Part shown: positions 1 to 64,000 of the stretch, one piece after another | How positions within the stretch are numbered: position 1 is the stretch's first letter | Layout of the letters: each line of letters opens with the position of its first letter | Origin: an uncultured Gammaproteobacteria bacterium | GTDB lineage: Bacteria > Pseudomonadota > Gammaproteobacteria > Steroidobacterales > Steroidobacteraceae | Direction of reading: 5' to 3' | NCBI GenBank assembly: GCA_963747145.1 | Contig: CAVVDZ010000006.1 | Location: forward strand, 311,756 to 375,755 | Length of the DNA stretch: 64,000 bases | Program-made: the position numbers and the translations under genes | Notes under the pieces: generated by a model | Database searches by the model: none | Told to the model about the DNA's origin: nothing | Seen by the model: only the letters and a program-made list of their open reading frames with translations

Positions 1-3000
1 GAGGCCGGCCACCGTGACGTTTTTGCCGCCGCTCCCTCCCCATTGCGTCGTGCCGGCTGCAGGCCGCGGGCCACCGAGGTCCGCGATGCGCGCCGCCACC
101 AGCTGGCGCAGTTCCTGCTCGTAAGCCGCGATCGGATGGCCCGTCAGGTAGAGCCCCAGCGTGTCGCGCTCGCCCTGCAGGCGTTCGGCATCGCTCCATT
201 CCGGGAGCACCGCGACGACGATCGGCGAGCGCGTATTGGCGGTGGCCGGTTCGGCCAGCCCGCCGAACAGGTCATCCTGGCCCGCGGCGACGGCTCGTGT
301 GCTCTGCTCCCCGAACTGCATCGCCGCTGGAACCATGCTGGCGAGCGTCGCGCGATTCAGCCCGAAGCCGTCGAAGCAGCCAGCCTTGACCATGGCCTCG
401 AGCGTGCGACGCCCGACCTGGCGCAGGTCCACGCGCCCGCACAGGTCCGCGAGATCCCGGAATGGCCCGCCGCGCTCGCGTTCCAGGACGATCGTGTTGA
501 CGGCGCCCTGGCCAACGCCCTTGACGGCTCCGAGGCCGTAGCGGATCGATCCGGGCCCGGCCACCGTAAACTGGTACATCGAGTGGTTGACGTCGGGCGG
601 CAGCACTTCGAGGCCCATGCCGCTGCATTCGTCGATGAACGACACGACCTTGTCCGTGTGGTCCATGTCGGACGACAGCACGGCCGCCATGAACGCTTCC
701 GGATAATGGGTCTTGAGCCACGCGGTCTGGTACGCGAGCAGCGCATAAGCCGCCGAATGTGACTTGTTGAATCCGTAGCCCGCGAATTTCTCGATCAGCT
801 CGAAAATCTGCGCGGCCCGCGGCGGCGAGACCCCCCGCGCGATGGCGCCGTCGATGAATACGGACCGCTGCGTGGCCATTTCTTCCGGGCTCTTCTTGCC
901 CATCGCGCGCCGCAGCAGGTCGGCGCCGCCCAGCGTGTAGCCGGAGAGCGTCTGCGCGATCTGCATCACCTGCTCCTGGTACAGGATCACGCCATAGGTC
1001 GGCTTCAGGATGTCGGTCAGGCTTGGGTGCAGGTAGTCGATGGCCGCTTCATTGCGCCCATGCTTGCGCGTCATGAAATCGTCCACCATGCCGGACTGCA
1101 GCGGTCCCGGCCGGAACAGTGCGACGAGGGCGACGATGTCGTCGAAGCAGTCCGGCTGGAGCTTGCGCACCAGGTCCTTCATGCCGCGCGATTCGAGCTG
1201 GAAGATCGCCGTCGTCCGGCAGGACTTCAGCATCCGGTAGGTGTCCGCGTCGTCGAGCGGCAGGCGGCGGATGTCGAGCAGCGGCTCGCCCGTCTTTCCG
1301 CGCTCCACATTCACGAGCTTCACGGTCCAGTCGATGATCGTCAGCGTGCGCAGTCCCAGGAAATCGAATTTCACGAGCCCGATCAGCTCGACGTCGTCCT
1401 TGTCGAACTGCGTGACGATGCTGCCGGCGCCCTGTTCCCGGTAGAGCGGGCTGAAGTCGGTCAGCACCGACGGCGCGATCACGACGCCCCCGGCATGCGT
1501 GCCGGCATTTCTCGCGAGACCCTCCAGCTGCTGTGCCAGGTCGATCAGGTCGCGGACTTCATCTTCCGTGCGGTAGCGCCTGGCGAGCTCCGGCTCCTTC
1601 TCCAGCGCATCGGCGAGCGTGATCCCCAGTTCGAACGGAATCAGCTTCGCGACGCTGTCCACGAAGCCGTACGGGTGTCCCAGCACCCGGCCGACGTCGC
1701 GCACGACGGCGCGCGCCGCCAGCGAACCGAAGGTGATGATCTGCGACACCCGGTCGCGGCCGTAGCGGTCCGCGACGTAGTCGATGACCTGGTCGCGGCG
1801 CGCCATGCAGAAGTCGATGTCGAAATCCGGCATCGACACGCGTTCCGGGTTCAGGAATCGCTCGAACAGCAGGTCGTGCTGCAGCGGGTCGAGGTCGGTG
1901 ATGCCGAGCGACCATGCGACCAGCGAGCCTGCCCCTGATCCACGTCCCGGACCGACAGGAATCCCCTGCTCGCGCGCCCAGCGGATGAAATCCGCGACCA
2001 CGAGGAAGTAGCCCTCGAAGGCCATCTCGCAGATGACCCGCAGCTCCTCGGCGAGCCGCAGCCGGTAACGCGACTCCTCCACCGGCCGGATCACGAGCGC
2101 CGGCGCAGCCAGGAGCGCCGCAAGCCGCCGGTCGAGCCCCTGCTCGGCCAGCACGCGCAGGTATTCCGTGACCGTGGAGCCGTCCGGCACCGCGAAAGCC
2201 GGCAGGTAACTCCGGCCGAGCGTCAATGCGAGCGAACAGCGCCGCGCGATCTCGACGCTGTTGGCGATCGCCTCCGGCAGGTCCGCAAAGAGCTCCGCCA
2301 TTTCCGCGGGGCTCTTCAGGTACTGCTCCTGCGAGTAGCGTCGCGGCCGGCTGGGATCGTCGAGCCTTGCGCCGTCATGGATGCAGACCCTGGCCTCGTG
2401 CGCCTCGAATTCCTCACGCGCCAGGAAGCGCACGTCGTTGGTTGCGACGACTGGCGCGGGCAACAGCGCGACGAGCGCAAGCACTTCGTTGACATGCGCC
2501 TCCTCGCCGTTCCGGCCCGTGCGCTGCACCTCGAGGTAATAGCGATCGCCGAACAACTCGAGCCAGGCCGCGAGCTGGGCGCGCGCTTCTTCGTGGCGGC
2601 CCGCCGCCAAAGCCCGCCCGATATCGCCTTCCGCTGCGCCCGACAGGGCAATCAGCCCCGCGGTCGTCGACTCATCGAGCCACGCCCGCTCGAGCAGCGG
2701 ACGGCCGCGATCCTGGCCCTCCAGGTAGCTTCGCGACACAAGCCGGGTCAGGTTGCGATAGCCGGCGAGATTTTGCGCCAGCATGGTCAGCCGGCTGGGT
2801 TCGGCGCGATCGCCCTCTTCGCGCAACCAGACGTCGACGCCGATGATGGGCTTGACGCCCTGGCGCTGGGCCTCGCGGTAGAACTTGACCATTGCGAACA
2901 GGTTGCCCTGGTCGGTCAGGCCGACGGCCGGCATGCCGGATCCGGCGACCGCCTGCATCAGGCGAGGCACGCGCACGATGCCGTCCACCAGCGAATATTC

Positions 3001-3060
3001 CGTGTGGAGCCGCAGGTGGACGAATGTCGGTTTCGGGTCCCTGGCTTCAGCTCGGCGCAT
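1..3060 (-). CDS. dnaE: DNA polymerase III alpha subunit (3' end cut by window edge)
   Basis: My own minus-strand translation from the ATG at 3060 reads [27 protein letters not shown]... and continues without a stop to position 1. It passes PDFDIDFC and [15 protein letters not shown] pol III alpha motifs. It is missing from the ORF track only because it runs off the edge. It follows rnhB, as in the conserved lpxB-rnhB-dnaE order. Confidence 0.92.
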
Positions 3061-3655
3061 GCAGCGATCTTACCGGCGCGAAGCTCTGTCGGTGCAGGCG
3101 GCAGGGGCCTTGTGCCGCCAGGCGGCGCAGATGGTCCGGCGTCGGATAACCCTTGTGGCGCTCGAAGTCATAACCGGGGTAGCTGACGGCGACGCGGGCC
3201 ATCCACGCATCCCGGCTGGTCTTTGCGAGGATCGAGGCGGCGCTGATCTCGGCCACCAGCGCGTCGCCACCGACGATGGCCTCGACACTGCAGGCAAAGC
3301 CGAGTGCGGAGACGCAGGGGCAGCGGTTGCCGTCCACCCGCACATGGCCGGGCTGGATCGCCAGTCCCTGCAGGGCCCTGCGCATGGCGAGATGGCTCGC
3401 CTGCAGGATGTCGAGCACGTCGATTTCGCCGGCGTCGGCCCAGCCGATGGCCCAGGCCATCGCCTTGCTTCGGATCTCCGCCGCGAGCCGCAGCCGGGCG
3501 GGCGCGCTGAGCTCCTTCGAGTCCCTCAGGCCCCGGATCGCCCGCGCGGGATCGAGGATCACGGCCGCGGCCACCACCGGTCCGGCGAGCGGCCCGCGGC
3601 CGGCTTCATCGACACCGGCCACAGGAACGGCCATTGGCCGGAGCATTGCGCTCAT
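3047..3655 (-). CDS. rnhB: Ribonuclease HII
   Basis: 202-aa ORF containing [23 protein letters not shown] (RNase HII active-site DEAGRG). It overlaps the lpxB stop and the dnaE start. Confidence 0.9.
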
Positions 3656-4818
3656 GCGCGATGTCCCTGGACCAGTCCCAGGACGGCCTCGGCCGCGCGG
3701 TCGCTGGCACCGGCCCGCAGCTCGCGGTGGATGACCGTGAACTGCGCAACCAGCGCCGCCACTTCGGCCGGTGCTTCGAGCCAGCGCTCGATTTCGCGGC
3801 CCAGGCGTTCGGGACTGACATTGCCCTGGGCCAGTTCCGGGACGACCTGCCTGCCGGCCAGCAGGTTCGGTTGCGCAAAGAATGGCGCTTTCAGCAGGCG
3901 CAGCGAACGCAGCGCCAGGGCCGTCATCCAGCCGAGGCGATAGGCGACGACCATCGGCCGCTTGCAGAGGAGTGTCTCGAGGGTCGCCGTTCCGGAAGCG
4001 ACGAGTACCACGTCGGCCGCCGTGAGCGCCGCCTGCGAGCGCCCGTCGATGACCTTGACGGGAACGCCCGGCGCGCGGCGCGCCAGCGCAGTCTCGAATA
4101 GTGCGCGGGTCCTGCCGCTCGTGAGGGGCGCGACAAACTGCAATCCGGGCCGCCGCGCGGCGAGCCAGGCGATCGCGCCCGCGAAATCATCCGCGAGGCG
4201 CGCGACTTCGCCGACGCGGCTCCCCGGCAGTACGGCGAGAACCTGGCTGTCGGACGGAAGCGCGAGGCTCGCGCGGGCGGCCGCGCGATCAGGCGAGAGC
4301 GGCAGCTGGTCGGCCAGCGGATGGCCGACAAACACGGCTTTCAGGCCCGCGGAATCGTAGATCCGGGGCTCGAAGGGCAAGAGGCACAGCACGAGATCAA
4401 GGTAGCCCGCCATCCGGCGCGCGCGGCCCTGACGCCAGGCCCAGACCTGCGGACTCACGTATTGCACCGTGCGGATACCCGCGCCATGCAGTACGGCGGC
4501 CAGACTCAGGTTGAACTCCGGCGCATCGATGCCGATGAACACATCCGGCCGCTCGATGAGGAAACGGCGGCGCAGTGTGCGGCGCAGGCGCAGCAGGCGC
4601 GGCAGGTGATGCAGCACCTCGAAGAGGCCCATGACCGCGAGTTCGTCCGCCGGCGCCCAGGCCTCGCAGCCCTCGGCAGCCATGGCGGGACCGGCGACGC
4701 CGGCAAACCGCGTGCCGGGCGCTCGCTCACGGATGGCCCTGATCAATGCCGCACCGAGGTTGTCTCCGGAGGATTCGCCGGCGACCAGGCCGATCGTCAG
4801 CGTCTTGCCGGGTGTCAT
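3652..4818 (-). CDS. lpxB: Lipid-A-disaccharide synthase
   Basis: The track ORF 3652..5211 overlaps lpxA, so I trimmed it to the internal ATG at 4818 ([29 protein letters not shown]...). This start overlaps the lpxA stop as ATGA. Length is 388 aa, typical for LpxB. Confidence 0.9.
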
Positions 4819-5588
4819 CAGCGAATGATGCTGCGTTCGCTCGCCGCCAGGAATTGCACGAAGGGCAGCAGTTCCGGCTGGTCTGCCGCGAGCGCCTGCA
4901 ATTGCTCGGTTGCGGCCGCGAGCTTGAGCCCCGACCGGTACAGGAGCCGGTAGGCATTGCGGATGTTCGCAATCTGTGCCGGGCCGAAGCCGCGCCGTTT
5001 GAGGCCCTCGCTGTTGACGCCCTTCGGTTCCGCGGGCGTGCCGGCCACGAGCAGGTACGGCGGCACATCCCGGGTGACTGCGGCGTTGTTGGCCATGAAC
5101 GAGTGGGCGCCCACCTTGCAGAACTGGTGGACGCCGGAATAGCCCGACAGGATCACCCAGTCGCCGAGTTCGACATGGCCTGCGAGTGCCGTGCAATTCG
5201 ACATCACGCACTGGCTGCCGACGATGCAGTCGTGTCCCACGTGCGAATAGGCCATGAACAGGTTGTCGTCGCCGATCTTCGTCAAGGCGCGGCCGCCGGC
5301 CGTGCCGCGATTGATCGAGCAGAATTCGCGGAACACGTTGCGGTCGCCGACCTCGAGCCGGGTCGGTTCGCCCTGGTACTTCTTGTCCTGCGGCGCGTCG
5401 CCGATGGAAGCGAACTGGAAAACCTTGTTGTCGCGGCCGAGCGTCGTCGGCCCGTTGATGACAGCATGGGGCCCGATCCAGCTGCCTGCGCCGATGCGGA
5501 CCCCCGCACCGATGATCGTGTAGGCGCCAACTTCGACGCCCTCGGCGATCTCGGCATCCGCTGCCACGATGGCCCGCGGGTCGATCAC
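4818..5588 (-). CDS. lpxA: UDP-N-acetylglucosamine acyltransferase
   Basis: 256 aa, [27 protein letters not shown], with hexapeptide repeats. Position between fabZ and lpxB. Confidence 0.93.
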
Positions 5589-6040
5589 GACTGGGCTCCC
5601 GGCGCGACCATCATCACGGCAGAGGCGACTTCCTCCCCGCCGACCTCGGCGACCGTCGAGAATTTCCAGATGCCGCGCATCGCGCGTTCGAATGTCGCCT
5701 TCAGCGCCAGCTGGTCGCCCGGCTCGACCGGGCGCCGGAAGCGCGCCTTGTCGATGCCGACGAAATAAAACCGCGTGTTCTCGTCCGGCACGATGCCTGC
5801 GGTCTTGAACGCGAGGATGCCGGCTGCCTGGGCGAGCGCTTCGAGGATCATGACTCCCGGCATGACGGGCCGGTGGGGGAAATGGCCGGAAAAGAACGGC
5901 TCATTGACCGTGACGTTCTTGATCGCGTGGATGCGCTTGCCCGGCACGCATTCGATGACCCGGTCCACCAGCAGCATTGGATAGCGATGCGGGAGCTGCT
6001 TGAGCACCGCGTTGATGTCCATCGAGAAGCCTTCGCTCAT
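5585..6040 (-). CDS. fabZ: 3-hydroxyacyl-ACP dehydratase
   Basis: 151 aa containing [13 protein letters not shown] and [23 protein letters not shown], the FabZ hot-dog signature. Confidence 0.93.
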
Positions 6041-7086
6041 TCGTCCGTCTCCTGGCCCGGCCCGTTGCCGCTTTCGAGCCGCGCCAGCCGCCGCTCGAGA
6101 GCATCGAGTCGCCGCAGCCTGGCAACCGTGCGGCGCCAGTCGATCGACTGGATCGCCGGCATCCCGGATGAGTAGGTCCCCGGTCCCGGCAGCGAATGCG
6201 TGACCATCGAGTAGCCCGTCACGATGACGTCGTCACCGATCTCGAGGTGCCCGACGATGCCGACCGCGCCGCCGATCATGCAGCGTCGCCCGATGATCGT
6301 GCTGCCGGAAATGCCGGCGCAGCCCGCGACCACCGTGTGCGCGCCGATCCGGCAGTTATGGCCGACCTGCACCTGGTTGTCCAGCTTGACGCCGTCGTCG
6401 ATGACCGTGTCCTCGATCGTGCCGCGGTCGATGGTCGTGTTGCAGCCGACCTCGACGTCGTTGCCGATCCGAAGGCCGCCAAGATGCGGCACCTTGACGA
6501 ATCCGTCGGGGGCCGGTGCAAAACCGAAGCCATCGCTGCCGACCACTGCGCCCGGCTTGAAGATGCAGCGTGCACCGATCGTCGCGTGATGGCCGATCGT
6601 GACACCGGCCTGCAGCCGGCAGTCATCGCCGAGTCGCGCACCCTCCTCGATGACGCAGTTGGGGCCGATCGAGCAGCGCTCGCCGATCACTGCGCGCTCA
6701 CCGACGACCGCATTGGGGCCGACCCAGGCGCTCGCCGCGACTCTCGCACTGCCGGCGATGCTGGCACCCGGGGCGATGCCCGAGGTCACTGCGGGCTCTG
6801 GATACATTCCCGCGGCGATCCGCGCGTAGGCGGCATAGGGATGGGGGCTGATGAGCGCTGCGACCGGGCACTCCGGCAGCAACTCGCGCGCGAGCACGAC
6901 GGCCGTCGCCTTCGTGGCCGCGAGCTGGCGGCGGTACTTTGCACTGCTGCAGAAGCTGAGGGTGCCCGGCGTCGCCGATGCGAGCGCGGCGACGCCATCA
7001 ACCTTGAGGCCAGGATCCCCGGAGAGTTCGAGTCCGTAGCGAACCGCAAGCTCGCCGAGCGTGATCGCCATGGCGGCGCTCCCCAC
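6037..7086 (-). CDS. lpxD: UDP-3-O-acylglucosamine N-acyltransferase
   Basis: 349 aa with long left-handed beta-helix hexapeptide repeats. Position between skp and fabZ. Confidence 0.93.
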
Positions 7087-7103
7087 TGGCGGTGGCCCGC
7101 CGC

Positions 7104-7658
7104 TCAGGGCTTGGGCGCTGGGGCGGGCGTCGCTGCCGGCGCCTTGGCCTTCACGGCCGCGATCACCTGCGGCGTGATGTCCACCGCATCGGCCGCGAAC
7201 AGCACGCCATCGCTTATGATCAGCTGGTAGCCATTGGCACGCGCGTAGACCTGCACTTCCTGGAGCAGCGCGCGCTGCACCTTGCCGAATTCCTCGTTGC
7301 GCCGCAGGTTGGCGTCCTCCTGCAATTCGTTGAAGCGCCGCTGCAGGTTGATCTCGCCTTCGCGGACGTCCCGTTCAGCCTTCGTGCGGTCCGCCTCGGA
7401 CATGACGGCGGCCTCGCGCTTCAGCTTGTCGGACTTTTCCTGCAGGGTCTTCTGCTGGCTGGCGAGATCGCGCTGCCGCGGCATGAACTCGCCCTCGAGC
7501 GCCTGCTGGGCCGCTCGCGCCTGCGGCGATTCCTCGAGGAGCCGGCCCGTATTCACGTAGCCGATCTTGATTTCGGCCTGGGCCGCCACCGGCAGGGCCG
7601 CGAAAACGACTGCCGAAAGCAGTGCGCAGGGAATGGAAAGCCTGGTCATGGTTGTCAT
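7104..7658 (-). CDS. skp: Periplasmic chaperone Skp/OmpH
   Basis: I trimmed the track ORF to the ATG at 7658: MTTMTRLSIPCALLSAVVFAALPVAAQAEIKIGYV (signal peptide), followed by a coiled-coil Q/E/R-rich body. It lies between bamA and lpxD. Confidence 0.8.
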   Translation of the reverse strand: MTTMTRLSIPCALLSAVVFAALPVAAQAEIKIGYVNTGRLLEESPQARAAQQALEGEFMPRQRDLASQQKTLQEKSDKLKREAAVMSEADRTKAERDVREGEINLQRRFNELQEDANLRRNEEFGKVQRALLQEVQVYARANGYQLIISDGVLFAADAVDITPQVIAAVKAKAPAATPAPAPKP

Positions 7659-7672
7659 CTTTTCTCGACTCG

Positions 7673-10108
7673 TCAGAAGGCGCCACCGATCGTGAACTGG
7701 AAGCGTTCGACTTCGTCCGGATAGCGGACCGCGTCGCCCTTGTACTCGTTCAGCGGGACGCCGTAGCTGAACCGGAACACGCCGAGCGGCGCAAGCCACT
7801 GCACCGCAATGCCCGCCGATTGCTTCAGCTCATTGTAATCGAACTTGTAGTCGACCGGCGTGACGCCATCGCGGCCGACGAAATGGATGCTCGAGCCCTG
7901 CGCAAACACGTTGCCGATGTCGTAGAAAAGGCCCATGCGCGTGCTCGCCCGCCATTTCTGGGGCACCGGGAACAGGAGCTCGGCGCGCCCGATCACCTTC
8001 ATGTTGCCGCCGTAGGGATTCCCGAAGCTGTCCTTGGGCCCGAGCCGGCTCTCCGAGTAGCCGCGCACGGACTCCGGCCCGCCGGCGAAGAACTGGCGGT
8101 ACGGCGGCAGCGCCGTCGTGTCATTGCCGAGCGCTTCGCCGTAGCCAAGTTCCCCGCTGAACGCGACCGTCCAGCGCTTGCCGAGGGGCAAGAGCTGCAG
8201 GAAATCGTAATTGAAGACGTAGTAGTTGACCTCGCTGCCGGGCGCAGCAAATGAGACCGAAAGCGAATGCTTCATGCCGCGGTCGGCGAAGATCGCGCGA
8301 TTGCGCGAATCGTAGAACCACCCGGTCACGAGCTCAAAGGTGTTGAACTTCGTGCCGAACAGGCAGCGGGTCGTCGGATCCGGGTCCTCGCAGTCCGGAT
8401 CGGGGATTTCGGTCGAGATGACGCGCGTATAGGGATTGCCATTGGCCCGGACCCAGGCCACGGCCTCCGCGGCGCTGCCGAGCGGATTGACCACCAGGTC
8501 GGACTGCTGCGCAACCAGCCCGAAGCGCAGGCCCTGGAATTCTGTGATCGGATATCCATATTCGATCGTGGCGGACATGGTCGTCGTCGAGAAATCCGAC
8601 GCCGCCGACACGAATTGCGTGATGTCGCGGTACTGCAGCCCGAGCGTGCGCGACAGGCCGTCGACACTCGTGTACGGGTCGGTGTGCGAAATGCTGTAGG
8701 ACTGCGAATAGCGGCCGGACACCAGTTCGACGGCGAGCCGCTCGCCCGAGCCCATGAAATTCGAATGCACGAAGCTGCCGTTCAGCATGAACGACTGCGA
8801 CTCCGAATAGCCGACGCCGCCGCTGAACTGCCCGGGCAGGCCTTCCTTGATGTCGAAGTCCACGTCCACCAGGTCCGGCGTTCCCGGCACCGGTTTCGAC
8901 TCGAATTCGACCTTCTCGATGTATGGCAGGCGCTGCAGGCGTTCTTTCGAGCGTTCCAGCAGCGCATTCGACAGGTACGAACCCTCGAGCTGGCGCAACT
9001 CGCGGCGCAGGACCTCGTCGTCGATCGCACTCGTGTTGATGAAGTTGATGCGCCGCACGTAGGCGCGGCTGCCGGGATCGACGAAGAAGGTCAGGCCGAC
9101 CGTCATCTTCTCGTCGTCAGCCTGCGGCACCGGGTCGATCTTGGCGAAGGCGTAGCCTTCCACGCCGAGCCGGTAGGCCAGCAGTTCCTGGGTCTGCGTG
9201 ATCAGCTTGCGGGAATAGGTCTGTCCCGGCTGGACCAGCAGCAGTTTCTTCAACTCCGCCTCGGGAACCTTCATCGTGCCGGCGAGCTTCACCTCGCCGA
9301 CCTTGTAGACATCGCCCTCATGGACATTGACCGTGATGAAGATGTCGTCCTTTTCGGGCGCGATCGCGACCTGCGTGGACTCCACCGCGAAATTCGCATA
9401 GCCGCGGTCCTGGTAGTAGGACTGCAGCTTCTCAAGGTCGCCCTGCAGGGACTCGCGCGAATAGCGGTCGTTCTGCTTGTACCAGGACAGCCATCCTGGC
9501 GTTTTCAGCTCGAAGTCCTCGAGCAGCGTCTCGTCGTCATACGCTTCGTTGCCGACCACGTTGATCTGGCGGATGCGAGCGCGCTTGCCCTCGACAACCG
9601 TGATCTTGATCTTGACCTTGTTGCCGGGGACCTCTTCCACCTTGGGATCGATGCGCACCGCGTACTTGCCGCGGCTGAAGTACTGGTCGGTCAGGTAGCC
9701 CTGAACCTCCTCGAGCACCGAGCGGTCGAATGTCTTGCCGGTCGCGAGGCCGACCGAGCGCAGCGATTTCTGCAGGTCTTCGGTCTTGATGTCCTTGTTC
9801 CCGGTGATCTCGAAGCTCTCGATGGACGGACGCTCGTACACGACGACGACCAGCGTCGAGCCGTCGCGCCGCAGTTCGATGTCGCGGAAAAAGCCCGTCG
9901 CAAACAGGGCGCGGATCGCTTCCTGGACGCGGCGCTCGTCGAGCCGGTCGCCGATATTGACCGGCAGGTAGTTGTAGATCGTGCCTTCCGAGATGCGCTG
10001 CAGGCCCTCGACGCGGATGTCGCCCACGATGAACTCGGGGCCCACGCCCTGCGCGAGCGCCGCGGGGACGTATGCCAGCAGGATGCCGCCGATGAGCCGT
10101 CGAAGCAT
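7673..10108 (-). CDS. bamA: Outer membrane protein assembly factor BamA
   Basis: I trimmed the track ORF to the ATG at 10108: MLRRLIGGILLAYVPAALAQG. It has POTRA repeats and a C-terminal barrel ending FQFTIGGAF. The upstream extension in the track would overlap rseP. Confidence 0.92.
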   Translation of the reverse strand: MLRRLIGGILLAYVPAALAQGVGPEFIVGDIRVEGLQRISEGTIYNYLPVNIGDRLDERRVQEAIRALFATGFFRDIELRRDGSTLVVVVYERPSIESFEITGNKDIKTEDLQKSLRSVGLATGKTFDRSVLEEVQGYLTDQYFSRGKYAVRIDPKVEEVPGNKVKIKITVVEGKRARIRQINVVGNEAYDDETLLEDFELKTPGWLSWYKQNDRYSRESLQGDLEKLQSYYQDRGYANFAVESTQVAIAPEKDDIFITVNVHEGDVYKVGEVKLAGTMKVPEAELKKLLLVQPGQTYSRKLITQTQELLAYRLGVEGYAFAKIDPVPQADDEKMTVGLTFFVDPGSRAYVRRINFINTSAIDDEVLRRELRQLEGSYLSNALLERSKERLQRLPYIEKVEFESKPVPGTPDLVDVDFDIKEGLPGQFSGGVGYSESQSFMLNGSFVHSNFMGSGERLAVELVSGRYSQSYSISHTDPYTSVDGLSRTLGLQYRDITQFVSAASDFSTTTMSATIEYGYPITEFQGLRFGLVAQQSDLVVNPLGSAAEAVAWVRANGNPYTRVISTEIPDPDCEDPDPTTRCLFGTKFNTFELVTGWFYDSRNRAIFADRGMKHSLSVSFAAPGSEVNYYVFNYDFLQLLPLGKRWTVAFSGELGYGEALGNDTTALPPYRQFFAGGPESVRGYSESRLGPKDSFGNPYGGNMKVIGRAELLFPVPQKWRASTRMGLFYDIGNVFAQGSSIHFVGRDGVTPVDYKFDYNELKQSAGIAVQWLAPLGVFRFSYGVPLNEYKGDAVRYPDEVERFQFTIGGAF

Positions 10109-10131
10109 GGGGAGTCCGATTCCTTGCGTGA

Positions 10132-11514
10132 TCAGCCGAGGAGCCGCGTGATGTCGTTGTAGAACGCGAAGCCCATCAGCAGTACCAGCATCGCGATGCC
10201 CAGTTTCTGGCCCAGCACCTGCGCCTGCATCGGCAGCGGGCCGCCCTTGGCCATCTCGACCAGCTGGTACACGATCTGGCCGCCGTCCAGGACCGGTATC
10301 GGCAGCAGGTTCAGCACTGCGAGCGAGATTGAAACGAGCGCCAGGAAACCGAGATAGTAGTTGAAGCCCTCGTTCGCCGTCAGCCCGGCGTATTGGGCGA
10401 TGTTGATCGGGCCGGAAATGTTCTTGGTCGAGACGTGCCCCGTCACCATCCGCCACAGGAATCGCACGGTCAGCGCGCTCTTGTCCCAGGTCTCACGCAC
10501 AGCCGGCGCAAATGCCGCGAGCACCCCGTAGCGTTCGACGGTCTGCATCGATTCCGGGAAGCCCGGGGCAGCGCTCGCATCCGCGCCGAGCCCGATCTGC
10601 CCGATGGTCCGCCCGCCGTCGTCCACGGCTTTCGGCACCAGCGTGAATGAAACGCGCTGCCCGCCCCGGATCGCGGTGAGCCGCGTGGATATTCCCGGGC
10701 GCGCACGAATCGCCTCGACGAATGCCGTGTACTCCGCGACCGGACGGCCTTCGACCTCGATAATGCGATCGCCTGGCTGGATGCCGGCGCGCTCGGCCGG
10801 ATCGCCCGGCGTCAGCACGCTGGCGATGACCGGCAGCGGTGGCGACCAGAACGAGAGTCCCAGACCGCGCAACAGGATCCCCGGTTCGGTCAGCCCGCGC
10901 TGCTCGCCTTCCGGGATCACGATTTCGAGCTTGCGCGGCGCCCCGTCGCGCCCGCGAACCTCGAGCGGGATGCGGCCTGAGCCTGCCACGCCTTCCAGGA
11001 TGCCGAGCACGGCTGACTGGCGCGTCGGTGTCGGACGGCCCGCGACGCTCAACAGTTCGTCATCGGGCCGCAGGTCGGCCGCTGCGGCGTAGGAGCCTTC
11101 CGTCACGTCGCCGATTACCGGCTTGAGGCCGGGAATGCCGTACAGGAACAGGATCCAGTACGCCGCGATCGCAAACAGGAAATTCGCGCCGGGGCCGGCC
11201 AGCAGCACGAGGATGCGCGCCAGTGGCGGACGGCGATTGAACGCGCGATGCTCTTCCCCCGGCGGCAGGGGCCCTTCGCGCTCGTCGAGCAGGCGCACGT
11301 AGCCACCGAGCGGTATCGCCGCCAGCACGTACTCGATCTGGTCCGCATCACGCCCGACGCGCCGCAGCAGCGGCTTGCCGAAGCCGAGCGAATAGCGCAG
11401 TACCTTGAACCCGAGTCGGCGCGCGACCCAGTAATGACCGAACTCATGCACCGAGACCAGCACGCCGATCGCGACGATGAAGGCGAGCACCGCGCTGATG
11501 AAGGCGAAGCTCAT
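10132..11514 (-). CDS. rseP: RIP zinc metalloprotease RseP
   Basis: 460 aa with an [10 protein letters not shown] (HExxH) motif in the first TM segment and PDZ-like central regions. Conserved position between dxr and bamA. Confidence 0.9.
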
Positions 11515-12701
11515 GCGCCCGCCGCCAGGCGCGTCATGAGCGCCGCGCCTGCCCGGTCGCGTGCCCAGGCATCGGCCGCCAGTGCGTCGTCCAGGGATCG
11601 TACCGGCCGTACCTGATGCTGCTGCAACACGCAGTCAATGACCGCCGCAATGTCGTCAAAGTTCAGACTTCGGTCGAGAAAGGCGCCCACGGCCACCTCG
11701 TTGGCGGCGTTCAGGACGGCAGGCAGCGTGCCGCCGGCGCGGGCCGCCTTGACCGCCAGTCCGAGGCAAGGAAATCGTTCCAGATCAGGGGCTTCGAAAG
11801 ACAATTGAGCAACCCGCACGAGGTCCAGCGATTCTACACCAGAGGTGATCCGTTCAGGCCAGCCAAGGGCGTGGGCAATCGGCACACGCATGTCCGGATG
11901 ACTGAGCTGGGCGAGCACCGAGCCGTCGTCGAACTCGACCAGTGAATGCACGATGCTTTGCGGGTGAATGACGATGCTGACCCGCTCCGGCCCGACCCCG
12001 AACAGGTGGCAGGCCTCGATCAGTTCCAGTCCCTTGTTCATCAACGTCGCAGAGTCCACGGAAATCTTGCGGCCCATGCGCCAGTTGGGATGGGCGACGG
12101 CCTGTTCCGGCGTCACCGAGGCGAAATCCTCGCGCCGCATCTTCAGGAACGGCCCGCCCGACGCGGTCAGCAGGATTCTTTTCACGCCCGGCGGCGGTCC
12201 GCCCCGATCCTGAGCGGGCGGCAGGCACTGGAAGACCGCGTTGTGTTCGCTGTCGATCGGCAGGATGCGCGAACCCGACTTGCGCGCGGTATCGATCAGG
12301 AGCGCACCCGCGAGCACGAGCGCTTCCTTGTTTGCGAGCAGGAGCTGCTTGCCGGCGGCGGCGGCCGCGAGTGTCGGCGCGAGGCCCGCGGCGCCGACGA
12401 TGGCGGCCATCACCAACTCCGCATCAGGCAGCGTTGCGATCGTGACCTGCGCTTCGGGACCGGCGAGGACCCGCGTGTCGCAACCGGCGGCGGCCAGGCG
12501 CTCCTTCAGCTGCGCCGCCGCATCCGGGTCGAGCATCGCTGCATAGGCGGGCCGGCAACGCAGGCATTGCCGGGCAAGGACATCGACATTCGCGCGGGCC
12601 GTGAGGCCGACGATCCGGAACCGGTCGGGATGGCGCAGCGCGACATCCAGGGTGTTCTCCCCGATCGAACCGGTGGAACCCAGGACGACGAGGCCCCTCA
12701 T
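11511..12701 (-). CDS. dxr: 1-deoxy-D-xylulose 5-phosphate reductoisomerase
   Basis: 396 aa containing [14 protein letters not shown] (NADPH site), LLANKE and IDSEHNA motifs. Confidence 0.93.
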
Positions 12702-13501
12702 GTCACGAGTCCCAGCCAGCAGAAACCCAATGCCAGGAGCGGCGTCGACGAGGTCAGGCTGTCGATGCGATCCAGCACGCCGCCATGGCCCGGCAACAGG
12801 TTGCCGCTGTCCTTCATGCCACGCTGGCGCTTGAACATGCTTTCCACGAGATCACCGACCACCGACACCAGTACCGCCGCGATGCACAGCGACAGGAAGC
12901 CGAGCGCGGGCAATTCGAACCAGGCCTTGCCGGCAAGGGCCACCAGCGAGCCGGCGACCAGGCCGCCGAGGACGCCTTCCCAGGTCTTGTTCGGGCTTAC
13001 CTGCGGGGCAAGCCGCAGCCGCCCAAAATGCCGCCCCGCGAAATAGGCACCGATATCGGCCGCCCAGGCGAGCACCAGCACGAAGATGACGAGTTCCCAG
13101 CCATGATCCGCCTGCAGGTACAGGCGCGCCAGTGCGAGCCAGGTCGGTGCGAGAGCCCACAGTCCCGCGATGGCTGCCAGGGTCCGGTGGCTGCGACCGG
13201 GCGCCAGCACGACCCAGGCGAAGAGCAGTATCCAGCCGAGCATCGCTACGATCAGCACGGCCTGGAGACTCTCCAGGCCGCGGCTTGCCAGCCACAGCGC
13301 TGCCATCACGACCGCACAGATTCCGACATAGGCGATGTGGGCTGCGGGCGACTCGAGCCCTGCCAGCGTCGCCCATTCCCAGGCGCCTGCCAGGATCATG
13401 ACGGCGAGTGCGACGATCGCGAACACCGGCGGCAACACGAGGAGCACGATCGCAAGCACCACGACCAGCCCGATCGCCGTGATGACGCGCTGCCCGAGCA
13501 T
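12698..13501 (-). CDS. cdsA: Phosphatidate cytidylyltransferase
   Basis: I trimmed the track ORF to the ATG at 13501, which overlaps the uppS stop as ATGA. The CDS signature [28 protein letters not shown] is present and the protein is multi-TM. Confidence 0.88.
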
Positions 13502-14253
13502 CAGCTGCGCCCCAGCTGGGCGGCAGTGCGCCCGAAACGCCGCTGCCGTCCGGCGAAGTCCACCAGCGCGCCTTCGTAGGTTGCCTCGTCGAAGTCCGGC
13601 CACAGCGTGTCGGTGAACCACAGTTCCGTATAGGCGAGGTCCCACAGCAGGAAATTGCTGATGCGCCGTTCGCCGCCGGTGCGGATGAAAAGATCCGGCT
13701 CCTCGCGGCCCGCGGTCGTCAGGCAGGCGGCGAATGCCGCCTCGTCGATCTCGCCCTGTCCCATCGTGCCGCCGACGACCTTGCCGGCAAGGCGCCGCGC
13801 GGCCTGCGCGATGTCCCAGCGGCCGCCATAGGCGACGGCGACGACGAGGTCCAGGCGCTCGTGGTTCGCGGTGCGAAGCTCCGCGGCGTTCATCCGCTCG
13901 ACCAGCGCCGGAGCAAGCTGCGAGCGCTCGCCGATGAATCGCAGCCGGACGCCGTTGGCATCCAGTTCCGCGACCTCGCGATCGAGCGCTTCCAGGAACA
14001 GCTGCATCAGCACGCCGACCTCGTCGGCCGGTCGCTGCCAGTTTTCGCTGGAGAATGCGAACAGCGTCAGTGCCGTCACGCCGCGCCGCACGGAGTGCTC
14101 GATCGTCGTACGAACCGTGCGCGCCCCGGCGCGATGGCCCGCGGCACGCGGCAGCGAGCGTTGCTCGGCCCAGCGGCCATTGCCGTCCATGATCACGGCG
14201 ACGTGGCGCGGCACCGGCCCTGCGCTCGGTTGTTCGGTGGCGGGTGCCGGCAT
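13501..14253 (-). CDS. uppS: Undecaprenyl diphosphate synthase
   Basis: I trimmed the track ORF to the M at 14253. It contains HVAVIMDGNGRWA and LTLFAFSSENWQRP motifs. Confidence 0.9.
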   Translation of the reverse strand: MPAPATEQPSAGPVPRHVAVIMDGNGRWAEQRSLPRAAGHRAGARTVRTTIEHSVRRGVTALTLFAFSSENWQRPADEVGVLMQLFLEALDREVAELDANGVRLRFIGERSQLAPALVERMNAAELRTANHERLDLVVAVAYGGRWDIAQAARRLAGKVVGGTMGQGEIDEAAFAACLTTAGREEPDLFIRTGGERRISNFLLWDLAYTELWFTDTLWPDFDEATYEGALVDFAGRQRRFGRTAAQLGRS

Positions 14254-14254
14254 G

Positions 14255-14812
14255 TCAGACCTGCAGCAGTTCTTTTTCTTTTTCGGCGAGCACGGCATCG
14301 ATGTCGTGCACATGCCGGTCGGTCAGTTTCTGGATCTCTTCCTGCGCGCGGCGGTCATCGTCCTCGGAGATCAGCTTCTCCTTGAGCATGTCCTTCAGTT
14401 CATTCATCAGGTCGCGCCGCACGGCGCGGACCGCGACGCGCGCATTTTCGGCCTCATGGCGCGCGACCTTGGTCAACTCGCGGCGACGCTCCTCGGTCAT
14501 CGGTGGCAGCGGCAGGCGGATTACCAGCCCCGCCGTATTGGGTGTCAGGCCCAGGTCGGACTTCTGGATCGCCTTCTCGACCGCGTGGACCGCCGCCTTG
14601 TCCCAGGGGGTGACGACGAGCGTGCGTGCGTCTTCGACGGTCACGTTCGCCACCTGGTTCAGCGGCACTTCGGTGCCGTAATACTCGACCTTGATGCCCT
14701 CGAGCAGGCCGGTGTTGGCGCGGCCCGTGCGCATCTTGCGGTAGTGGTCCCGCAACCCGGCAACGCACTTGGACATGCGTTGCGTCGCGTCGCGATTCAT
14801 CTCCTCGAGCAT
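14255..14812 (-). CDS. frr: Ribosome recycling factor
   Basis: I trimmed the 324-aa track ORF to [33 protein letters not shown]..., giving 185 aa, the typical RRF length and sequence. Confidence 0.93.
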
Positions 14813-14835
14813 GACTGCGTCCTCATGGAAGGCTG

Positions 14836-15576
14836 CTACAGCCCGTTCGCGACCAGCGTGCCCACATCCTCGCCGTCGACGATGCGCATCAGGTCGCCTT
14901 CGTTCATCAGGTTGAAGACACGGAGCGGCAGGCCGTTGTCGCGGCACATGACGATGGCCGTCGCATCCATGACGCCCAGGCGGTCGTCGAGCACCTTGTC
15001 GAAGGACAGGGTCTTGTATCGTTGCGCTTTCGGATTGCGGACCGGATCGTCGTCGTAGATCCCGTTGACCTTGGTCGCCTTCAGCAGCAGGTCGGCGTCG
15101 ATCTCGATGGCGCGCAGCGCCGCCGCCGTATCGGTCGTGAAGAATGGGTTGCCAGTGCCGGCCGCGAAGATTACGCAGCGGCCCTTCTCGAGGTGGCGCA
15201 CGGCGCGGCGCCGGATGTAGTCCTCGCACACTTCCTGGACCCGGAGCGCCGACTGGACGCGCGCGTGGGCGCCGAGCGCCTCCAGCGCATCCTGCAGCGC
15301 GAGGCCATTCATGACCGTCGCGAGCATGCCCATGTGGTCGGCCGTCACGCGGTCCATGCCGGCGCGCGCGAGGCCCGCGCCGCGGAAGATGTTGCCGCCG
15401 CCGATTACGACCGCGACCTGCACGCCGCGCGCCAGGACGTCCCGGATCTCGCCGGCGACGCGCTTCAGGATGATCGGATCGATGCCGTAGTCCTCGGCGC
15501 CGAGCAAGGCCTCGCCGCTGACCTTCAGCAGTATCCGCGACAGCGACTTGCGGGCCTGCGGTTCCGACGTACCCAT
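14836..15576 (-). CDS. pyrH: UMP kinase
   Basis: Contains [11 protein letters not shown] and [12 protein letters not shown] prefer the ATG at 15576 over the adjacent GTG at 15579 because the GGAGG sits just upstream. Confidence 0.93.
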
Positions 15577-15602
15577 CACCCCTCCATCCTGCCGCTGATT
15601 AT

Positions 15603-15630
15603 AAGGAACCCCGCCGTGGCGGGGTTCCTT
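15603..15630 (-). terminator. Stem-loop between tsf and pyrH (partial terminator or attenuator)
   Basis: AAGGAACCCCGCC / GGCGGGGTTCCTT forms a 13-bp perfect stem with a 2-nt loop, about 20 nt after the tsf stop. It is followed by ATAAT rather than a long U-tract. Confidence 0.5.
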
Positions 15631-15652
15631 GTCCTGTCCGGGCGATTCGGCC

Positions 15653-16549
15653 TCAGCGTCGGCCCTCGGCGGCCTTCACCTGGGCCATCACTTCCTCGGC
15701 AAAGTTCTCCTGCCGCTTTTCGATGCCCTCGCCGACCTCGTAGCGCAGGAATGCGGTGACCGTTGCGCCAGCAGCCTCGACCAGCTTGCCGACCGAAGTG
15801 TCCGGATCCTTCACGAATGGCTGGCCGGTCAGGCAAATCTCGGCGAGATACTTGCGGAGCCGCCCCTCGACCATCTTGTCGACGATCGCGGCGGGCTTGC
15901 CTTCGGCGGCTGCCTGGGCGGCGAGGATCTCGCGCTCCTTGGCAAGCATCGTTTCGGGGACGTCGGACGGCTGCACGTACTGCGGGCTGGCAGCCGCCAC
16001 GTGCATGGCAAGGTCTCGCGCGAGCGTGGCGTCGCCGCCTTTCATGCCGACCAGCGTGCCGATCCGCGTGCCGTGCACATAGCTGCCGATGACGGTCGGC
16101 GCGGCAAGCGGTGCCAGGCGACGAATCGTGATGTTCTCGCCGATCCTCGCGATCAGGTGACGCCGCGTCTCCTCGACCGTCGTGCCACCGGCAAGCGCCA
16201 GTGCCGCGGCGCTCTCCACGGTCGTCACGTTCGCCTGCAGGGCCGCGGCCGCGACGGCGGCTGCGAACGATTGGAAGTCCTGCTCGCGCGCGACGAAATC
16301 GGTCTCGCAATTGACCTCGACCAGGATCGCGCTCCGGCCGTCGGCGCTCTTCGCGACGACCACGGCGCCTTCGGCCGCGATGCGCGCCGCTTTCTTGTCG
16401 GCTTTCGCGAGGCCCGCCTTGCGCATGATCTCGGCGGCCGCGTCCAGGTCGCCACCGGTTTCCACCAGGGCCTTCTTGCACTCCATCATGCCGGCGCCGG
16501 TGCGCTCGCGAAGCGTCTTGACCACTTCGGCCGTGATTGCCACTGTCAT
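15653..16549 (-). CDS. tsf: Elongation factor Ts
   Basis: 298 aa starting [34 protein letters not shown]. Confidence 0.95.
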
Positions 16550-17577
16550 TCCCCGTTCTTGTCGGACTTTCTCAATCCCGGCTTGCGGCGCACCGCAGGC
16601 TTGCTGCGCCCTTCCTCCGGAATCACGCCGATGATGATCGCCTCATCAACGATGGCCTCGTCTTCCGCCAGGTCGGCGGGCTCCACGGCGTCGGTCACCA
16701 CCGCGGGTGCCGACAATTCGGCGGCGGAGGCGGTCTCCGGCGGGGCGGCGGCGGCCGGCACGCGCGCACGCGCTGGCGCCTTGCGCCGGACGTTGGCGGC
16801 CTTGCCGCGCGGTCCGCGGGCGGCGGACTTGCGGCGCGGCTGGCCTTCCTCGTCGAGTTCGACGAACTCGTCCTCGCCGGCCGGCACGACCGGCACCGAG
16901 GACTTGCCGTCGATGACGGCCTCGGCGATGCCTGACGCGTACAGCTGGATCGCCCGCATCGCGTCGTCGTTGCCGGGGATCACGTAGTCGATCTGTTCGG
17001 GTGAGCAGTTGCTGTCCACGATCGCGACGACCGGGATGCCGAGCTTGCGCGCCTCGTGGACCGCGATGTCCTCGTGGCCGACGTCGACGACGAACAGCGC
17101 GTCCGGCAGCGCATTCATGTCCTTGATGCCGCCGAGGCTGCGCAACAGCTTCTCCAGCTCGCGCCGGAGCTTCTGGGCTTCCTTCTTGTTGCGGCGGTCG
17201 AGCGCGCCCGACGTGCGCAGCTCCTCGAGTTCGTGCAGGCGCTTGATCGACTGGCGGATGGTCTTGAAGTTCGTCAGCATGCCGCCCAGCCAGCGCTGGT
17301 TCACGTAGGGCATGCCGCAACGCATCGCCTCGACCTGGATTGCGTCGCGCGCGCTGCGCTTGGTGCCGACGAACAGCACCTTGCCGCCGTCGGCGATAAC
17401 GCCCTTGACGAAGTTCGTCGCCTCGTTGAACAGCGGCAGGGTCTTCTCGAGGTTGATGATGTGGATCTTGTTCCGCTCGCCGAAGATGAATGGGGCCATC
17501 TTCGGGTTCCAGAAGCGGGTCTGGTGTCCGAAATGGACACCCGCTTCCAGCATCTGTCGCATGGACACGCTGGCCAT
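16546..17577 (-). CDS. rpsB: 30S ribosomal protein S2 with a long C-terminal tail
   Basis: I trimmed the track ORF to the ATG at 17577 (AGGAGcaatcATG): [27 protein letters not shown]. The conserved S2 core is followed by a ~95-aa charged/Ala-rich tail. The stop overlaps the tsf ATG (ATGA). Confidence 0.9.
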
Positions 17578-17697
17578 GATTGCTCCTGTTCGGGTTAAGC
17601 CTCCGCGGATCCGCATGCGGCAACCAGGCCCGAAGGCCCGGCACCCAGCCGCACGTGACGATACGCGTGTGGATTTGGTTGAGAAAAAACGCCGCGC

Positions 17698-17726
17698 TTT
17701 ATACCATCTTTGTCCCGTCGAAACAA
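17698..17726 (-). promoter_or_regulatory. Candidate sigma-70 promoter of rpsB
   Basis: On the minus strand: TTGTTT, a 17-nt spacer, then TATAAA, about 115 nt upstream of the rpsB ATG. The leader contains a UUCG-capped hairpin (17624..17641). Confidence 0.4.
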
Positions 17727-17747
17727 CGTGATAGGCGCGAACCCGCG

Positions 17748-18544
17748 ATGCTGATGGCACGTCAGGCCCAGGTCACCATCAAATCGCCCGCTGAACAGCA
17801 GGCGATGCGCGTGGCCGGGCGCCTCGCGGCCGACGTCCTGGACATGATCGGCCCCCGGGTGCAGGCCGGCGTCACCACGGGCGAGCTCGACCGGATCTGC
17901 CACGATTTCATCGTGGACGTCCAGAAAGCCATCCCGGCGCCCTTGAATTACAAGGGCTTTCCGAAGTCGATCTGCACCTCGGTCAACCACGTCGTCTGCC
18001 ATGGGATCCCGGGCGACCGGCAGTTGCGCTCCGGCGACATCGTCAACATCGACGTCACGGTCATCAAGGACGGCTACCACGGCGACACCAGCCGCATGTT
18101 ACTTCGTCGGCAAGCCGCTCGGTCCAGGCCCAGCGCCTGCTGCGAGCATCGGCTTCGAGGCCATGTGGCGCGGCATCCGCCAGGTGCGCCCGGGCGCGCG
18201 CCTCGGCGACATCGGCCACGCGATCCAGCAATATGTCGAGTCCCAGGGCTATTCGGTGGTGCGCGAGTACTGCGGCCACGGCATCGGCCGCGTCTTCCAC
18301 GAGGATCCCGCAGGTGCTGCACTACGGCGAGCCCGGCACCGGCCTCGAGATCGAGCCCGGCATGACATTCACGATCGAGCCGATGGTCAACGCAGGCAAG
18401 CGCCACGTGCGCGCTGCTGCCCGACGGCTGGACCGTCGTCACCAAGGATCACTCGTTGTCCGCGCAGTGGGAACACACGCTCCTGGTGACGCCCGGCGGA
18501 TTTGAAGTCCTGACGCTCGGCAGCGCCGTCGCGCGCAGAGCTGA
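17748..18544 (+). pseudogene. map: Methionine aminopeptidase, reading frame broken by at least 6 single-base insertions (3' end uncertain)
   Basis: Frame 0 reads [28 protein letters not shown]...GYHGDTSRM. The MetAP sequence then continues only by hopping +1 at about 18099, 18118, 18140, 18147, 18310 and 18410. The pieces are YFVGKP / SVQAQRL / CE / IGFEAMW...[12 protein letters not shown] / QVLHYG...NAGKRHV / [23 protein letters not shown]. Confidence 0.85.
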
Positions 18545-18547
18545 TCC

Positions 18548-21298
18548 GTGCGCGCCGGTCGCACCGAAGCAGCGATGGTCCGGAGCCGTCGCGGCCAGCG
18601 GCGCCGGTCGCTGGGCCTATGCCGCGGCGCTGAAGCCGGTCGCCGGGGCGAACGAACGCTCCGCGACTCGCGCGGCGCTCTGGCAGGCGACCGAACTCGC
18701 GCGCCGCTTCCACGCCGGCGAGGCCGTCGAAACGCTGGTGCGCGACGCGCGCGCAGCTCGTCGACGCGCTGCTGCTGCGCGCCTGGCGCAGCGCGGCCGG
18801 CCCATCGGCCGACGAGCTTGCGCTGGTCGCCGTCGGCGGCTACGGCCGCGGCGAGCTGCACCCGCGTTCCGACGTCGACATCATGGTGCTCCTGCCGCAG
18901 GGCGACGCCAGCCGCGGCGGACCGCTGCGTCGAGCGCTTCTCTGACCTTCCTCTGGGACATCGGCCTCGAGATCGGCCACAGCGTGCGCACGCTCGACGA
19001 GTGCCAGCGACGAGGCGCGCGCCGACATCAGCCGTCGCGACCACGCTGATCGAGGCGCGCCTGCTCGCGGGCCCCGAGCCGCTCTTCTCGGCCATGCGCC
19101 GCGGTTGCGCCCGACCGGCGTGTGGCCGTCGCGCGATTTCTTCGACGGCGAAGCTCGCGCGAGCAGACCGCAACGCCATCATCCGCTATCACGACACCGC
19201 CTACAACCTCGAGCCGAACGTCAAGGCAGAGCCCGGGCGGCCTGCGCGACATCCAGACCATCGGCTGGGTCGCGAAGCGGCATTTCGGCGCTGAACACGC
19301 TGCGAGGAACTCGCGAGCCACGGCTTCCTGACCGCGCGACGAGCTGCGCGCGACTGCAGGCGGCGCAGGCCTTCCTGTGGCGCGTGCGCTTCGCGCTGCA
19401 CCTGGTCACGCGGCCGGCGCGAGGACCGGCTGCTGTTCGACCACCAGATCAGGCTCGCGCGCATGTTCGGCTACGAGGACGCGACCTACACGCTCGCGGT
19501 CGAGCAGTTCATGCAGCGCTACTACCGCACGGTGATGGATCGTGCAGCGGCTCAACGAAATGCTGCTGCAGCTCTTCCGCGAGGCGATCCTGGCCGACGC
19601 GAGCGCCGGACCGTCGCGCTGTCACGGCAGTTCCAGGAGCGCGACGGCTACCTCGAGGTCACGGGCGACGACGTCGTTCGCTGCGCAACCCGTCGGCACT
19701 GCTCGAGCTGTTCCTCGTGCTGCAGCAGACACCCGGCGCTCGCGGCGTGCGCGCCGACACGATCCGCCTCGTCACGCCAGAGCCTGTGGCTGATCGACGA
19801 GGAGTTCCGCCAGAACCCGCGCAATCACCGGCTGTTCCTCGAGATCCTGCGACGCGCGAGCCGGCGTCACGCACGAACTGCGGCGCATGAATCTCTACGG
19901 CGTGCTCGGCCGCTACATCCCCGCCTTCGGCCGCATCGTCGGGCGCATGCAGTACGACCTGTTCCACGCCTACACGGTCGATGCGCACACGCTGTTCGTG
20001 GTCAGCAACCTGCGGCGCTTTGCGCTCGAACGCTACGACCACGAGTTCCCGAAGCTGCGGCAGATCTGTCCGCGCGCTGCCGAAACCCGGAGCTCGCCTA
20101 CCTCGCGGCGCTGTTCCACGACATCGCCAAGGGCCGCGGCGGCGATCACTCCGAGCTCGGCGCCGTCGATGCCGAGGCCTTCTGCCTCGAGCAGGGCCTG
20201 TCGCGCTACGACGCGCGCCTCGTCGCCTGGCTGGTGCGCAACCATCTGCTGCTGTCGGTGACCGCGCAGAAGCAGGACATCGCCGACCCGCAGGTCATCA
20301 ACGCGCTTCGCGCGCGAGCGTCGGCGACCAGGCCCACCTCGACTACCTGTACGCTGCTGACCGTCGCGGACGTGCGCGGCACCAATCCGAAGCTGTGGAA
20401 CTCCTGGAAGGCGACGCTGTTCGACGAGCTTCTACGAGCGCGTCAAGCGCGCGCTCCGCCGCGGCCTCGAGAGCCCGATCGACCGCGAGGAACTCGTTGC
20501 CGAGACGCAGGCGCAGGCGCGCGCAGCTGCTGCGCGACGCGCCGGCGTCGATCCGCGGCGATCGACGCGTCTGGGCATCGCTGCACCGACACCTATTTCC
20601 TGCGGCATTCCGCCGCGGAGATCGCCTGGCACACCGGGGAGCTCGCCGCGCGCGACCCCGCCGACGCGAGCCCGCTGGTCGCCGTGGCCGAACATCCCGA
20701 GCCGCGGCGGCGCGACCGTCGTGCTGGTGCTACACGCCGCGGCCGCCGACACAGCTTCGCGCGCACGACCGCGGCGCTCGACCAGATGGGGCTCAGCATC
20801 CAGGACGCACGCATCACGCCGACGCACGACGACGCGAGCCTCGACACCTACCTCGTGCTCGAGGACACCGGCATGCCGATCACCGACGCCAGCGCATGGC
20901 GAGATCGAGCGCAGCTTGCCCGCGCGCTGTCCGACCGGAACGCGGCGACGCCCGCAGTGACGCGGCGCATGCCGCGCCAGGCGCGCATGTTCACGACGCC
21001 GACGCAGGTCGACATTCACGCGACGACGCGGCGAATGAGCGTACCATCCTCGAGCTCGTCGCCGGCGATCGCCCGGGCTGCTGTCCGAGATCGGCCAGGT
21101 CTTCTGTGGGACAGCGCGTCGACGTGTGCACGGCGCGCAAGATCATGACCGTCGGCGAGCGCGCGGAGGACGTCTTCTACGTGACCGACGAGCACGAGCC
21201 GCCCGCTCGACGCGCCGCGACGCGGACAGCGCTCGCGCGAGCGCCTGCAGCAGGCGCTCGACGCGCGCGACGCCGCGAGCCCGACGGCGCGCCCGCGG

Positions 21299-21306
<8 letters not shown>
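18548..21306 (+). pseudogene. glnD: [Protein-PII] uridylyltransferase, heavily frameshifted (start approximate)
   Basis: GlnD motifs are scattered over all three plus frames: [120 protein letters not shown], and C-terminal ACT-like parts. I reconstructed insertions at about 18747-18753, 18913, 18941, 19003 and 19030, and roughly 7 more between 19090 and 19230. Confidence 0.85.
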
Positions 21307-22130
<824 letters not shown>

Positions 22131-22154
22131 ACGGCGCTATGCGCGGGCGAGGTC

Positions 22155-22219
22155 GGGCGGGGTCCCGCTCGTGAACTCCGTCGGAAGTTCCGAGCGAGTT
22201 CACCGGCGGGACCCCGCCC
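22155..22219. terminator. Long inverted repeat between convergent dapD and pstB (bidirectional terminator candidate)
   Basis: GGGCGGGGTCCCGCTCGTGAACTC (22155..22178) pairs with GAGTTCACCGGCGGGACCCCGCCC (22196..22219). The arms are 24 nt with a 2-nt internal mismatch. Confidence 0.6.
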
Positions 22220-22253
22220 ATCCCGCCCGCGCTCCTCGCTCTTCGCCTCGATC

Positions 22254-23125
22254 CTAGCCGAATCGACCGGTGATGTAGTCCTCGGTCAGGCGGTGCTTCG
22301 GGTTCGTGAAGATCATGTCGGTCTCGCCGACTTCGATCAGATCGCCGAGATGAAAGTAGGCGGTGCGTCGAGAGACACGCGCCGCCTGTTGCATCGAGTG
22401 CGTGACGATGCAAATCGCGTAGTTCTGCCGCAGCTCATCGATGAGATCCTCGATGCGCGCCGTCGCAATCGGATCGAGCGCCGAGCAGGGCTCGTCCATC
22501 AGGATCACCTCCGGGTTCGACCGCGATGGTGCGCGCGATGCAGAGCCGCTGCTGCTGGCCGCCCGACAGCGCCGTACCCGCCTGGTGCAGCCGGTCCTTG
22601 ACCTCTTCCCAGAGCCCGGCGCGCTGCAGGCTGGTCTGGACGATCTCGTCGAGTTCGGTGCGATCCGCCGCGAGTCCGTGGATGCGCGGCCCGTAGGCGA
22701 CATTCTCGTAGACGGACTTCGGGAACGGATTCGGCTTCTGGAACACCATGCCGACGCGCGCGCGCAGCTGCACGACGTCCTGCCGCCTGTCGTAGATGTC
22801 CTGACCGTCCAGCGTGATCGCGCCCGTTACGACCGCCGACGGTATCGTGTCGTTGAGCCGATTGAGGCAGCGCAGCAAGGTGCTCTTGCCGCAGCCCGAC
22901 GGCCCGATCATCGCGATCACCTCGTTGTGGCCGACGTCGAGGCTGACGTCGCGGATCGCGTGCTTGTCGCCGTAGTACACGTCGACCTGCCGGCAGGTCA
23001 TCACCGGATTCGGCACTGTCGACGTCGCCGACAGTCCTGCGTGCCGTCGCCTCGCTGCCGCCCGCCGCGGCGGTCGCGGTCTCGAGCGCGGCGCTGCGGC
23101 TCTGCGTCTGCGATTCGACTGCCAT
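22254..23125 (-). pseudogene. pstB: Phosphate ABC transporter ATP-binding protein, at least 2 frameshifts
   Basis: Walker A ([14 protein letters not shown]), the [13 protein letters not shown] signature, then [14 protein letters not shown]...[11 protein letters not shown] continues in another frame. An extra base sits in GAACCCgGAGGTG at about 22511-22512. The N-terminus MAVESQTQ... (ATG at 23125) is in a third frame. Confidence 0.88.
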
Positions 23126-23152
23126 GTCCGGATTCTCCAGCGTCCATTGCGC

Positions 23153-24474
23153 TCACCAGCGCCGCTCGAATTTCTGCCGCAGGATCACGGCCGCGGCATT
23201 CATGACCAGCAGGAACGCGAGCAGCACCATGATAGCGCCCGAGGTGCGCTCGAGAAATGCGCGTTCCGGGCTGTCCGCCCACAGGAAGACCTGCACCGGC
23301 AGCACGGTCGCCGGATCGGTGAGGCTGCTCCGGCACGTCCGCGATGAAGGCGACCATGCCGATCATCAGCAGCGGCGCCGACTCGCCGAGCGCGCGCGCC
23401 ATGCCGATGATCGCGCCGGTCAGCATGCCCGGCATCGCGAGCGGCAGCACGTGGTGCAGCACGACCTGCACCTGCGATGCGCCCATGCCGAGCGCGGCCT
23501 CGCGTATCGACGGAGGCACGGCCTTGATCGCCGCGCGGCTCGCGATGATGATCGTCGGCAACGTCATCAGCGTCAGCACCAGCCCGCCGACCAGCGGCGC
23601 CGATCGCGGCACGCCGAAGAACTGGATGAACACGGCGAGGCCCAGCAGGCCGAACACGATGGACGGCACGGCGGCCAGGTTGTTGATGTTCACCTCGATC
23701 AGGTCGGTGAACCGGTTGGCCGGCGCGAATTCCTCCAGATAGACGGCGGCTGCGACCCCGATCGGGAATGACAGCAGCAGCGTGACCGCGAGCGTCAGGA
23801 ACGAGCCGACGACGGCGCCCAGCACGCCCGCCTGCTCGGGCTCGCGCGAATCCCCCGCCGTGAAGAACACGCGGTTGAATCGCCGCTCCATGCGATGGTC
23901 CGCGGTCAACGCATCGAGCCACCCGAGCTCCTGATCCGACACCACGCGCTGTTCCTCGGGCAACTGTGCGATCGATCTTGCCCTTGACGAGCTGGTCGAT
24001 GTCGTCGGAAGCCATCAGCCAGAGTTCGCGGGTCTGGCCGATCAGCCCGGATCCGCCAGCACCAGATCGCGCAACTCGAACTCCGCGCCGCCGCTGACGA
24101 GTCCGTACAGCTTGCGCAAGTCGCGGCCGGCCTTCGACCTGCGGGAATCGCTGGCGCAACGCCTGCTTGACGAGGCCCGAGTAGTCGCCCGCGCGCAGCG
24201 ACTCGATCGCTTCTTTGACCTTCCGGATCAATCAGTTCCGGATCGAATCGTAATGTCGATCCGGACATAGGTCTGGACGAAAGGCCGTGTAGCCCGTGCT
24301 GATGATCGACATGAACAGGAATGCGACGAACACCAGGCCGGACAACGGCCGCGGCAAGTCCATAGATCTGGAAGCGGAGTTCCGCGCGATAGCGCCGGCG
24401 CAGGCCCCGCTCGACGAGTTCGCGGACCTTCGTCTGCGCCTGCGGGCTCTTCGCTGCGGTCCGGACTATTCATA
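23153..24474 (-). pseudogene. pstA: Phosphate ABC transporter permease PstA (long form), multiple frameshifts
   Basis: The start ATGAATAG overlaps the pstC stop. Recognisable pieces lie in three frames: RRYRAELRFQIYGL.., IRKVKEAIESLRAGDYSGLVKQAL, the permease core AVYLEEFAPANRFTDLIEVNINNLAAVPSIVFGLLGL...GMARALGESAPLLMIG, and the true C-terminus SLTDPATVLPVQVFLWADSPERAF...[10 protein letters not shown] (stop at 23153). Confidence 0.82.
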
Positions 24475-25861
24475 TTGCTCCCGGTAGCGGCGCACGACGT
24501 GCAGCGCAATCACGTTGAGGAGCAGCGTGACCAGGAACAGCACGAGGCCGAGCGCGAAGGCCGCCAGCGTCTTCGGGCTGTCGAACTCCTGGTCGCCGAC
24601 CAGCAAGCGTCACGATCTGCACGGTCACGGTCGTCACCGCCTCGAGCGGATTCGCGGTCAGGTTCGCCGAGAGTCCGGCGGCCATCACGACGATCATCGT
24701 CTCGCCAATCGCTCGCGACACGGCGAGCAGCACGCCGCCGACGATGCCCGGAAGCGCCGCGGTCAGCACGACCTTGCGGATCGTCTCCGAACGCGTGGCG
24801 CCCAGCCCATAGGAACCATCGCGCAGCGACTGCGGGACGGCCGTGATCATGTCGTCGGCGAGCGACGAGACGAAGGGAATGATCATGATGCCCATCACGA
24901 GGCCGGCGGCCAGGGCACTCTCGGACGCCACAGTGAGACCCAGGCTCTCGCCGGCGTCACGAAGCAATGGGGCGACGGTCAAGGCGGCGAAGAAGCCATA
25001 GACCACCGTCGGAATGCCGGCCAGGACTTCGAGCACCGGCTTGGTGAACGATCGGAATCCGCGGCTGGCGTATTCAGCGAGGTAGATCGCAGAGAACAGG
25101 CCGACGGGAACGGCGATCGCCATCGCGATGAAGGAGATCAGCAAGGTGCCGGCAAACAGCGGCACGGCACCGAAGGCGCCTGAGGAGCCCACCTGATCGG
25201 CACGGATCGCAATCTGCGGACTCCATTGGGTGCCGAATATGAATTCCGTCACCGGGACCAGCCGGAAGAATTGCAGCGACTCATAGAGCACCGAAAGGAC
25301 AATGCCGATGGTCGTCATGATCGCGATCAGCGAGCAGCCCAGCAGTGCGGCACGGACAACCTGTTCCACGCGATTGCGCGCCCGGAGCGCAGGCGAAATG
25401 CGCGAGAGGGCGATCCAGCCGCCAGCAATGGCGATGGACAGCGCAAGTACCGCGATACCCATCCGGCTCAATCCATCGAGCCGTCGCCATTGCTGGGCGG
25501 CAGCGGCGACCTCGGGCCTCACGGAATCCGCCGCCACGTTGCCCGCGACCACGTTCCGCACGTCGTTCAGCACCAGCGACAGCTCGCCAGGCGACAGATG
25601 CTGCGCGGTGCCAGGCATGGACTGCATCACCTGGCTTGCGATGATCCGATCGTCCAGCGCCTGCCAGCCAAGCACGACGATCAGCGCCGGCAGGCTGCAC
25701 CAGATCGCAGTCAGCAGGCCGTAGTAGGACGGCAGGGAGTGCAGCTTGCGCGCGCCACGTGCGCCGCCGGCGACACGCAGCGAACGTGCGCGTCCGAGCT
25801 GATAGGCAATGGCCGTCAGCACCAAGAGCGCCAGAATCAACGTAGAGGTTTGCATCCGCAT
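24466..25861 (-). pseudogene. pstC: Phosphate ABC transporter permease PstC (long form), one frameshift near the 3' end
   Basis: The sequence is intact from MRMQTSTLILALLVL... through ...VTVQIVTL. An extra base at about 24604 shifts the frame. The true tail, LVGDQEFDSPKTLAAFALGLVLFLVTLLLNVIALHVVRRYREQYE, ends at TAG 24466..24468. The start may be the second ATG at 25855. Confidence 0.88.
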
Positions 25862-25954
25862 CCCCGCGGGCTGGCGACGGCAAGTGCCCCGCCCGATGCC
25901 GGCAACCGGGCCTTTCTACGCCCCCTTTGTTACCGAATTGTGGCACAGGGAGGC

Positions 25955-25983
25955 TTGCTGCGCGGTGAGCGCGCCCGTATAAA
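25955..25983 (+). promoter_or_regulatory. Candidate sigma-70 promoter of dapE
   Basis: TTGCTG (25955..25960), a 17-nt spacer, then TATAAA (25978..25983), about 45 nt upstream of the dapE ATG. Confidence 0.45.
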
Positions 25984-26027
25984 GGGCCGCGCCCGATCGG
26001 GCCCCATGCCCTGGAGTCGCTGAGCCG

Positions 26028-27164
26028 ATGTCTCCCACCCTCGACCTGACCCGCCAGCTACTGGCTCGCGCATCGGTGAGCCCGGTCGACGGGGGGTGCC
26101 AGGATCTCCTGATCGCGCGACTCGAGCCACTGGGCTTCCAGGTCGAGCGGCTGCGCTTCGGAGACGTGGACAATTTCTGGGCACTTCGCGAGTCGGATCC
26201 CGGGCCCCTGCTCTGCTTCGCCGGCCACACCGATGTCGTGCCGACCGGTCCGCTGGAGCAATGGCATTCCGATCCCTTCGAGCCGGTGATCCGCGATGGC
26301 AGCCTTTTTGGGCGCGGCGCCGCGGACATGAAGAGCGGGCTCGCGGCGATGGTGACCGCGGCCGAGGAATTCATCGCGGCGCAGCCGCGGTTCAAGGGCG
26401 CAATCGCCTTCCTGATCACGAGCGACGAGGAAGGCCCCTCCGTGAACGGAACGCGCCGCGTCGTCGAGCTGCTGGCGAGCCGCGGCCAGCGGATCGATTT
26501 CTGCGTCATCGGTGAGCCCTCGAGCCAGAGGGCCTTCGGCGACACGATCCGCATCGGCCGGCGCGGCTCGCTGTCCGGGCGGCTGACTGTGCACGGCGTC
26601 CAGGGCCATGTCGCCTATCCGGAGCTGGCAGACAACCCGATCCACCGCGTGGCGCCGGCCATTGCGGAGCTGGCTGCGCGGACCTGGGACCAGGGCAGCG
26701 AGCATTTCCCGCCGACGACCTTCCAGGTCAGCAACCTGAATGCCGGCACCGGCGCACCGAACGTGATTCCGGGCGAACTGAAGGCGCGATTCAACCTGCG
26801 CTGGTCACCGGCACAGACGCAGGACGGACTGAAGCAGGCCGTTGCGGAAATCCTCGACCGCCACCAGCTGCGCTACACGCTCGACTGGTTCGTCTCAGGC
26901 CTTCCGTACTACAGCCCGCCGCGCAGGCTTGCAGGAATCGCACAAGCCGCCTTGCAGGAGGTTGCCGGGCGCACTGCGGAGATGTCGACCGGCGGCGGCA
27001 CTTCGGATGGGCGGTTCTTCGAGCCGCTCGGCGCCGAGATCGTCGAGCTCGGGGTCTGCAACCGGACGATCCACATGGTGAACGAATGCTGCAGGGTCGA
27101 GGACATCGACCTGCTGCATCGTACCTACATGGCAGTCCTCAGGCGGCTGTTCGCCGCAGGTTGA
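26028..27164 (+). CDS. dapE: Succinyl-diaminopimelate desuccinylase
   Basis: 378 aa starting [28 protein letters not shown], with FAGHTDVVP and [10 protein letters not shown]20-family metal ligand motifs. Confidence 0.92.
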
Positions 27165-27636
27165 TCCAGATTCCGCCGGCCGTCGCGGCCAGCGCGAAGA
27201 CGAATACCCAGGCCGGCATCGAAAGCCCGAGGATCGTGAAGTCCACCGTCGCGCATTCGCCGCCGGCCCTGAAGACCTTCATGATCACTTCCGTCACCGG
27301 AAACAGCTCGAGCATGAAATTCAGGTCGGCGCCGCAGGACGGCACCGAGCCCGGCGGCTGCATCTGCAGCCAGACGTGCCGCCCCGCGGTGAGCAGGGTC
27401 GCGAGGCCGGTCAGGCCGATCAGCGCTGCATTGATCGAACCGCTCAGCCTGCCAGTTGAAGTGACGGCCGCCGCCAGGAATGCGATGCCCATCGCCGCGA
27501 CGGTCACGCGCTGGAAGATGCACAGGTGGCAGGGCTGGAAGTCCAGCACGTACTGCGTGTAGAAGGCGGCGGCGAGTGCCAGTGCGCAGGCGACGAAACC
27601 GAGGGTATTGGCTGTCCGCCGCGCCGGAATCCTCAA
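27139..27636 (-). CDS. dsbB: Disulfide bond formation protein B
   Basis: 165 aa with four TM segments, a PCHLCIFQR first Cys pair and a second Cys pair (SCGADL...GGECATV). The TTG start overlaps the phoU stop (GGTTGAGG). Confidence 0.8.
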
Positions 27637-28409
27637 CCCTGGCGCTCCAGCGCGGAATCGCGGATCTGGCGCTCGGCGTCATCCAGCGACAGGTGCCGGA
27701 TGTCCTTGCCGTGCACCATGTAGACCGTGTACTCGCAGATGTTCTTGGCGTGATCGCCGATGCGCTCCATGGCACGGACCACCCACATGACCTCGAGCGC
27801 GCGCCGGATGGATCGCGGGTCTTCCATCATGAAGGTGATGCTCTGGCGCTGGATAGCCTCGTATTCCTCGTCCACCTTGCGGTCGCGGCGCGCCACTTCA
27901 AAGGCCTCATCCGCATCGAGGCGCGCGAAGGAGTGCAGCGAATCGTGCACCATCTCGGTGACCAGCTTGCCAAGGTGCCGGATCTCGCGATAGTGGTCCG
28001 CGGGTTTCTCCATCGAGGCGAGCTTCGCGGCGATGAATCCGACCTTTTCGACCTCATCGCCGATCCGCTCGAGGTCGGTAATCGTCTTGATGATCGCGAC
28101 CATGACGCGCAGGTCCGAGGCGGTCGGCTGCCGGGTCGCGATGATTCGGCCGCACTCCTCGTCGATCTCGACTTCCATCTGGTTGACTTTGTAGTCGTCG
28201 CGAGCGATCTGCTCGCCGAGCTCGCTGTCGCCCTCGACCAGCGCGATGACCGCCTGCTGCAATTGCTGCTCGACGAAGCCGCCCATCTGCATGACGCGCG
28301 TGCGGACGCGCTCCATGTCCTCGTTGAAGCGCCGCGATATGTGCTGGCCCAGGTCCGCCGGTTCCATGCCCCGCACTCCCAGTCGGAGATGCTGATTCTG
28401 GTCCATCAT
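27633..28409 (-). CDS. phoU: Phosphate signalling complex protein PhoU
   Basis: HISRRFNEDMERVRTRVMQMGGFVEQQL, with two PhoU repeats (DDYKVNQMEVEIDEE and RKVDEEYEAI). The start could alternatively be the ATG at 28367, which is preceded by GGGAG. Confidence 0.9.
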   Translation of the reverse strand: MMDQNQHLRLGVRGMEPADLGQHISRRFNEDMERVRTRVMQMGGFVEQQLQQAVIALVEGDSELGEQIARDDYKVNQMEVEIDEECGRIIATRQPTASDLRVMVAIIKTITDLERIGDEVEKVGFIAAKLASMEKPADHYREIRHLGKLVTEMVHDSLHSFARLDADEAFEVARRDRKVDEEYEAIQRQSITFMMEDPRSIRRALEVMWVVRAMERIGDHAKNICEYTVYMVHGKDIRHLSLDDAERQIRDSALERQG

Positions 28410-28427
28410 ATCGCAGCGCCCCCGCGA

Positions 28428-29753
28428 TCAGAACTTGTAATTGAGGTCGAGCTGCAGCCGCTTGTAGTCCGCTTCGGTCGCCGTGCCGTAGTTCCGGTCA
28501 TTGAGGAAATACGTCGCTTTGACGTTCATGTTCTTCACCGGCGCCCACGAACCCTGCAGGACGTAGCCCCTGCCCTGAGTCAAGCCATCGGCGAAATCCG
28601 AGTCCAGGAGCGCGGCGAACTGCGCGTCGCGTTCCATGTCTTCGTACATCGCGCCGAACTCCCAGGTGCCGGGATCGGAGGCCTTGCCGAGCAGGAAGCC
28701 AAGGGTATAGCCGCTGTTCAGCGAGCTCGGGTCCATGTTCTCAAGGTAAGCGCCGAACAACTGGAGTGCCCTGCCGCCGACCATGCCCGTCCACTGCACA
28801 TCCGCCTCGGCGATGTTGTAGTCGAAGGCGTAGCAGCGCGTCGCGCCCGTCGGGCTCGGGACGCTGCAGTCGGCATTGGCGGTATAGGTGCTGTTACCAG
28901 CCGGCGACCCGTTGTAATTCAGAATCGGCTTGTCCTGGATCGAGCCGTAGTCCCAATAGCCCGCTGCTACTGTCAGGCCGCCACCAAAACCATAGCCGAA
29001 CTGTGCGCCAACAACACTGGAATCAGCGGCCGCCGACCTTTCCGCCAGCCAGTAACCCCAGGCCTTCGCGAATGGCCCGGTCTTGCCTCCGTACTGCAAC
29101 GCGACCCCTTCCGGATTGATGTCGCCGTCGATGAATAAACTGGTGCCGGGTTTGAACCACGGCTGCTTCTGCTTGCCCACCGTGATCAGCAGGTTGTCGC
29201 GCAGCTTCCAGTCCACATAGGCGAGGTCGAGGCCGATCGACTTGCGCTGATTGGCGTCGGTCAACGTCGAGTTTGTCGAACGCGGATCGTTGGCGTCGCC
29301 GCTCGCAATCTGGAAGCCCGCCAGCAGCGTGCTGCTGATCTTCGCTTCCATCCCGAGTCGCGCGCGGATCCGCTGGCGATCGCGATTCGAAGAAACACCT
29401 TCGATGTCGAACAGCTCCTGCCGGTAGCGGATATCGCCCTTCCACTTGATGTTGCGTGCCCAATCGGACGACATCCCCTGCGCCAGCTGGTCCGACTGCT
29501 TGTCGTTCGATTCCTCGATGGCGGCGACCCTCGTTTCCAGAGCCGCGACCGCCGGCGCAGCCGGCGCCTGGGCTTGCGTGCTGGCGCTCGCTTTTTCGAG
29601 TTGCTCGATGCGCGCGAGCAGCATCGGCACCATGGCCACCTGCCGCTTCAGTTCCTCAATCTCGGCGCGATCCTGGTCGTTGGTCGCGGCATTCGCCAGG
29701 CCAGGCAGAGCCAGGACGAGTCCAAGCGCGCTCGCAGTGATGATGTTTCGCAT
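28428..29753 (-). CDS. Putative outer-membrane porin with an N-terminal coiled coil (Pho-cluster associated)
   Basis: Signal peptide MRNIITASALGLVLALPGLANA, then a heptad-like region (EIEELKRQVAMVPMLLARIEQLEK). The rest alternates amphipathic strands rich in G/Y/W and ends LQLDLNYKF (C-terminal Phe). The start is set at the second ATG. The family assignment (putative porin / DUF3373-like) is from memory. Confidence 0.65.
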   Translation of the reverse strand: MRNIITASALGLVLALPGLANAATNDQDRAEIEELKRQVAMVPMLLARIEQLEKASASTQAQAPAAPAVAALETRVAAIEESNDKQSDQLAQGMSSDWARNIKWKGDIRYRQELFDIEGVSSNRDRQRIRARLGMEAKISSTLLAGFQIASGDANDPRSTNSTLTDANQRKSIGLDLAYVDWKLRDNLLITVGKQKQPWFKPGTSLFIDGDINPEGVALQYGGKTGPFAKAWGYWLAERSAAADSSVVGAQFGYGFGGGLTVAAGYWDYGSIQDKPILNYNGSPAGNSTYTANADCSVPSPTGATRCYAFDYNIAEADVQWTGMVGGRALQLFGAYLENMDPSSLNSGYTLGFLLGKASDPGTWEFGAMYEDMERDAQFAALLDSDFADGLTQGRGYVLQGSWAPVKNMNVKATYFLNDRNYGTATEADYKRLQLDLNYKF

Positions 29754-29796
29754 GGGTTTATTTCCAGTATTTCTTGTCATGGGACTGTAGGTGATC

Positions 29797-30851
29797 TCAA
29801 ACGCCCTTCAGCGTATTCAGCTCCGCAGCATCCTTGCGGGCCTTGTCCCGGTCGGGCTTCGGCGAAGGGATGAGGCCCTTGTCTGCCAGGTAACCCTCGT
29901 CACCGAACGCTTTTTCGCTGGTGTACTCGACGAGGAACTCCTTCATGCCCGGGATCACGCCGACATGCGCCTTCTTGCCGTAGACATAGAGGGCGCGTGA
30001 AATCGGGTACTTGCCCGACGCAATCGTGTCGAAGTCGGGTGCGACGCCCTCGACGATCGAGCCGTGCAATGAATTGAGATTTTCCTCGAGAAAGCTGTAG
30101 CCGAAGATGCCGATTGCATTCGGATTCGCGCCCAGCTTCTGGACGATCAGATTGTCGTTCTCGCCCGCCTCGATGTAGGCGCCGTCCTCGCGGATGGTCG
30201 TGCAGACGCGCTTGTAGCGCTTCTCGTCAATGTCCTTGAGCGACTTGAGCCACCCGTAGGTCTGGCAGCCTGCCTCCAGGACCTGCTCAGAAAACGAATC
30301 GCGCGTTCCGGAAGTCGGCGGCGGGCCGAGCACCTCGATGCGCACGGCCGGCAGCGAGGAGTTCACTTCCTTCCAGGTCTTGTAGGGATTCGCGATCAGC
30401 GTGGTCGGCGCCGCCGGGTCCGGAATCTGCTTGGCGAGCGCCAGGTAGATATCCTTCTTGCTCAGCCGGTACTGCGGCGAAGCCTTTGCATTGGCGAGCG
30501 CAATACCGTCGAAACCGACCTTGATTTCGACCACGTCGTTGACGCCGTTCTTTTTGCAGTCGGCAAGCTCGGACGCCTTGATCCGGCGCGACGCATTCGT
30601 GAAGTCGGGGTGCTGCACGCCGACCCCGGCGCAAAACAGCTTCATGCCACCGCCGGTGCCCGTGCTTTCGACCTTGGGTGTCTTGAACTGGCCGGCGCGG
30701 CCGAATTGCTCTGCGACAGTCGAAGTGAACGGAAACACCGTCGAAGAACCGACGATGCTGATGTAATCGCGCGCTGACTGCGCAAATGCCGCCGGAGCGG
30801 CCAATGTCGCAGCAATCGCTGCGATGAAAAATTTCCTGTACACGATTTGCC
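29797..30851 (-). CDS. pstS: Phosphate ABC transporter substrate-binding protein (PstS family)
   Basis: The GTG at 30851 is preceded by GGAGGcaaatc. Signal peptide YRKFFIAAIAATLAAPAAFA. Contains ISIVGSSTVFPF and ESTGTGGGMKLF PBP motifs. Confidence 0.85.
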
Positions 30852-30871
30852 TCCAGTACTGGCCTCGAGTC

Positions 30872-30897
30872 CCGGCACGGCGGCACAAGGCCGCCTG
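30872..30897 (-). terminator. Stem-loop between phoR and pstS
   Basis: On the minus strand, GGCAGGCGGC cttgt GCCGCCGTGCC forms a 10-bp stem with one bulge. There is no U-tract, so its function is uncertain (attenuator or stabiliser). Confidence 0.35.
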
Positions 30898-30944
30898 CCT
30901 TTGTATCGGCCGGTACTGTAGTCGGCGTTTGTTACAGAAATGCG

Positions 30945-32255
30945 TCAGCCGCGGGCGCGGCCGGGAACGCTGGCGGCGAGCTGAAGCCGCCGTGGCGGGA
31001 AATGCGCAATGAATGTCGAACCGCGGCCCTCGTCACTCGTGATCTCGAGCCGCCCGCCGTGCCGCTGCAGGCCGTGCTTGACGATCGACAGGCCGAGTCC
31101 CGACCCACCGTTGGCGCGCGCCCTGGCCTTGTCGACCCTGTAGAAGCGCTCAGTCAGCCGGGGCAGGTGCTCGGCAGCGATCCCGATTCCGGTGTCGATG
31201 ACCGAAAGATGCGCGCCCGCATCGTCGCAGGCCCAGCGCACGGTGATCGTGCCATCCGCGGGCGTGTACTTGACCGCATTCGAGATCAGGTTCGACGCAA
31301 TCGAGTGCAATTCGCGTTCACTGCCCAGCAGGCCCATTTGCGACCGGATGTCCAGCTCGAACCGCGGCGGCGCCGTAGCCGACGCCCGCGCGTCGCGGAC
31401 GACCCGCTCGATCATCTCCGGCACGTCTACCGGCAACATCGGCGCCTCGTCCGTGCTCGACTCCATGCGTGAAAGCTCCAGCAGGTCATTCACGATTTCA
31501 CGCATGCGCTCCGCCTGCAGGCGCATATCGGCGATCGGCTCGCGCCACTCCGCGCCGAGGTTGTTTTCCTCGCCCAGCTGGTCAAGATAGCCAGCGATGA
31601 CCGTCAGCGGCGAGCGCAATTCGTGCGAGGCGTTGGCGACGAAGTCCTTGCGCATCTGTTCGAGTCGCGCCTCGCGCGTGACGTCGCGCACCAGCATCAG
31701 CAATTGCCCGCCTGCCGGTATCACGATCAACAGCAGTGACCTTTCGCCGCCTTGCAGTCGTACGACGATGCCCGTGCCTCCGCCGGACCCCAGCAGATAA
31801 GCCGAGAATTCCGGCTGCCGGATCAGGTTTTCGATCGGCATGCCGCGATCGGCGGAGCGCCGCAGGCCCAGCAGCTGCGCAGCCGTGCGATTGAACCAGA
31901 GGATCTCGCGGCCCGGCGACAACAATACGACGCCATCGGGCAGTGCCGCCGTCAGGCGCCGGAATTCGCGGAAAAGCTGGGTCACGCGGTGCTTGTGGAA
32001 CTGCTTGCGCCGGTAGATGCGCCCGATCAACGCCACGACATCGCCCCAGACACCGCCGAAATCGGGTGGGTCCTCGTGCGACCGGTAGCGCAGCCAGCGC
32101 TGCAGCCGGAACAGGTTGACGAGCTGCCAGGTCAGCATGCCGCCGAGAACGATCGTCAGCCACAGGCCGATCTGCCCGAATATCAGGCCCATGCCCACGG
32201 CAATGGCAATGGCGGCGAGAAGCCTGCCGAGCGCGAATGACCAGGCCTGGGACAC
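30945..32255 (-). CDS. phoR: Phosphate regulon sensor histidine kinase
   Basis: 436 aa with two N-terminal TM segments, a PAS-like region, the H-box FVANASHELRSPLTVI, and an HATPase domain (GGSGLGLSIVKH). It sits directly downstream of phoB. Confidence 0.9.
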   Translation of the reverse strand: MSQAWSFALGRLLAAIAIAVGMGLIFGQIGLWLTIVLGGMLTWQLVNLFRLQRWLRYRSHEDPPDFGGVWGDVVALIGRIYRRKQFHKHRVTQLFREFRRLTAALPDGVVLLSPGREILWFNRTAAQLLGLRRSADRGMPIENLIRQPEFSAYLLGSGGGTGIVVRLQGGERSLLLIVIPAGGQLLMLVRDVTREARLEQMRKDFVANASHELRSPLTVIAGYLDQLGEENNLGAEWREPIADMRLQAERMREIVNDLLELSRMESSTDEAPMLPVDVPEMIERVVRDARASATAPPRFELDIRSQMGLLGSERELHSIASNLISNAVKYTPADGTITVRWACDDAGAHLSVIDTGIGIAAEHLPRLTERFYRVDKARARANGGSGLGLSIVKHGLQRHGGRLEITSDEGRGSTFIAHFPPRRLQLAASVPGRARG

Positions 32256-32258
32256 GAT

Positions 32259-32981
32259 TCAGCCTTCCTGCATCGAGAAGCGGTAGCCAGCCCCGCGAAC
32301 GGTCTGCACGAAGCGGTCGTAACTGCTGGGCTCGAGCGCCTTGCGCAGCCGCCGGACATGCACGTCCACGGTGCGCTCCTCCACGTAGACATTGCCGCCC
32401 CAGACCCGGTCGAGCAGCTGGCTGCGGGCGTAAACGCGATCGGGGTGTGTCATCAGGAACTTGAGCAGTCGATACTCCGTCGGTCCGAGATTCACGGCAT
32501 GCCCGTCGGCGATCACCCGGTGGCCAGCCTGGTCCAGCACGAGGCCCGCGAATTCGACCCTTTCGTCGCTGCTTGAAGGTGTCATGCGCCGCAGCAGCGC
32601 CTGGATGCGGGCGACCAGCTCGCGTGCCGAGAAGGGCTTTGTCATGTAGTCGTCGGCGCCACCCTCGAGACCGGTGACCTTGTCCGACTCGTCAGCCCGC
32701 GCGGTGAGCATGATGATCGGGATGTCGCGTGTATTCGGATCCTTCCGAAGCTGGCGGGTCAACTCCAGGCCGCTCGTGTCCGGCAGCATCCAGTCCACGA
32801 GCAGAAGATCGGGCCGGCGATCGACGATGCTCGCCCGGGCCGCCCGGCTGTCCTCCGCGAGCGCCACCTGAAATCCAGCCCGACGCAGGCCGAAGGCGAT
32901 CAGGTCGCGAATGGGCTGCTCGTCCTCGACCACCAGGATCAAGGTTTCCTCCTTGCGCAGCCGGGCAGTCTGCCGAGTCAT
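32259..32981 (-). CDS. phoB: Phosphate regulon response regulator
   Basis: Receiver domain (ILVVEDEQPIRDL, LLLVDWMLPDTSG) plus an OmpR/PhoB winged helix (RTVDVHVRRLRKAL, VQTVRGAGYRF). Confidence 0.92.
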   Translation of the reverse strand: MTRQTARLRKEETLILVVEDEQPIRDLIAFGLRRAGFQVALAEDSRAARASIVDRRPDLLLVDWMLPDTSGLELTRQLRKDPNTRDIPIIMLTARADESDKVTGLEGGADDYMTKPFSARELVARIQALLRRMTPSSSDERVEFAGLVLDQAGHRVIADGHAVNLGPTEYRLLKFLMTHPDRVYARSQLLDRVWGGNVYVEERTVDVHVRRLRKALEPSSYDRFVQTVRGAGYRFSMQEG

Positions 32982-33008
32982 TGTTTGGGAATTATGACAC
33001 TTGCGGTC

Positions 33009-33680
33009 TCAGCGACGATGCACGACCTCATTTCGCAGGTACACCGGCAGCGCCTGCGCGGCAGGCCTGCCGCCCCCCGCCGCGAAGTCGGCGGCTGCGA
33101 TGCGCGCGATGTCGCTCGCGCACGGCAGCAATTCCGGTGCCATGCCGATGAGCCGTGAATCGAGGCGCCTCGCAATAGCCGGATAGGCTGCGAAGCCATG
33201 ACCGGCGCCGAACCAGGGCTCGCCGTCCGGTGGCAAGACGTTCTCTGGATTCGCGACCGCCTCCGGTGTCAGCGCGAATGGCTGGGCTGCGCTGCAATCG
33301 AAGGCGGCCCAGTAGACCTGCCCCATGCGGGCATCCATGCAGACAAGCTGGCGATGCTTGCCGGACTGGCGTGCGCCCGCGGCCGCAACGGCCGCGAGAT
33401 CGCTGACCGGAAGTACCGGGAGGCGCGCGCCTGCCGCAAGCCCCTGAGTGATCCCGGCGGCAATGCGAAGCCCGGTGAAGCCACCGGGACCGCGGCCGAA
33501 GGCGATCGCATCGAGCGTGGCAAGTCCGATCCCCGCCTCCGCCAGCAGTTCATCCACCATCGGCAGCAGGCGTTCGGCGTGGCCGCGGCCGAGCAGTTCG
33601 TAGCGCTCGATCAGGCCGTGTTCGAGGAGCAGCGCTGCCGAACAGGCTTCGGTCGCGGAATCCACCGCCAGCAATTTCAT
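33009..33680 (-). CDS. tsaB: tRNA t6A biosynthesis protein TsaB (YeaZ)
   Basis: 223 aa starting MKLLAVDSATEACSAALL, with AIAFGRGPGGFTGLRIAAGITQGLA. Confidence 0.88.
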   Translation of the reverse strand: MKLLAVDSATEACSAALLLEHGLIERYELLGRGHAERLLPMVDELLAEAGIGLATLDAIAFGRGPGGFTGLRIAAGITQGLAAGARLPVLPVSDLAAVAAAGARQSGKHRQLVCMDARMGQVYWAAFDCSAAQPFALTPEAVANPENVLPPDGEPWFGAGHGFAAYPAIARRLDSRLIGMAPELLPCASDIARIAAADFAAGGGRPAAQALPVYLRNEVVHRR

Positions 33681-35650
33681 GCCTGGCGCGCCTCAGGCAC
33701 GCCGAGCCCGGCCGCAGCCAACCTGCGCCGCAGGAATGCCTCGGCTTCGGCGCGATCGGCCGCGATCCTGGCAGGCGGGAGCGCCGCGATGAATTTCGGA
33801 CCGTAGCCGCGGCTGCGAAGGCGCGGATCGCAGATGACCACGACGCCAAAGTCCTCGCGATCGCGGATCAGGCGTCCGAATCCCTGCTTCAATGCGAGCA
33901 CTGCCTGCGGCAGCTGGAATTCGTGAAACGGGTTGCCGCCGCGGCGCCGGATGCCTTCGAGCCGGGCCTTCAGCAGCGGATCTTCCGGCGCAGCGAATGG
34001 CAACTTGTCGATCACGACGAGCGCGAGCGCGTGACCGCGCACGTCCACGCCCTCCCAGAAGCTCGCAGTGCCGAGCAGCACGGCATTGCCGAGTTCGCGG
34101 AATCGCGCGAGCAGCGTTTCGCGCGGCGCCTCGCCCTGGACCAGCAGCGGATAGCCATTGCGGAACATCGGCAGGGCCTCGAGCCGGCGCGCGGCCTCGC
34201 GCAGCGCGCGATGACTCGTGAACAGCAGGAAACTCCTCCCGCCGGCCGCCTCGACCAGCGGCAGGGCTTCATCGAGCACGCGGCCCGTGTAGCCGGGACT
34301 CGCCGGATCCGGCATGCCGGCCGGCAGGTGCAGCAGGACCTGTCGTTCGAAATCGAAGGGACTGTCGATGCGCACGGATGCCGCACCGGTGGCGCCGATT
34401 CGCCCCAGGAAGTGTGAAAAATCATCGCCGACGGCAAGCGTCGCTGAAGTGAATATCCATGCGCCGCCTTGCGCGCGCATCAGCTCGCCGAGGCGCGTCG
34501 CAACCTCGAATGGCGTGAACGCGAGCGTGAATCCGCGCGGGCCCGCCTCAACCCAGCGCAGCCCGCTCTCCACTTCGACGTCCAGAAGCTGTCGCAACGT
34601 GTCACCGAGCTTGACCGCGCGTCGCTTGCACTGGCGCAGGCCCGGGTCGTCGCTTTCGGTCTCCGCCAGTTCTTCCGCGATGCGAGCCAGGCATTCGCCC
34701 GCGGATTCGAGGGCCGCGCAGAACTCGTCGGGCAGCGCCTCCCATTCGATGCGCTCGCCGCGGCCGCCGATCGCGGCCTGGGCCTGCGCCATCGCGGTTT
34801 CGAGGCTCGTGAGCCGCTCGCGTGCCGCCGACTGGGCAAGTCCGGCTCGCGCGAGCTCCGCGAGCGTGTCGCGCGCAAAGGCCGTGCACTGCCGGCCCGC
34901 CAGCGACAGGCCGAAGAATTGTGCCGCGATTTCCGGTACCTGGTGCGCCTCGTCGAGCACGACTGCCTCCGTGCCCGGCAGCAGCTCGCCGAAACCCTCG
35001 TCCTTCAACGCCAGGTCCGCCAGCAGCAGGTGATGATTGACGACGACGATGTCGGCGGCCTGCGCCTCGCGCCGCGCGAGCACGACGTGGCAACGCGAAT
35101 ACTCCGGGCACTCGACACCGAGGCAGTTCTCGCGCGTCGATGTCACGGCGCTCCAGGCCGGGTCCGAATCCCGCAGGCTCTTGACCTCGGCCAGGTCGCC
35201 GCTCGTCGTGCTGCGCGACCACTTGCGGATCCGCGCAACCATCTTGCGTTCCGGGAATTCCATGCCCGGCAGCGTCTGCATCTGGTCCGCGAGGTTGAGC
35301 CGGTGCCGGCACAGGTAGTTGGCGCGGCCCTTCAGCAACGCGACCCGCACCGGCCTGCCCATCGCCTTCGACACCGTCGGCAGGTCGCGGTGAAATAGCT
35401 GGTCCTGCAGCGTGCGGGTCCCGGTCGAGATGATGACCTGGCGTCCGGACAGCAGCGCCGGGACGAGATAGGCATAGGTCTTGCCGGTTCCCGTGCCCGC
35501 TTCGATCGCAAGCATGCCCCGGCTCTCCAGCGTCTCGCCCACCCAGTCGGCCATCAATTGCTGTTCGCGGCGCGATTCGAATCCCTCGATCACGCGCGCG
35601 AGCGGCCCTTCCGGCCCGAGCAAACTGGAATAGGTTCTGGAACCAGCCAT
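33677..35650 (-). CDS. yoaA: ATP-dependent DinG/YoaA-family Fe-S DNA helicase
   Basis: 657 aa with Walker A (EAGTGTGKTYAYLVPAL), a Cys cluster (CLGVECPEYSRCHV...), a DEAH box (VVLDEAHQV) and the C-terminal helicase motif (GFGRLIR). Confidence 0.85.
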   Translation of the reverse strand: MAGSRTYSSLLGPEGPLARVIEGFESRREQQLMADWVGETLESRGMLAIEAGTGTGKTYAYLVPALLSGRQVIISTGTRTLQDQLFHRDLPTVSKAMGRPVRVALLKGRANYLCRHRLNLADQMQTLPGMEFPERKMVARIRKWSRSTTSGDLAEVKSLRDSDPAWSAVTSTRENCLGVECPEYSRCHVVLARREAQAADIVVVNHHLLLADLALKDEGFGELLPGTEAVVLDEAHQVPEIAAQFFGLSLAGRQCTAFARDTLAELARAGLAQSAARERLTSLETAMAQAQAAIGGRGERIEWEALPDEFCAALESAGECLARIAEELAETESDDPGLRQCKRRAVKLGDTLRQLLDVEVESGLRWVEAGPRGFTLAFTPFEVATRLGELMRAQGGAWIFTSATLAVGDDFSHFLGRIGATGAASVRIDSPFDFERQVLLHLPAGMPDPASPGYTGRVLDEALPLVEAAGGRSFLLFTSHRALREAARRLEALPMFRNGYPLLVQGEAPRETLLARFRELGNAVLLGTASFWEGVDVRGHALALVVIDKLPFAAPEDPLLKARLEGIRRRGGNPFHEFQLPQAVLALKQGFGRLIRDREDFGVVVICDPRLRSRGYGPKFIAALPPARIAADRAEAEAFLRRRLAAAGLGVPEARQA

Positions 35651-35708
35651 CCGGGCAGTCTCAGGGCATTTCCAATCGAGATCAACGCGTTTCGACTGCG
35701 GCCTTGCT

Positions 35709-35714
35709 TATAAT
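35709..35714 (+). promoter_or_regulatory. Candidate -10 box (TATAAT) upstream of PEPCK
   Basis: A perfect TATAAT lies 26 nt upstream of GAGGAAGGcATG. I found no convincing -35 element at 16-18 nt spacing. Confidence 0.3.
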
Positions 35715-35739
35715 CCGGGCTCCCGTGAGCGAGGAAGGC

Positions 35740-37512
35740 ATGGCGACGGCAGTCGATTCGCAGGCAATTCCCCGGCAGGCCCCGCCAGAACTTCGGCGCT
35801 GGGTCGAGCAGGTAGCAAAGCGCACCCGGCCGGAGCATGTGCACTGGTGCGACGGCTCGAACGACGAGTACCGTCAGCTGATCCGCCAGATGCTGGCGTC
35901 AAAAGAACTCCACGCGCTCAATCCCGCGACGCATCCGGGCTGCTACCTGCATCGCTCCCATCCATCGGATGTCGCGCGCGTCGAGCACCTGACTTTCGTG
36001 TGCTCCGAGCAGCAGGAGGACGCGGGCCCCAATAACCACTGGATGGCGCCTGCCGAAGCGCGCCGGAAGATGGATGCACTCTTCGACGGTTGCATGCGCG
36101 GGCGCACGATGTACGTGATCCCCTACTGCATGGGCCCGATCGATTCGCCGTACTCGCGCTGCGGTGTCGAGATCACCGACAGCGCCTACGTCGCCGCCAA
36201 CATGCAGCTGATGACGCGGATGGGCAGCGCCGCCCTTGGGCGCATCGCCAGCGACGGGAGCTTCGTGAAGGGCCTGCATTCGATCGGTGAACTCGATCCC
36301 GAGCGCCGGTTCATCATGCATTTCCCGGAGGCGCTCGAGATCCAGAGTTTCGGCTCGGGCTACGGCGGCAATGCCCTGCTCGGAAAGAAGTGCCACGCGT
36401 TGCGCATCGCGAGCTGGCAGGCGCGGCGCGAAGGCTGGCTCGCCGAGCACATGATGATCGTCGGCGTCGAGAATCCGGCGGGCGAAGTCCATTACCTCGC
36501 CTGCGCGTTCCCGTCAGCCTGCGGCAAGACCAATCTCGCGATGCTGATTCCGCCGGCCAGCATGCCCGGCTGGAAGATCTGGACCGTCGGCGACGATATC
36601 GGCTGGCTGCACCCGGGACCGGACGGAAGGCTCTGGGCGATCAACCCGGAGGCCGGCTACTTCGGCGTCGTGCCGGGCACCAATGCCAAGACCAATCGCC
36701 ATGCCTACGAAATGATCCGCCGCGACACGATCTTCACGAATGTCGGCCTGACCGCGGACAACCAGCCCTGGTGGGAGGGGCTCGAGGAAGGCACGCCGGT
36801 CACGGACTGGCAGGGCCGCCCCTATGATCCTGCGAAGGGCCCGGCGGCCCATCCCAATTCGCGATTCACGGTGTCCGCGCGCCAGAACCCGAGCTACTCG
36901 CCGAAGGCGGATGCGCCGGAAGGTGTCCCGATTTCCGCGCTGGTATTCGGCGGTCGCCGCCGCACGCTCGCCCCACTCGTTTTCCAGGCGCGCGACTGGC
37001 GCCACGGCGTGCTGGCCGGCGCGGCGATGGCCTCCGAGACGACTGCGGCCGCGACCGGCGACGTCGGCGTCGTGCGCCGCGACCCGATGGCGATGAAGCC
37101 ATTCGCGGGCTACAACTTCGGCGACTACTGGCGGCACTGGCTGTCGATGGCGGATCGCGTGCCGCGCCTGCCCGGGATATTCCAGGTCAACTGGTTCCGC
37201 CGCGATGCCGGCGGCCGTTTCCTGTGGCCGGGTTACGGCGAGAATCTGCGCGTGCTTGCCTGGATCATCGAACGCTGCAGCGGCCATGCCGCCGGCGTTG
37301 ATACGGCGATCGGCGCAGTCCCGCGCAAGGACGCCCTCAATCTGTCGGGCCTCGATCTGCCGGACGCGACGGTTTCGGAGTTATTGTCGGTGGACGTCGC
37401 GCAATGGCGCGGCGAAGCCGTGGAAATCGGGACCTACCTGGAGGGCTTCGGCTCGCGCCTGCCGGAAGAGTTGCGCGCCGAGCTCGCGCGATTGGGCGCG
37501 CGCCTCGGCTAG
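35740..37512 (+). CDS. pckG: Phosphoenolpyruvate carboxykinase (GTP)
   Basis: The start is set at MATAVDSQ, preceded by GAGGAAGG. Contains VHWCDGS, FGSGYGGNALLGKKC, ACAFPSACGKTNLAML and FQVNWFRRD, the GTP-PEPCK motifs. Confidence 0.92.
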   Translation: MATAVDSQAIPRQAPPELRRWVEQVAKRTRPEHVHWCDGSNDEYRQLIRQMLASKELHALNPATHPGCYLHRSHPSDVARVEHLTFVCSEQQEDAGPNNHWMAPAEARRKMDALFDGCMRGRTMYVIPYCMGPIDSPYSRCGVEITDSAYVAANMQLMTRMGSAALGRIASDGSFVKGLHSIGELDPERRFIMHFPEALEIQSFGSGYGGNALLGKKCHALRIASWQARREGWLAEHMMIVGVENPAGEVHYLACAFPSACGKTNLAMLIPPASMPGWKIWTVGDDIGWLHPGPDGRLWAINPEAGYFGVVPGTNAKTNRHAYEMIRRDTIFTNVGLTADNQPWWEGLEEGTPVTDWQGRPYDPAKGPAAHPNSRFTVSARQNPSYSPKADAPEGVPISALVFGGRRRTLAPLVFQARDWRHGVLAGAAMASETTAAATGDVGVVRRDPMAMKPFAGYNFGDYWRHWLSMADRVPRLPGIFQVNWFRRDAGGRFLWPGYGENLRVLAWIIERCSGHAAGVDTAIGAVPRKDALNLSGLDLPDATVSELLSVDVAQWRGEAVEIGTYLEGFGSRLPEELRAELARLGARLG

Positions 37513-37519
37513 CCGCGAA

Positions 37520-38458
37520 TCAGCCCGTTTCGGATGGGCTCGGGACCGTGTCGGTCCCTTCTTCGCAGCTGAACTCGACCGTGTGATACGACTGCGGCTC
37601 CGGCACGCGCCCGAGTCCGATGACGCCCTTGCCCTTCAGCGGAATCGCATCCCGGCGCACGAAAGCATCGTCGCCATTCTGGCCCTGCACGAACGAGCCG
37701 TTCGTGCTCTCGTCGATCAGCATGAACCGGTTCTTGCCGGCCTCGATGCGCGCGTGCAGGCGCGAGACCAGGTTGCCCTTGATCACCAGGTCGTTTTCCT
37801 GGCCGCGTCCCAGGGTCGCCGACGCGCGCTCGCGATCGTCGAGCACCAGTTCCTGGCCGAGGTAGTTGAGACGGATGCGGAATGTCCGGTGCTGCTCGGT
37901 GATCGTCGCGATCATCGGCAGCATGCTGGTCGTATCGCCGTGCTGCCAAAGCACCTCGAAGATCGTGACCTCGCCTTGCTGGCCGCGCGGCACCGCCACG
38001 TCCACCTGGCGCGCGATCGCGCGCCAGTCATCCGACAGGCGCGCGTAGATCGAGTCCGTGATGATGATCTGCCCTGCCTTCGCCTGGCTGGTCATGCGAT
38101 TGGCGGTGTGCACAGCCGCGCCGAAGACATCGCGCGTCTCGAGCACGACGGGGCCGAAATGGCAGCCGATGCGGATCGCGATCTGCTGGCCGGCCACGTC
38201 CAGCTCCGGATGCGCCTCGATCGCGACCTGCATCTGGACTGCGGCGTCCATCGCCTTGTCGCAATCCTCGAAAGTCGCCAGGATCTCGTCGCCCATGGTC
38301 TTCACGACCGAACCGCCGCGCTGCTCGGTCGCACCACGCATGATGTCCACGCAAAGCGCGACCTTGTCGCGTGCGGTCAGGTCGCCCAGCACCTCGAACA
38401 GGCGTGTGCTGCCGACGACGTCGGCAAAGAGAATGACGAGTTCCTTGTCCTTGCCCAT
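37520..38458 (-). CDS. Class III adenylate/guanylate cyclase fused to a C-terminal FHA domain
   Basis: I trimmed the track ORF to the ATG at 38458: MGKDKELVILFADVVGSTRLF, KTMGDEILATF, RIGCHFGPVV...DVFGAAVHTANRM (cyclase homology domain). The FHA-like part follows: ATLGRGQENDLVIKGNLVSRLHARIEAGKNRFMLIDESTNGSFV. Confidence 0.8.
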   Translation of the reverse strand: MGKDKELVILFADVVGSTRLFEVLGDLTARDKVALCVDIMRGATEQRGGSVVKTMGDEILATFEDCDKAMDAAVQMQVAIEAHPELDVAGQQIAIRIGCHFGPVVLETRDVFGAAVHTANRMTSQAKAGQIIITDSIYARLSDDWRAIARQVDVAVPRGQQGEVTIFEVLWQHGDTTSMLPMIATITEQHRTFRIRLNYLGQELVLDDRERASATLGRGQENDLVIKGNLVSRLHARIEAGKNRFMLIDESTNGSFVQGQNGDDAFVRRDAIPLKGKGVIGLGRVPEPQSYHTVEFSCEEGTDTVPSPSETG

Positions 38459-38626
38459 GGCCGGTCGAGGGTCACCTGAGGCTAGCGCATTGATTATAGG
38501 CGTTATGTCACGGCGTGGCATCCCGGGCCCCGGCGGGCATTTTTTCGCGACTGCGGCAGATTGGGGCGCGGCGGCGGCCAGCCGGCGCTGACATGCTCCG
38601 AGCGTCACCGGCAGGGAGGCCAGGAC

Positions 38627-39133
38627 ATGGCGCTCAGCGTCGAGACCGCGACGTTGGAATCGCTGCGGCACGTCGTCGCGCAGAGCCGAGGCCGGCATGC
38701 ACTGTACGCCGACCATGTGCGCCGCAACGTCGCCGCCCGCCAGCTCGCCCAGAGCTGCAGTCGCCACCGCCTGAAGTGCCTGGTCTGGTGCATCACCGAC
38801 CGGCGCTTCCACGTCGTGCTGCGTGGCGCGCCGGCATCGATCACGCTCGCGACCCACGAGCTGATCGGTTCAAGACTGCGGCACGGACATTGGCTGTCCA
38901 CGATGGTCAATCCCGACCTGTACCTGCTCGAGGTCGTCAGGCACGTGCTGCTCGGCCCCGTGCGCGCGGGCCTGTGCCGCCATGCAGCCGAATGGCCGTT
39001 CTCGAGCGCGCGCGAATCGCTGGGCCTCAGGCCCGCGCCGCCGTGGATGGACCTCACAGCGCTCTACGACCTGCTCGGCCCACGCGACGGCCTGGGTGAC
39101 ACGCGCTTGCGCCGCTTCATGGATGGCGCGTAG
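38627..39133 (+). CDS. IS200/RAYT (Y1 transposase, COG1943)-like protein, apparently catalytically degenerate
   Basis: The ATG is preceded by GGGAGG. The C-terminal half, LYLLEVVRHVLLGPVRAGLCRHAAEWPFSSARESLG, resembles the RAYT block ...YIxxNPVxxGxVxxxxDWPFSS. The HUH position reads RRFHVVL, so only one His is present. Confidence 0.55.
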   Translation: MALSVETATLESLRHVVAQSRGRHALYADHVRRNVAARQLAQSCSRHRLKCLVWCITDRRFHVVLRGAPASITLATHELIGSRLRHGHWLSTMVNPDLYLLEVVRHVLLGPVRAGLCRHAAEWPFSSARESLGLRPAPPWMDLTALYDLLGPRDGLGDTRLRRFMDGA

Positions 39134-40137
39134 CCCCCGACAGCGCGGCTTCGATCATCCCCGGCGCGGCGTCCGCGCGGCTCGCGCCCTTCGCTCAATG
39201 CCCGGCGCCAGGCACGCGCACCCGTGCGGCCCGCGAGCAGTCCCATCATGTGGCGCGTGATCGCCCTGAGTGGCGTGCCTATCGCAAGCTCGCGTTCCGC
39301 GTAATCGCGCATCGCTGCGACGATCGCGGCGGGCTGCGGCGTCTCGAATCCGTCGTCAAGCACGGCGCGGTGCAATGCCGGCAGCAGGTAGGGATTGTGG
39401 TAAGCCTCGCGACCCAGCATCACGCCGTCCACCTGCGCGAGCTGCTCGGTCACCTGCGGCACGGTGCGCAGTCCCCCGTTCACGATCACCGTCAGTGCCG
39501 GGAAGTCGCGCTTGACCCTCCACGCGCGCCCGTAGTTGAGCGGCGGCACTTCCCGGTTCTCCTTCGGGCTGAGGCCCTTCAGCACGGCCTTGCGCGCATG
39601 CACGATCACCGTCGTGCAGCCCGCGGCCGCGACCTCGGCGACGAAAGCCTGCAGGAACCCGTAGTCGTCGTGCTCGTCGATCCCGATCCGGCATTTGACC
39701 GTGACCGGCACGCGGACGGCGTCGCGCATCGCGCGCACGCATTCGCCGACCAGGCGCGGCCTCGCCATCAGGCAGGCGCCGAAGGTCGCGCTCTGCACTC
39801 GATCGCTCGGGCAACCGACATTCAGGTTGATCTCGTCATAGCCGAAATCCGCGCCGATCGCGGCCGCACGGGCGAGTTCCCCTGGATCGCAGCCGCCGAG
39901 CTGCAGCGCGACCGGGTGCTCTGCGGCGTCGCAGGCGAGCAGGCGATCCCGGTCGCCCCGCAGCACGGCGTTCGCGACGATCATCTCCGAGTACAGCAGC
40001 ACGCGCGGCGAGAACTGGCGCAGGAAGTACCGGCAGTGGCGGTCGGTCCAGTCCATCATCGGCGCGACCGAGATCGGCCGCGGCGCCAGTGCCTTCGGCG
40101 AGTCCTCGTATCGGACGCGGATGGATTCTGCAATCAT
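39064..40137 (-). CDS. dusA: tRNA-dihydrouridine(20/20a) synthase; the 3' end is probably distorted by one inserted base (likely true stop 39117..39119)
   Basis: ISVAPMMDWTDRHCRYFLR, HPVALQLGG, YDEINLNVGCPSDRVQ, IHARKAVLKGLSPKENREVPPL. After RRALSE the annotated frame becomes Arg-rich junk. The +1 frame instead reads GASRADAAPGMIEAALSGATRHP-stop, which parallels the E. coli DusA tail. Confidence 0.88.
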   Translation of the reverse strand: MIAESIRVRYEDSPKALAPRPISVAPMMDWTDRHCRYFLRQFSPRVLLYSEMIVANAVLRGDRDRLLACDAAEHPVALQLGGCDPGELARAAAIGADFGYDEINLNVGCPSDRVQSATFGACLMARPRLVGECVRAMRDAVRVPVTVKCRIGIDEHDDYGFLQAFVAEVAAAGCTTVIVHARKAVLKGLSPKENREVPPLNYGRAWRVKRDFPALTVIVNGGLRTVPQVTEQLAQVDGVMLGREAYHNPYLLPALHRAVLDDGFETPQPAAIVAAMRDYAERELAIGTPLRAITRHMMGLLAGRTGARAWRRALSEGREPRGRRAGDDRSRAVGGYAPSMKRRKRVSPRPSRGPSRS

Positions 40138-40142
40138 GCGGC

Positions 40143-40616
40143 ATGATCGCAAGGATCGTCGTCGCCAACCAGTCGGAAGCGAGATTCTACGACTCGTCAG
40201 GACCCGCATCGCAGTTGCAGGCGGCCGGACGACTCGACAATCCGGACGCCCGGCTGCACGACCGGGACCTGAAATCCGACCGCCCGGGTCGCGTCTTCAC
40301 GAGCGCTTCCAGCGGTCACGGGCGGCGCGGAGCGGTCGCGCATCATGGTGCCGGTGGCGAGCAGAGTCCCCGCAAGCATGTCGCGACCGTCTTTGCGAAA
40401 CGGATTGTGGATGAACTCGCCACGGCAAAGCAGGGCCGGCAGTTCGACCGCCTGGTCCTGATCGCCGCACCCGCTTTCCTCGGCATCCTGCGCAAGGCCC
40501 TTCCGGAATCGCTGCAATCCGTCGTGACCGCGGAGGTCGCGAAGGACTTGCAGGACCCGACCGACGATGAAGTGCGCGAGCACATACCCGCGCAGGCCTT
40601 TCACACAAAGCCCTGA
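40143..40616 (+). CDS. Host_attach (PF10116)-like protein
   Basis: 157 aa: MIARIVVANQSEARFYDS...DLKSDRPGRVF...EQSPRKHVATVFAKRIVDELATAKQGRQFDRLVLIAAPAFLGILRKAL...EVAKDL. The pattern matches my memory of the host-attachment protein family. Confidence 0.65.
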   Translation: MIARIVVANQSEARFYDSSGPASQLQAAGRLDNPDARLHDRDLKSDRPGRVFTSASSGHGRRGAVAHHGAGGEQSPRKHVATVFAKRIVDELATAKQGRQFDRLVLIAAPAFLGILRKALPESLQSVVTAEVAKDLQDPTDDEVREHIPAQAFHTKP

Positions 40617-40624
40617 CCGCGGGA

Positions 40625-41590
40625 TCAGTTGATGGTCTTGGAGACCGGCCCGGCGTTCGCGCTTTCGGCACCGGTCGTGTCGTAGGCGCTGATCACGAAA
40701 TAATAGGTTCCCGCGGGCAGGTTCGGGACGACCGCGCTCGTCAGGCTTCCGTTCGTGATATCGACGAGGTTCGGGTAACTGCCGATCGCGGTCCCGTAGC
40801 GGATGTGATAACCGTCGAGATTGGTCAACGACGATCCGTCCGTGCGCGTCGTCGGTGGCTGCCAGGAAAGCGTGGCGCTGCCGAGCGATGCCTGTGCGAC
40901 CACGATCGTGAATTGCGGCAGCGTCGCCGTGGCGGAACCGTCGCCGACGCCGATCGTGATACTCGCGTAGTTGCCGACCGTACCGGTGCCGGGTGTGCCC
41001 GTCAGTGCGCCGTTCGTGTCGTTGAACGACGCCCACGCCGGCCGGTTCGCGATGCTGAATGTCAGCGCATCGCCATCGGCATCGTTCGCCACGGGCGTGA
41101 ATGCATACGCCTGGCCTTCACGCGCCGCCGCGGGCGGCGATCCGCTGATCGTCGGCGCCCGGTTGGATTGCGTGACGCTGACTGCGAACGGCGCCAGCGA
41201 AGCGCTCGCCTGGCCGTCGCTGACGCTGATGCGGATGTCGATGTATTCGCCGACCGCTGGCGCCGCCGGTGACCCGGAGAGTTGCCCGTTCGCGGTGCTG
41301 AAGGAGGCCCAGGCAGGCCGGTTCACGATGCTGAAAGAGAGCGGATTGCCGTCGGGGTCGGATGCCACCGGCGTGAAGCTGTAGGTCTGGCCGGTGATCA
41401 CCGAGGGCGCCGGCGCGCCCGAAATGACCGGAGCGCCATTTGCCGGCGGCGGCGGCGGCGGCGGCGGCACCCAGCAGGTTCTGCCCCTGCGCTTCCACCG
41501 ACAGCTCCAGGTATCGGCTTCGGCAACGGAGGCCAGTGTCATGGCGGTCACGAGGAATGCCACGACCGCTATCAATTTCGCCTGGCGCAT
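40625..41590 (-). CDS. Secreted protein: signal peptide, Cys-loop, poly-Pro linker, 2 He_PIG/cadherin-like repeats, C-terminal FN3
   Basis: The ATG at 41590 is preceded by GGAG. Signal peptide MRQAKLIAVVAFLVTAMTLASVAEA, then DTWSCRWKRRGRTCWVPPPPPPPP. Two ~92-aa repeats follow (GQxYxFTPxAxDxDGxxLxFSIxNRPAWASFxxxxGxLxGxP...). The FN3-like tail is ATLSWQPPTTRTDGSSLTNLDGYHIRYG...YYFVISAYDTTGAESANAGPVSKTIN. Confidence 0.75.
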   Translation of the reverse strand: MRQAKLIAVVAFLVTAMTLASVAEADTWSCRWKRRGRTCWVPPPPPPPPANGAPVISGAPAPSVITGQTYSFTPVASDPDGNPLSFSIVNRPAWASFSTANGQLSGSPAAPAVGEYIDIRISVSDGQASASLAPFAVSVTQSNRAPTISGSPPAAAREGQAYAFTPVANDADGDALTFSIANRPAWASFNDTNGALTGTPGTGTVGNYASITIGVGDGSATATLPQFTIVVAQASLGSATLSWQPPTTRTDGSSLTNLDGYHIRYGTAIGSYPNLVDITNGSLTSAVVPNLPAGTYYFVISAYDTTGAESANAGPVSKTIN

Positions 41591-41604
41591 GTCGATGACT
41601 CCGC

Positions 41605-41641
41605 TGTTGTGTGGCCGGGCTGTCGCACCGGCCACAAACAA
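41605..41641 (-). promoter_or_regulatory. Leader hairpin between the riboswitch aptamer and the RBS (candidate expression platform)
   Basis: RNA sense: GUUGUUUGUGGCCGG ugcgacagc CCGGCCACACAACA, immediately followed by GCGGAGUCAUCGAC-AUG. There is no U-tract. Confidence 0.45.
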
Positions 41642-41677
41642 CGGACGCCGAGGTAGAGCACAGACGTGCCGCCTCAA

Positions 41678-41760
41678 GTGGCAACCCCGCTATCGTGGGC
41701 CGTGCGGCCGACAGACCGGTGGCTTTGCGCCCCCGCCTTTCGACGGGTTTGCTCTGTTTC
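41678..41760 (-). promoter_or_regulatory. c-di-GMP-I (GEMM-I) riboswitch aptamer
   Basis: RNA sense: ACAGAGCAAACCCGUCGAAAGGCGGGGGCGCAAAGCCACCGGUCUGUCGGCCGCACGGCCCACGAUAGCGGGGUUGCCAC. It has the conserved GCAAACC block, a GAAA-capped P1b (CGUC/GGCG), GGGNCGCAAAGCC, CCGG, and AGCGGGGUUGCC closing P1 (GGCAA/UUGCC). This is a near block-for-block match to the V. cholerae Vc2 aptamer as I remember it. Confidence 0.85.
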
Positions 41761-41773
41761 ACTGTCGACGGGG

Positions 41774-41801
41774 ATTCTGGCGCGCGTGTCGTCGATGACA
41801 A
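41774..41801 (-). promoter_or_regulatory. Candidate sigma-70 promoter driving the riboswitch leader
   Basis: On the minus strand: TTGTCA, a 16-nt spacer, then CAGAAT. The -10 element ends about 20 nt upstream of the aptamer. Confidence 0.35.
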
Positions 41802-41864
41802 GCACGGCGTGTCGCGACCGGCAGACACTTTGCGACAGTCAGTGACGCAACAGTGCGTCGGGAC

Positions 41865-44800
41865 TTATGTCCTGGTGCGGGTGATCAGCTTGCGGTGCGG
41901 GAATCCGGACATCGGGCACGGGCGGCCGCACAGGAATCCCTGCGCATAGCCGACACCGATCTGGCGCAATGTCTCGAGCACTTCGGGAGTCTCGACGCGC
42001 TCGGCGACGGTCTCGATGCCGATCGCTTTGCCGATCTGGACGATCGCCTCGACCATGCTCCGGTCGATGCGGTCGTTGGCAACGTTCTGGACGAACTGCC
42101 CGTCGATCTTCAGGAAATGCACCGGCAGCGTGCGCAGGTAATTGAACGACGACAGTCCGCTGCCGAAATCGTCGAGCGCGATCAGGCAGCCGCGGCTCGC
42201 CATCTCGCGCATCAGGTAGCTCGCGTGCCCGAGGTTCGTGATCGCGGCCGTTTCGGTGACCTCGAAGCACAACACGCCCGGCGTCGGCTCGTGGGTCTCA
42301 AGGGTCTGGATCAGGAATTCGAGGAATCCCGGGTCGGAGAGTGTCGTTCCGGACAGGTTGACCGCGACCGTGAACTCCGCCGTCTCGACGCCATCCTTGG
42401 TGGACGGCACGATGTCGCGCAGGACCTTTTCGACGACCCAGCGATCCAGCGACGGCATCAGGTTGTAGCGCTCAGCCGCCGGGATGAACTCGTCGGGCAA
42501 CACGGTCTGGCCATTCTCGTCAAGCAGGCGCAGCAGCAATTCGTAATGCGGCCGCGCGTCCGCCGGGCCTGAGATCTTGACGATCGGCTGGAACACGATG
42601 TCGAGGCGTCCCTCATCGCGGGCGTTCGTCAGCCGCGACATCCAGCGCATCTCACGGTGGCGCGCCGAGGCGCTCGCCGGGTCGTAAACCTGCACGCGGT
42701 TGCGGCCGCCGTCCTTTGCCGAATAGCAGGCAATGTCGGCGGCCGACAGCAGCGTCGCGACGCTCTCAGTGTCGTGGTTGATTTCGACGATGCCGATGCT
42801 GGCGCCGATCTGCAAAGTGCTCGCGCCCCAGTTGAACCGCAGGTCGCGGATCGCCTGGCGAAGCATGTCGGCGATGCGCAGCGCCTGCTCCGGCGTGCAA
42901 TGCTCGAGCAGCACGCCGAACTCGTCGCCGCCGAGGCGCGCCAGCACGTCGTTGGCGCGCACGCGGGTCTGCAGCAGGCCCGTGACCTGGCGCAACAGCT
43001 GGTCGCCGGCCGGATGGCCGCAGGTGTCGTTCACGACCTTGAACTGGTCAAGGTCCACATAGACCATCGCATGGCGGATGTTGTGGTCCGCGCGCGCGGT
43101 TTCCAGCGCGACATTGAGCCGGCTCTCGAACTCGCGGCGGTTGATCAGCCCGGTCAGTGCGTCGTGCGCCGCCTGGTAGGACAACAGGCGCTTCATCCGG
43201 CGCTCGCGGCTGACATCGCTGAAGACCATCACCGCGCCGGCCGTGTTTCCATTGCGATCGCGGATCGGTGCCACCGTCGCCTGGATCGGCACCTCGGCAC
43301 CGCTCCTGCTCACGAGCACCGTCTGGTCGGCAAGGCTGAGCGGCTCGCCGGTCACGAGCGCGCGGCTCACGGGGTCGTCGATCGGCGCCTGGCTGCCGTC
43401 GGTGACCAGCTTGACGACGACCGTGACATTGCGGCCACAGGCCTCGCGGGAATCCCAGCCGGTCAGCTTCTCGGCGATCGGATTCACGTAGTCGATCGTC
43501 CCGGCGCGATCGGTCGTGATCACCGCGTCTGCGATCGACTGCAGTGTGACCTCAGCGCGCTCCTTCTGCTCGTAGAAGCGCTGCTCAGCGCGCTTGCGCT
43601 CCGTGATGTCCGTGACCGTTCCCTCGAAACCGGTCGGCTGGTTGCGCTCGTCGCGGTTGAGCCGCGCGTTCTCCGTGATCGTGATGATCGTGCCGTCCTT
43701 GCGCTTCAGGTCGTACTCGGTCTCGACCAGCTCGCCCTCGGTGATCAGCCGGTCGATCAGCCGGTGGCGGGTCTCGGGCACGACATACAGCGTCTCGGTC
43801 GAGCCGATGGCGCGCAGTTCCTCGAGCGAGGCATAGCCCAGCATCTCGATCAGCGCCGGGTTGGCCGACAGCAGGTAACCCTCCAGCGTGACCTGGTAGA
43901 CGCCCTCGACGACATTGTCGAAGAGGCCGCGGAACCGCCGTTCGCTTTCCCGCAGCGCGTCCTCGCTGCTGCGCCGCTCGATCGCGATGCGCGCGAGCTG
44001 GGCCATGCGTCCGACCAGTTCGAGGTCGCGCCGCGATGGCATGCGCGTGCGCTTCAGGTAGGTTGCGAATGTGCCGAGCGTGCGGCCATCGGCCCCGGTG
44101 ATCGGCGTCGACCAGCAGGCATGCAGGCCGGCCCGCGCGGCCGCGTCGCGGCGATGTTCCCACAGCGCGTCCTTCGCGATGTCCGGGACGATGATCTGGC
44201 GCTGCAGCGCCACTGCTGCGGCGCAGGATCCGAAGCGGATCTCGGCAGGGACATTGTCCATCAGCGCGACATACTCGCGCGGCAGACTGGGACCGGCCGC
44301 ATGGGTCAGCGTCCGCTTCACCGGGTCATACAGCCGGATGCAGCAGACCGCGTCCGGCAGCACGCGTTCGACGACCTCGGTGATCGCCACCAGCGCGCCC
44401 GTCAGCGGCTCGTTCGACGCGATCTTCTCGAAAGCGCGCCGTTCGCCTGTGCTGATCAGCTCGGCCCTCTTGCGCTCGGTGATGTCGATGATGCTGGCTC
44501 GGATCAGGCTGCCATTGGAACTCGGCAGCCGCACGAAACGAACTTCGCAGGGCATTACATTGCCGTCGGCATCGCGGTGCAGCCACTCGAAGACCGGCGC
44601 GCCGCCCGACAGCGCCTCTTCGACATAGCCGCGGCTGATGCCGAATGACGGCGTACCATCCGCCTGCAAGGGCGGGCTGACCGACGCCGGCCCGATGCTC
44701 AGGAGCTTCTCGCGGGTCATCTTGAAGAATTCGGCCGCGTTCTCGTTGCAGTCCACGAAGCGGCCGGACTCGACGTCCAGCACGACGACCGCCTCGGGCG

Positions 44801-45551
44801 CGTTTTCGACCAGCACGCGGTAGCGGGCCTCGCTGTCCTTCAGCGCGTCCTCGGCCTTGGACCGCTCGGCCATGTCGCGCACGCAGATGATGTAGGTCGG
44901 GCGGCGCTTGGTCAGCATCTTGCTGACCAGGACCTCGGCCGGCATCAGGTCCCCACGCTGGTGCTTTGCGACCACTTCGCGTGCCGCCAGGTCGTAGTGC
45001 GTGTTTTCCTGGGACGCCGCCAGGTCATCGAGCGTGCGGCCGATGTCGCCGCCGACCGCGATCTGCGGCAGCAGCACGTCCAGCGTCTGCGATAGCACGT
45101 CGCTCTGACGGATGCCGAAGAAGCGTTCCGCGGTGCGGTTGACGCTTTCGATCTGCCCGCGGTAGTCGCAGGAAATGATCCCGTCCTTGACGTGATCGAG
45201 TATCGCCTGCAGCTTCGCGACGCTCTCCCGCTCGACCTTTTCCGTGATCGCCGTCGCCTCGTCCGAGGCGAGCCGCATGACGGTCTCGAGGCTCGTGCGT
45301 TCGTTCTCGAAAATGTCGTACTGGTGGGTAACGATCGTCAGCAGCTTGCGCAGCCGCATCTTGCCGTCGGTGTCGGCGGCTTCGAGCAGCTGGCGCTCCA
45401 GCAGGGGGTGGAGGTCATCGGCGCGGCGCTCATGCTCCGCCGCGGGCTCCGCTACGGCTGTCGGCACAGGCGCAGCCACGGGCGTCGCGACTGCCTTCGG
45501 CGCAGGCGCTTTGAGCCGCACGACATTGCCCGGATCTTTCTTGGCCACCAT
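41865..45551 (-). CDS. Multidomain c-di-GMP turnover protein: PAS-PAS-GAF-PAS-PAS-GGDEF-EAL
   Basis: 1228 aa with repeated PAS-type blocks, each ending ...DITERKRAE. A GAF-like segment (RLYDPVKRTLTHAAG...CWSTPITGADGRTLGTFATY). GGDEF domain with intact RLGGDEFGVLL and DLDQFKVVNDTCGH. EAL domain with YELLLRL, NLSG, FEVTE, ALDDFGSGLSSFNYL, LKIDGQFV, AERVET and GYAQGF. Confidence 0.9.
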   Translation of the reverse strand: MVAKKDPGNVVRLKAPAPKAVATPVAAPVPTAVAEPAAEHERRADDLHPLLERQLLEAADTDGKMRLRKLLTIVTHQYDIFENERTSLETVMRLASDEATAITEKVERESVAKLQAILDHVKDGIISCDYRGQIESVNRTAERFFGIRQSDVLSQTLDVLLPQIAVGGDIGRTLDDLAASQENTHYDLAAREVVAKHQRGDLMPAEVLVSKMLTKRRPTYIICVRDMAERSKAEDALKDSEARYRVLVENAPEAVVVLDVESGRFVDCNENAAEFFKMTREKLLSIGPASVSPPLQADGTPSFGISRGYVEEALSGGAPVFEWLHRDADGNVMPCEVRFVRLPSSNGSLIRASIIDITERKRAELISTGERRAFEKIASNEPLTGALVAITEVVERVLPDAVCCIRLYDPVKRTLTHAAGPSLPREYVALMDNVPAEIRFGSCAAAVALQRQIIVPDIAKDALWEHRRDAAARAGLHACWSTPITGADGRTLGTFATYLKRTRMPSRRDLELVGRMAQLARIAIERRSSEDALRESERRFRGLFDNVVEGVYQVTLEGYLLSANPALIEMLGYASLEELRAIGSTETLYVVPETRHRLIDRLITEGELVETEYDLKRKDGTIITITENARLNRDERNQPTGFEGTVTDITERKRAEQRFYEQKERAEVTLQSIADAVITTDRAGTIDYVNPIAEKLTGWDSREACGRNVTVVVKLVTDGSQAPIDDPVSRALVTGEPLSLADQTVLVSRSGAEVPIQATVAPIRDRNGNTAGAVMVFSDVSRERRMKRLLSYQAAHDALTGLINRREFESRLNVALETARADHNIRHAMVYVDLDQFKVVNDTCGHPAGDQLLRQVTGLLQTRVRANDVLARLGGDEFGVLLEHCTPEQALRIADMLRQAIRDLRFNWGASTLQIGASIGIVEINHDTESVATLLSAADIACYSAKDGGRNRVQVYDPASASARHREMRWMSRLTNARDEGRLDIVFQPIVKISGPADARPHYELLLRLLDENGQTVLPDEFIPAAERYNLMPSLDRWVVEKVLRDIVPSTKDGVETAEFTVAVNLSGTTLSDPGFLEFLIQTLETHEPTPGVLCFEVTETAAITNLGHASYLMREMASRGCLIALDDFGSGLSSFNYLRTLPVHFLKIDGQFVQNVANDRIDRSMVEAIVQIGKAIGIETVAERVETPEVLETLRQIGVGYAQGFLCGRPCPMSGFPHRKLITRTRT

Positions 45552-45702
45552 GACCCCACGCAGGCCTGCGCCGCACTCAACGAATGCGACGTAATGCAGC
45601 GATGCTAGGGGATCGACTACGGTCTGAACGTGACGGCGTTCGCGATTCGACCGGTGCCAATTCGTGACCGGCGACGCGATATCCGGGGCCCGCTACCGGG
45701 AG

Positions 45703-45736
45703 GCCGCCCGGCCCCGCATTGCGCGGCCGGGGCGGC
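45703..45736 (-). terminator. GC-rich stem-loop just 3' of typA
   Basis: GCCGCCCCGGCC gcgcaatgc GGGGCCGGGCGGC on the minus strand, an imperfect stem starting 4 nt after the typA stop. There is no U-tract. Confidence 0.4.
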
Positions 45737-45739
45737 AAT

Positions 45740-47554
45740 TCAGCCGGCGCGTTCCGCCCTCTTGCGCTGCCCCTCGTTCAGGTGCCGCTTGCGCAAACGG
45801 ATATTCTTCGGAGTGACTTCCACGAGCTCGTCGTCGACGATGTACTCCATCGCCTGTTCGAGCCCCATGCGAATGGGCGGCGTCAGCAGCACATTCTCGT
45901 CCTTGCTCTGCGTGCGGATGTTGGTGAGCTTCTTGCCCTTCAGCGGATTGACGACCATGTCGCCCTCACGGCTGGTCTCGCCGACGATCTGGCCCTCGTA
46001 GACCAGGTCGCCGGGCCCGACGAAGAGCTTGCCGCGTTCCTGCAGGTTGAAGAGCGCATAGGCGAGCACCGGGCCCCGTCCATTCGAGATCATCACGCCG
46101 GCCGTGCGCTCCGTCAGATTCCTGTCGACCACCGGCCCGAAATGATCGAACACGTGGTACATGAGCCCGGTTCCGCTGGTCATCGTGCGGAAATCCGTCT
46201 GGAACCCGATCATGCCGCGCGATGGGATCTTGTAGTCGAGCCGCACGCGGCCCTTGCCGTCGGGGATCATGTTGGCGAGGTCCGCACCGCGCGCTCCAAG
46301 CGCCTCCATGACGGCGCCCTGTCCGGTTGTTTCGATATCGACCGTGAGCTGTTCCCAGGGCTCGACGGGCTCCCCGCCCTCCTCTTTGACCACGACGCGC
46401 GGGCGCGAAACCGCGAGTTCGTAGCCTTCGCGGCGCATGTTCTCGATCAGGATGCCGAGGTGCAGTTCTCCGCGTCCATAGACGACGAAGCGGTCGGGAT
46501 CGTCGGTTTCCTCGACCCGCAGCGCGACATTCGCAAGCGTTTCCCGCAACAGCCGTTCGCGCAGCTGGCGGCTCGTGACGAATTTTCCTTCCTGGCCGAA
46601 CAAGGGCGAAGTATTCGTCTCGAATGTCATGCTGATGGTCGGTTCGTCCACGACCAGCGGCGGCAGCGCTTCCGGAGCCGCGGGATCGCAGATCGTGTCC
46701 GAAATCTTCGGCGCCTCAATCCCTGAGAACGCGATGATGTCGCCGGCGCGCGCTTCCTCGGCCTCGATGCGCTCGAGTCCCAGGAATCCGAACACCTGCC
46801 CTACGCGCTCATTGCGGATCGAGCCGTCGCGGCCGACGACCGCGATCGGCATGCCGCGCCGGATCGTGCCGCGCCGGATGCGCCCGATGCCGATCGCACC
46901 GACGTAGCTCGAGTAATCGAGCTGGCTGATCTGCAGCTGCAATGGCGCATCGATGTCCACGTCCGGCGCCGGGCAGCGCGAGACGATCGTCTCGAACAGC
47001 GGTGTCATGTCCGCGGCGAGATGCTCGGGATCGAGTCCTGCGACGCCGCGCAATGCCGAGGTATAGACGACCGGAAAGTCGAGCTGCTTCTCATGCGCTC
47101 CCAGGCGATCGAACAGGTCGAAAGTCTGGTTCAGCACCCACTCAGGGCGCGCCTCGGGGCGATCGACCTTGTTGATCACGACGATCGGCGAAAGCCCGTG
47201 TGCAAAAGCCTTCTGCGTCACGAAGCGGGTCTGCGGCATGGGACCGTCCACGGCGTCCACGAGCAGCAGCACGCAGTCCACCATCGACAGCACGCGCTCG
47301 ACCTCGCCGCCGAAATCGGCGTGGCCGGGGGTATCCACAATGTTGATGCGGTAGTCGCCCCAGCGGATCGCGGTGTTCTTCGCGAGGATGGTGATGCCGC
47401 GCTCGCGCTCGAGCGCGTTCGAATCCATCACGCGATCGGTCACGGGCTTGCGTGCATCGAGCGTGCCCGACTGGCGCAGCAGCTTGTCGACGAGCGTGGT
47501 CTTGCCATGGTCGACGTGCGCGATGATCGCGATGTTGCGTAGATTCTGGATCAC
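45740..47554 (-). CDS. typA: Translational GTPase TypA/BipA
   Basis: 604 aa from a GTG start: [47 protein letters not shown]. Confidence 0.95.
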
Positions 47555-47694
47555 GGGGACGTGGCGCGGTGCAAAAGGGCCGCGATCTTACACCAGTTCG
47601 CGGGGCCGCTTTGATGACCCGGCGAAACCGCCAGAAAGCAGTTCATGTGTCATCGCCGATAGCCCTCTTAACTTATTGTTATTACAACGGAATC

Positions 47695-48129
47695 CTACCC
47701 GTCTTGTGCCGGGGGTTCCGGCAACGCTTCTACCGGCGGTGGGACCGTTATGGGGCTCACAACGGTGAATGGCAGGGTCACGGTACGGGTCCGTCGATCG
47801 CCGCTCATATGCAGCCCCAGACGCACTGTCAGCAGCCAGTCGCCAGGCGACTTTGGGACCAGGTTCACAAAAAGCTGGTTGCCGCCCGACGGGCTGGTGG
47901 CGGGCAACATCCTGGGAGCGTAATCCGTGACCTGCAGGCCTTCGTCGCCTTCGACCGCGATCTCGACGCCCGCCGTAGGAACGCCCACACGCACGTCCAG
48001 CAGGATCTGGGCGGGCACGTCCATCTGGAGCTCCTGTGCCTGCACGACCTTGACCTCGACCGGCAGCTCCGGGGTCGCGCAGGCGGCGCAGGCTGCGGCG
48101 ATCGCGAGCAGGCTCCGGAACGGATTCAC
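47695..48129 (-). CDS. Small hypothetical lipoprotein, translationally coupled to srkA
   Basis: The GTG at 48129 is preceded by GGAGcaatc and overlaps the srkA stop (GTGA). N-terminus: [20 protein letters not shown] (lipobox-like). The body is beta-rich and the tail is Pro-rich. The long upstream extension in the track ORF overlaps srkA and looks spurious. Confidence 0.5.
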
Positions 48130-49172
48130 GATTGCTCCAGCGTCATGATCTGCTCCTCCAACTCCGCCACATGGCGCTCCCAGAAACGCACTTCGCCGAA
48201 CCATGGAAATGCGAGCGGAAATGCCGGATCGTGCCAGCGGCGCGCGAGCCAGGCCGCGTAATGAATCATCCTGAGCGCGCGCAGGGACTCGATCAAGGAG
48301 GTCTCGATGGGATCGAGATTCGCAAATTGCGAATAGCCCTCGAGGATGTCCGCGAGCTGGGCGCGCATCTCGGCGGCATTGCCCGCAAGCAGCATCCACA
48401 GGTCCTGGATTGCGGGGCCTGTCATGCAGTCGTCGAGGTCCACGAAATGCGGCCCGGCCGCGGTCCACAGCACATTGTTGCGGTGGCAGTCGCCATGGAT
48501 GCGGAGCTGCCGCAGCGGGCCCGCCGCCTCGAATCGCGCCTCCACCAGGTCCAGCAACTCGCCGCTGACGAGGTCGTAGCGATTCGCGATGTAATCGGCC
48601 ATCAGGCCGCCATCCAGCAGATAGTCGACCGACTGGCGCCCCATCGCATCGACCGAATATCGTCCGCGATGCGCGAATCGTCCCGCCGCTCCCACCATGT
48701 GGATGCGCCCGAGGAAACGTCCGATCCACTGCCGGTCATCCGGCGTGCCGAGTTCGGGCCATTGGCCGCCGCGGCGCGGGTAGATCGCGATGCGGAATCC
48801 GGCGAATACGGGCACCGGTCCATCGCCCAGTTTGTCGCGGTTCAACGGCTCGAGCGGCGCGATGACAGGGATCTCGGCCGCCGCCAGTTCGCGCGCGAAG
48901 GCGTGTTCCTCGGCAATGGCTTCATCCGTCCAGCGCCCCGGCCGGTAGAACTTGATCACGACGGGGTCGGTGTCTTCGAGGCCGACCTGGAACACGCGAT
49001 TCTCGTAGCTGCCGAGCGCGAGCGCACGGCCATCGCTGTGAAACCCGGCGGCCTCCACGGCATCGATCACGGCATCCGGCGATAGCTGCGCGAACGGAAT
49101 CTCGGTGCCGGGTGCCGGATCATCTTCCACCGGGGCAACATAGCGTCCGGCTGCCGACGACACCAGCCGCAT
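48126..49172 (-). CDS. srkA: Stress response Ser/Thr kinase SrkA/RdoA (YihE family)
   Basis: LALGSYENRVFQVG, VIKFYRPGRWT, RIHGDCHRNNVLW, FVDLDDCMTGPAIQDLWMLL, AFPLAFPWF. These are collinear with E. coli YihE as I remember it. Confidence 0.85.
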   Translation of the reverse strand: MRLVSSAAGRYVAPVEDDPAPGTEIPFAQLSPDAVIDAVEAAGFHSDGRALALGSYENRVFQVGLEDTDPVVIKFYRPGRWTDEAIAEEHAFARELAAAEIPVIAPLEPLNRDKLGDGPVPVFAGFRIAIYPRRGGQWPELGTPDDRQWIGRFLGRIHMVGAAGRFAHRGRYSVDAMGRQSVDYLLDGGLMADYIANRYDLVSGELLDLVEARFEAAGPLRQLRIHGDCHRNNVLWTAAGPHFVDLDDCMTGPAIQDLWMLLAGNAAEMRAQLADILEGYSQFANLDPIETSLIESLRALRMIHYAAWLARRWHDPAFPLAFPWFGEVRFWERHVAELEEQIMTLEQS

Positions 49173-49173
49173 G

Positions 49174-49207
49174 AAAAAAGCCCCGGCAGCTTCAAGGCTG
49201 CCGGGGC
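49174..49207 (-). terminator. Rho-independent terminator after the 5-repeat adhesin gene
   Basis: On the minus strand: GCCCCGGCAGC cttgaa GCTGCCGGGGC, followed by TTTTTT. It is an 11-bp perfect stem about 20 nt after the stop at 49227. The U-tract ends 1 nt before the srkA ATG. Confidence 0.8.
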
Positions 49208-49226
49208 CCCTGGTTCCCGAACCGGA

Positions 49227-51001
49227 CTACGGAATGGTCTTGGAGACGGGGCTCGAATCGGCGCTTTCCACGCCCGCGGAATCAAAGGATGCGAGCACGA
49301 AGAACCAGGTGCCCGATGCCAGGTTTTCGACCATGTAGCTCGTCACGCCCGGATTGTTGATCGAGATCGTGGTCGGGTAATTGCCGGCGGCATTGCCATA
49401 GCGGACCTTGTAGCCGGCCAGGTCCGTGAGCGGCGAACCATCCGCGTGAGTCGTCGGCGGCGTCCAGCTGAGCGTCGCCGTACCGTTGGCGGACTGCTGG
49501 ACCGTAATCGAGAACGCGGCGAGCGAAGCCTGCAGCGTGCCATCGCTGGCCGTGATCACGACGTTCGGATAGCTGCCGATCGTGCCTGCGCCCGGCGTGC
49601 CTGACAGCCTGCCGGTGCCGGTATCGAATGCGGCCCACGAAGGCTTGCCCGTGATGCTGAAGCTGATCGCATCGCCATCCGGGTCATTCGCGGTCGGGAT
49701 GAACGAATAGGCTTGCCCGGCGACGACCGAGGTGGCCGGCGCGCCTGAAATCGTCGGCGGGCGATTGGCCTGGTCCACGGTGATCGAGAACGCCGCCAGC
49801 GCGGTGTTTGCCATGCCGTCACCGACACTGATGCGGATGTCCACGTACTCGCCGACCGCGCTCGATGCCGGCGTGCCCGACAGGCGGCCGGTCGTCGCGC
49901 TGAAAGTCGCCCAGGTCGGCCGGTTCACGATGCTGAAGCTGATCGGGTTGCCATCCGGATCGGAAGCCGTCGGCGTGAACGAGTACGCCTGGCCGCTGGT
50001 CACGGTCGCTGCAGGCGTTCCACTGATCGTCGGGGCGCGATTGGGTGCGACGGTGATCGTGAACGAGCCCAGCGATGCGGACAGGCTGCCGTCGCTCGCG
50101 GAGATCACGATACCGGCATAGCTGCCGGCACTACCCGCCGGCGGCGTGCCGGACAGGCGCCCATTGCTGGTGCTGAAGCTCGCCCAGGACGGCTTGTTGC
50201 TGATGCTGAAGCTCAACGGATTGCCGTCGGGATCGCTCGCGGTCGGCGTGAATGCGTAGGCGATGGCTTCGCGCCCGGCCGTGGACGGGCTGCCGCCGAT
50301 CACTGGCGGACGGTTGGCCGCAGTCACGGTAATCGCAAATGCCGGCAGCGCAGCGCTTGCCGCGCCGTCGGAAACGCTGATCCGGATGTTCGAGTAAGTC
50401 CCGGCTGCGCCAGAGCCTGGTGTGCCGGACAGGCGTCCCGTGGCCGCACTGAACGCCGCCCAGGCCGGTCTGCCCGGAAATCGAGAATGTCAGCGCCTGC
50501 CCGTCAGGATCGGAGGCCGCCGGTGTGAACGCGTACGCCTGCCCTTCGACGACCGATATCGGAGCGCTGCCAGAGATCACGGGCGGGCGGTTGGCCGGCG
50601 GCGTCACGGGCGCCGCATTCGACGACGATGCGGAAGGCGTTGCCCTGCGTGACGTTGACGCTGTCCCTGACGGAAATCTGCACCGCATCGTAGGTGCCGA
50701 CATTCGCGTCGGCGGGCGTACCGGACAACCTGCCCGTCGCGCTGTCGAACGACGCCCAGGCGGGCTGGTTCGCGATCTCGAATGTCAGCGGATCGTTTTC
50801 GGGGTCGCTCGCCGTCGGCGTGACCTGGAAAGGGTTGCCGGCCATGATCGACGACTCGGTCGCCACCGTGGAGATTGTCGGCGCCTGATTGACGGGCGGT
50901 GGCGGAGTCGCTGCCGCTGCGTCGCTTTTCTGCTCGTCCCATGGGCACGCGCTCAGGGGAAGAACGAGCAGTCCGACTGCCAGGATTCTCAGCATTCTCA
51001 T
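49227..51001 (-). pseudogene. Lipoprotein with 5 He_PIG/cadherin-like repeats plus C-terminal FN3; the reading frame is interrupted twice by single inserted bases
   Basis: The gene lies in three track ORFs (50504..51001, 50131..50703, 49227..50327) that join into one protein. N-terminus: MRMLRILAVGLLVLPLSAC (lipobox). Five ~92-aa repeats follow, then ATLSWTPPTTHADGSPLTDLAGYKVRYG...WFFVLASFDSAGVESADSSPVSKTIP. The frame breaks are at about 50620 and in the CCC run at 50473..50475. Confidence 0.78.
49494..50896 (-). repeat. Five degenerate tandem coding repeats (~276 bp each, He_PIG-like modules); boundaries approximate
   Basis: The peptide pattern NR(A/P)P(T/V)ISG...GQAY(S/A)FTP(T/A)ASDPDG(N/Q/D)x(L/I)(S/T)FSIxx(R/K)P(S/T/A)WAxFxxxxGRLSGTP...(F)xITV recurs 5 times. 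Confidence 0.7.
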
Positions 51002-51072
51002 GTGGCAACCCCGCTGTCTCTCTCGAGACCGGAAGCTTTGCGTCCCCGCCTCACGACGGGTTTGCCGCTTAC
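51002..51072 (-). promoter_or_regulatory. c-di-GMP-I (GEMM-I) riboswitch aptamer abutting the start codon
   Basis: RNA sense: AAGCGGCAAACCCGUCGUGAGGCGGGGACGCAAAGCUUCCGGUCUCGAGAGAGACAGCGGGGUUGCCAC, followed directly by AUGAGAAUG. It has the same conserved blocks as the 41678..41760 copy, with a GUGA-capped P1b and a short GAGA-capped P2 (GUCUC/GAGAC). Confidence 0.85.
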
Positions 51073-51126
51073 ACTTGATTCAACGTGCCGGGATTATCGG
51101 GCCGTCATCGCGAGCGCGTGAGACCG

Positions 51127-51150
51127 CCCTGTCGTGCCACAGCGACAGGG
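51127..51150 (-). terminator. Stem-loop after the 1-repeat paralog gene
   Basis: On the minus strand, CCCUGUCG cuguggca CGACAGGG forms an 8-bp stem 20 nt after the stop at 51171. There is no U-tract. Confidence 0.35.
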
Positions 51151-51170
51151 AACATAAGAGCAAGACTTAA

Positions 51171-51836
51171 TCAGGCGATCGTCTTGGAGGCGACGTTCGA
51201 CCGCGAGCTCTCGCCGCCCGTGTCGTCATAGGCGGTGGCCGCGAAGAACCAGGTGCCGACCGTCAGGTTGTCGATCAGCTGGCTGCGCGCGCCGGGGTCT
51301 GCGACCTGAATGACGAAATTCATGTCGCTGGCCGAATTTCCATAATAGACGCGGAAGCCGGCCAGGTTGGTCAGCGGGGTGCCGTCCACGCGCTGCGTCG
51401 GGGCCTGCCAGGAAAGCGTCGCACGGCCCGCCACCGCCGCAGAGACCGTGATCCTCGACTGGTTCGAGGCCTGCGCCTTGCCGTCCGACACGGTGAAGAC
51501 CGGCGTGAACACGCCGACGTCGCCGGCGGCAGGCGTGCCCGTCAGCACGCCGGTCTGGGCCGAGAAGTTCGCCCAGGTCGGCCGATTCGAAATCGAGAAT
51601 GTCAGTGCGTCACCGTCAGCGTCGGACGCGGTCGGCGTGATCGTCAATGCGCGGCCAACCAGGACGTCGATGGAACCCGTGACCGAAATGGTCGGCGCGT
51701 GGTTGACCGCAGGCGGGGGCGGCGTGACTACCGGCGGCGGCTCGCTCGAAGTCTTTGATCCGCCTCCGCCAAAGCACGCGACCAGCGCCATCGCTGCGGT
51801 TCCGATCAGGGCAGTACGCAATGTGAATGCGATCAC
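51171..51836 (-). CDS. Lipoprotein with 1 He_PIG/cadherin-like repeat plus C-terminal FN3 (third paralog)
   Basis: The GTG at 51836 is preceded by AGAGG. N-terminus: IAFTLRTALIGTAAMALVAC (lipobox), then a Pro-rich linker. One repeat (LTITPTASDADGDALTFSISNRPTWANFSAQTGVLTGTP). FN3-like tail: ATLSWQAPTQRVDGTPLTNLAGFRVYYG...WFFAATAYDDTGGESSRSNVASKTIA. Confidence 0.75.
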   Translation of the reverse strand: MIAFTLRTALIGTAAMALVACFGGGGSKTSSEPPPVVTPPPPAVNHAPTISVTGSIDVLVGRALTITPTASDADGDALTFSISNRPTWANFSAQTGVLTGTPAAGDVGVFTPVFTVSDGKAQASNQSRITVSAAVAGRATLSWQAPTQRVDGTPLTNLAGFRVYYGNSASDMNFVIQVADPGARSQLIDNLTVGTWFFAATAYDDTGGESSRSNVASKTIA

Positions 51837-52018
51837 GGTTATGTCGCCTCTTGCAATTGCGGCGGATCATAGGCCGCGGACAAGAGCAGCGAACCCGTTG
51901 GGCCGTCGCCTGTTAGCGACAGATTTCAGCGTCAAAAACGGCGGCTGGTTGGCGACCAGTTCCCGGGGTGCGTCAACAATCGCTGCTATCATGCTGATTC
52001 GGAAGACAGGGGGTGCGG

Positions 52019-53009
52019 ATGGGTCCCATTCTGGTCACCGGCGGCGCCGGTTACATCGGCAGCCACGTCGCTCGCCAGCTCGGAGAGCGTGGTGAACTGC
52101 TTCACATTCTCGACAATCTGTCGACGGGCTTTCGGTCGGCGGTCCTGCATGGCGAATTGACGGTCGGCGATACCGGCGATGCCGGGCTGGTCCTCGATCT
52201 CCTCCAAAAACACCGGATTGAAAGCGTCCTGCATTTCGCGGCCCATATCGTCGTGCCGGAATCGGTTGCCGATCCGCTGAAGTACTACCGCAACAACACC
52301 TGCGCCACCCGAAACCTGCTCGAGTGCTGCGTGCGGGCTGGCGTCAAGCACGTGATCTTCTCCTCGACGGCCGCCGTCTACGGATTGCCCGCGGGCGGCC
52401 GGGCGTCGGAGGACACGCCGACGGTGCCCATCAATCCCTACGGCCAGTCAAAGCTGATGAGCGAATGGATGCTGCGCGATACCTCCGCCGCCTATCCGCT
52501 GCGCCACGTCGCGCTTCGATATTTCAATGTGGCCGGCGCCGACCCCGGCGGCCGCATCGGCCAATCGACCCCCGAGGCCACGCATCTGCTGAAGGTCGCC
52601 TGCGAGCACGCGGTCGGGAAGCGCGATTCCGTGTCGATCTTTGGCACGGACTACGACACGCCGGATGGCACGGGCGTGCGGGACTACATCCATGTCGAGG
52701 ACCTTGCCGATGCCCACCTGAAGGCGCTCGATTACCTCCGCACGGGCGGTGTTTCCGCGACCCTCAATTGCGGCTACGGCAAGGGCTACAGCGTCCGCGA
52801 AATGCTCGACATGGTCGCCAGGGTTGCAGGCAAGAAGCTCGTGGTTCGGGAAGCCCCCCGCCGCGCGGGCGACCCGTCGGAGCTCGTGGCAATTGCGGAT
52901 CGAATCCGGAAGACACTCGGCTGGCAGCCTCAGCTATGCCGACCTGGAAGGTATCGTCAGGACCGCGTTGGCCTGGGAACGGCGGCTGGCGGGCCAGCCG
53001 CCCTCCTAG
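52019..53009 (+). pseudogene. galE: UDP-glucose 4-epimerase with one inserted base near the 3' end
   Basis: MGPILVTGGAGYIGSH, SSTAAVYG, PYGQSKL, RYFNVAGADP. After LGWQPQ the frame shifts at an extra c at 52934. The conserved tail YADLEGIVRTALAWERRLAGQPPS-stop (53007..53009) is in the +1 frame. Confidence 0.87.
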
Positions 53010-53049
53010 CGGCGCGCCGCTGCCACGCGTTCCGGCTACGATTCGACCT

Positions 53050-54522
53050 ATGCGACTGCCCCGCCCCCGCTCTCTGACCAGCCTGATGATCCTGGGGCTG
53101 CTGCTGGTCGTCGTGCCGCTGGCCTTCGCCCTGGCCCAGGCCGTCATCCAGCTGCGCCAGCTGGCGGACGAAACCGAAACCCTGGTCCGCGAGGGCGTGG
53201 AACTCGCAGGCCAGACCCAGGCCTTGTTCAGGCACCTCTCGGCCTACGAGCGGACAGCCACCCTCTACCTGCTGCTCGCAGATCCGAGCTATCTCGAAAC
53301 GACGCGCATCACCCAGCAGCAGATCGCGGAAACCACCGATCGCCTCGCCGCCCTGCCGCTGGCCCACGACGGCCCGGGCGTCGATCCGCGGGCGCTGAAA
53401 GCGGCTACCGTCGGTGCCCTCGCCGTGCTGGAGTTTGCCGATCCCCAGCAGGCCAATCGCGCCGACATGCTGAACGCGCGCCTCTCGGAGGTGTATAGCG
53501 AAGCGGACACGCTGTCCGACAGTGCCCACGAGTTGCTGGAAACGCGGCTTCACGACCTGTCGGCCCAGGCCGGCAATACGCGCCGCCAACTCTACCTGTG
53601 GATGGCCGCCTTGATCCCGGTGGCACTCGCCCTCGCGTTCATGTTCACCCGCGGCGTGCTGCGGCCATTGCGCAGCGTGGACCGCGCGATCACCGATCTC
53701 GGCAATGGCAGCTTTTCGCAGCCGATCGCGATCAGGGGTTCATCGGACATCGAGGCCCTCGGCCGCCAGCTCGAATGGCTGCGCGTGCGCCTGCTGGAAC
53801 TCGCCCAGGAAAAGAACCGGTTCCTGCGCTACATGTCGCATGAACTGAAAACGCCGCTCGCCAATATCCGCGAGGGAACCGATCTTCTGCTCGACGGGGC
53901 GGTCGGCAACATCGGCCCGGAGCAGCGCGAAGTCACGGATATCATGCGGCAGAACGCGCTGCGCCTTCAGCAGCTGATCGAAAACCTGCTGTCCTACAGC
54001 GCCTGGCAGATGCAGACCACAAGTCTCGAAACTTCGAGCTTCAACCTGGGCGCGGTGATCGCATCCAGCTTCATGACGCAGCGACTGACCATTGCCGCGC
54101 GGCGCATCCGCGTCCAGAAGGACGTCGAAGACGTCACCTTGAGGGCCGACAAGGCGAAGATTCGGCTCGTCCTCGACAATCTGCTGTCGAACGCGCTGAA
54201 GTTCACGCCCGAAGGGGGCAACATCACGGTCAGGGTGCGAAAGAGCCCGCCCGGACTGGTCCTGGATTTCGCGGACAGTGGCCCCGGCATCCCATTGCAG
54301 GAGCGAGAGCGCATTTTCGAGCCGTTCTACACTGGCAGTACGCCGCAGGCCGGCCCGTTGAAGGGCTCGGGAATCGGCCTTTCGATCGTTGCGGAATTTG
54401 TCGCCGCCCATGGCGGCAAAGTCGAACTCGTGCAAGGCGAATTCCCGGGTGCGCACTTTCGAATCAGCCTGCCATCCGCAGCAGTCGTCGACACGCCGGT
54501 CGAGATCCGCGCACGTGCGTAG
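53050..54522 (+). CDS. Sensor histidine kinase (2 TM, HAMP, HisKA, HATPase), GlrK/QseE-like by context
   Basis: I trimmed the 732-aa track ORF to the ATG at 53050: MRLPRPRSLTSLMILGLLLVVVPLAFALA. A second TM segment is followed by a HAMP-like region, the H-box FLRYMSHELKTPLANI, and GSGIGLSIV. A lipoprotein gene and a GlrR-like regulator gene follow. Confidence 0.8.
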   Translation: MRLPRPRSLTSLMILGLLLVVVPLAFALAQAVIQLRQLADETETLVREGVELAGQTQALFRHLSAYERTATLYLLLADPSYLETTRITQQQIAETTDRLAALPLAHDGPGVDPRALKAATVGALAVLEFADPQQANRADMLNARLSEVYSEADTLSDSAHELLETRLHDLSAQAGNTRRQLYLWMAALIPVALALAFMFTRGVLRPLRSVDRAITDLGNGSFSQPIAIRGSSDIEALGRQLEWLRVRLLELAQEKNRFLRYMSHELKTPLANIREGTDLLLDGAVGNIGPEQREVTDIMRQNALRLQQLIENLLSYSAWQMQTTSLETSSFNLGAVIASSFMTQRLTIAARRIRVQKDVEDVTLRADKAKIRLVLDNLLSNALKFTPEGGNITVRVRKSPPGLVLDFADSGPGIPLQERERIFEPFYTGSTPQAGPLKGSGIGLSIVAEFVAAHGGKVELVQGEFPGAHFRISLPSAAVVDTPVEIRARA

Positions 54523-55135
54523 GCAATGGCTCTGGGGCACTACGGTTTCCTGCCTGCTGTTGGGCGGCTGCTCGCTGGTCGAAGACTTCAATTCGCACAA
54601 GGCGAAAGCGGAGGCGCGGCCGACCGATCCGGGCCGCGAGGCGGCGCTGGTCGCCGAATACCTGAAAGCGCTCGAACTCCTGGCAAGCGGCACGCCGGCC
54701 GAACAGGCCGAGCTTGCGGAACAGGCGCGCAGTCAGTCTGCGACTGACCCCACGATCTTCAATCGTCTGCGCTACGCCCTCGTGCTGGCGATGCCCGGCC
54801 ACAATGCGAGCGATTCCATGGCGGCCCGGGACCGTCTGGGGGCGCTGCTGGCCGGACCCGAGCTGCTGCTGCCGGCCGAGGTCGCCATCGCCAACGTGAT
54901 GCAGCGCGAAGTCGATGCGCGCATTGCGCTCGAAGTCACGAACAAGCGCCTGGCGACGGAATCATCCGTCCAGGAACAGAGCCAGGTCCAGGCACTGACA
55001 CGGCGCCTGCAGTCCCAGACCGCGGAAATCGCGCGACTGCGCCAGGAGCTTTCGGAAGCGCTGGCCAAGCTCGAGGCCGTCGCGACCCTCGAACGCAACA
55101 TCGCCGAACGCAACAATTCGGACAGGCCGCCATGA
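54515..55135 (+). CDS. Coiled-coil lipoprotein between kinase and regulator (QseG-position protein)
   Basis: The GTG at 54515 overlaps the kinase stop. N-terminus: RRQWLWGTTVSCLLLGGCSLV (lipobox LLGGC). The C-terminal part is heptad-rich (QALTRRLQSQTAEIARLRQELSEALAKLEAV). The stop overlaps the regulator ATG. Confidence 0.55.
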   Translation: MRRQWLWGTTVSCLLLGGCSLVEDFNSHKAKAEARPTDPGREAALVAEYLKALELLASGTPAEQAELAEQARSQSATDPTIFNRLRYALVLAMPGHNASDSMAARDRLGALLAGPELLLPAEVAIANVMQREVDARIALEVTNKRLATESSVQEQSQVQALTRRLQSQTAEIARLRQELSEALAKLEAVATLERNIAERNNSDRPP

Positions 55136-56415
55136 AGCACGAATTCGGACGCAGACCTCGCGTTGCGCTCGTGGACGACGATCCGGGCCTGCTGCGATTG
55201 CTGACGATCCGCCTCAAGTCGGAAGGATTCGACGTCGCGGCCTGCGAAAGCGCGTCCCAGGCGCTGGTATCCATCAAGAGTTTCCGGCCCGACGTGGTCG
55301 TCACCGACCTGCGCATGGCCAAGATGGACGGCATCGGCCTGCTGCGCGAACTCCAGCGCCGTCACCCCGCCATGCCCGTAATCCTGATGACGGCCCACGG
55401 CACGATTCCGGATGCCGTCGAGGCGACCAAGAGCGGGGCCTTCGCCTTCCTCACCAAGCCGGTCGAAAAGGAACAGCTGCTCGAGCAGCTCGAAAAGGCA
55501 TTGCGCGTCTCGGGTTCCGTTTCACCGGACGAGGAGTGGCGCACCGACATCGTGACCCGCAACCGGGTGATGGAGGAGCGGCTCGCGCGCGCCCAGCAGG
55601 CGGCGAAGTCCACAACCCCGATCTTGATCTCCGGCCAGCCCGGCACCGGCAAGAAGCTCCTCGCCCACGCCATCCACCGGGCGAGTCCCCGCTGCGAAAG
55701 CAGTTTTGTGCAGGTTGCCTGCGCGAGTGCGACCGCGAACGATATTTGCGCCCTCCTGGCCGGCAAGGCGGGGCCGGCCGAAGTCCATGTCGGAACGATC
55801 TTTCTCGACGAGATCGCCGACCTCGACCGCCAGGAACAGACATCGCTCGCGACACAGCTGGAGAACACGGCGCTCATCGGTGACCGGCTGTTGATTTCCG
55901 CATCGGCGCGCGACCTGTCGGCCGCGATCGCGAAGGGACACTTCCGCGAGGAACTCTACTACCGCCTCGGCGCGCTGCAGATCGACCTCCCGCCGCTCTC
56001 CCAGCGGCGCGACGACATCCCGTTGCTCGCAGCGCTCTTCCTCGACGATCTCGCGGTGCAGGGCGGCGCACGCCATGTGCTGGCGCCGGAGGCCGTCGAA
56101 TTCCTGATGTCCGCCGAATGGCCCGGCAACATCGCGCAGTTGCGCAATGTCGTCGGCCAGGCGGCGGCGACGGCTCCGGGACCGGTCCTCAGCCCGGAAC
56201 TCGTGCAGCAGGCCCTGGGCGGCGGTGGCGCCGTCCGGCTTTCGACATTCGACGAGGCTCGCGACGAGTTCACGCGCACCTACCTCGCTCAGCTCCTGCA
56301 GATCACGCGCGGCAACGTCACGCAGGCGGCCAAACTCGCAGGCCGGAACAGGACCGATTTCTACAAGCTGCTCGGCCGGCACGAGGTGCAGCCGGACGAG
56401 TTCAAGCAGCGATGA
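55132..56415 (+). CDS. NtrC-family response regulator, GlrR/QseF-like, with a degenerate AAA+ sigma-54 activation domain
   Basis: Receiver domain (VALVDDDPGLLRLL, VVTDLRMAKMDG). Walker A GQPGTGKK and Walker B IFLDEIADL. The C-terminal HTH, LQITRGNVTQAAKLAGRNRTDFYKLLGRHEVQPDEFKQ, closely parallels E. coli GlrR as I remember it. The segment where ESELFGHxxGAFTGA should lie instead reads ICALLAGKAGPAEVHVG. Confidence 0.82.
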   Translation: MKHEFGRRPRVALVDDDPGLLRLLTIRLKSEGFDVAACESASQALVSIKSFRPDVVVTDLRMAKMDGIGLLRELQRRHPAMPVILMTAHGTIPDAVEATKSGAFAFLTKPVEKEQLLEQLEKALRVSGSVSPDEEWRTDIVTRNRVMEERLARAQQAAKSTTPILISGQPGTGKKLLAHAIHRASPRCESSFVQVACASATANDICALLAGKAGPAEVHVGTIFLDEIADLDRQEQTSLATQLENTALIGDRLLISASARDLSAAIAKGHFREELYYRLGALQIDLPPLSQRRDDIPLLAALFLDDLAVQGGARHVLAPEAVEFLMSAEWPGNIAQLRNVVGQAAATAPGPVLSPELVQQALGGGGAVRLSTFDEARDEFTRTYLAQLLQITRGNVTQAAKLAGRNRTDFYKLLGRHEVQPDEFKQR

Positions 56416-56422
56416 TTCCCCC

Positions 56423-57421
56423 ATGCGACAGGCCCTGATCAAGGTCGCGGGATCATTGGGGGCCTGGTCGCTGACCCGGCGCCTGACCCGTCGCGTGCCG
56501 CGCATTTTCATGCTGCACCGGTTCTCGTCGCGGCCCGATCCGCGCGCTACCGATGCCGAGTCTCTTGGCCGATTCCTGGATCGCGTCAGCAGCGAGTGCG
56601 AGATGCTCTCCTTGCGCGACCTGGTTGCGAGATTCGACGACCCGGCACCCGCCCGGCGGACCCTTGCCTGCATCACGGTGGATGATGGCTACGAGGATTT
56701 CTACACGGTTGCCCTGCCGATCCTCGCTGAGCGCGGCATACCCGCCACGATCTTTGCGACGGCAGGATTCATCGACGGGCAATGCTGGCTGTGGTGGGAT
56801 GCATTGCGTTACCTGATCGACGCTCAACCGCCCGGCATGTTGCGCGTCGACCTGTCTGGGCAAGGTTTTTCGCTGCGTGTCGACGATGCAGCATCGCGCC
56901 ACGCCGCATGGTCCACGATCGCGGAGTTTCTGGTGCCAAGGAATGAAGCCCGCGGCACGGCATTCGCGCAACTTCAGGCCGCTGCCCAGATCGCCCTCCC
57001 CGCGCATCCCACAGCCCCATTTAAGCCGATGTGCTGGGACCAGCTCCGGGAAGCGGAGCGCGCCGGAATTGAAATCGGGGGCCACACGATGACCCACGCG
57101 TTCCTGCCGTCCCTCGATGCGGCTGGTTTGCGTCACGAACTCGATGATGCCAAGGCGCTTCTCGAGCAGCACCTCAACCGGCCGGTCGAGACATTTGCCT
57201 ACCCGAACGGCATGCCAGAAGACTGCACGCCAGCGGTGGCACACGCGGTCGCTGCCGCGGGATTTGCAGCCGCTGTGGTAGCGTATCTGGTGCCATTTAC
57301 CCGGACCAATCGATATTTCCTTGGGCGTTGGTCTGCTGTGCCGAGCGACCAGGAACTCGAGCACATCCTTAGTGGCGCCAGCATTCTTGCAATGCGCGCC
57401 CGCGGCGCAGCGGAGGTCTGA
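56423..57421 (+). CDS. Polysaccharide deacetylase (NodB-homology) family protein
   Basis: I trimmed the track ORF to the ATG at 56423. Contains CITVDDGYEDFY and IGGHTMTH NodB motifs, plus FAYPNG. Confidence 0.8.
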   Translation: MRQALIKVAGSLGAWSLTRRLTRRVPRIFMLHRFSSRPDPRATDAESLGRFLDRVSSECEMLSLRDLVARFDDPAPARRTLACITVDDGYEDFYTVALPILAERGIPATIFATAGFIDGQCWLWWDALRYLIDAQPPGMLRVDLSGQGFSLRVDDAASRHAAWSTIAEFLVPRNEARGTAFAQLQAAAQIALPAHPTAPFKPMCWDQLREAERAGIEIGGHTMTHAFLPSLDAAGLRHELDDAKALLEQHLNRPVETFAYPNGMPEDCTPAVAHAVAAAGFAAAVVAYLVPFTRTNRYFLGRWSAVPSDQELEHILSGASILAMRARGAAEV

Positions 57422-57444
57422 AATCTTGGCGAATCTCATCGTTC

Positions 57445-58335
57445 GTGCCCACCGTGAGCGTGGTCATCGCAACCTACAACATGGGCATACATGTCTCGCA
57501 GGCGGTGGCCTCGGTACTCGCACAGGAACCCAATGACCTCGAGGTTGTTGTCGTCGACGATGGTTCGACCGACTCGACGCTGGAAGTGCTGAGTGCTTAT
57601 GCCAGTGATCCCCGTGTCACCGTGATTGCCCAAGCCAACCTCGGGCAGCCCAAGGCTAAGAACGCAGGAATTCGCGCCTGCAAGGGTCGATTCATTGCTT
57701 TCTGCGACGCCGATGATTACTGGCTGCCGGGCAAACTCGCAAAGCAGATGCCGTTGTTCGAGAAGGATCCGCGGGTGGGCGTGGTTTATAGTCGCGCGGC
57801 CGTACCGCAATCGGATGGCTCGCTGAAGCATTCGACGGAGCGGCAGTTCTTTCGCGGTGATGTCTTACAGCAGTTGTTCGTGCGGAACATCGTCCCATTT
57901 GGGACCGCCGTCGTCCGCAAGGAATGCCTCGACCAGGTCGGATATTTCGACGAGTCGATTCCGATGGGGATCGATTGGGATCTCTGGCTCCGCGTTGCCG
58001 CGCACTGGCACTTCGACTATTCGCCCGAACCGACGTATGCCTATCGGATCTGGAGCGGCCAGATGTCCCACAACTGGCGCGGCCGATATGATTGTGCGCT
58101 CAAGATCATGGATCGATTTCTGGAATCTCATCCTGGCCTCGTGTCACCTGGAGTGGTTGCCGTCGCCTATGCTGACACATACACGAACCTTGCGACGCTC
58201 CACCTTCAGCATTCCGGTGTCAGCGCTTGCGCAAAGTACCTGGCTCGTGCGCTCGCACACCGCGTGACTTACTGGCCCGCATGGCGGTTGTTGATGGGCA
58301 TTCCTTATCACGCGCTACGGTCGCTGCGCACCTGA
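57445..58335 (+). CDS. Family 2 glycosyltransferase
   Basis: VSVVIATYNMG, VVVVDDGSTDST and FCDADDYW (DxD) motifs. GTG start. Confidence 0.85.
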   Translation: MPTVSVVIATYNMGIHVSQAVASVLAQEPNDLEVVVVDDGSTDSTLEVLSAYASDPRVTVIAQANLGQPKAKNAGIRACKGRFIAFCDADDYWLPGKLAKQMPLFEKDPRVGVVYSRAAVPQSDGSLKHSTERQFFRGDVLQQLFVRNIVPFGTAVVRKECLDQVGYFDESIPMGIDWDLWLRVAAHWHFDYSPEPTYAYRIWSGQMSHNWRGRYDCALKIMDRFLESHPGLVSPGVVAVAYADTYTNLATLHLQHSGVSACAKYLARALAHRVTYWPAWRLLMGIPYHALRSLRT

Positions 58336-58364
58336 AACTCCTGAACGCACTAGTAGTCGCGAAG

Positions 58365-59483
58365 TTGGACAATAGCATCCAGGTCACAAAGACGCGTCAC
58401 GTAGAGGAAATTGGCAAGGACGCGTGGAATGACTTATGGCGGCGCTCCGAGGTTCCAACTATCTTTGCCCGCTACGAATGGGCGCATGCGTGGTCGATCA
58501 GCCTCGGAAAAAGCGGTGACATCCGGACTTACGCCGCATGGGTCGACGGCCGATTGGTGGGCCTCCTTCCAACCGTCTGGCCAGGACCGGAAGCCGCAAG
58601 GCGATCGCCCGTGAGATTGGTCGGTGACTACCAGGCCGATTACGCTGCGATACTCACCGAATCCGGCGTGCAGGGAACACTCTCGGCGCTCCTCGAAAAG
58701 GTCAGTGGGGATTTGGCCAGCACTGGCCGGCTGATTCTCAGTGACGTGCGCAGCGATTCTCCACACGCGAGACAACTGAATCACTCAGTCTCCGGTGCCA
58801 TGGCGCGATGGCGTCTCACGCAACGTGTCACATGCCCGCGCACCAGCCTGACGCCGGCCCGTACGCAGCAGCTTGCCAACAAGGACAGCCTGCGACGTCA
58901 TGCCCGCCAGCTTGCGAAGCTCGGGACTGTCGAGGTCCATCATTTCGACCGCGAGGCGGACATCCTGCCTCGCCTCGACCCATTTTTTTTGCAGCACATT
59001 GCGCGCTGGGCGACAACCGGATCCCCGAGCCTCTTTCACGATGAGTCTGCCCGGGAATTTTATCGGTGCATGGTCTCCGAGTTCTCGGACAGTGGACAAC
59101 TCATTTTTACCGAAGTGCTGCTGAATGGCGTCGCCGTCGCCTCTCATTTCGGCTTCATTTCGGAGGGCGACCTAATCTGGTACAAGCCGACATTTGACCC
59201 GGCATTGTCCCGGATTGCGCCGGGCGAGGTCCTGCTGCGGGAACTGTTGATTCTGGCTGGATCACGTGAATTGACCGGTTTTGATTTCACTCGCGGCGAT
59301 GAGTCATTCAAGATGAGATTCGCCGACGACACCAGGTCTGCCGATACCTACGTGTTTTACGCGAACTCCTGTATGGCATTTGCCGCTCGCGGCATGGGGG
59401 CTTTGAGAGTTGCGGTGAAAAAAGCATTGCCGCATTCAATGCTTTCAATGATTCGTAGCTGGGTCCGTCGGTCCGGGCTCTGA
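58365..59483 (+). CDS. CelD/BcsL/FemAB-like GNAT acetyltransferase family protein (start uncertain)
   Basis: WNDLWRRSEVPTIFARYEWAHAW..., C-terminal LNGVAVASHFGF...LIWYKPTFDPALSRIAPGEVLLRELL...FDFTRGDESFKMRFA. This pattern is typical of the Acetyltransf_6 / cellulose-biosynthesis CelD-like family. The TTG at 58365 is the first plausible start after the GT2 stop. Confidence 0.6.
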   Translation: MDNSIQVTKTRHVEEIGKDAWNDLWRRSEVPTIFARYEWAHAWSISLGKSGDIRTYAAWVDGRLVGLLPTVWPGPEAARRSPVRLVGDYQADYAAILTESGVQGTLSALLEKVSGDLASTGRLILSDVRSDSPHARQLNHSVSGAMARWRLTQRVTCPRTSLTPARTQQLANKDSLRRHARQLAKLGTVEVHHFDREADILPRLDPFFLQHIARWATTGSPSLFHDESAREFYRCMVSEFSDSGQLIFTEVLLNGVAVASHFGFISEGDLIWYKPTFDPALSRIAPGEVLLRELLILAGSRELTGFDFTRGDESFKMRFADDTRSADTYVFYANSCMAFAARGMGALRVAVKKALPHSMLSMIRSWVRRSGL

Positions 59484-59495
59484 GAATTACTGCTA

Positions 59496-60494
59496 ATGGG
59501 CATCAGGCACAGATTGGCGTCCTTGCACTTTCCACGGCGCGCAGAGGCACGCGCATTGCGAACCGCCGTCGCAGGTCGCACGACCGTGATGATGTACCAC
59601 GAGGTGCTGCCAGACGGCGTAGGCATTCCCTACTGGAGCCTTGTGAGGGAGTCCGCCTTCAGGCGGCAAATGGCGCATCTTTGCGAGCATTACGAAGTCG
59701 TGTCGGTGGACGCCGCGATGGATCGCATGCAGTCGAGCGAACCATTCAGTCCTAGTTCCCGGCCACTTGCCGTCATCACCTTCGACGACGGCTACGCCGG
59801 AAATTTCAGCTGTGCCCTGCCGATCCTGCGAGAGCTGCAACTGCCATTCACTGTCTATATTGCGACGGCCGCCGTCGAGTCCGGGCAGCGCCATTGGTAT
59901 GACGAAGTGACACGCGGTCTCGTTGCGCTTGGGCGTCGGTCTATCGACATCGCGACATCTCGCGGCCGCCTTGCCTATTCTGGACGCCATCTTTCCGACT
60001 ACAGAAGATGGGAGGCAATCAGCCGTATTCATTCGGCCCTGAAGGAACTGCCGGCTGACGAGCGCCAGGAGATTTCCAGCAGTCTTGCGCCAACCGCGGC
60101 CGTCGCCGATTTGCGGATGATGACGCCGGACGAGCTGCGTCAGCTGTCAAATGAAAAATCCGCGTGCATCGGCTGCCACACGCATGGCCATGACCTTCTC
60201 GATCAGATTTCGCCGGATCAGGCGCGAGAGACGATCCTGCGTGCCCAGGCATTGTTGACCGATTGGACCGGCCGGACACCGCGACACTTCTCATACCCCA
60301 ACGGCAATTTCACGCCCGCATTGGCGCAGCTCGTTGGGCATCTCGGCTTTGCCTCGGCCGTGACGACGCAGGAACGCCAGTGGAGGCCCAGGGACAGCCG
60401 CTACACGATTCCCAGAATCGGCATCGGGCGTTTCGACAATCTCAATCTGTTCCGGGCCAAGATCTCCGGTGCTCTGAGCGGCTCCGCAGAATGA
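59496..60494 (+). CDS. Polysaccharide deacetylase family protein (second copy)
   Basis: VITFDDGYAGNF, IGCHTHGH and FSYPNG NodB motifs. Confidence 0.8.
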   Translation: MGIRHRLASLHFPRRAEARALRTAVAGRTTVMMYHEVLPDGVGIPYWSLVRESAFRRQMAHLCEHYEVVSVDAAMDRMQSSEPFSPSSRPLAVITFDDGYAGNFSCALPILRELQLPFTVYIATAAVESGQRHWYDEVTRGLVALGRRSIDIATSRGRLAYSGRHLSDYRRWEAISRIHSALKELPADERQEISSSLAPTAAVADLRMMTPDELRQLSNEKSACIGCHTHGHDLLDQISPDQARETILRAQALLTDWTGRTPRHFSYPNGNFTPALAQLVGHLGFASAVTTQERQWRPRDSRYTIPRIGIGRFDNLNLFRAKISGALSGSAE

Positions 60495-61651
60495 ATCACC
60501 TCAAGATCTACTATGTCATCGACAAGTACGAAGGGCCATCCAGCGGCACCGAGAAACAGTTGATGATGCTGATCACCGCGCTGATTGGCCTTCAACACGA
60601 GGTTCGACTCTTCGTATTGCGCCACACACCTTATTCGCGGCGAGTTGATGAATTTCCTTGCCCAATCGAATGCCTGAATATCCGCTCCGCACGCTCCATT
60701 CCATCGTTGCGCAAACTACTGGCCTTTCGCGCGCGTATACGCTCGGAACGACCCGATGTCCTCCACGCGTTTTTCAACGACGCGGTCGTTCTTACGCCCC
60801 TGTTTTGCAAGACTCCGGGAATGCTGCTGCTCACTGCCAGACGTGACATGGGCTTCTGGTACACGGCCGAAAAACTGCTGATGCTCAGAATCGCGAATAC
60901 GCGTGTTGACCACATCATTTGCAATAGCCACGCAGTAGCCAGGGAGGTTGCGCGGCGCGAGCACGTCCAAGCGGAGAAGCTGCTCGTCATTCACAATGGC
61001 ATAGCAATCGACGACCCGATGGGCCGGCTGCCGACCCAATCCGATTTTGCCTTGATGCAGGCCATTGAGCAGGAGCCCGACGCAATTCGCATATGCCTCG
61101 TAGCGAATCTACGCCGGATAAAGCGAATTCAAGACTTGATCAAGGCAGCGGCGATCATTTGCCAGGAATTCCCGGATTGCAGGTTCTGGATCATCGGAGA
61201 GCCCCTGGATACGCGCTATGAATCCGAGTTGCATAGTCTCGCAATTGCGCTCGGAGTCGATTCAAGGGTCCGTTTTTTCGGTGCAGTCAGCAATCCCTTC
61301 CATCTGATTCGCAATTGCTCGATTGGCGTACTCGCTTCGTCATCAGAAGGCATGTCAAACAGCATCTTGGAGTACATGCACGCGAGCCTTCCGGTCGTCT
61401 GTTCCGAGGTCGGGGGCAATACGGAGCTGGTAGATCATGGAAAAAACGGCTACATGTATCAAGCCGGAGACGTCGATCTACTCGCTCATTTTCTCATGCG
61501 CCTGATTGGCGACGAGTCAATGCGCGCACGCATGGGAGCGGCGAGTCGCGCCAAGATCGAGCAATTTCCGCCGGAAGACCTGATCCACGACCACCTGCTA
61601 GCCTATGGACTGGATCGTGACGAAATCGCCGGGGTCGAGAACCAGGCGTAA
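60491..61651 (+). CDS. Family 4 (GT-B) glycosyltransferase
   Basis: I trimmed the track ORF to the ATG at 60491, which overlaps the previous stop as ATGA. The C-terminal signature is SSSEGMSNSILEYMHASLPVVCSEVGGNTELVDHGKNGY (EX7E). Confidence 0.85.
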   Translation: MNHLKIYYVIDKYEGPSSGTEKQLMMLITALIGLQHEVRLFVLRHTPYSRRVDEFPCPIECLNIRSARSIPSLRKLLAFRARIRSERPDVLHAFFNDAVVLTPLFCKTPGMLLLTARRDMGFWYTAEKLLMLRIANTRVDHIICNSHAVAREVARREHVQAEKLLVIHNGIAIDDPMGRLPTQSDFALMQAIEQEPDAIRICLVANLRRIKRIQDLIKAAAIICQEFPDCRFWIIGEPLDTRYESELHSLAIALGVDSRVRFFGAVSNPFHLIRNCSIGVLASSSEGMSNSILEYMHASLPVVCSEVGGNTELVDHGKNGYMYQAGDVDLLAHFLMRLIGDESMRARMGAASRAKIEQFPPEDLIHDHLLAYGLDRDEIAGVENQA

Positions 61652-61658
61652 CCCGCCT

Positions 61659-62579
61659 TCAGCCCTGCTTGCTCTTGATCCGGAACCGGATCGTTTCCAG
61701 AAGGCGATGCCGGACTTTCCGCGGAATCCTGAGTGGGTGGCTCGTTCGACCTGCCGGATAGCCAAGGGATGCGAGCAACTCTCCCGCCAATTCATGCGCG
61801 ATCGCCTGGTCGGCGCCAGACATCTCCAGCTTCCACTTGAAAACCTGCGAGGCGTCCGGAGGACGCGAAAGGTTGCTGTGAATACCGGGGACCGCGGCCG
61901 CGGTCCGGACATTCCAATCCTTCGTATATCCATCGATCATTTTCGGTTCGAAATCTACGTTCAGGAATCCGCAGATCCTGCGGATGTTCGCCTCAGGGGA
62001 CAGTACAAGATCCTCAAACCGAAGTTCGAGCCACCGCTCAGATGGCAGCATCGCCAGCATCTTGCGGGCAATTTCAACTGAACCATTCCACTTGTTCAGG
62101 GCGGACAGATAATCGGGTGGGCCCCATTCCATGGCCAAAAGGGACATGGCGACATCGCGGCCATCCCGGATGATATGAATGAATTTGGCCGTCGGAAAAA
62201 GGCCATTCAGAACGTCGAGATCACGCAAGTAGGATGGAGTCTTGTCACCCCAGCGAGTTTTTCCAGCCTTTCTTGCATAGGTAGTGAAGAGTTCACTGAT
62301 CGCATGCGACAGGTCGGTCGCGTTGCCCAGCGCGAGGTCGCCCAAGTCAACTCGTGGATGCCAATTCTTGACGTGCCGTCCGCCAAGAATGTCCGCAAAC
62401 AGCTTGCGTCGTGCCTCGGGAGTCGCGAAATTGGAGGCGTCACTCCGCGTCTGCGCGAAATGAGTGATGAAATGCGACTCGTAGGGTATCGCTATCTCTG
62501 AGTGGGCCGAGAGCATGAAGCTCAGGAGTGTTGTCCCTGAGCGCTCGACACCCACGACAAAGATCGGCTCGGTCGACAT
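61659..62579 (-). CDS. Sulfotransferase family protein
   Basis: FVVGVERSGTTLL (5'-PSB loop), WGDKTPSY, and FIHIIRDGRDVAMS (3'-PB motif). Confidence 0.8.
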   Translation of the reverse strand: MSTEPIFVVGVERSGTTLLSFMLSAHSEIAIPYESHFITHFAQTRSDASNFATPEARRKLFADILGGRHVKNWHPRVDLGDLALGNATDLSHAISELFTTYARKAGKTRWGDKTPSYLRDLDVLNGLFPTAKFIHIIRDGRDVAMSLLAMEWGPPDYLSALNKWNGSVEIARKMLAMLPSERWLELRFEDLVLSPEANIRRICGFLNVDFEPKMIDGYTKDWNVRTAAAVPGIHSNLSRPPDASQVFKWKLEMSGADQAIAHELAGELLASLGYPAGRTSHPLRIPRKVRHRLLETIRFRIKSKQG

Positions 62580-62595
62580 TCAGTGCTCCCCAAAT

Positions 62596-63288
62596 CTACG
62601 CGCGGTCAATGACCGAAACGCCTGTCGCAAGGTGATCGCCGGTCCAGGCGAAACGACCTTCGACGCGATACTTGCGCGCGGCCGAAGCCAGCACGGGCGT
62701 CGACGGGTGCATCCGAAACCGCCGCTCGGTTGGCTGGAATTCGACCTCGAAATCGAGGAATTCGAATTCCTGCGCCACCAAGCCGCGCAGGGACTTGTAT
62801 ACGCTCTCCTTGGCGCTGAAGAACAGCTTCAGCCAGTCAGGCATGCCGGCAGGCTGGCAGGAACCTGCCCAGCTGGCCTCGGCGCCAGTGCACACGCGCT
62901 CTACGACCTCTTGCGGCAATGGAGTAGCCGGCTCGAGGTCGAGGCCAATCGCAAGAAAGCTCCCACGACGGGCCACTGCGACTCCACAGAGTCCATCACA
63001 ATGGGAGATGCTCCCGATCATGCCAGGCGGCCACTTGGGGGCACGATCGGCACCGATAGTCAGCGGAAACTCCGAAATTCCGGAATTCGACAGGATCTCG
63101 CGCGCCAGCAAGCGACCTGAGGCGAATTCACCGCGTCGCTTGGCGCCTGCCCGCGCTACGCATGCTGCCTCTTCAGGATAGAGGCGGGAGAAATCCGCCT
63201 GCCCGCAAGTCTGCGCAGTCAGGACTCCCGCCGGAAAGAGCTTGTCTATCAGCGAGGCCATGTCTTGCGTATCCAGCTGGAGAGACAT
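62596..63288 (-). CDS. 4'-phosphopantetheinyl transferase (EntD/Sfp type)
   Basis: KWPPGMIGSISHCDG, AIGLDLEP and LFFSAKESVYKSL motifs. The start may instead be the ATG at 63261. It overlaps the stop of the upstream hydrolase gene. Confidence 0.8.
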   Translation of the reverse strand: MSLQLDTQDMASLIDKLFPAGVLTAQTCGQADFSRLYPEEAACVARAGAKRRGEFASGRLLAREILSNSGISEFPLTIGADRAPKWPPGMIGSISHCDGLCGVAVARRGSFLAIGLDLEPATPLPQEVVERVCTGAEASWAGSCQPAGMPDWLKLFFSAKESVYKSLRGLVAQEFEFLDFEVEFQPTERRFRMHPSTPVLASAARKYRVEGRFAWTGDHLATGVSVIDRA

Positions 63289-64000
63289 TCGACCAGCAAT
63301 TTCTGTTGTTCAAGCCCGGTGAACGTGTGATCCGCATCCGGCAGGTACTCGTGATGTGCCTGACCTTGAAAGTCTACTGCGCGAAAATTATCCCAGAATT
63401 GATCGCGGTAGTTGTAGTGCAGCGACTGGCCACCCGTGTAAACATGCAACTGCCTTACGCCGCGAGCGGACAGGGTCTGCAGTCCGGATTCAACCTCTGA
63501 CTTTGGAGGGAATCGCCTTACGAATGTCGCCAAGGCATCAGGTTGCGCCCCTTTTCCCATTGGCAGTCCGAGCCCAGTCCTCAACCTGCCAATCAGTTTT
63601 CGCCCAAAACGCAGCCACGGCGCGAGATGGAAGACGCGCGGCGCGTAGTGATGATAGTGATGCCGCAGGTTCAGGTAGGCATAGCCGTCGATCTGGAAGA
63701 TGCCCACGACGCGCGGATCCGCCAGCGCCGCGCGAAAACTCGAATCGGCACCCGAGCAGATGCCGCCGAGGATAAAACTCGTGACGCCCTTCTTCTGCGC
63801 CAGGTAATCCATCGCCTGCCGCACTTCCGCAATCACCGCTTCGTCGACATGCATGCCATCCCGGCGCGGTTCGCTGTCCCCGATGCCGGAGATATCAAAC
63901 CGGAGTGTCGGAAATCCCGCGCCCGCCATTTGTCGCGCGAGCGTCACGTGCAGGCGGGACGGGCCGACATGATGAAGGATTCCCGCGTTCAAGATCAGCA
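63249..64000 (-). CDS. Alpha/beta-hydrolase-fold protein (the 5' end may lie beyond the window)
   Basis: ILHHVGPSRLHVTLARQMAGAGFPTLRFDISGIGDS...FILGGICSGADS...DADHTF. The elbow position carries Cys-Ser (GICSG) rather than the canonical GxSxG. The ORF reaches within 8 nt of the window edge. Confidence 0.55.
   Translation of the reverse strand, partial: LILNAGILHHVGPSRLHVTLARQMAGAGFPTLRFDISGIGDSEPRRDGMHVDEAVIAEVRQAMDYLAQKKGVTSFILGGICSGADSSFRAALADPRVVGIFQIDGYAYLNLRHHYHHYAPRVFHLAPWLRFGRKLIGRLRTGLGLPMGKGAQPDALATFVRRFPPKSEVESGLQTLSARGVRQLHVYTGGQSLHYNYRDQFWDNFRAVDFQGQAHHEYLPDADHTFTGLEQQKLLVECLSSWIRKTWPR

What the first reader, a model, noticed from the sequence alone, without database searches (positions are those of the whole stretch)
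40625..51836. Three-member paralogous family of He_PIG/cadherin-like plus FN3 surface proteins with modular repeat number (2, 5, 1), two of them under c-di-GMP riboswitch control
The genes at 40625..41590, 49227..51001 and 51171..51836 encode proteins with the same plan.

- **Shared plan:** an export signal (one Sec-type signal peptide, two lipoboxes), a Pro-rich linker, N copies of a ~92-aa module (GQAYxFTPxAxDPDGxxLxFSIxNRPxWAxFxxxxGxLxGTP...DG...FxIxV), and a conserved ~88-aa FN3-like tail.
- **Tail:** it reads ATLSW.PPT...DG.PLT.L.GY.(V/I)RYG...(W/Y)(F/Y)F...(A/S)(Y/F)D..G.ES....(V)SKTI(N/P/A) at the extreme C-terminus in all three.
- **Regulation:** the 2-repeat and 5-repeat genes have GEMM-I leaders. 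The 1-repeat gene, immediately upstream of the 5-repeat gene's riboswitch, has none that I can recognise.

This looks like a c-di-GMP-regulated adhesin or matrix-protein set. I do not know of a characterised representative, and the invariant ...SKTI-x C-terminus could be a sorting or anchoring signal.
Basis: partly seen in the sequence, partly recalled or inferred. Interest (0 to 1): 0.7.

Follow-up and report, generated by a model that had tools for sequence, protein, structure and literature searches.

The report
Riboswitch-controlled exported Ig-repeat protein family

Summary
The observation largely holds. Genes A (40625..41590), B (49227..51001) and C (51171..51836) share one plan: export signal, Pro-rich linker, 2/5/1 He_PIG modules, terminal FN3. 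c-di-GMP-I aptamers precede A and B; none precedes C.

Corrections:
- B is not one ORF here. It needs three frames because of single-G insertions at 50620 and in 50473-50475. galE, map and glnD are also split, and an intact colinear ortholog exists, so assembly error is likelier than a pseudogene.
- "SKTI-x" is the last beta strand of the FN3 fold. It varies across the family, so a sorting signal is not supported.
- B's aptamer scores best with Rfam's "GGC" model but keeps the canonical A. A's aptamer has A at the G20-equivalent position, which could mean c-di-GMP/cGAMP bispecificity.

Family context, from 80 genomes (Steroidobacteraceae, Woeseiaceae and others):
- 70 of 100 assessable family genes have a c-di-GMP-I aptamer upstream, and 10 have two.
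- 80 of 83 aptamers found precede family genes.

This supports c-di-GMP control of a surface or secreted protein family. An adhesin role and the direction of switching are inferred. In B the start codon abuts the aptamer, which suggests translational repression by ligand. I rate this a new member of a known kind, of moderate interest.

The parts
41774..41801 (-). Promoter-like site (TTGTCA-16-CAGAAT) about 10 nt upstream of aptamer A
   Evidence: Weak evidence: 1 site found against 1.3 expected by chance. The position fits an aptamer at the 5' end of the transcript.
41677..41763 (-). c-di-GMP-I (GEMM-I) aptamer of gene A. It has a long P2 and a GAAA tetraloop, and carries A instead of G at the G20-equivalent position.
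   Evidence: Rfam RF01051, 74.2 bits against cut-off 35. Own model R1, 104 bits. At alignment column 14 the counts are G 81, A 3, C 1, and the window has A.
41591..41676 (-). Expression platform of A. It has two hairpins. The second (about 41612..41655) covers part of the SD (GGAG, 8 nt before ATG 41590).
   Evidence: The platform is poorly conserved among orthologs, so the direction of switching is unresolved.
40625..41590 (-). Gene A, 321 aa. Order of parts: Sec signal peptide; basic Cys-loop CRWKRRGRTC; P8 linker; 2 He_PIG modules (40898..41437); FN3 tail (40628..40897).
   Evidence: The TTG at 41677 is in frame, but ATG 41590 matches the ortholog starts and has an SD.
40613..40628 (-). Terminator-like hairpin at the stop codon of A
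   Evidence: consensus scan only.
41865..45551 (-). PAS/GAF-GGDEF-EAL protein (1228 aa) directly upstream of aptamer A; a conserved neighbour
   Evidence: Pfam: EAL 1.6e-65, GGDEF 7.5e-45. The same gene sits directly upstream of the A-type gene in L001, L002, L004, L007, L008, L009, L011 and L012.
51000..51075 (-). c-di-GMP-I-clan aptamer of gene B. It has a short P2 hairpin and a GUGA tetraloop. Its 3' end (..GCCACAUG) contains the start codon. The pocket nucleotides are canonical.
   Evidence: Rfam RF03167, 66.7 bits against cut-off 59. R1, 78.9 bits. It reads ACGCAAAG, not ACGCGAAG. The start codon abuts the aptamer.
49227..51001 (-). Gene B. Conceptually 590 aa: lipoprotein signal (LPLSAC), PPPP linker, 5 He_PIG modules (about 49500..50890) and FN3 tail (49230..49499). 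In this sequence two 1-nt insertions interrupt it.
   Evidence: The repaired protein is colinear with the intact L014 ortholog: 74% identity and 1 gap in 591 columns.
50620..50620 (-). Extra G (first frameshift in B, FRIVV|NAAPV)
   Evidence: DNA alignment with L014; frame analysis.
50473..50475 (-). GGG run holding one extra G (second frameshift in B, FSISG|RPAW)
   Evidence: DNA alignment with L014; frame analysis.
49179..49199 (-). Terminator-like hairpin with a T-run, 28 nt after the stop codon of B
51171..51836 (-). Gene C, 221 aa: lipoprotein signal (LVAC), Pro-rich linker, 1 He_PIG module (51444..51707) and FN3 tail (51174..51443). It has no riboswitch.
   Evidence: Two-domain model with pLDDT 93.3. 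Ig/cadherin-like + FN3 structural neighbours.

Best explanation
A, B and C are three paralogs of a very large, uncharacterised family of exported proteins. Each has a Sec or lipoprotein signal, a Pro-rich linker, a variable number (1 to about 9) of He_PIG/cadherin-like Ig modules and one terminal FN3 domain. No catalytic domain is present.

In Steroidobacteraceae, Woeseiaceae and related Gammaproteobacteria this family is the usual cargo of c-di-GMP-I riboswitches. A and B each have their own aptamer. C, like many family genes that sit just upstream of a riboswitch-controlled sibling, has none.

Shown: the architecture, the aptamers and the family-wide association.

Inferred:
- The proteins are cell-surface or extracellular rods, anchored by lipid in B and C and possibly by a basic Cys-loop in A. 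They probably act in adhesion or surface organisation, so their amount on the surface would be set by c-di-GMP.
- For B-type leaders, the start codon is the last 3 nt of the aptamer, and the only SD-like run (GGGG) lies in the 3' strand of P2. Ligand binding should therefore block 30S loading, making an OFF switch.
- For A-type leaders the direction is open.
- The two frameshifts in B are assembly errors, not biology.
For: Architecture:
- Pfam He_PIG matches and the repeat alignment.
- FN3 fold of the tail.
- Two-domain model with pLDDT 93. Its neighbours are NCAM Ig-FN3, the adhesins SraP and SiiE, dystroglycan and protocadherin.

Family size:
- More than 4816 homologs at E<=1e-5.
- 2309 cluster representatives at E<=1e-10 for the tail alone.

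Aptamers:
- Rfam scores.
- 85 aptamers with 97% of cells paired, against about 40% for slid controls, and 16 of 22 pairs showing compensatory changes.

Association:
- 83 aptamers in about 840 kb of 80 loci, of which 80 lie upstream of family genes.
- 61 genes have an aptamer directly upstream, 9 have one upstream of a broken frame, 30 have none and 8 are cut by a contig end.
- 10 genes have tandem aptamers.

Synteny: the order C, aptamer, B, srkA, typA, GGDEF-EAL is conserved in L014, and GGDEF-EAL, aptamer, A is conserved in 8 genomes.

Abutting start codons followed by genuine signal peptides occur in B, L014, L076, L010, L025, L004 and L003.

Assembly errors:
- galE repaired by deleting 1 nt aligns to a solved GalE through residue 324.
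- map and glnD are split between frames.
- Broken family genes occur only in 5 of the 21 "MFD...contig_" MAG loci and in none of the other 59 loci. My hand calculation gives a hypergeometric p of about 8e-4.

Precedent:
- C. difficile class I c-di-GMP riboswitches act mostly as OFF switches, one of them on a calcium-binding putative adhesin (PMC6200980).
- B. thuringiensis CbpA is a surface protein under a c-di-GMP riboswitch (PMC7423583).
- Tandem c-di-GMP-I arrangements are common (PMC9481103).
Against: - There is no functional data for any family member. Ig-like and FN3 modules are generic and also occur as spacers or carbohydrate-binding modules in enzymes and S-layer-type proteins.
- 30% of family genes, including C and those of the cultured Steroidobacter and Peristeroidobacter strains in the fetched loci, lack an aptamer.
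- The direction of regulation is not established. One family member (L051, Nitrospirota) has a terminator whose 5' arm is the aptamer's 3' strand, which implies an ON switch. MFE folding did not reproduce the aptamers or reveal clear alternative pairings, and A-type platforms are poorly conserved.
- Signal peptides and lipoboxes were judged by eye. No predictor was run.
- The assembly-error reading of B rests on analogy, not on reads.
Confidence: 0.7

Rival explanations
1. Gene B is a genuine pseudogene, inactivated by two real frameshifts. The organism would then have only two functional paralogs and a riboswitch left without a working gene.
For: The sequence as given needs three frames. Surface-protein paralogs are often lost. 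The closest relative, L002, has lost the riboswitch and one repeat of its A-type gene, so the locus does change over evolutionary time.
Against: Apart from the two 1-nt insertions, the gene is perfectly colinear with intact orthologs. It has no stops within the corrected frame, no further decay, and 74-77% identity. Housekeeping genes in the same window (galE, map, glnD) carry the same kind of defect. Similar breaks are seen only in "MFD contig_" MAGs.
Confidence: 0.12
2. Aptamer A is not a strict c-di-GMP sensor. With A at the G20-equivalent position it would bind 3',3'-cGAMP as well as, or instead of, c-di-GMP, so A and B would answer to different signals.
For: Window A has A where 81 of 85 related aptamers have G. 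The Vc2 G20A mutant binds c-di-GMP (KD 53 nM) and cGAMP (KD 120 nM), and natural GEMM-Ib riboswitches carry this change (PMC6140456). Breaker's group uses the same nucleotide to predict c-AMP-GMP variants (PMC9481103).
Against: All close orthologs of aptamer A have G, so this is a single-lineage change in an error-prone assembly. G20A alone gives bispecificity, not cGAMP selectivity. No cGAMP synthase was looked for or seen in the window. The aptamer also has a second unusual base (G at column 38, where A occurs in 81 of 85) whose effect is unknown.
Confidence: 0.2
3. The proteins are not adhesins. They could be passive surface spacers or coat proteins, or binders of polysaccharide or another substrate (CBM-like cadherin/FN3 modules), serving nutrient capture rather than attachment.
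For: Foldseek neighbours include accessory domains of a fucoidan hydrolase as well as adhesins. The host lineages are polymer degraders by reputation (own knowledge). No adhesive tip domain can be recognised, only repeats plus FN3.
Against: Control by c-di-GMP, the conserved neighbouring GGDEF-EAL gene and the lipid anchoring all fit surface-lifestyle functions. No enzyme genes were found consistently linked, although this was not examined systematically.
Confidence: 0.3
4. The C-terminal ..SKTI-x is a sorting or anchoring signal.
For: 91 of 97 full-length homologs end exactly 28 residues after the GT(W/Y)YF motif, so the C-terminus is held at a fixed position.
Against: These residues form the last beta strand (residues 82-89) of a confidently predicted FN3 sandwich. 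The motif varies (SKAI, TKVV, YKVI and others), and so does the last residue. The same FN3 subtype occurs internally in arrays of up to 20 copies. There is no hydrophobic helix with a basic tail of the kind found in sortase, exosortase or rhombosortase signals.
Confidence: 0.05
5. The frameshifts in B are phase-variation switches (slipped-strand mispairing) or programmed +1 frameshift sites.
For: Surface proteins are classic targets of phase variation, and one site lies in a G run.
Against: The run is only GGG and the other site is GTCGTCG, both far shorter than known contingency tracts. Two independent shifts would be needed. Unrelated housekeeping genes show the same defect. Orthologs have no tract at these places.
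Confidence: 0.02

Closest known systems
Bacillus thuringiensis/cereus CbpA (Cap) collagen-binding surface protein under a c-di-GMP-I riboswitch (Bc2), and the triple-tandem Bc3-5 riboswitch
   Same: A c-di-GMP-I aptamer lies in the 5' leader of a gene for an exported, repeat-built surface protein. Tandem aptamers occur (PMC7423583, PMC4759541).
   Different: CbpA is a Gram-positive, sortase-anchored LPXTG protein with collagen-binding and Cna-B domains. The window's proteins are lipoproteins or Sec-secreted He_PIG + FN3 proteins of Gammaproteobacteria, with no detectable homology to CbpA domains.
Clostridioides difficile c-di-GMP riboswitch regulon (class I Cdi-1-2 upstream of the calcium-binding putative adhesin CD630_27970; class II upstream of the adhesins CD2831 and CD3246)
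   Same: Several surface proteins in one genome each have their own c-di-GMP riboswitch. Class I aptamers act mostly as OFF switches (PMC6200980).
   Different: The protein families, cell envelope and anchoring differ. Regulation in C. difficile is mainly transcriptional, whereas B-type leaders here place the start codon inside the aptamer.
Vibrio cholerae Vc1 (gbpA) and Vc2 (tfoY) GEMM-I riboswitches
   Same: Canonical GEMM-I in a gammaproteobacterium. Vc1 controls a secreted attachment factor, and both ON and OFF logic are known (cited in PMC6200980).
   Different: GbpA is a chitin-binding LPMO-type protein. V. cholerae has single genes under this control, not an expanded paralogous family.
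GEMM-Ib (3',3'-cGAMP) riboswitches of Geobacter
   Same: Same fold, and aptamer A shares the signature G20-to-A substitution (PMC6140456, PMC9481103).
   Different: The other selectivity determinants were not examined. Orthologous aptamers have G. No cGAMP pathway is evident here.
Giant Ca-binding repeat adhesins (SiiE, LapA/RTX type) and staphylococcal SraP
   Same: Rods of Ig-like/cadherin-like modules. SiiE and SraP appear among the structural neighbours. c-di-GMP governs LapA surface display (PMC3032545).
   Different: Those proteins are very large, and LapA and SiiE are T1SS substrates with C-terminal secretion signals. c-di-GMP controls LapA post-translationally through LapD/LapG. The window's proteins are 220-590 aa with N-terminal Sec or lipoprotein signals and are controlled at the RNA level.

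Membership tests
c-di-GMP-I riboswitch (Rfam RF01051, GEMM-I) | Covariance-model score above the curated gathering score | tested here: met
   Aptamer A scores 74.2 bits against 35. Aptamer B matches the clan (66.7 bits with RF03167); its lower-scoring overlapping match is not shown. Both score 79-104 bits with model R1.
c-di-GMP-I riboswitch (Rfam RF01051, GEMM-I) | Two-hairpin architecture supported by covariation | tested here: met
   Across 85 related aptamers, 97.1% of cells are paired against 36-44% for slid controls, and 16 pairs have compensatory changes.
c-di-GMP-I riboswitch (Rfam RF01051, GEMM-I) | Ligand-contacting nucleotides G20, A47 and C92 (Vc2 numbering) | tested here: inconclusive
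   Aptamer B has G, A, C. Aptamer A has A, A, C, i.e. G20 is replaced by A. I mapped the positions onto Vc2 numbering from the Rfam consensus and my own knowledge.
c-di-GMP-I riboswitch (Rfam RF01051, GEMM-I) | Located in the 5' leader, on the same strand as a downstream ORF | tested here: met
   Aptamer A ends 86 nt before ATG 41590. Aptamer B ends at the ATG itself.
c-di-GMP-I riboswitch (Rfam RF01051, GEMM-I) | Binds c-di-GMP and changes expression | not testable with these tools
   Needs in-line probing or ITC, and reporter assays.
c-di-GMP-I-GGC variant (Rfam RF03167) | G in place of the intercalating A47 (consensus ACGCGAAG) | tested here: not met
   Aptamer B and every other locus hit that scored best with this model read ACGCAAAG. 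The short P2 hairpin, not the pocket, explains the better score. I do not file B under this variant.
GEMM-Ib (cGAMP riboswitch) | A at position 20 together with demonstrated cGAMP selectivity | tested here: inconclusive
   A20 is present in aptamer A only. Selectivity cannot be tested here. Orthologs have G.
He_PIG / bacterial cadherin-like Ig domain (Pfam PF05345; also Big_9, Cadherin_4) | Pfam score above the gathering cut-off | tested here: met
   76.6, 118.3, 44.1 and 40.6 bits against a cut-off of 24.
Fibronectin type III domain (Pfam PF00041) | Sequence-profile match above the cut-off | tested here: inconclusive
   B scores 28.6 bits (cut-off 25). A scores 21.7, below the cut-off. C has no hit.
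Fibronectin type III domain (Pfam PF00041) | Seven-strand beta-sandwich fold superposable on solved FN3 domains | tested here: met
   pLDDT 89. The top 50 PDB matches are all FN3 or FN3-derived, at probability 1.00 and TM up to 0.69.
Bacterial lipoproteins (B and C) | Lipobox [LVI][ASTVI][GAS]C after a hydrophobic h-region near the N-terminus | tested here: met
   B has ..LLVLPLSAC and C has ..AAMALVAC. Many orthologs have ..LAGC or ..LSAC. This is a pattern match only; no predictor or lipidation data.
Sortase / exosortase / rhombosortase C-terminal sorting signals | Short motif followed by a hydrophobic helix and a basic tail at the C-terminus | tested here: not met
   The protein ends 1 residue after FN3 strand G. 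No hydrophobic stretch is present.
T1SS RTX/LapA-type repeat adhesins | No N-terminal Sec signal; RTX repeats and a C-terminal T1SS signal; adjacent ABC/MFP/TolC genes | tested here: not met
   N-terminal Sec or lipoprotein signals are present. Pfam finds no RTX or other non-Ig domains. The neighbours are srkA, typA, a GGDEF-EAL gene and galE.

The most novel reading that the evidence does not exclude
The He_PIG + FN3 family would be the principal c-di-GMP-riboswitch regulon of Steroidobacterales, Woeseiales and related sediment and soil Gammaproteobacteria. It would form a tunable set of lipid-anchored and secreted rods of different lengths (1 to about 9 modules). Their surface density would be set post-transcriptionally by c-di-GMP, through an unusual sub-class of GEMM-I in which the ribosome-binding site and start codon are built into the aptamer. 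Singlet, tandem and G20A (cGAMP-responsive) versions would give different paralogs different thresholds or signals.
Probability: 0.25. Interest if true: 0.6.

Novelty: new member of a known kind. Interest (0 to 1): 0.45.

Why it matters
c-di-GMP riboswitches that control surface proteins are known from a few Firmicutes and from Vibrio. The protein family found here is uncharacterised but very common, with thousands of members. It occurs in lineages that are abundant in soils and marine sediments; Woeseiales make up 1-22% of retrieved sediment 16S sequences (PMC7082342).

The tight link gives the family a concrete, testable regulatory context. About 70% of family genes follow an aptamer, and nearly all aptamers in the sampled loci precede family genes. 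It also supplies dozens of natural GEMM-I variants for riboswitch biochemistry: aptamers whose 3' end contains the start codon, tandem pairs and an A20 variant.

The finding also carries a practical warning. Indels in long-read MAGs can turn repeat-protein genes into apparent pseudogenes.

Tried and rejected
- A homolog search with the 87-aa tail alone returned only 25 short fragments and was not informative about distribution. The full-length query and the exhaustive search were used instead.
A narrower alignment, A2, worked.
Its closest relative in the loci is an uncultured gammaproteobacterial MAG, L002, with 95-98% amino-acid identity in the flanking genes.
- Tandem Repeats Finder sees no DNA-level repeat in the three genes. 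The modules are old and diverged, not recent duplications, so recombinational instability is not supported.
- Two GC3 frame-plot scripts written to find all frameshifts in the window were too crude. Most flagged junctions were ordinary operon boundaries, such as pyrH-frr-uppS-cdsA. Only glnD, and then map, emerged as split.
- MFE folding of both leaders and alignment of A-type expression platforms gave no convincing alternative-pairing model. ON or OFF for A is left open.
- I considered and rejected filing aptamer B as the "GGC" variant, the SKTI sorting-signal idea, phase variation or programmed frameshifting, and membership in the T1SS adhesins. Reasons are in the membership test and the rival explanations.

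Full report
**1. What is in the sequence**

- Gene A (40625..41590, 321 aa) starts with a Sec-type signal peptide (MRQAKLIAVVAFLVTAMTLASVAEA|D). It continues with a short basic Cys-loop (CRWKRRGRTC), eight prolines, two repeat modules and a ~90-aa tail.
- Gene C (51171..51836, 221 aa) has a lipobox (..MALVAC), a Pro-rich linker, one module and the tail.
- Pfam He_PIG matches are far above the cut-off: 76.6 bits for A, 118.3 and 44.1 bits for the two main pieces of B, and 40.6 bits for C, against a cut-off of 24. Big_9 and Cadherin_4 give secondary matches.
- The eight modules align over about 91 residues with 63% mean column identity.
- They are not similar enough at the DNA level for Tandem Repeats Finder, so they are old modules and not recent duplications.

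**2. The tail**

- Pfam fn3 passes its cut-off only for B (28.6 bits against 25). A is just below (21.7) and C has no hit.
- A structure predicted from 28 tails has pLDDT 89. Its top 50 PDB neighbours are all FN3 or FN3-derived domains, at probability 1.00 and TM up to 0.69.
- The residues ..VSKTI form the last strand of the sandwich (E82-89).
- Among 120 full-length homologs SKTI is only the commonest ending (46), next to SKAI, SKTV, TKVV, YKVI and others. The final residue varies (Q, P, R, N and so on). 91 of 97 proteins end exactly 28 residues after the GT(W/Y)YF motif.
- An exhaustive search with the tail finds 2309 cluster representatives at E<=1e-10. It also finds the same FN3 subtype inside giant proteins, in arrays of up to 20 copies.
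- The protein therefore simply stops at the domain boundary. A sorting signal is not supported.
- A model of C's module plus tail (pLDDT 93.3) shows two beta-sandwiches. Its neighbours are Ig-FN3 tandems of cell-adhesion molecules, the bacterial adhesins SraP and SiiE, dystroglycan, protocadherin and accessory domains of a fucoidanase.

**3. Gene B is interrupted in this sequence**

- 49227..51001 is 1775 nt. The coding information runs through three frames (ORF pieces 50504..51001, 50131..50703 and 49227..50327).
- Joining the frames at FRIVV|NAAPV and FSISG|RPAW gives a 590-aa lipoprotein (..LPLSAC) with five modules and the tail.
- This protein aligns end to end with an intact ORF in a Steroidobacteraceae MAG (L014): 74% identity and one gap in 591 columns. 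It also aligns with intact metagenomic proteins P0031 and P0038 at 72-77%.
- The DNA alignment shows exactly one extra G at 50620 and one in the GGG run 50473-50475.
- Three lines of evidence point to assembly error rather than decay:
  - There is no other damage in the gene.
  - Conserved genes in the same window have the same defect. galE needs one base removed at 52934 to align with solved UDP-glucose 4-epimerases through residue 324. The Peptidase_M24 profile of map is split between two frames. glnD lacks its N-terminal part in frame.
  - Among the 80 related loci, riboswitch-preceded family genes with broken frames occur only in five of the 21 "MFD...contig_" MAG loci and in none of the other 59. 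From my own knowledge, not checked here, the MFD MAGs are long-read assemblies. The window's closest relative, L002, is one of them.

**4. The riboswitches**

- Rfam finds c-di-GMP-I at 41677..41763(-) with 74.2 bits. It finds a clan member at 51000..51075(-) that scores best with the "c-di-GMP-I-GGC" model, at 66.7 bits against a cut-off of 59.
- The diagnostic position of that variant is not met. The window and all similar hits in other loci read ACGCAAAG, like the canonical family, and not ACGCGAAG. What they share with the GGC model is a short P2 hairpin.
- Aptamer A differs from 81 of 85 relatives by having A at the position just 5' of the two-base-pair helix, the G20 equivalent.
  - This is the change that makes Vc2 bind both c-di-GMP (53 nM) and cGAMP (120 nM), and it marks natural GEMM-Ib riboswitches (PMC6140456, PMC9481103).
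  - Its orthologs have G and the assembly is error-prone, so I treat this as a lead and not a conclusion.
- No aptamer precedes C, even with all filters off.
- A promoter-like site lies 10 nt upstream of aptamer A. Terminator-like hairpins follow the stops of A and B (consensus matches only).

**5. The family-wide association**

- A search with protein A finds more than 4816 homologs at E<=1e-5. Most are 450-560 aa, and sources name them only "hypothetical" or "putative Ig domain-containing protein". Those with taxon labels come mainly from Steroidobacteraceae or Gammaproteobacteria MAGs. No NCBIfam model comes near its cut-off.
- Using the tail, I fetched 80 loci from 80 species-level genomes. 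These include Steroidobacteraceae, Woeseiaceae, other Gammaproteobacteria, a few other phyla, and the isolates Steroidobacter agaridevorans, S. flavus and Peristeroidobacter soli.
- Rfam found c-di-GMP-I-clan aptamers in 11 of the first 13 loci.
- A covariance model built from 15 of them found 83 aptamers in about 840 kb.
  - The structure is well supported: 97.1% of cells are paired against 36-44% for slid controls, and 16 of 22 pairs have compensatory changes.
- Counting tail-bearing ORFs gives 108 family genes in the loci:
  - 61 have an aptamer directly upstream.
  - 9 have one upstream of a broken frame.
  - 30 have none.
  - 8 are cut by a contig end.
- That is 70 of 100 assessable genes. 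80 of the 83 aptamers lie upstream of family genes, and ten genes have two aptamers in tandem.
- Module number ranges from 1 to about 9, with or without a riboswitch.
- Family genes without an aptamer often sit, like C, just upstream of a riboswitch-controlled sibling (L014, L076, L010, L021, L022, L026, L061).

**6. Neighbourhood**

- L014 keeps the order C, aptamer, B, srkA, typA, GGDEF-EAL.
- The 1228-aa PAS/GAF-GGDEF-EAL gene lies directly upstream of the A-type gene in eight further genomes.
- A Host_attach/baeRF-family gene (40089..40616, +) and a cyclase-FHA gene are also conserved neighbours.
- L002, the closest relative, has an A-type gene with one module, no Cys-loop and no room for an aptamer. 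The locus is evolutionarily plastic.

**7. How it probably works**

Shown: exported Ig-like/FN3 proteins with no catalytic domain, and c-di-GMP-class aptamers in their leaders.

Inferred:
- The proteins are surface or extracellular rods. B and C would be lipid-anchored. Neither has Asp at +2, which in E. coli would mean sorting to the outer membrane (own knowledge). A would be secreted, perhaps tethered through its conserved basic Cys-loop; the loop is present in all nine A-type orthologs examined.
- Leaders come in two kinds.
  - In the "abutting" kind, the ATG or TTG that opens a genuine signal peptide is the last codon-length stretch of the aptamer (..AGCGGGGUUGCCACAUG). This kind includes B, L014, L076, L010, L025, L004 and L003. 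The only SD-like run, GGGG, lies in the 3' strand of P2, 7 nt upstream.
  - A 30S subunit needs this stretch single-stranded, so a ligand-locked aptamer should block initiation. I therefore predict that B is a translational OFF switch, at about 60-65%.
  - This runs against the intuitive idea of an adhesin induced by c-di-GMP. It has precedent: C. difficile class I riboswitches are mostly OFF, including one on a calcium-binding putative adhesin (PMC6200980).
  - In the "distant" kind, which includes A, the start lies 75-190 nt downstream. A's SD is partly buried in a 17-bp hairpin, but the platform is not conserved. I leave the direction open.
- One family member in a Nitrospirota MAG (L051) has a terminator that competes with the aptamer's 3' strand, which would make an ON switch. 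Both logics probably exist within the family.
- Tandem aptamers are expected to sharpen the response (PMC9481103, PMC4759541).

**8. Comparison with what is known, and verdict**

- The regulatory principle is known: a c-di-GMP riboswitch in front of a surface-protein gene, sometimes in tandem. Examples are B. thuringiensis CbpA, C. difficile adhesins and V. cholerae GbpA (PMC7423583, PMC6200980).
- The cargo family, its size, its lineage distribution and the tightness of the link appear not to have been described. No paper in the held library connects riboswitches with He_PIG proteins, Steroidobacter or Woeseia, but that library is incomplete.
- I classify the finding as a new member of a known kind, of moderate interest (0.45).

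Noticed in passing
window 52934 (galE 52013..~53006, +); 17580..18489 (map, +); 18456..21148 (glnD, +): Conserved housekeeping genes are split between reading frames by apparent 1-nt indels. galE is repaired by deleting one C. The Peptidase_M24 profile of map is divided between two frames. The N-terminal part of glnD is out of frame. The assembly looks indel-rich, so any "pseudogene" in this window should be distrusted.
   Followed up: partly
window 41753 (minus strand; 11th base of aptamer A, 41677..41763): Aptamer A has A where 81 of 85 related aptamers have G (the G20 equivalent). This is the substitution that gives c-di-GMP/cGAMP bispecificity in Vc2 and marks GEMM-Ib. A second rare base (G instead of A in GGGACGC) lies 23 nt downstream.
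   Followed up: partly
window 41474..41503 (gene A residues 30-39), and A-type orthologs in L001, L003, L004, L005, L007, L008, L009, L012: All A-type proteins have a short K/R-rich loop bracketed by two cysteines (C-x7-10-C, e.g. CRWKRRGRTC or CKYKGRRNLC) directly after the signal-peptide cleavage site. It may tether the protein to anionic surface polymers. B- and C-type proteins have lipoboxes instead.
   Followed up: partly
window 41865..45551 (-), and L001, L002, L004, L007, L008, L009, L011, L012: A 1228-aa PAS/GAF-GGDEF-EAL protein is conserved directly upstream of the riboswitch-controlled A-type gene in at least eight other genomes. So an enzyme that makes or breaks c-di-GMP sits next to a c-di-GMP-sensing RNA.
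   Followed up: partly
L002:5454-6267: In the closest relative (95-98% amino-acid identity in the flanking genes), the A-type gene has one module, no Cys-loop and only about 85 nt of upstream spacer with no aptamer. This looks like recent loss of the riboswitch together with a module.
   Followed up: no
loci L021, L033, L042, L055, L072, L075, L077 and others, about 30 nt after the aptamer: A recurrent GTCGTCA / GCCGTCA motif follows a small variable hairpin downstream of many aptamers, especially the first of a tandem pair. It may be a shared element of the expression platform.
   Followed up: no
L051:4157-4290: The family gene in a Nitrospirota MAG has a classical intrinsic terminator whose 5' arm is the aptamer's 3' strand (gccgccgga-GATATT-tccggcggc-TATTTTTG). 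This implies an ON switch there, unlike the architecture in which the start codon abuts the aptamer.
   Followed up: no
window 40089..40616 (+): A Host_attach / baeRF family 12 protein (Pfam 1.5e-35) is encoded convergently next to gene A. It is conserved in that position in six related loci.
   Followed up: partly
window 17594..17689 (-): A t44 RNA (Rfam RF00127, 69.2 bits) lies between map and the gene on the minus strand. I take it to be the usual rpsB leader, but the downstream gene was not checked.
   Followed up: no
window 37520..38857 (-): A class III nucleotidyl cyclase fused to an FHA domain lies near the locus and is conserved in related loci. It is another second-messenger gene in the neighbourhood.
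   Followed up: no

Follow-up and report, generated by a model that had tools for sequence, protein, structure and literature searches.

The closest described relatives of the element reported here are the GEMM-I RNAs of RF01051, with the Vc2 aptamer of Vibrio cholerae, and the GEMM-Ib RNAs of Geobacter (Gs1761, Gmet_0970). In Vc2 crystal structures A47 intercalates between the ligand bases. Published work further describes a contact of the A47 phosphate with the ligand, and A41 of Gs1761, the A47-equivalent, stacks between the ligand bases. G20 contacts the first ligand base and C92 makes a Watson-Crick pair with the second guanine of the ligand (PMC6140456). If G20 is replaced by A, the selectivity for c-di-GMP becomes c-GAMP or bispecific binding, in Vc2 as well as in natural variants (PMC6140456, PMC6456294, PMC9481103). 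Wild-type Vc2 has pM affinity for c-di-GMP and binds cGAMP at 10 uM; its G20A mutant binds them at 53 nM and 120 nM, respectively (PMC6140456). GEMM-Ib RNAs are defined by an A at the G20-equivalent with A47 and C92 retained (PMC6140456, PMC9481103). This A20 pairs with the adenine of 3',3'-cGAMP and A20G reverts the selectivity (PMC6140456, PMC6456294), which in Gmet_0970 flips to c-di-GMP (PMC6456294).

The selectivity of A20 aptamers depends on further features and covers a wide range, from the c-di-GMP-preferring Cbe 1-2 of Clostridium beijerinckii, a natural A20 aptamer with nM binding of both c-di-GMP (30 nM) and cGAMP (463 nM) (PMC6140456), to the approximately 1200-fold cGAMP-selective Gs1761 (PMC6456294). 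In Desulfobacca, where the aptamers compared are nearly identical, the one with A has gained affinity for c-AMP-GMP, and in the cluster-3 aptamer of Desulfobacca acetoxidans cGAMP affinity was gained with little loss for c-di-GMP (PMC9481103).

The window, i.e. the whole 64-kb stretch of DNA analysed here, comes from a gammaproteobacterial Steroidobacteraceae MAG and not, as for GEMM-Ib, from Geobacter or another deltaproteobacterium. The RF01051 covariance model matches its minus strand at 41677..41763 over the entire model (positions 1-87) with 74.2 bits (gathering score 35), an E-value of 1.1e-12 for the whole window and zero non-canonical pair flags. The parts of this match, with the bases read from the RF01051 alignment, are as follows.

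41677..41763, minus strand: GEMM-I (c-di-GMP-I family) aptamer, full length
41763-41760 with 41680-41677, minus strand: outer P1, AGUG/CACU
41747-41732, minus strand: P1b hairpin with GAAA loop
41724-41683, minus strand: P2
41753, minus strand: A at the Vc2 G20-equivalent (model position 11, consensus G)
41730, minus strand: G for a near-invariant A (model position 34; GAC to GGC, in the internal loop 3' of P1b)
41726, minus strand: A47-equivalent, conserved (ACGC-A-AAG)
41681, minus strand: C92-equivalent, conserved (UUG-C-CACU)

The element shares with RF01051 and Vc2 the three-helix fold, the GAAA-capped P1b and the junctions GCAAACC and CGCAAAG, and with Vc2 the A47 and C92 equivalents and a place in the 5' leader of a gene for a surface or secreted protein. 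P1, the GNRA-capped P1b joined via GC/GC pairs, and P2 with an internal loop are all present, and the evaluated energy of this structure is -30.3 kcal/mol. The P1 bases AGUG and CACU are invariant across all Steroidobacteraceae orthologs. The GC/GC junction corresponds to the pairing in the Rfam model of the GC of GCAAA with the GC of (A/G)CGCAAA, and differs from the C15-G40 closing pair of Gs1761. A further difference lies in the P2 internal loop, which reads UGUC/CAC in the window and forms a CUAAG/UAUG receptor in the RF01051 consensus. The aptamer lies in the 5' leader of the downstream gene, on the same strand, and is kept in orthologous leaders. Judged by this match, the element at 41677..41763 is a genuine GEMM-I cyclic-dinucleotide riboswitch ahead of a gene for a secreted Ig-like protein.

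The RNA quoted in the sequence-only reading is found on the minus strand where that reading had placed it, and the cmsearch run with RF01051 that it had asked for passes by a wide margin (74.2 vs 35 bits). Its statement that all conserved GEMM-I blocks are present fails at two places: the consensus G-GCAAACC is A-GCAAACC here, and GGGGACGC is GGGGGCGC. Neither does the P1 that it had drawn as GGCAA/UUGCC hold, as the sequence reads GAGCAA, and this is not the pairing of the family either. Its assignment to the GEMM-I riboswitches stands and the canonical c-di-GMP sensor is not supported, since the G20-equivalent pocket base is an A.

Both substituted model positions (11 and 34) are aligned at posterior probability '*', and their columns are unambiguous. 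Of the G20/A47/C92 pocket of RF01051 the window retains A47 (41726) and C92 (41681), with G20 replaced by A (41753). The pocket therefore reads A20/A47/C92, which is the signature of c-AMP-GMP or bispecific GEMM-Ib RNAs; the window thus resembles Gs1761 and Gmet_0970 in having a GEMM-I fold with A at the G20-equivalent, and it differs from Vc2 in this base and in the G that replaces the A of the GAC loop. This second position (41730) corresponds to A43 by our count along the Vc2 sequence. Among all fetched loci, position 34 is A in 26/26 G20 aptamers, and in the 126 A20 aptamers it is A in 109, G in 16 and U in one. The enrichment of G43 among A20 aptamers (16/126 vs 0/26) corresponds to a one-sided Fisher p = 0.042, for sequences that are non-independent.

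By analogy with the published A20 aptamers, the window RNA should bind c-di-GMP with an affinity much below that of G20 aptamers and 3',3'-cGAMP much better, and so be bispecific in vitro. In the cell it is most likely a high-threshold c-di-GMP sensor, because there is no sign here that the organism makes cGAMP; alternatively, it would be a cGAMP-responsive switch. No cGAMP synthase is visible within the 64-kb window and it contains no Hypr GGDEF (Ser/Thr at the PleD Asp344 position), its single GGDEF having the canonical Asp (GHPAGD).

The genes concerned and a second aptamer in the same window are:

40625..41590, minus strand: regulated gene, 321 aa (translation, Pfam)
40613..40628, minus strand: terminator-like hairpin with T-rich tail, overlapping the He_PIG stop codon (weak consensus match)
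41865..45551, minus strand: PAS x4-GAF-GGDEF-EAL protein, 1228 aa, the upstream neighbour (Pfam)
51000..51075, minus strand: second GEMM-I aptamer with GUGA loop and short P2 without receptor (Rfam)

The 321-aa protein carries a Sec signal peptide (…ASVAEA/DT), a poly-Pro linker, two He_PIG/Big_9 repeats and a C-terminal fn3-like domain (Pfam: He_PIG 2.1e-21, Big_9 1.1e-13, fn3 2.4e-4, the last below its cut-off), and an exact copy of it is on record (P0001). Pfam confirms both neighbours named in the sequence-only reading, a secreted protein with two He_PIG repeats and an fn3-like domain whose 5' leader holds the element, and a PAS/GAF-GGDEF-EAL gene directly upstream. In the latter (1228 aa) the GGDEF is intact with the guanine-specifying Asp (GHPAGD). 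As the terminator-like hairpin overlaps the He_PIG stop codon, the arrangement suggests that the He_PIG gene is a monocistronic unit; one such site was found at 40613..40628 vs 0.5 expected.

The near-identical recurrence of the core, which the sequence-only reading had brought forward against chance, is real and does speak against it. The second aptamer (51000..51075, minus strand) scores best with RF03167 (66.7 bits vs GA 59), and its 3' end abuts the AUG at 51001 of a paralogous He_PIG gene. It shares with c-di-GMP-I-GGC (RF03167) the short P2 without tetraloop receptor and the explicit outer P1, but RF03167 has a G at the A47-equivalent (consensus ACGCGAA) and the second aptamer has an A (ACGCAAAG), which leaves it with the standard pocket G20/A47/C92. 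The RF03167 score is a reflection of the short P2 and the modelled P1. With G20 and A43 kept, the second aptamer differs from the first at the pocket positions. A third aptamer 5' of the paralog at 51171..51836 was not found at E <= 5.

Orthologs were found by anchoring on the GGDEF-EAL gene, the ranking of He_PIG homologs being swamped by longer multi-repeat proteins. An aptamer is present at the corresponding site in 15/18 examinable Steroidobacteraceae/Gammaproteobacteria loci. The related aptamers number 16 in 14 loci: loci with relatives of the downstream gene hold 10 full-length aptamers (8/10 loci), and six further ones lie downstream of GGDEF-EAL orthologs. The orthologous aptamers score 68.7-87.4 bits. 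The gene order BipA, GGDEF-EAL, aptamer with He_PIG, and Dus recurs in ten loci (L001, L006, L007, L131, L133-L136, L139, L140), with the aptamer lost in L131.

At this site, A20 occurs only in the window, L004 and L132 (assembly GCA_015661165.1), each time together with G43. G20 is found in L001-L003, L006, L007, L009, L010, L133, L134, L136, L139 and L140, the other long-leader orthologs being G20/A43; positions 11 and 34 are otherwise invariant across the orthologous series. Within the A20 clade the aptamer is 95-98% identical; comparison of the window with L004/L132 gives 57-64% identity for the 100 nt upstream and 80-82% for the linker. Changes in P2 keep the structure (AGCC/GGUU vs AGCC/GGCU). 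The alignments show a single origin of A20 with G43, inside one subclade of orthologs that are otherwise G20/A43, and purifying selection has since maintained the pair in three lineages. In L131, the closest relative, even a search at E <= 10 detected no aptamer; the GGDEF-EAL protein of L131 is 95% identical and its He_PIG gene is shortened. Selection on the aptamer is therefore not absolute in the subclade. The He_PIG gene is absent in L137 and a Pel9A-like gene without aptamer takes its place in L138.

The window resembles Cbe 1-2 and the Desulfobacca acetoxidans cluster-3 aptamer in having near-identical G20 relatives of the A20 form within one genome or clade. Unlike in these cases, the G20 and A20 forms are here orthologs at one syntenic locus of related species, which allows the switch to be placed on a tree, and A20 comes with the correlated G43 and a strengthened sequestering hairpin.

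This hairpin belongs to a leader with the following features.

41774..41801, minus strand: sigma-70-like promoter TTGTCA-N16-CAGAAT (9/12 matches)
41650..41675, minus strand: leader hairpin 1, GAGGcGGCAC-GUCU-GUGCUcuaCCUC (folding)
41635..41649, minus strand: switching strand b, GGCGUCCGUUGUUUG (folding)
41597..41649, minus strand: hairpin 2 with core 41642-41606, its base pairing the first two G of the Shine-Dalgarno (SD) sequence (folding)
41615..41625, minus strand: motif CGACAGCCCGG, loop and 3' stem of hairpin 2 (conservation)
41599..41602, minus strand: SD GGAG, 8 nt 5' of the AUG at 41590..41588 (sequence)

The promoter scan returned this one site vs 0.0 expected in shuffles. It predicts a transcription start at approximately 41767, a few nt 5' of P1, and -35/-10-like elements stand at the same place in L001, L004, L132, L133 and L134. 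An intrinsic terminator as expression platform is ruled out, as the scan of 41400..42000 gave no terminator-like site; the platform without a classical terminator, proposed from the sequence, is thereby confirmed. So is the downstream hairpin, whose coordinates had been off by one base (core 41642..41606), and the GGAG-N8-AUG arrangement (GGAG 41602..41599, 8 nt, AUG 41590..41588). The platform is an SD-covering hairpin system and not a terminator, a difference from RF01051 and Vc2. It also differs from the Geobacter GEMM-Ib examples, where cytochrome and pilus genes are preceded by ON switches that carry terminators (PMC6456294).

Strand b can pair with the 3' strand of the aptamer (helix B) or with the SD-proximal strand at the base of hairpin 2. 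Helix B is part of the minimum free energy structure at transcript lengths of 128-160 nt and hairpin 2 wins at >=170 nt, the duplex energies being -21.8 kcal/mol and -35.8 kcal/mol, respectively. The RNAalifold consensus of 10 orthologs contains both helix B, with hairpin 1 inside it, and a helix that covers the SD. In this consensus helix B comprises 12 pairs, retained in most of the 10 orthologs, and five core pairs of hairpin 1 are kept, two with compensatory changes. In L134, CCCGCUAUC is exactly complementary to GAUAGCGGG. The motif CGACAGCCCGG is invariant in 9/10 long-leader orthologs and complementary to the 5' strand of aptamer P2, CCGGUCUGUCG (duplex -20.2 kcal/mol). In L001, L139 and L140 its partner is GGGGUUGUCG, the SD, the two forming helix D. 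This alternative SD helix is disrupted in the window and weaker in L004/L132, and hairpin 2 is strongest in the A20 clade (-31 to -34 kcal/mol). The CGACAGCCCGGCC motif was considered as a dispersed repeat and rejected (10 matches with <=2 mismatches vs 7.4 expected; one exact copy).

The SD-to-start spacing of 7-8 nt is kept in 10 orthologs. In the window, the first two G of the SD have an unpaired probability of about 0, whether the ensemble is unconstrained or the aptamer fold is imposed, and in nine orthologs they are also predicted to be paired whether or not the aptamer is enforced. Thermodynamic modelling therefore gives no clean ON/OFF difference, and such a prediction was abandoned, SD accessibility hardly differing between the free and the aptamer-enforced state in the 10 orthologs.

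In the short leaders (L003, L006 and the second aptamer of the window) the start codon abuts P1, and the sole purine-rich tract upstream is the GGGG in the 3' strand of P2. A UUG abutting P1 in the window (41677-41675) was considered as start. From this codon an open frame runs in phase with the main ORF in the window, L007 and L004; at the equivalent place L001 has UAG at that codon and L002 a UGA four codons later. As every one of the 10 long leaders conserves the downstream SD and start, the AUG at 41590 was taken as the start. We also observe that ACAGCGGGGUUGUCGAC-AUG resembles AUAGCGGGGUUGCCAC-UUG and that hairpin 2 resembles P2. These similarities suggest that the linker descends from an aptamer; the search for a further weak aptamer in it gave no Rfam match at E <= 10.

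The best explanation, with a probability of roughly 60%, is a functional A20 GEMM-I cyclic-dinucleotide riboswitch with its own promoter, bispecific in vitro, that would control translation of the He_PIG/fn3 gene. Aptamer and promoter lie just downstream of the GGDEF-EAL gene and would lead a monocistronic He_PIG/fn3 mRNA. The 3' strand of the aptamer (GAUAGCGGGGUUGCC) can either be held inside it in P2/P1, the state that ligand would stabilise, or pair with leader strand b (GGCGUCCGUUGUU) as helix B. If the aptamer keeps this strand, b could pair with the SD-proximal strand and hairpin 2 would close over the first half of the SD; pairing of b with the SD strand would therefore place control at translation initiation and not at intrinsic termination. 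The predicted mutually exclusive leader helices, together with the conserved SD-covering hairpin, point to translation control. As to the direction of the switch, we lean only slightly towards ligand-dependent repression.

A dedicated c-AMP-GMP riboswitch of the GEMM-Ib type would share the pocket signature A20/A47/C92. It would be served by 3',3'-cGAMP from a Hypr GGDEF or DncV-like enzyme, with the G20 paralog at 51 kb answering c-di-GMP and the two adhesin-like genes separately addressed. Purifying selection on the variant in three diverged lineages, the G20 aptamer on a paralogous gene within the same 10 kb, the correlated G43 enriched among A20 aptamers (16/126 vs 0/26) and the abundance of A20-type aptamers in metagenomes, among the matches listed, speak for it. 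We nevertheless regard it as unlikely: A20 alone leads to bispecificity and not to cGAMP selectivity (PMC6140456), the window shows no cGAMP synthase and the adjacent GGDEF has the canonical Asp, and in the literature consulted here cGAMP riboswitch signalling is established for Geobacter and relatives, not for Gammaproteobacteria (PMC6456294). The high Rfam score with complete architecture, the adjoining GGDEF-EAL gene and the canonical orthologs could instead indicate an ordinary c-di-GMP-selective riboswitch in which both substitutions are neutral for the cell, and the natural A20 aptamer Cbe 1-2 does still prefer c-di-GMP (PMC6140456). We find this quite unlikely, however, as in every G20 to A case consulted c-di-GMP affinity fell by orders of magnitude and cGAMP affinity rose (PMC6140456, PMC6456294, PMC9481103), and as both altered positions are otherwise invariant in the orthologous series.

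That the pocket mutations have ended sensing, with hairpin 2 silencing or fixing expression and the fold remaining from inertia or for RNA stability, is improbable in our view. The three A20 lineages share an aptamer of 95-98% identity between flanks of approximately 60%, all helices are intact with structure-preserving changes inside them, the bit score is within the range of the canonical orthologs, and published A20 mutants and natural variants bind ligand at nM (PMC6140456). Such a decay would fit the closest relative L131, without aptamer (E <= 10) and with a shortened He_PIG gene, and the labile slot, in which the gene is absent (L137) or replaced by a Pel9A-like gene without aptamer (L138). 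It would also fit the strongest hairpin 2 in the A20 clade with helix D broken (window) or weakened (L004/L132), and an SD predicted to be paired in every state. The equal SD accessibility at equilibrium of the aptamer-free and aptamer-enforced leader, and the long structured leader without intrinsic terminator, would likewise agree with a functional aptamer that acts on Rho-dependent termination or mRNA decay in the 86-nt linker and not on ribosome access. There is very little probability in this, given that SD and start codon lie within or beside the switching helices at conserved spacing, that short-leader orthologs leave room only for occlusion of the ribosome-binding site, and that the linker has no evident C-rich unstructured rut-like tract.

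Going beyond the preferred reading of a bispecific A20 riboswitch, a c-di-GMP riboswitch could have been re-specified in place (G20A and A43G, stronger hairpin) to a cGAMP-responsive or dual-input switch in one Steroidobacteraceae subclade; we consider this a doubtful proposition. The element alone is one more GEMM-I riboswitch within reach of a standard Rfam scan, and its value lies in the comparative setting. One syntenic locus (BipA, GGDEF-EAL, riboswitch with He_PIG, Dus) holds G20 in most relatives, A20 with G43 in three and no aptamer in the closest. This provides a compact natural series of change in affinity or ligand and of loss in a riboswitch, in which revertant controls are already at hand and the same genome offers a G20 paralog. 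If the re-specification were true, it would imply regulation by 3',3'-cGAMP and an unrecognised synthase in soil Gammaproteobacteria, and paralogous surface-protein genes 9 kb apart would answer different cyclic dinucleotides. Should the RNA respond to cGAMP in vivo, cGAMP signalling through RNA would reach beyond the Geobacter-type bacteria in which it was defined.

The minus-strand element quoted in the sequence-only reading is present in the window, and a Rfam 15 scan of the whole window matched it to RF01051 (c-di-GMP-I) at 41677..41763 (−) with 74.2 bits (E = 1.1e-12; gathering score 35), model positions 1-87 all being covered and the number of non-canonical pairs being zero. The same scan confirmed the claimed second copy. 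The statement that every conserved block is carried did not hold, as there are two departures from the consensus, at model positions 11 and 34, and a P1 drawn as GGCAA/UUGCC is absent from the sequence and differs from the family pairing. Downstream, the hairpin, GGAG (41602-41599), 8-nt spacer and AUG (41590) were all confirmed, and a terminator scan gave zero terminator-like sites in 41400..42000, in agreement with the proposed non-terminator platform.

Features of the leader, its neighbors and the second copy
45551..41865 (−): upstream PAS-GAF-GGDEF-EAL gene, from protein domains
41801..41774 (−): sigma-70-like promoter TTGTCA-N16-CAGAAT, between GGDEF-EAL stop codon and aptamer
41763-41760 with 41680-41677 (−): outer P1, AGUG with CACU, family pairing
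within the aptamer (−): inner junction pairing, GC of GCAAA with GC of CGCAAA, family pairing
41753 (−): G20 equivalent, model position 11, A here, consensus G
41730 (−): A43 equivalent, model position 34, G here, consensus A (GAC to GGC)
41726 (−): A47 equivalent, kept
41681 (−): C92 equivalent, kept
41675-41650 (−): hairpin 1, covariation among orthologs
41649-41597 (−): hairpin 2, long, its base pairing the two leading G of the SD in folding
41590..40625 (−): He_PIG gene, 321 aa, with Sec signal peptide, poly-proline linker, two He_PIG/Big_9 domains and weak fn3-like C-terminus
51000..51075 (−): second GEMM-I aptamer, 66.7 bits, 3' end exactly at AUG 51001

The ligand pocket thus has A at the G20 equivalent and retains A47 and C92. 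In Vc2, A47 lies intercalated between the bases of the ligand. The literature also describes a phosphate contact of A47 with the ligand, and the equivalent A41 of Gs1761 stacks. Of the two ligand guanines in Vc2, one is contacted by G20 and the other forms a pair with C92; the wild type binds c-di-GMP at pM and 3',3'-cGAMP at 10 uM, the G20A mutant at 53 nM and 120 nM, and Cbe 1-2, with a natural A20, at 30 nM and 463 nM, respectively (PMC6140456). Gs1761 is cGAMP-selective by ~1200-fold, and A20G in Gmet_0970 turns cGAMP selectivity into c-di-GMP selectivity (PMC6456294). Between near-identical Desulfobacca aptamers c-AMP-GMP affinity was gained in the one carrying A (PMC9481103). These published effects are consistent with one another. 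As A20-type aptamers are common (at least 120 metagenome stretches in a scan for AGCAAACC…GGGNCGCAAAGC), they and the published data indicate a variant class that is already known. The RNA belongs to c-di-GMP-I by score, fold and context, but it departs in one defining ligand-contact feature, G20. It carries the sequence signature of GEMM-Ib, and with regard to a cGAMP synthase the single GGDEF domain of the window has the canonical Asp.

Among orthologs, A20 and the change GAC to GGC occur together, and only in the window, L004 (found via the downstream protein) and L132 (found via the GGDEF-EAL gene). G20/A43 is present in L001, L002, L003, L006, L007, L133, L134/L136, L139 and L140, in both tandem copies of L009 and L010, and in the second aptamer of the window. 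By GGDEF-EAL identity L131 (95%) and L132 (90%) group with the window, followed by L133, L134 and L001 (88-89%), and the aptamer remnant of L131 still reads GGCGCAAA. The simplest reading is that A20 originated once in this subclade. The A20 lineages are 95-98% identical in the aptamer vs 57-64% in the 100 nt upstream, and their few aptamer differences preserve structure, which speaks against a sequencing error or unconstrained decay and in favor of continued selection. G at position 43 was counted in 16/126 A20 vs 0/26 G20 aptamers among the matches listed for the fetched loci (one-sided p = 0.042, sequences not independent); we regard this association as a lead, no more. Mixed GEMM-I tandems are found repeatedly in unrelated metagenome contigs, as A20-then-G20 pairs 165-230 nt apart (L032, L048, L050, L067, L110, L130) or G20-then-A20 (L023 and L128, the latter G20-G20-A20). 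They may represent two-ligand or two-threshold sensors.

The linker of the main leader comprises 86 nt with two hairpins. In growing-transcript folding, helix B (GAUAGCGGG..UGCC of the aptamer 3' strand with GGCG..UCCGUUGUU, −21.8 kcal/mol) competes at 128-160 nt, and from 170 nt onwards hairpin 2 (−35.8 kcal/mol) and P2 displace it. RNAalifold on the aptamer 3' half and linker of ten orthologs independently recovered helix B (12 pairs, retained by the majority of the 10 sequences), as well as helix D, formed by the SD region and the conserved motif CGACAGCCC. The switching strand of L134 is fully complementary to GAUAGCGGG. The leader design would therefore couple a ligand-stabilised aptamer to SD pairing. 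In equilibrium calculations the SD is largely paired in all ten leaders whether the aptamer fold is enforced or not. A hint at the sign of regulation comes from the linker-less cases (L003, L006 and the second aptamer), where P1 runs directly into the start codon and GGGG inside P2 is the sole SD-like tract, so the folded, ligand-bound state would repress there. The long leader is similar to this arrangement in its SD-proximal part, and by this analogy we lean weakly towards ligand-dependent repression. Hairpin 2 reaches its greatest strength in the A20 clade, where helix D is degraded; the switch could have been retuned, or could be drifting to constitutive behaviour.

The second aptamer is followed by a paralogous multi-repeat He_PIG/fn3 gene reaching to 49227 (−) with a lipoprotein-like signal LPLSAC; lacking a separate SD, this gene must use the GGGG of the P2 3' strand. 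Reading through 49227..51075 takes two frameshifts, near 50600 and 50470, and the paralog is therefore a pseudogene or contains an assembly error in the repeats. The best-matching model was the variant c-di-GMP-I-GGC, but the aptamer does not have its defining G47 and is a standard GEMM-I without a receptor. A third paralog (51171..51836 (−), one He_PIG domain and fn3-like tail) lies directly upstream of it, with no aptamer 5' of this gene at E <= 5.

The promoter position predicts a transcription start few nucleotides 5' of P1, and a weak terminator-like hairpin overlaps the He_PIG stop codon. Just 5' of the −35 hexamer lies an inverted repeat TGTCGC-N16-GCGACA (41810..41837 (−)), whose right arm TGCGACA is kept in L001, L004, L132, L133 and L134. 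The repeat is a candidate site at which a transcription factor could control the riboswitch promoter. A fusion of a class III adenylate/guanylate cyclase domain and an FHA domain (37520..38857 (−)) lies two genes past the He_PIG gene on its downstream side and shows high conservation in L005, where tblastx segments reach 95% identity. A full-length t44 RNA (RF00127; 69.2 bits vs GA 44) was found at 17594..17689 (−).

In the genome collections, every relative of the He_PIG protein came from a MAG of the Steroidobacteraceae or of unclassified Gammaproteobacteria. Among the ten loci reached via this protein, eight have a full-length RF01051 aptamer (68.7-87.4 bits), which in L001-L004, L006 and L007 lies immediately 5' of the ortholog; the contigs of L005 and L008 stop at the gene, leaving the leader outside. 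L009 and L010, more distant gammaproteobacterial relatives, carry tandem pairs of full-length G20 aptamers ~110 nt apart (9874..10163 (−) and 5440..5726 (+)), in L010 upstream of a He_PIG homolog, and a tandem of this kind may be the ancestor of the long single-aptamer leaders of the Steroidobacteraceae. With the better-conserved GGDEF-EAL gene as anchor, ten further syntenic loci were obtained, six with the aptamer. The gene order BipA, GGDEF-EAL, aptamer with He_PIG, Dus is conserved, and the slot between GGDEF-EAL and Dus is labile: in L137 it is empty (4444..4454), with neither He_PIG gene nor aptamer, and in L138 it is occupied by a gene for a Pel9A-like beta-helix protein (6361..7701) without aptamer. 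The leader of L131, the closest relative, keeps the promoter and only fragments of the aptamer, which Rfam does not recognise at a cut-off as loose as E <= 10. It (6152..6322) retains AGTGAAC…GGCGCAAATCCACCGGTCTG and is without P1b, the aptamer 3' half, hairpin 1 and the 5' arm of hairpin 2; its He_PIG gene has only 213 aa. The loss looks like a deletion between the P2 GGCC and a similar GGCC of hairpin 2.

The main element is a real riboswitch-family member of a kind already described. Some added interest comes from a datable pocket switch inside an orthologous series, together with the disappearance of the element from the nearest relative.

Follow-up and report, generated by a model that had tools for sequence, protein, structure and literature searches.

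A class-I c-di-GMP aptamer directly adjoining the start codon of a He_PIG/fn3 lipoprotein gene, a candidate direct-occlusion translational switch

The lipoprotein gene, its leader and a paralogous leader

The DNA analyzed here (the window) is a stretch of 64,000 nt from an uncultured Gammaproteobacteria bacterium of the family Steroidobacteraceae. Its minus strand carries a lipoprotein gene whose leader contains a GEMM-I (c-di-GMP-I) aptamer, as well as a paralogous leader with an aptamer of the same class. The features are as follows.

49227..51001 (-): regulated gene, five He_PIG (putative Ig) repeats and a C-terminal fn3 domain (Pfam)
50945..51001 (-): lipoprotein signal peptide MRMLRILAVGLLVLPLSAC, lipobox LSAC
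50999..51001 (-): start codon AUG, directly 3' of the P1 strand CAC
G51074-U-G51072 with C51004-A-C51002 (-): P1, 98% paired in 17 orthologs
51007..51037 (-): P3, short and without a tetraloop receptor
51009..51012 (-): GGGG, Shine-Dalgarno-like, in the 3' strand of the lower P3 stem
51037..51039 (-): AAA linker (Rfam alignment)
51040..51065 (-): P2 with a GUGA (GYRA) tetraloop at 51051..51054 (Rfam alignment)
51076..51078 (-): UCA, 5' strand of the P1 extension, facing U51000, G50999 and A50998
51093..51098 (-): -10-like hexamer GATAAT, conserved in orthologous leaders
51127..51150 (-): inverted repeat CCCTGTCG-N8-CGACAGGG, core TGTCG..CGACA, about 35 nt upstream of the -10-like box
41677..41763 (-): paralogous GEMM-I aptamer (RF01051, 74.2 bits), GAAA tetraloop type

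The first-pass annotation of this DNA had described the gene as one open reading frame for a lipoprotein with five repeats. The five repeats are present, but the single reading frame is not: the ORF from the ATG at 51001 ends after 165 aa, and three-frame translation places two +1 frame changes near 50620 and 50470. All five He_PIG repeats and the fn3 domain are recovered only when reading across both of them. The tblastn matches to the gene accordingly come in pieces (frames -1, -2, and -3), and each frame segment is free of stop codons and 69–77% identical across its whole length to the intact orthologs of ≈590 aa. At both sites one base is simply inserted, and neither site lies in a slippery motif. 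The conserved neighboring epimerase gene, 2 kb away, contains a third frame change of one base and, as it shows the same kind of defect, the sequence suggests that all three are indel errors rather than signs of decay. Pseudogenization and programmed frameshifting both appear unlikely, given the non-slippery sites and the similarly defective epimerase gene.

Upstream of the aptamer, the hexamer GATAAT proposed earlier as a -10 box is conserved in all 17 aligned orthologous leaders, where nAnAAT is invariant or nearly so. A -35 consensus was looked for upstream of it and not found. The predicted transcript probably starts near A51086, about 7 nt after GATAAT, which would give a 5' UTR of ≈85 nt. 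The inverted repeat further upstream is kept in all orthologous leaders, including the one (L003) that has no co-directional upstream gene, and is a candidate transcription-factor site. It was also considered as the intrinsic terminator of the upstream paralog, and this was rejected since it lacks a T tract and is kept in L003 where the upstream gene is missing. No terminator-like site was found on the minus strand.

The paralogous aptamer precedes a gene for a two-repeat He_PIG/fn3 protein (Pfam) with its ATG at 41590. The 87-nt spacer and the hairpin given for this leader in the first-pass annotation are borne out: the spacer spans 41677..41591, its hairpin is strong, as found in both the sequence and the fold, and there is also a GGAG Shine-Dalgarno sequence. 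The UUG that follows CAC is indeed in frame, as the ORF 40625..41677 starts with TTG. This UUG is probably coincidental, because the GGAG, the ATG and the signal peptide lie 87 nt downstream.

Class assignment of the aptamer

A search with Rfam cmscan identified a c-di-GMP-I (GEMM-I, clan CL00126) aptamer at 51000..51075(-) with 66.7 bits (E = 1.4e-13; gathering score 59). The covariance-model match bears out the aptamer that had been proposed from the letters alone, and the RNA-sense sequence given for it corresponds exactly to the minus strand. The best Rfam model is RF03167 (c-di-GMP-I-GGC), the lower match to RF01051 being hidden by clan competition, and the RF03167 match reaches into the A and U of the AUG. 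Ortholog L003 was scored under RF01051 (43 against a gathering threshold of 35), and the other orthologous leaders were matched likewise by Rfam models.

In GEMM-I RNAs the first hairpin has a 2-bp stem, separated by an internal loop of 3 nt from a 6-bp stem that is capped by a GNRA tetraloop, and an AAA linker follows (PMC1950547). The window RNA has this architecture, as the hairpin reads GC / AAA / CCCGUC-GUGA-GGCGGG / GAC / GC and is then followed by AAA. Its GUGA loop and short P3 agree with the GYRA subtype, in which P3 is short and without a receptor, described in the same paper (PMC1950547). The aptamer helices are 97–99% paired in the 17 orthologs. The aptamer also lies in the 5' regulatory position of a He_PIG/fn3 lipoprotein gene, in agreement with the gene context by which GEMM-I RNAs are recognized, namely genes with extracellular, membrane or motility functions. 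To map residues, the window sequence was aligned to the Rfam consensus and then converted to the numbering of Vc2. The equivalents of the ligand contacts, which we take to be G51066 for G20, A51039 for A47 and C51005 for C92, are all present in the alignment.

The name of the best model would suggest the GGC ligand-specificity variant. However, the RF03167 consensus has GACGC-G-AA where RF01051 has GACGC-A-AA, and the window and all its relatives have A at this position; the cmscan alignment is accordingly mismatched at the consensus G. The window RNA thus shares the short P3 and the modeled P1 with RF03167 and differs from it at the very base that distinguishes the family. As the defining position is A, the variant is ruled out, and the RF03167 label is, as judged from the alignment, an artefact of how the short P3 and the modeled P1 are scored. 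On the same grounds we assign 51000..51075(-) to the canonical class-I c-di-GMP aptamers.

Like Vc2 from the tfoY leader of Vibrio cholerae, the aptamer has three helices, a GNRA loop on P2, an AAA linker and the G20, A47, and C92 contacts, although Vc2 combines a GAAA tetraloop with a receptor, and the window RNA a GUGA loop with a short P3 lacking one.

The junction between aptamer and start codon

The AUG at 51001..50999 follows directly after the conserved ...GGGGUUGCCAC block, which ends in GCCAC, and opens the signal peptide MRMLRILAVGLLVLPLSAC. The earlier statement that the ORF begins at the very next nucleotide therefore holds, with no gap between the two. For comparison, 17 further orthologous leaders with a visible junction were collected from metagenomes. 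The triplet directly after GCCAC is AUG in 12 of these and UUG in 5 (one shifted by 1 nt), and all 17 of these triplets are read in the frame of a conserved lipoprotein signal peptide (consensus M/L-x-x-L-x-x-L-A-x-G-L-L-A-L-S-M-T-A-C). Two orthologs are without a usable alternative start, since L003 has no in-frame Met ahead of the lipobox Cys and the sole Met of L001 sits 2 residues before it. Because the position is kept and always in frame with the signal peptide, the comparison identifies the AUG at 51001..50999 as the real start. A start at the second AUG (M3, 50995..50993) or further downstream was rejected, as the orthologs vary at M3 (K, M, I, or L), whereas position 1 is AUG or UUG throughout. 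The start hence adjoins the aptamer and does not lie far downstream, in line with what had been claimed.

The only purine run within the last 20 nt before the AUG is the GGGG at 51012..51009, 7 nt upstream, and it is readily seen in the sequence as the sole Shine-Dalgarno-like element, as previously noted. It pairs with C51035, U51034, C51032, and C51031 according to the Rfam alignment and pair counts. P3, a local hairpin, probably forms whether or not ligand is bound, and the GGGG may therefore be hidden in both ligand states and perhaps have no Shine-Dalgarno role. In all 18 leaders, the window included, P1 and the AUG are separated by 0 nt and the GGGG lies in P3, which is the layout of direct occlusion. 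This supports a reading in which the 3' strand of the aptamer would itself be the ribosome-binding region, with no expression platform on the 3' side.

P1 can be extended into the coding sequence. The UCA strand can pair with positions 2–3 of the start codon together with base 1 of codon 2, one A-A mismatch being crossed. In the 17 orthologs the extension of five pairs is 89% paired (counted by alignment cells), as compared with 4–55% for shifted registers, and the pairs U-A, C-G, and N-U are retained in 16–17 of 17. The first base of codon 2 is A in 17/17 orthologs (Ser AGC/AGU, Arg AGA, Lys AAA, Asn AAC). The window has the rare codon AGA, which accounts for 1 of the 261 Arg codons in the window genes. 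We count these observations in favor of a constraint on codon 2 at the RNA level. Only one compensatory change was seen in the extension, and covariation is weak here. The start codon leaves the 3' strand no freedom to vary, and the 5' strand is in most orthologs also part of another helix, a 5' hairpin (H0). Conservation of the UCA strand could come from H0 alone.

H0 competes with the P1 extension and could be identified in 15/17 aligned orthologous leaders; the window and L006 are without it. Its positions are 97.6% paired and show two compensatory changes and six one-sided ones, and the alignment thus supports H0 as a real helix that the window and L006 have lost. The 3' arm of H0 and the extension strand share alignment columns 63–66. 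By nearest-neighbor energies P1 alone contributes ≈0 kcal/mol, the extension -2 to -6.5 kcal/mol (3 bp and -2.1 kcal/mol in the window) and H0 -5.5 to -16 kcal/mol, so H0 should outcompete the P1 extension in the model when ligand is absent. The first-pass annotation had stated that there is no separate expression platform. None is found on the 3' side. On the 5' side, however, 15 of the 17 leaders possess something resembling a platform, namely H0, which competes for the potential partner strand of the start codon.

A possible OFF switch, its alternatives and its recurrence

A translational OFF switch in which a sensor set flush against the coding sequence acts by direct occlusion is, in our view, the rather probable function of this leader. 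The mRNA would start ≈7 nt after GATAAT and the 85-nt leader would consist of the aptamer and a few flanking bases. Binding of c-di-GMP at the three-helix junction would lock P1 and the junction as in Vc2, thereby burying the single-stranded region that the 30S subunit requires (about -15 to +5), and less of the He_PIG/fn3 surface lipoprotein would be made. Without ligand the 3-bp P1 would not be stable alone and the lower part of P3 is rich in wobble pairs, so that the site could open. In most orthologs H0 would hold the extension strand in the ligand-free state as an anti-sequestor, and the window would represent a minimal form without H0. Ligand binding, the OFF polarity and the role of H0 are inferred here. 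It is counter-intuitive that an adhesin-like protein should be switched off at high c-di-GMP, as this contradicts the usual biofilm logic.

The two ligand states are not told apart by thermodynamic folding of the leader, which we used only for relative helix energies. Unconstrained folding favors other pairings which also bury the start region, the native aptamer not being the minimum-energy structure, and the folding z-score of the 112-nt leader is -0.86.

Such a non-native fold is what an ON switch would require: a long-range misfold would bury the start without ligand, and the ligand-induced native fold would present the AUG at the edge of the aptamer. The predicted misfold (GGCA/UGCC, CCCG/CGGGG, GUGU/ACAU) does pair both the AUG and the GGGG and has a lower nearest-neighbor energy than the native fold. 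The usual induction of adhesins at high c-di-GMP also speaks for an ON switch. The native fold is not open either, however, as P3 contains the GGGG and the AUG lies against or within P1, and the competition between H0 and the strand pairing with the start codon makes sense only if this pairing is the repressive state. Since energy predictions are moreover unreliable for G+C-rich leaders with tertiary structure, we regard an ON switch as quite unlikely. An aptamer that is functional and on binding c-di-GMP mainly acts on the fate of the mRNA, through a stable 5' structure that shields it from 5'-end-dependent decay or through lowered translation that opens it to Rho-dependent termination, with the translational effect being secondary or absent, is also unlikely. 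Its place right at the 5' terminus of the predicted transcript would suit such a role, pure Shine-Dalgarno occlusion is not obvious because P3 probably hides the GGGG in both states, and for Vc2 a role in RNA stability has been reported (bioRxiv 10.1101/617340). Yet a stability element needs neither the exact conservation of the start codon next to P1 nor the potential to pair with the start codon, and no intrinsic terminator was found.

The two frame changes that interrupt the gene could also mean that the regulated gene is a pseudogene and the riboswitch a decaying relic no longer under selection. This we consider very improbable, as the core of the aptamer is identical to that of the intact orthologs, the frame segments have remained stop-free and similar to the orthologs over their whole length, and the third frame change, in the nearby epimerase gene, speaks for erroneous indels in the sequence and not for decay.

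The proposed OFF switch by direct occlusion can be compared with several known systems. In Vc2, ligand-dependent formation of P1 represses translation, making it an OFF switch (PMC11705072), but there the masking of the ribosome-binding site takes place away from the aptamer according to Inuzuka et al. (2018), as cited in PMC11705072, whereas there are 0 nt between P1 and the AUG in the window RNA. Direct occlusion is an established mechanism for SAM-II/V, SAM-III, SAM-SAH, some preQ1-I and preQ1-II riboswitches (PMC10907184). As in these, aptamer and platform would form one unit, with the ribosome-binding region inside the ligand-stabilized fold (PMC10907184). They are, however, mostly H-type pseudoknots with other ligands, whereas the window RNA is a three-helix c-di-GMP-I aptamer, a class absent from those listed for direct occlusion in PMC10907184; unlike in the listed classes, it is also the start codon and not a strong Shine-Dalgarno sequence that abuts or enters P1. 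The exchange between H0 and the P1 extension in 15/17 aligned orthologous leaders has a parallel in SAM-VI, where a ligand-free 5' helix P0 is displaced by formation of P1, which blocks the ribosome-binding site (as cited in PMC11705072). SAM-VI differs in both aptamer and ligand, the H0 exchange is deduced from overlapping helices and energies, and the window lacks H0.

The zero-spacer layout was credible in only 2 of 124 sampled GEMM-I aptamers, where a convincing signal peptide or transmembrane N-terminus was required for acceptance, as calling the first start of a long ORF over-calls in G+C-rich genomes. The layout recurs in a second gene family (≈29 loci) and also in Solirubrobacteraceae and Bipolaricaulota genomes, i.e., in two other phyla. 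In the literature searched, which covers only a minority of the subscription journals, we found no account of such an aptamer next to a start codon for c-di-GMP-I, and this absence is weak evidence. We suggest only tentatively that these RNAs constitute a recurrent and, as far as we could find, undescribed zero-spacer subtype of c-di-GMP-I acting by direct occlusion, in which the 5' hairpin H0 would be the sole switching element in most members, with the window as a minimal one.

Riboswitches are usually described as a conserved aptamer with a separate downstream platform, and to our knowledge the c-di-GMP-I cases studied involve terminators or a distant ribosome-binding site. If the proposed subtype is real, its expression platform would lie upstream of the sensor and not downstream. 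About 85 nt would then suffice, which would be the smallest known translational unit of the class, with a compact size handy for toeprinting, single-molecule studies of ribosome-aptamer competition and small c-di-GMP-responsive reporters. Orthologs with and without H0 would furthermore offer a natural comparison of how a competing helix tunes a direct-occlusion switch.

There is also a lesson for annotation, as true starts can be missed at such junctions and the Rfam GGC best-match label is misleading for canonical aptamers with a short P3. In several orthologs the gene callers had missed the true start and called the protein from an internal Met (P0097, P0112, and P0104).

Identity and class of the aptamer

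The Rfam scan of the full window gave two matches to the c-di-GMP-I (GEMM-I) clan:

51000..51075, minus strand: c-di-GMP-I aptamer (RF03167, 66.7 bits against a gathering score of 59, E 1.4e-13)
41677..41763, minus strand: paralogous c-di-GMP-I aptamer (RF01051, 74.2 bits)

The covariance model thus placed an aptamer, above the gathering score, where the first-pass annotation had seen one running into the start codon of a lipoprotein gene. The minus strand reads GATAAT CCCGGCACGUUGAAUCAAGUG UAAGCG GC AAA CCCGUC GUGA GGCGGG GAC GC AAA GCUUCCGGUCUC GAGA GAGAC AG CGGGGUU GC CAC AUG AGA AUG, and the RNA-sense sequence quoted earlier, its GGGG 7 nt 5′ of the AUG and the MRMLRILAVGLLVLPLSAC reading were all correct. 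The ATG occupies 51001..50999, and its A and U are the last two bases of the RF03167 match; the covariance model itself overlaps the start codon. The window also holds a t44 RNA match (RF00127; 17594..17689, minus strand, 69.2 bits).

As its top label for the aptamer, Rfam gives the 'GGC' variant. Between the consensus sequences there is one informative difference, GACGC-A-AA in RF01051 versus GACGC-G-AA in RF03167, at the position that we take to be A47 in the structure numbering of Vc2, the Vibrio cholerae tfoY-leader riboswitch. This defining base is A in the window (51039) and in all relatives, and the equivalents of G20 (51066) and C92 (51005) are canonical, as is the AAA linker. A ligand-specificity variant was rejected on these grounds, and the element, by its sequence a canonical c-di-GMP-I aptamer, was therefore filed as such. 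With its GUGA tetraloop and short P3 without a receptor it falls into the GYRA subtype described by Weinberg et al. (2007; PMC1950547). RF03167 apparently outscores RF01051 for every short-P3 aptamer tested, because P1 and a short P3 are in its model. Clan competition in Rfam names canonical (A47) short-P3 aptamers c-di-GMP-I-GGC, both in the window and in all short-P3 relatives, and a pipeline reporting just the top hit would annotate them wrongly.

The aptamer–start codon junction and its distribution

Orthologous leaders were collected by exact look-up of ortholog proteins (L001–L006) and by a metagenome scan with a pattern spanning only the linker and P3, with P1 and the start excluded. 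The junction is visible in 18 leaders, the window included, where GCCAC is followed by ATG (13/18) or TTG (5/18); L182 has one extra base between GCCAC and the start triplet. In all 18 the triplet is in frame with M/L-x-x-L-x-x-L-A-x-G-L-L-A-L-S-M-T-A-C. The sole Met of L001 lies two residues ahead of the Cys, so TTG must be its start, and L003 has no in-frame Met ahead of the lipobox Cys. The second AUG of the window (M3) was rejected as the start, its position not being conserved in the orthologs. Conserved position and frame identify the AUG abutting the aptamer as the real start, one that several gene callers missed (orthologs P0097, P0112, and P0104 are called from MTAC or MAGC). Since the start triplet is kept at the same junction and in frame, the spacer of zero nucleotides between P1 and the start codon is, on this comparison, a conserved and selected feature, and the main interpretation of the first-pass annotation is supported.

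A scan of a genome collection with a general pattern for the GEMM-I 3′ half gave at least 120 loci and at least 124 aptamers from many phyla. About 10 among the 124 aptamers listed are followed by a Shine-Dalgarno motif that starts no more than 16 nt away and by a start codon within ~20 nt, and translational control near P1 is therefore ordinary. Zero-spacer cases were considered credible when the start codon was at most 4 nt away and the N-terminus was a convincing signal or transmembrane sequence, which left only two among the matches listed (124 aptamers):

L057, 3441..3515, Solirubrobacteraceae MAG: gacAUG; secreted or membrane protein
L093, 2622..2696, Candidatus Bipolaricaulota MAG: gaagAUG; secreted or membrane protein

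Both aptamers were confirmed by Rfam, the match finishing at or beside the AUG, and the L093 product was judged subtilisin-like from sequence motifs. No start codon against an aptamer was found in Steroidobacteraceae genomes among the matches listed. In about 29 metagenome loci (class B; L127, L130, L143, L168, L202, and ~24 others) an aptamer of the same kind abuts the ATG of a conserved 217-aa ORF, ...GGGGUCGCCAC(G) leading directly into the AUG of MEPITAPPNPFVAETGSLVIPSFEE... (MEPITAPPNPF...). This ORF has hydrophobic segments and gave no significant match against Pfam. One-repeat He_PIG/fn3 lipoproteins start 1 nt past the aptamer in L137 and L213 (GTG) and 7 nt past it in L167 and L201. 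The two listed cases, the class B family and the paralogs thus point to a layout that is rare overall, yet recurrent and independently derived. The direct-occlusion classes named in a review of mechanisms are SAM-II/V, SAM-III, SAM-SAH, and some preQ1 riboswitches, with c-di-GMP-I not among them (PMC10907184). We found no published account of a c-di-GMP-I zero-spacer layout, in a search that missed most subscription papers and is weak evidence of absence. The window combines a canonical c-di-GMP-I aptamer with an uncommon zero-spacer architecture. In further metagenome loci (class C; L128, L151, L157, L178, and others) AAGGAAACC and short stretches with AUG come after related aptamers, and a ~620-aa subtilisin-like protein (MSHQCPFPV...) is encoded ~70 nt downstream; we read this as a different leader design on the same aptamer core.

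The regulated gene, its neighbors and the paralogous leader

The five-repeat lipoprotein gene annotated at the ATG does adjoin the aptamer, but it is not a single intact ORF. The frame from the ATG ends after 165 aa, and three-frame translation carries the protein on in frame +1 from ~50620 and in frame +2 from ~50470, both changes being confirmed by tblastn with an ortholog. Reconstructed across them, the protein has 590 aa: after a lipoprotein signal peptide come five He_PIG (putative Ig) repeats and an fn3 domain (Pfam). Intact orthologs from metagenomes and MAGs have 589–596 aa and 69–77% identity, and named relatives (55–59% identity) are annotated as Gammaproteobacteria or Steroidobacteraceae. 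Orthologous loci share the gene order histidine kinase, epimerase, small He_PIG paralog, regulated gene, APH kinase, BipA, and PAS-GGDEF-EAL.

The broken frame could mean that the riboswitch is a relic beside a pseudogene. Another single-base frame change lies near 52934, close to the C-terminus of an NAD-dependent epimerase gene 2 kb away, whose conserved end ...YADLEGIVRTALAWERRLAGQPPS* is in a different frame; this makes three such changes within 4 kb (~50620, ~50470, and ~52934). The nearby BipA, APH kinase and GGDEF-EAL genes are intact. The epimerase frame change favors sequence errors over gene decay, and the three changes suggest local indel errors.

The first riboswitch-controlled He_PIG gene is directly preceded by one for a 1228-aa PAS/GAF/GGDEF/EAL protein (41865..45551, minus strand). 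Two c-di-GMP-sensing leaders thus have a c-di-GMP turnover enzyme as neighbor, an arrangement that is syntenic across the orthologous loci. Just upstream of the riboswitch at 51000..51075, a third He_PIG/fn3 lipoprotein paralog is encoded (51171..51836, minus strand), with 221 aa and one repeat; the Rfam scan of the window gave no match in front of it.

For the paralogous leader, the 87-nt spacer, the strong hairpin and the in-frame UUG after CAC had all been described correctly. An ATG with GGAG and the signal peptide MRQAKLIAVVAFLV... is found at 41590, and the 29-codon extension from the UUG is unlike a signal peptide; we take this UUG as a coincidence. Five orthologs of the zero-spacer gene use CAC-UUG-AG as their functional start context. 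For paralogous genes it is plausible that the two leaders share ancestry.

P1, hairpin H0 and proposed control of the start codon

According to the Rfam model and inspection, P1 pairs G51074-U-G51072 with C51004-A-C51002. Beyond it A51075 is mismatched with the A of the AUG, and past the mismatch A51076, C51077, and U51078 have the potential to pair with U51000, G50999, and A50998. An extension of P1 would thereby take in two start-codon bases, U and G, plus the A that opens codon 2. Across a 17-sequence alignment, pairing reaches 98% in P1 and 89% in the five-pair extension; moving the register of the extension by as many as 4 columns gives 4–55%. The extension shows one compensatory change only (G-C to A-U in L006), and because coding fixes its 3′ strand, these counts indicate compatibility and are not proof. 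Codon 2 begins with A in 17/17 leaders with a varying amino acid (Ser AGC/AGU, Arg AGA, Lys AAA, Asn AAC), and AGA is 1 of the 261 Arg codons in the genes of the window. This hints at an RNA-level constraint; a general A preference after start codons could be another explanation.

In 15 of the 17 leaders the −10 box and P1 are separated by ~45 additional nt, which fold into a hairpin, H0 (GAAUCGGGUCU-loop-AGACCuUGGUUC):

L001, 3851..3879; also L002, L004, L135, L139, L158, and others: H0, alignment columns 39–66

H0 is a real helix, judged by 97.6% pairing, two compensatory changes, six one-sided changes, and a lower stem that is 100% paired versus 3–60% in shifted registers. Its 3′ arm (GGUUC) is the strand that also makes the P1 extension. 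Calculated with nearest-neighbor parameters, the 3-bp P1 by itself contributes ~0 kcal/mol; values for the extension run from −2 to −6.5 and those for H0 from −5.5 to −16. H0 is lacking in the window (GAAUC–AAGUG) and in L006 (GAUUC–ACGUG), which look as though the hairpin had been deleted between its arms; these two are the minimal form. The earlier statement that there is no separate expression platform thus fits the window, and fits every member as far as the 3′ side goes; it does not fit the whole family, in which most members have H0 on the 5′ side.

On balance we favor a translational OFF switch by direct occlusion. In the ligand-bound fold the GGGG would be buried in P3 and the AUG would lie against or inside P1, hiding most of the stretch that the 30S subunit must unwind. 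With ligand absent, H0 would hold the extension strand and leave the start codon free; ligand-driven P1 formation would nucleate the extension at the cost of the H0 lower stem. This exchange resembles the P0/P1 exchange of SAM-VI, as summarized in PMC11705072. Translation of Vc2 is repressed by ligand-dependent P1 formation (PMC11705072), and direct occlusion is recognized as one group among riboswitch mechanisms (PMC10907184).

Four points weaken the OFF model: P3, a local hairpin, may hide the GGGG whether or not ligand is bound; covariation is thin; free-energy folding favored non-native structures and could not separate the two states; and one would not expect this polarity for an adhesin-like protein. 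The rival readings are an ON switch in which ligand relieves misfolding, an output through RNA stability or Rho-dependent effects, and the relic beside a pseudogene. The OFF switch that we infer can be tested directly with a short RNA.

On the promoter side, GATAAT (51098..51093, minus strand) aligns with a conserved nAnAAT in 17/17 aligned leaders, which suggests a transcript start near 51086; no −35 consensus was found upstream of it. Further upstream there is one more conserved element:

51127..51150, minus strand: inverted repeat (core TGTCG-N8-CGACA), with the −10-like box ~35 nt downstream

It is kept in 17/17 orthologous leaders. A terminator was rejected, as the repeat has no T tract and is present in L003, which has no preceding co-directional gene. 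We read the repeat as a likely regulator site; it may bind a transcription factor, which would give a second control layer. A looser TGTCGC...GCGACA is found upstream of the paralogous riboswitch, at about 41805..41835 (minus strand).
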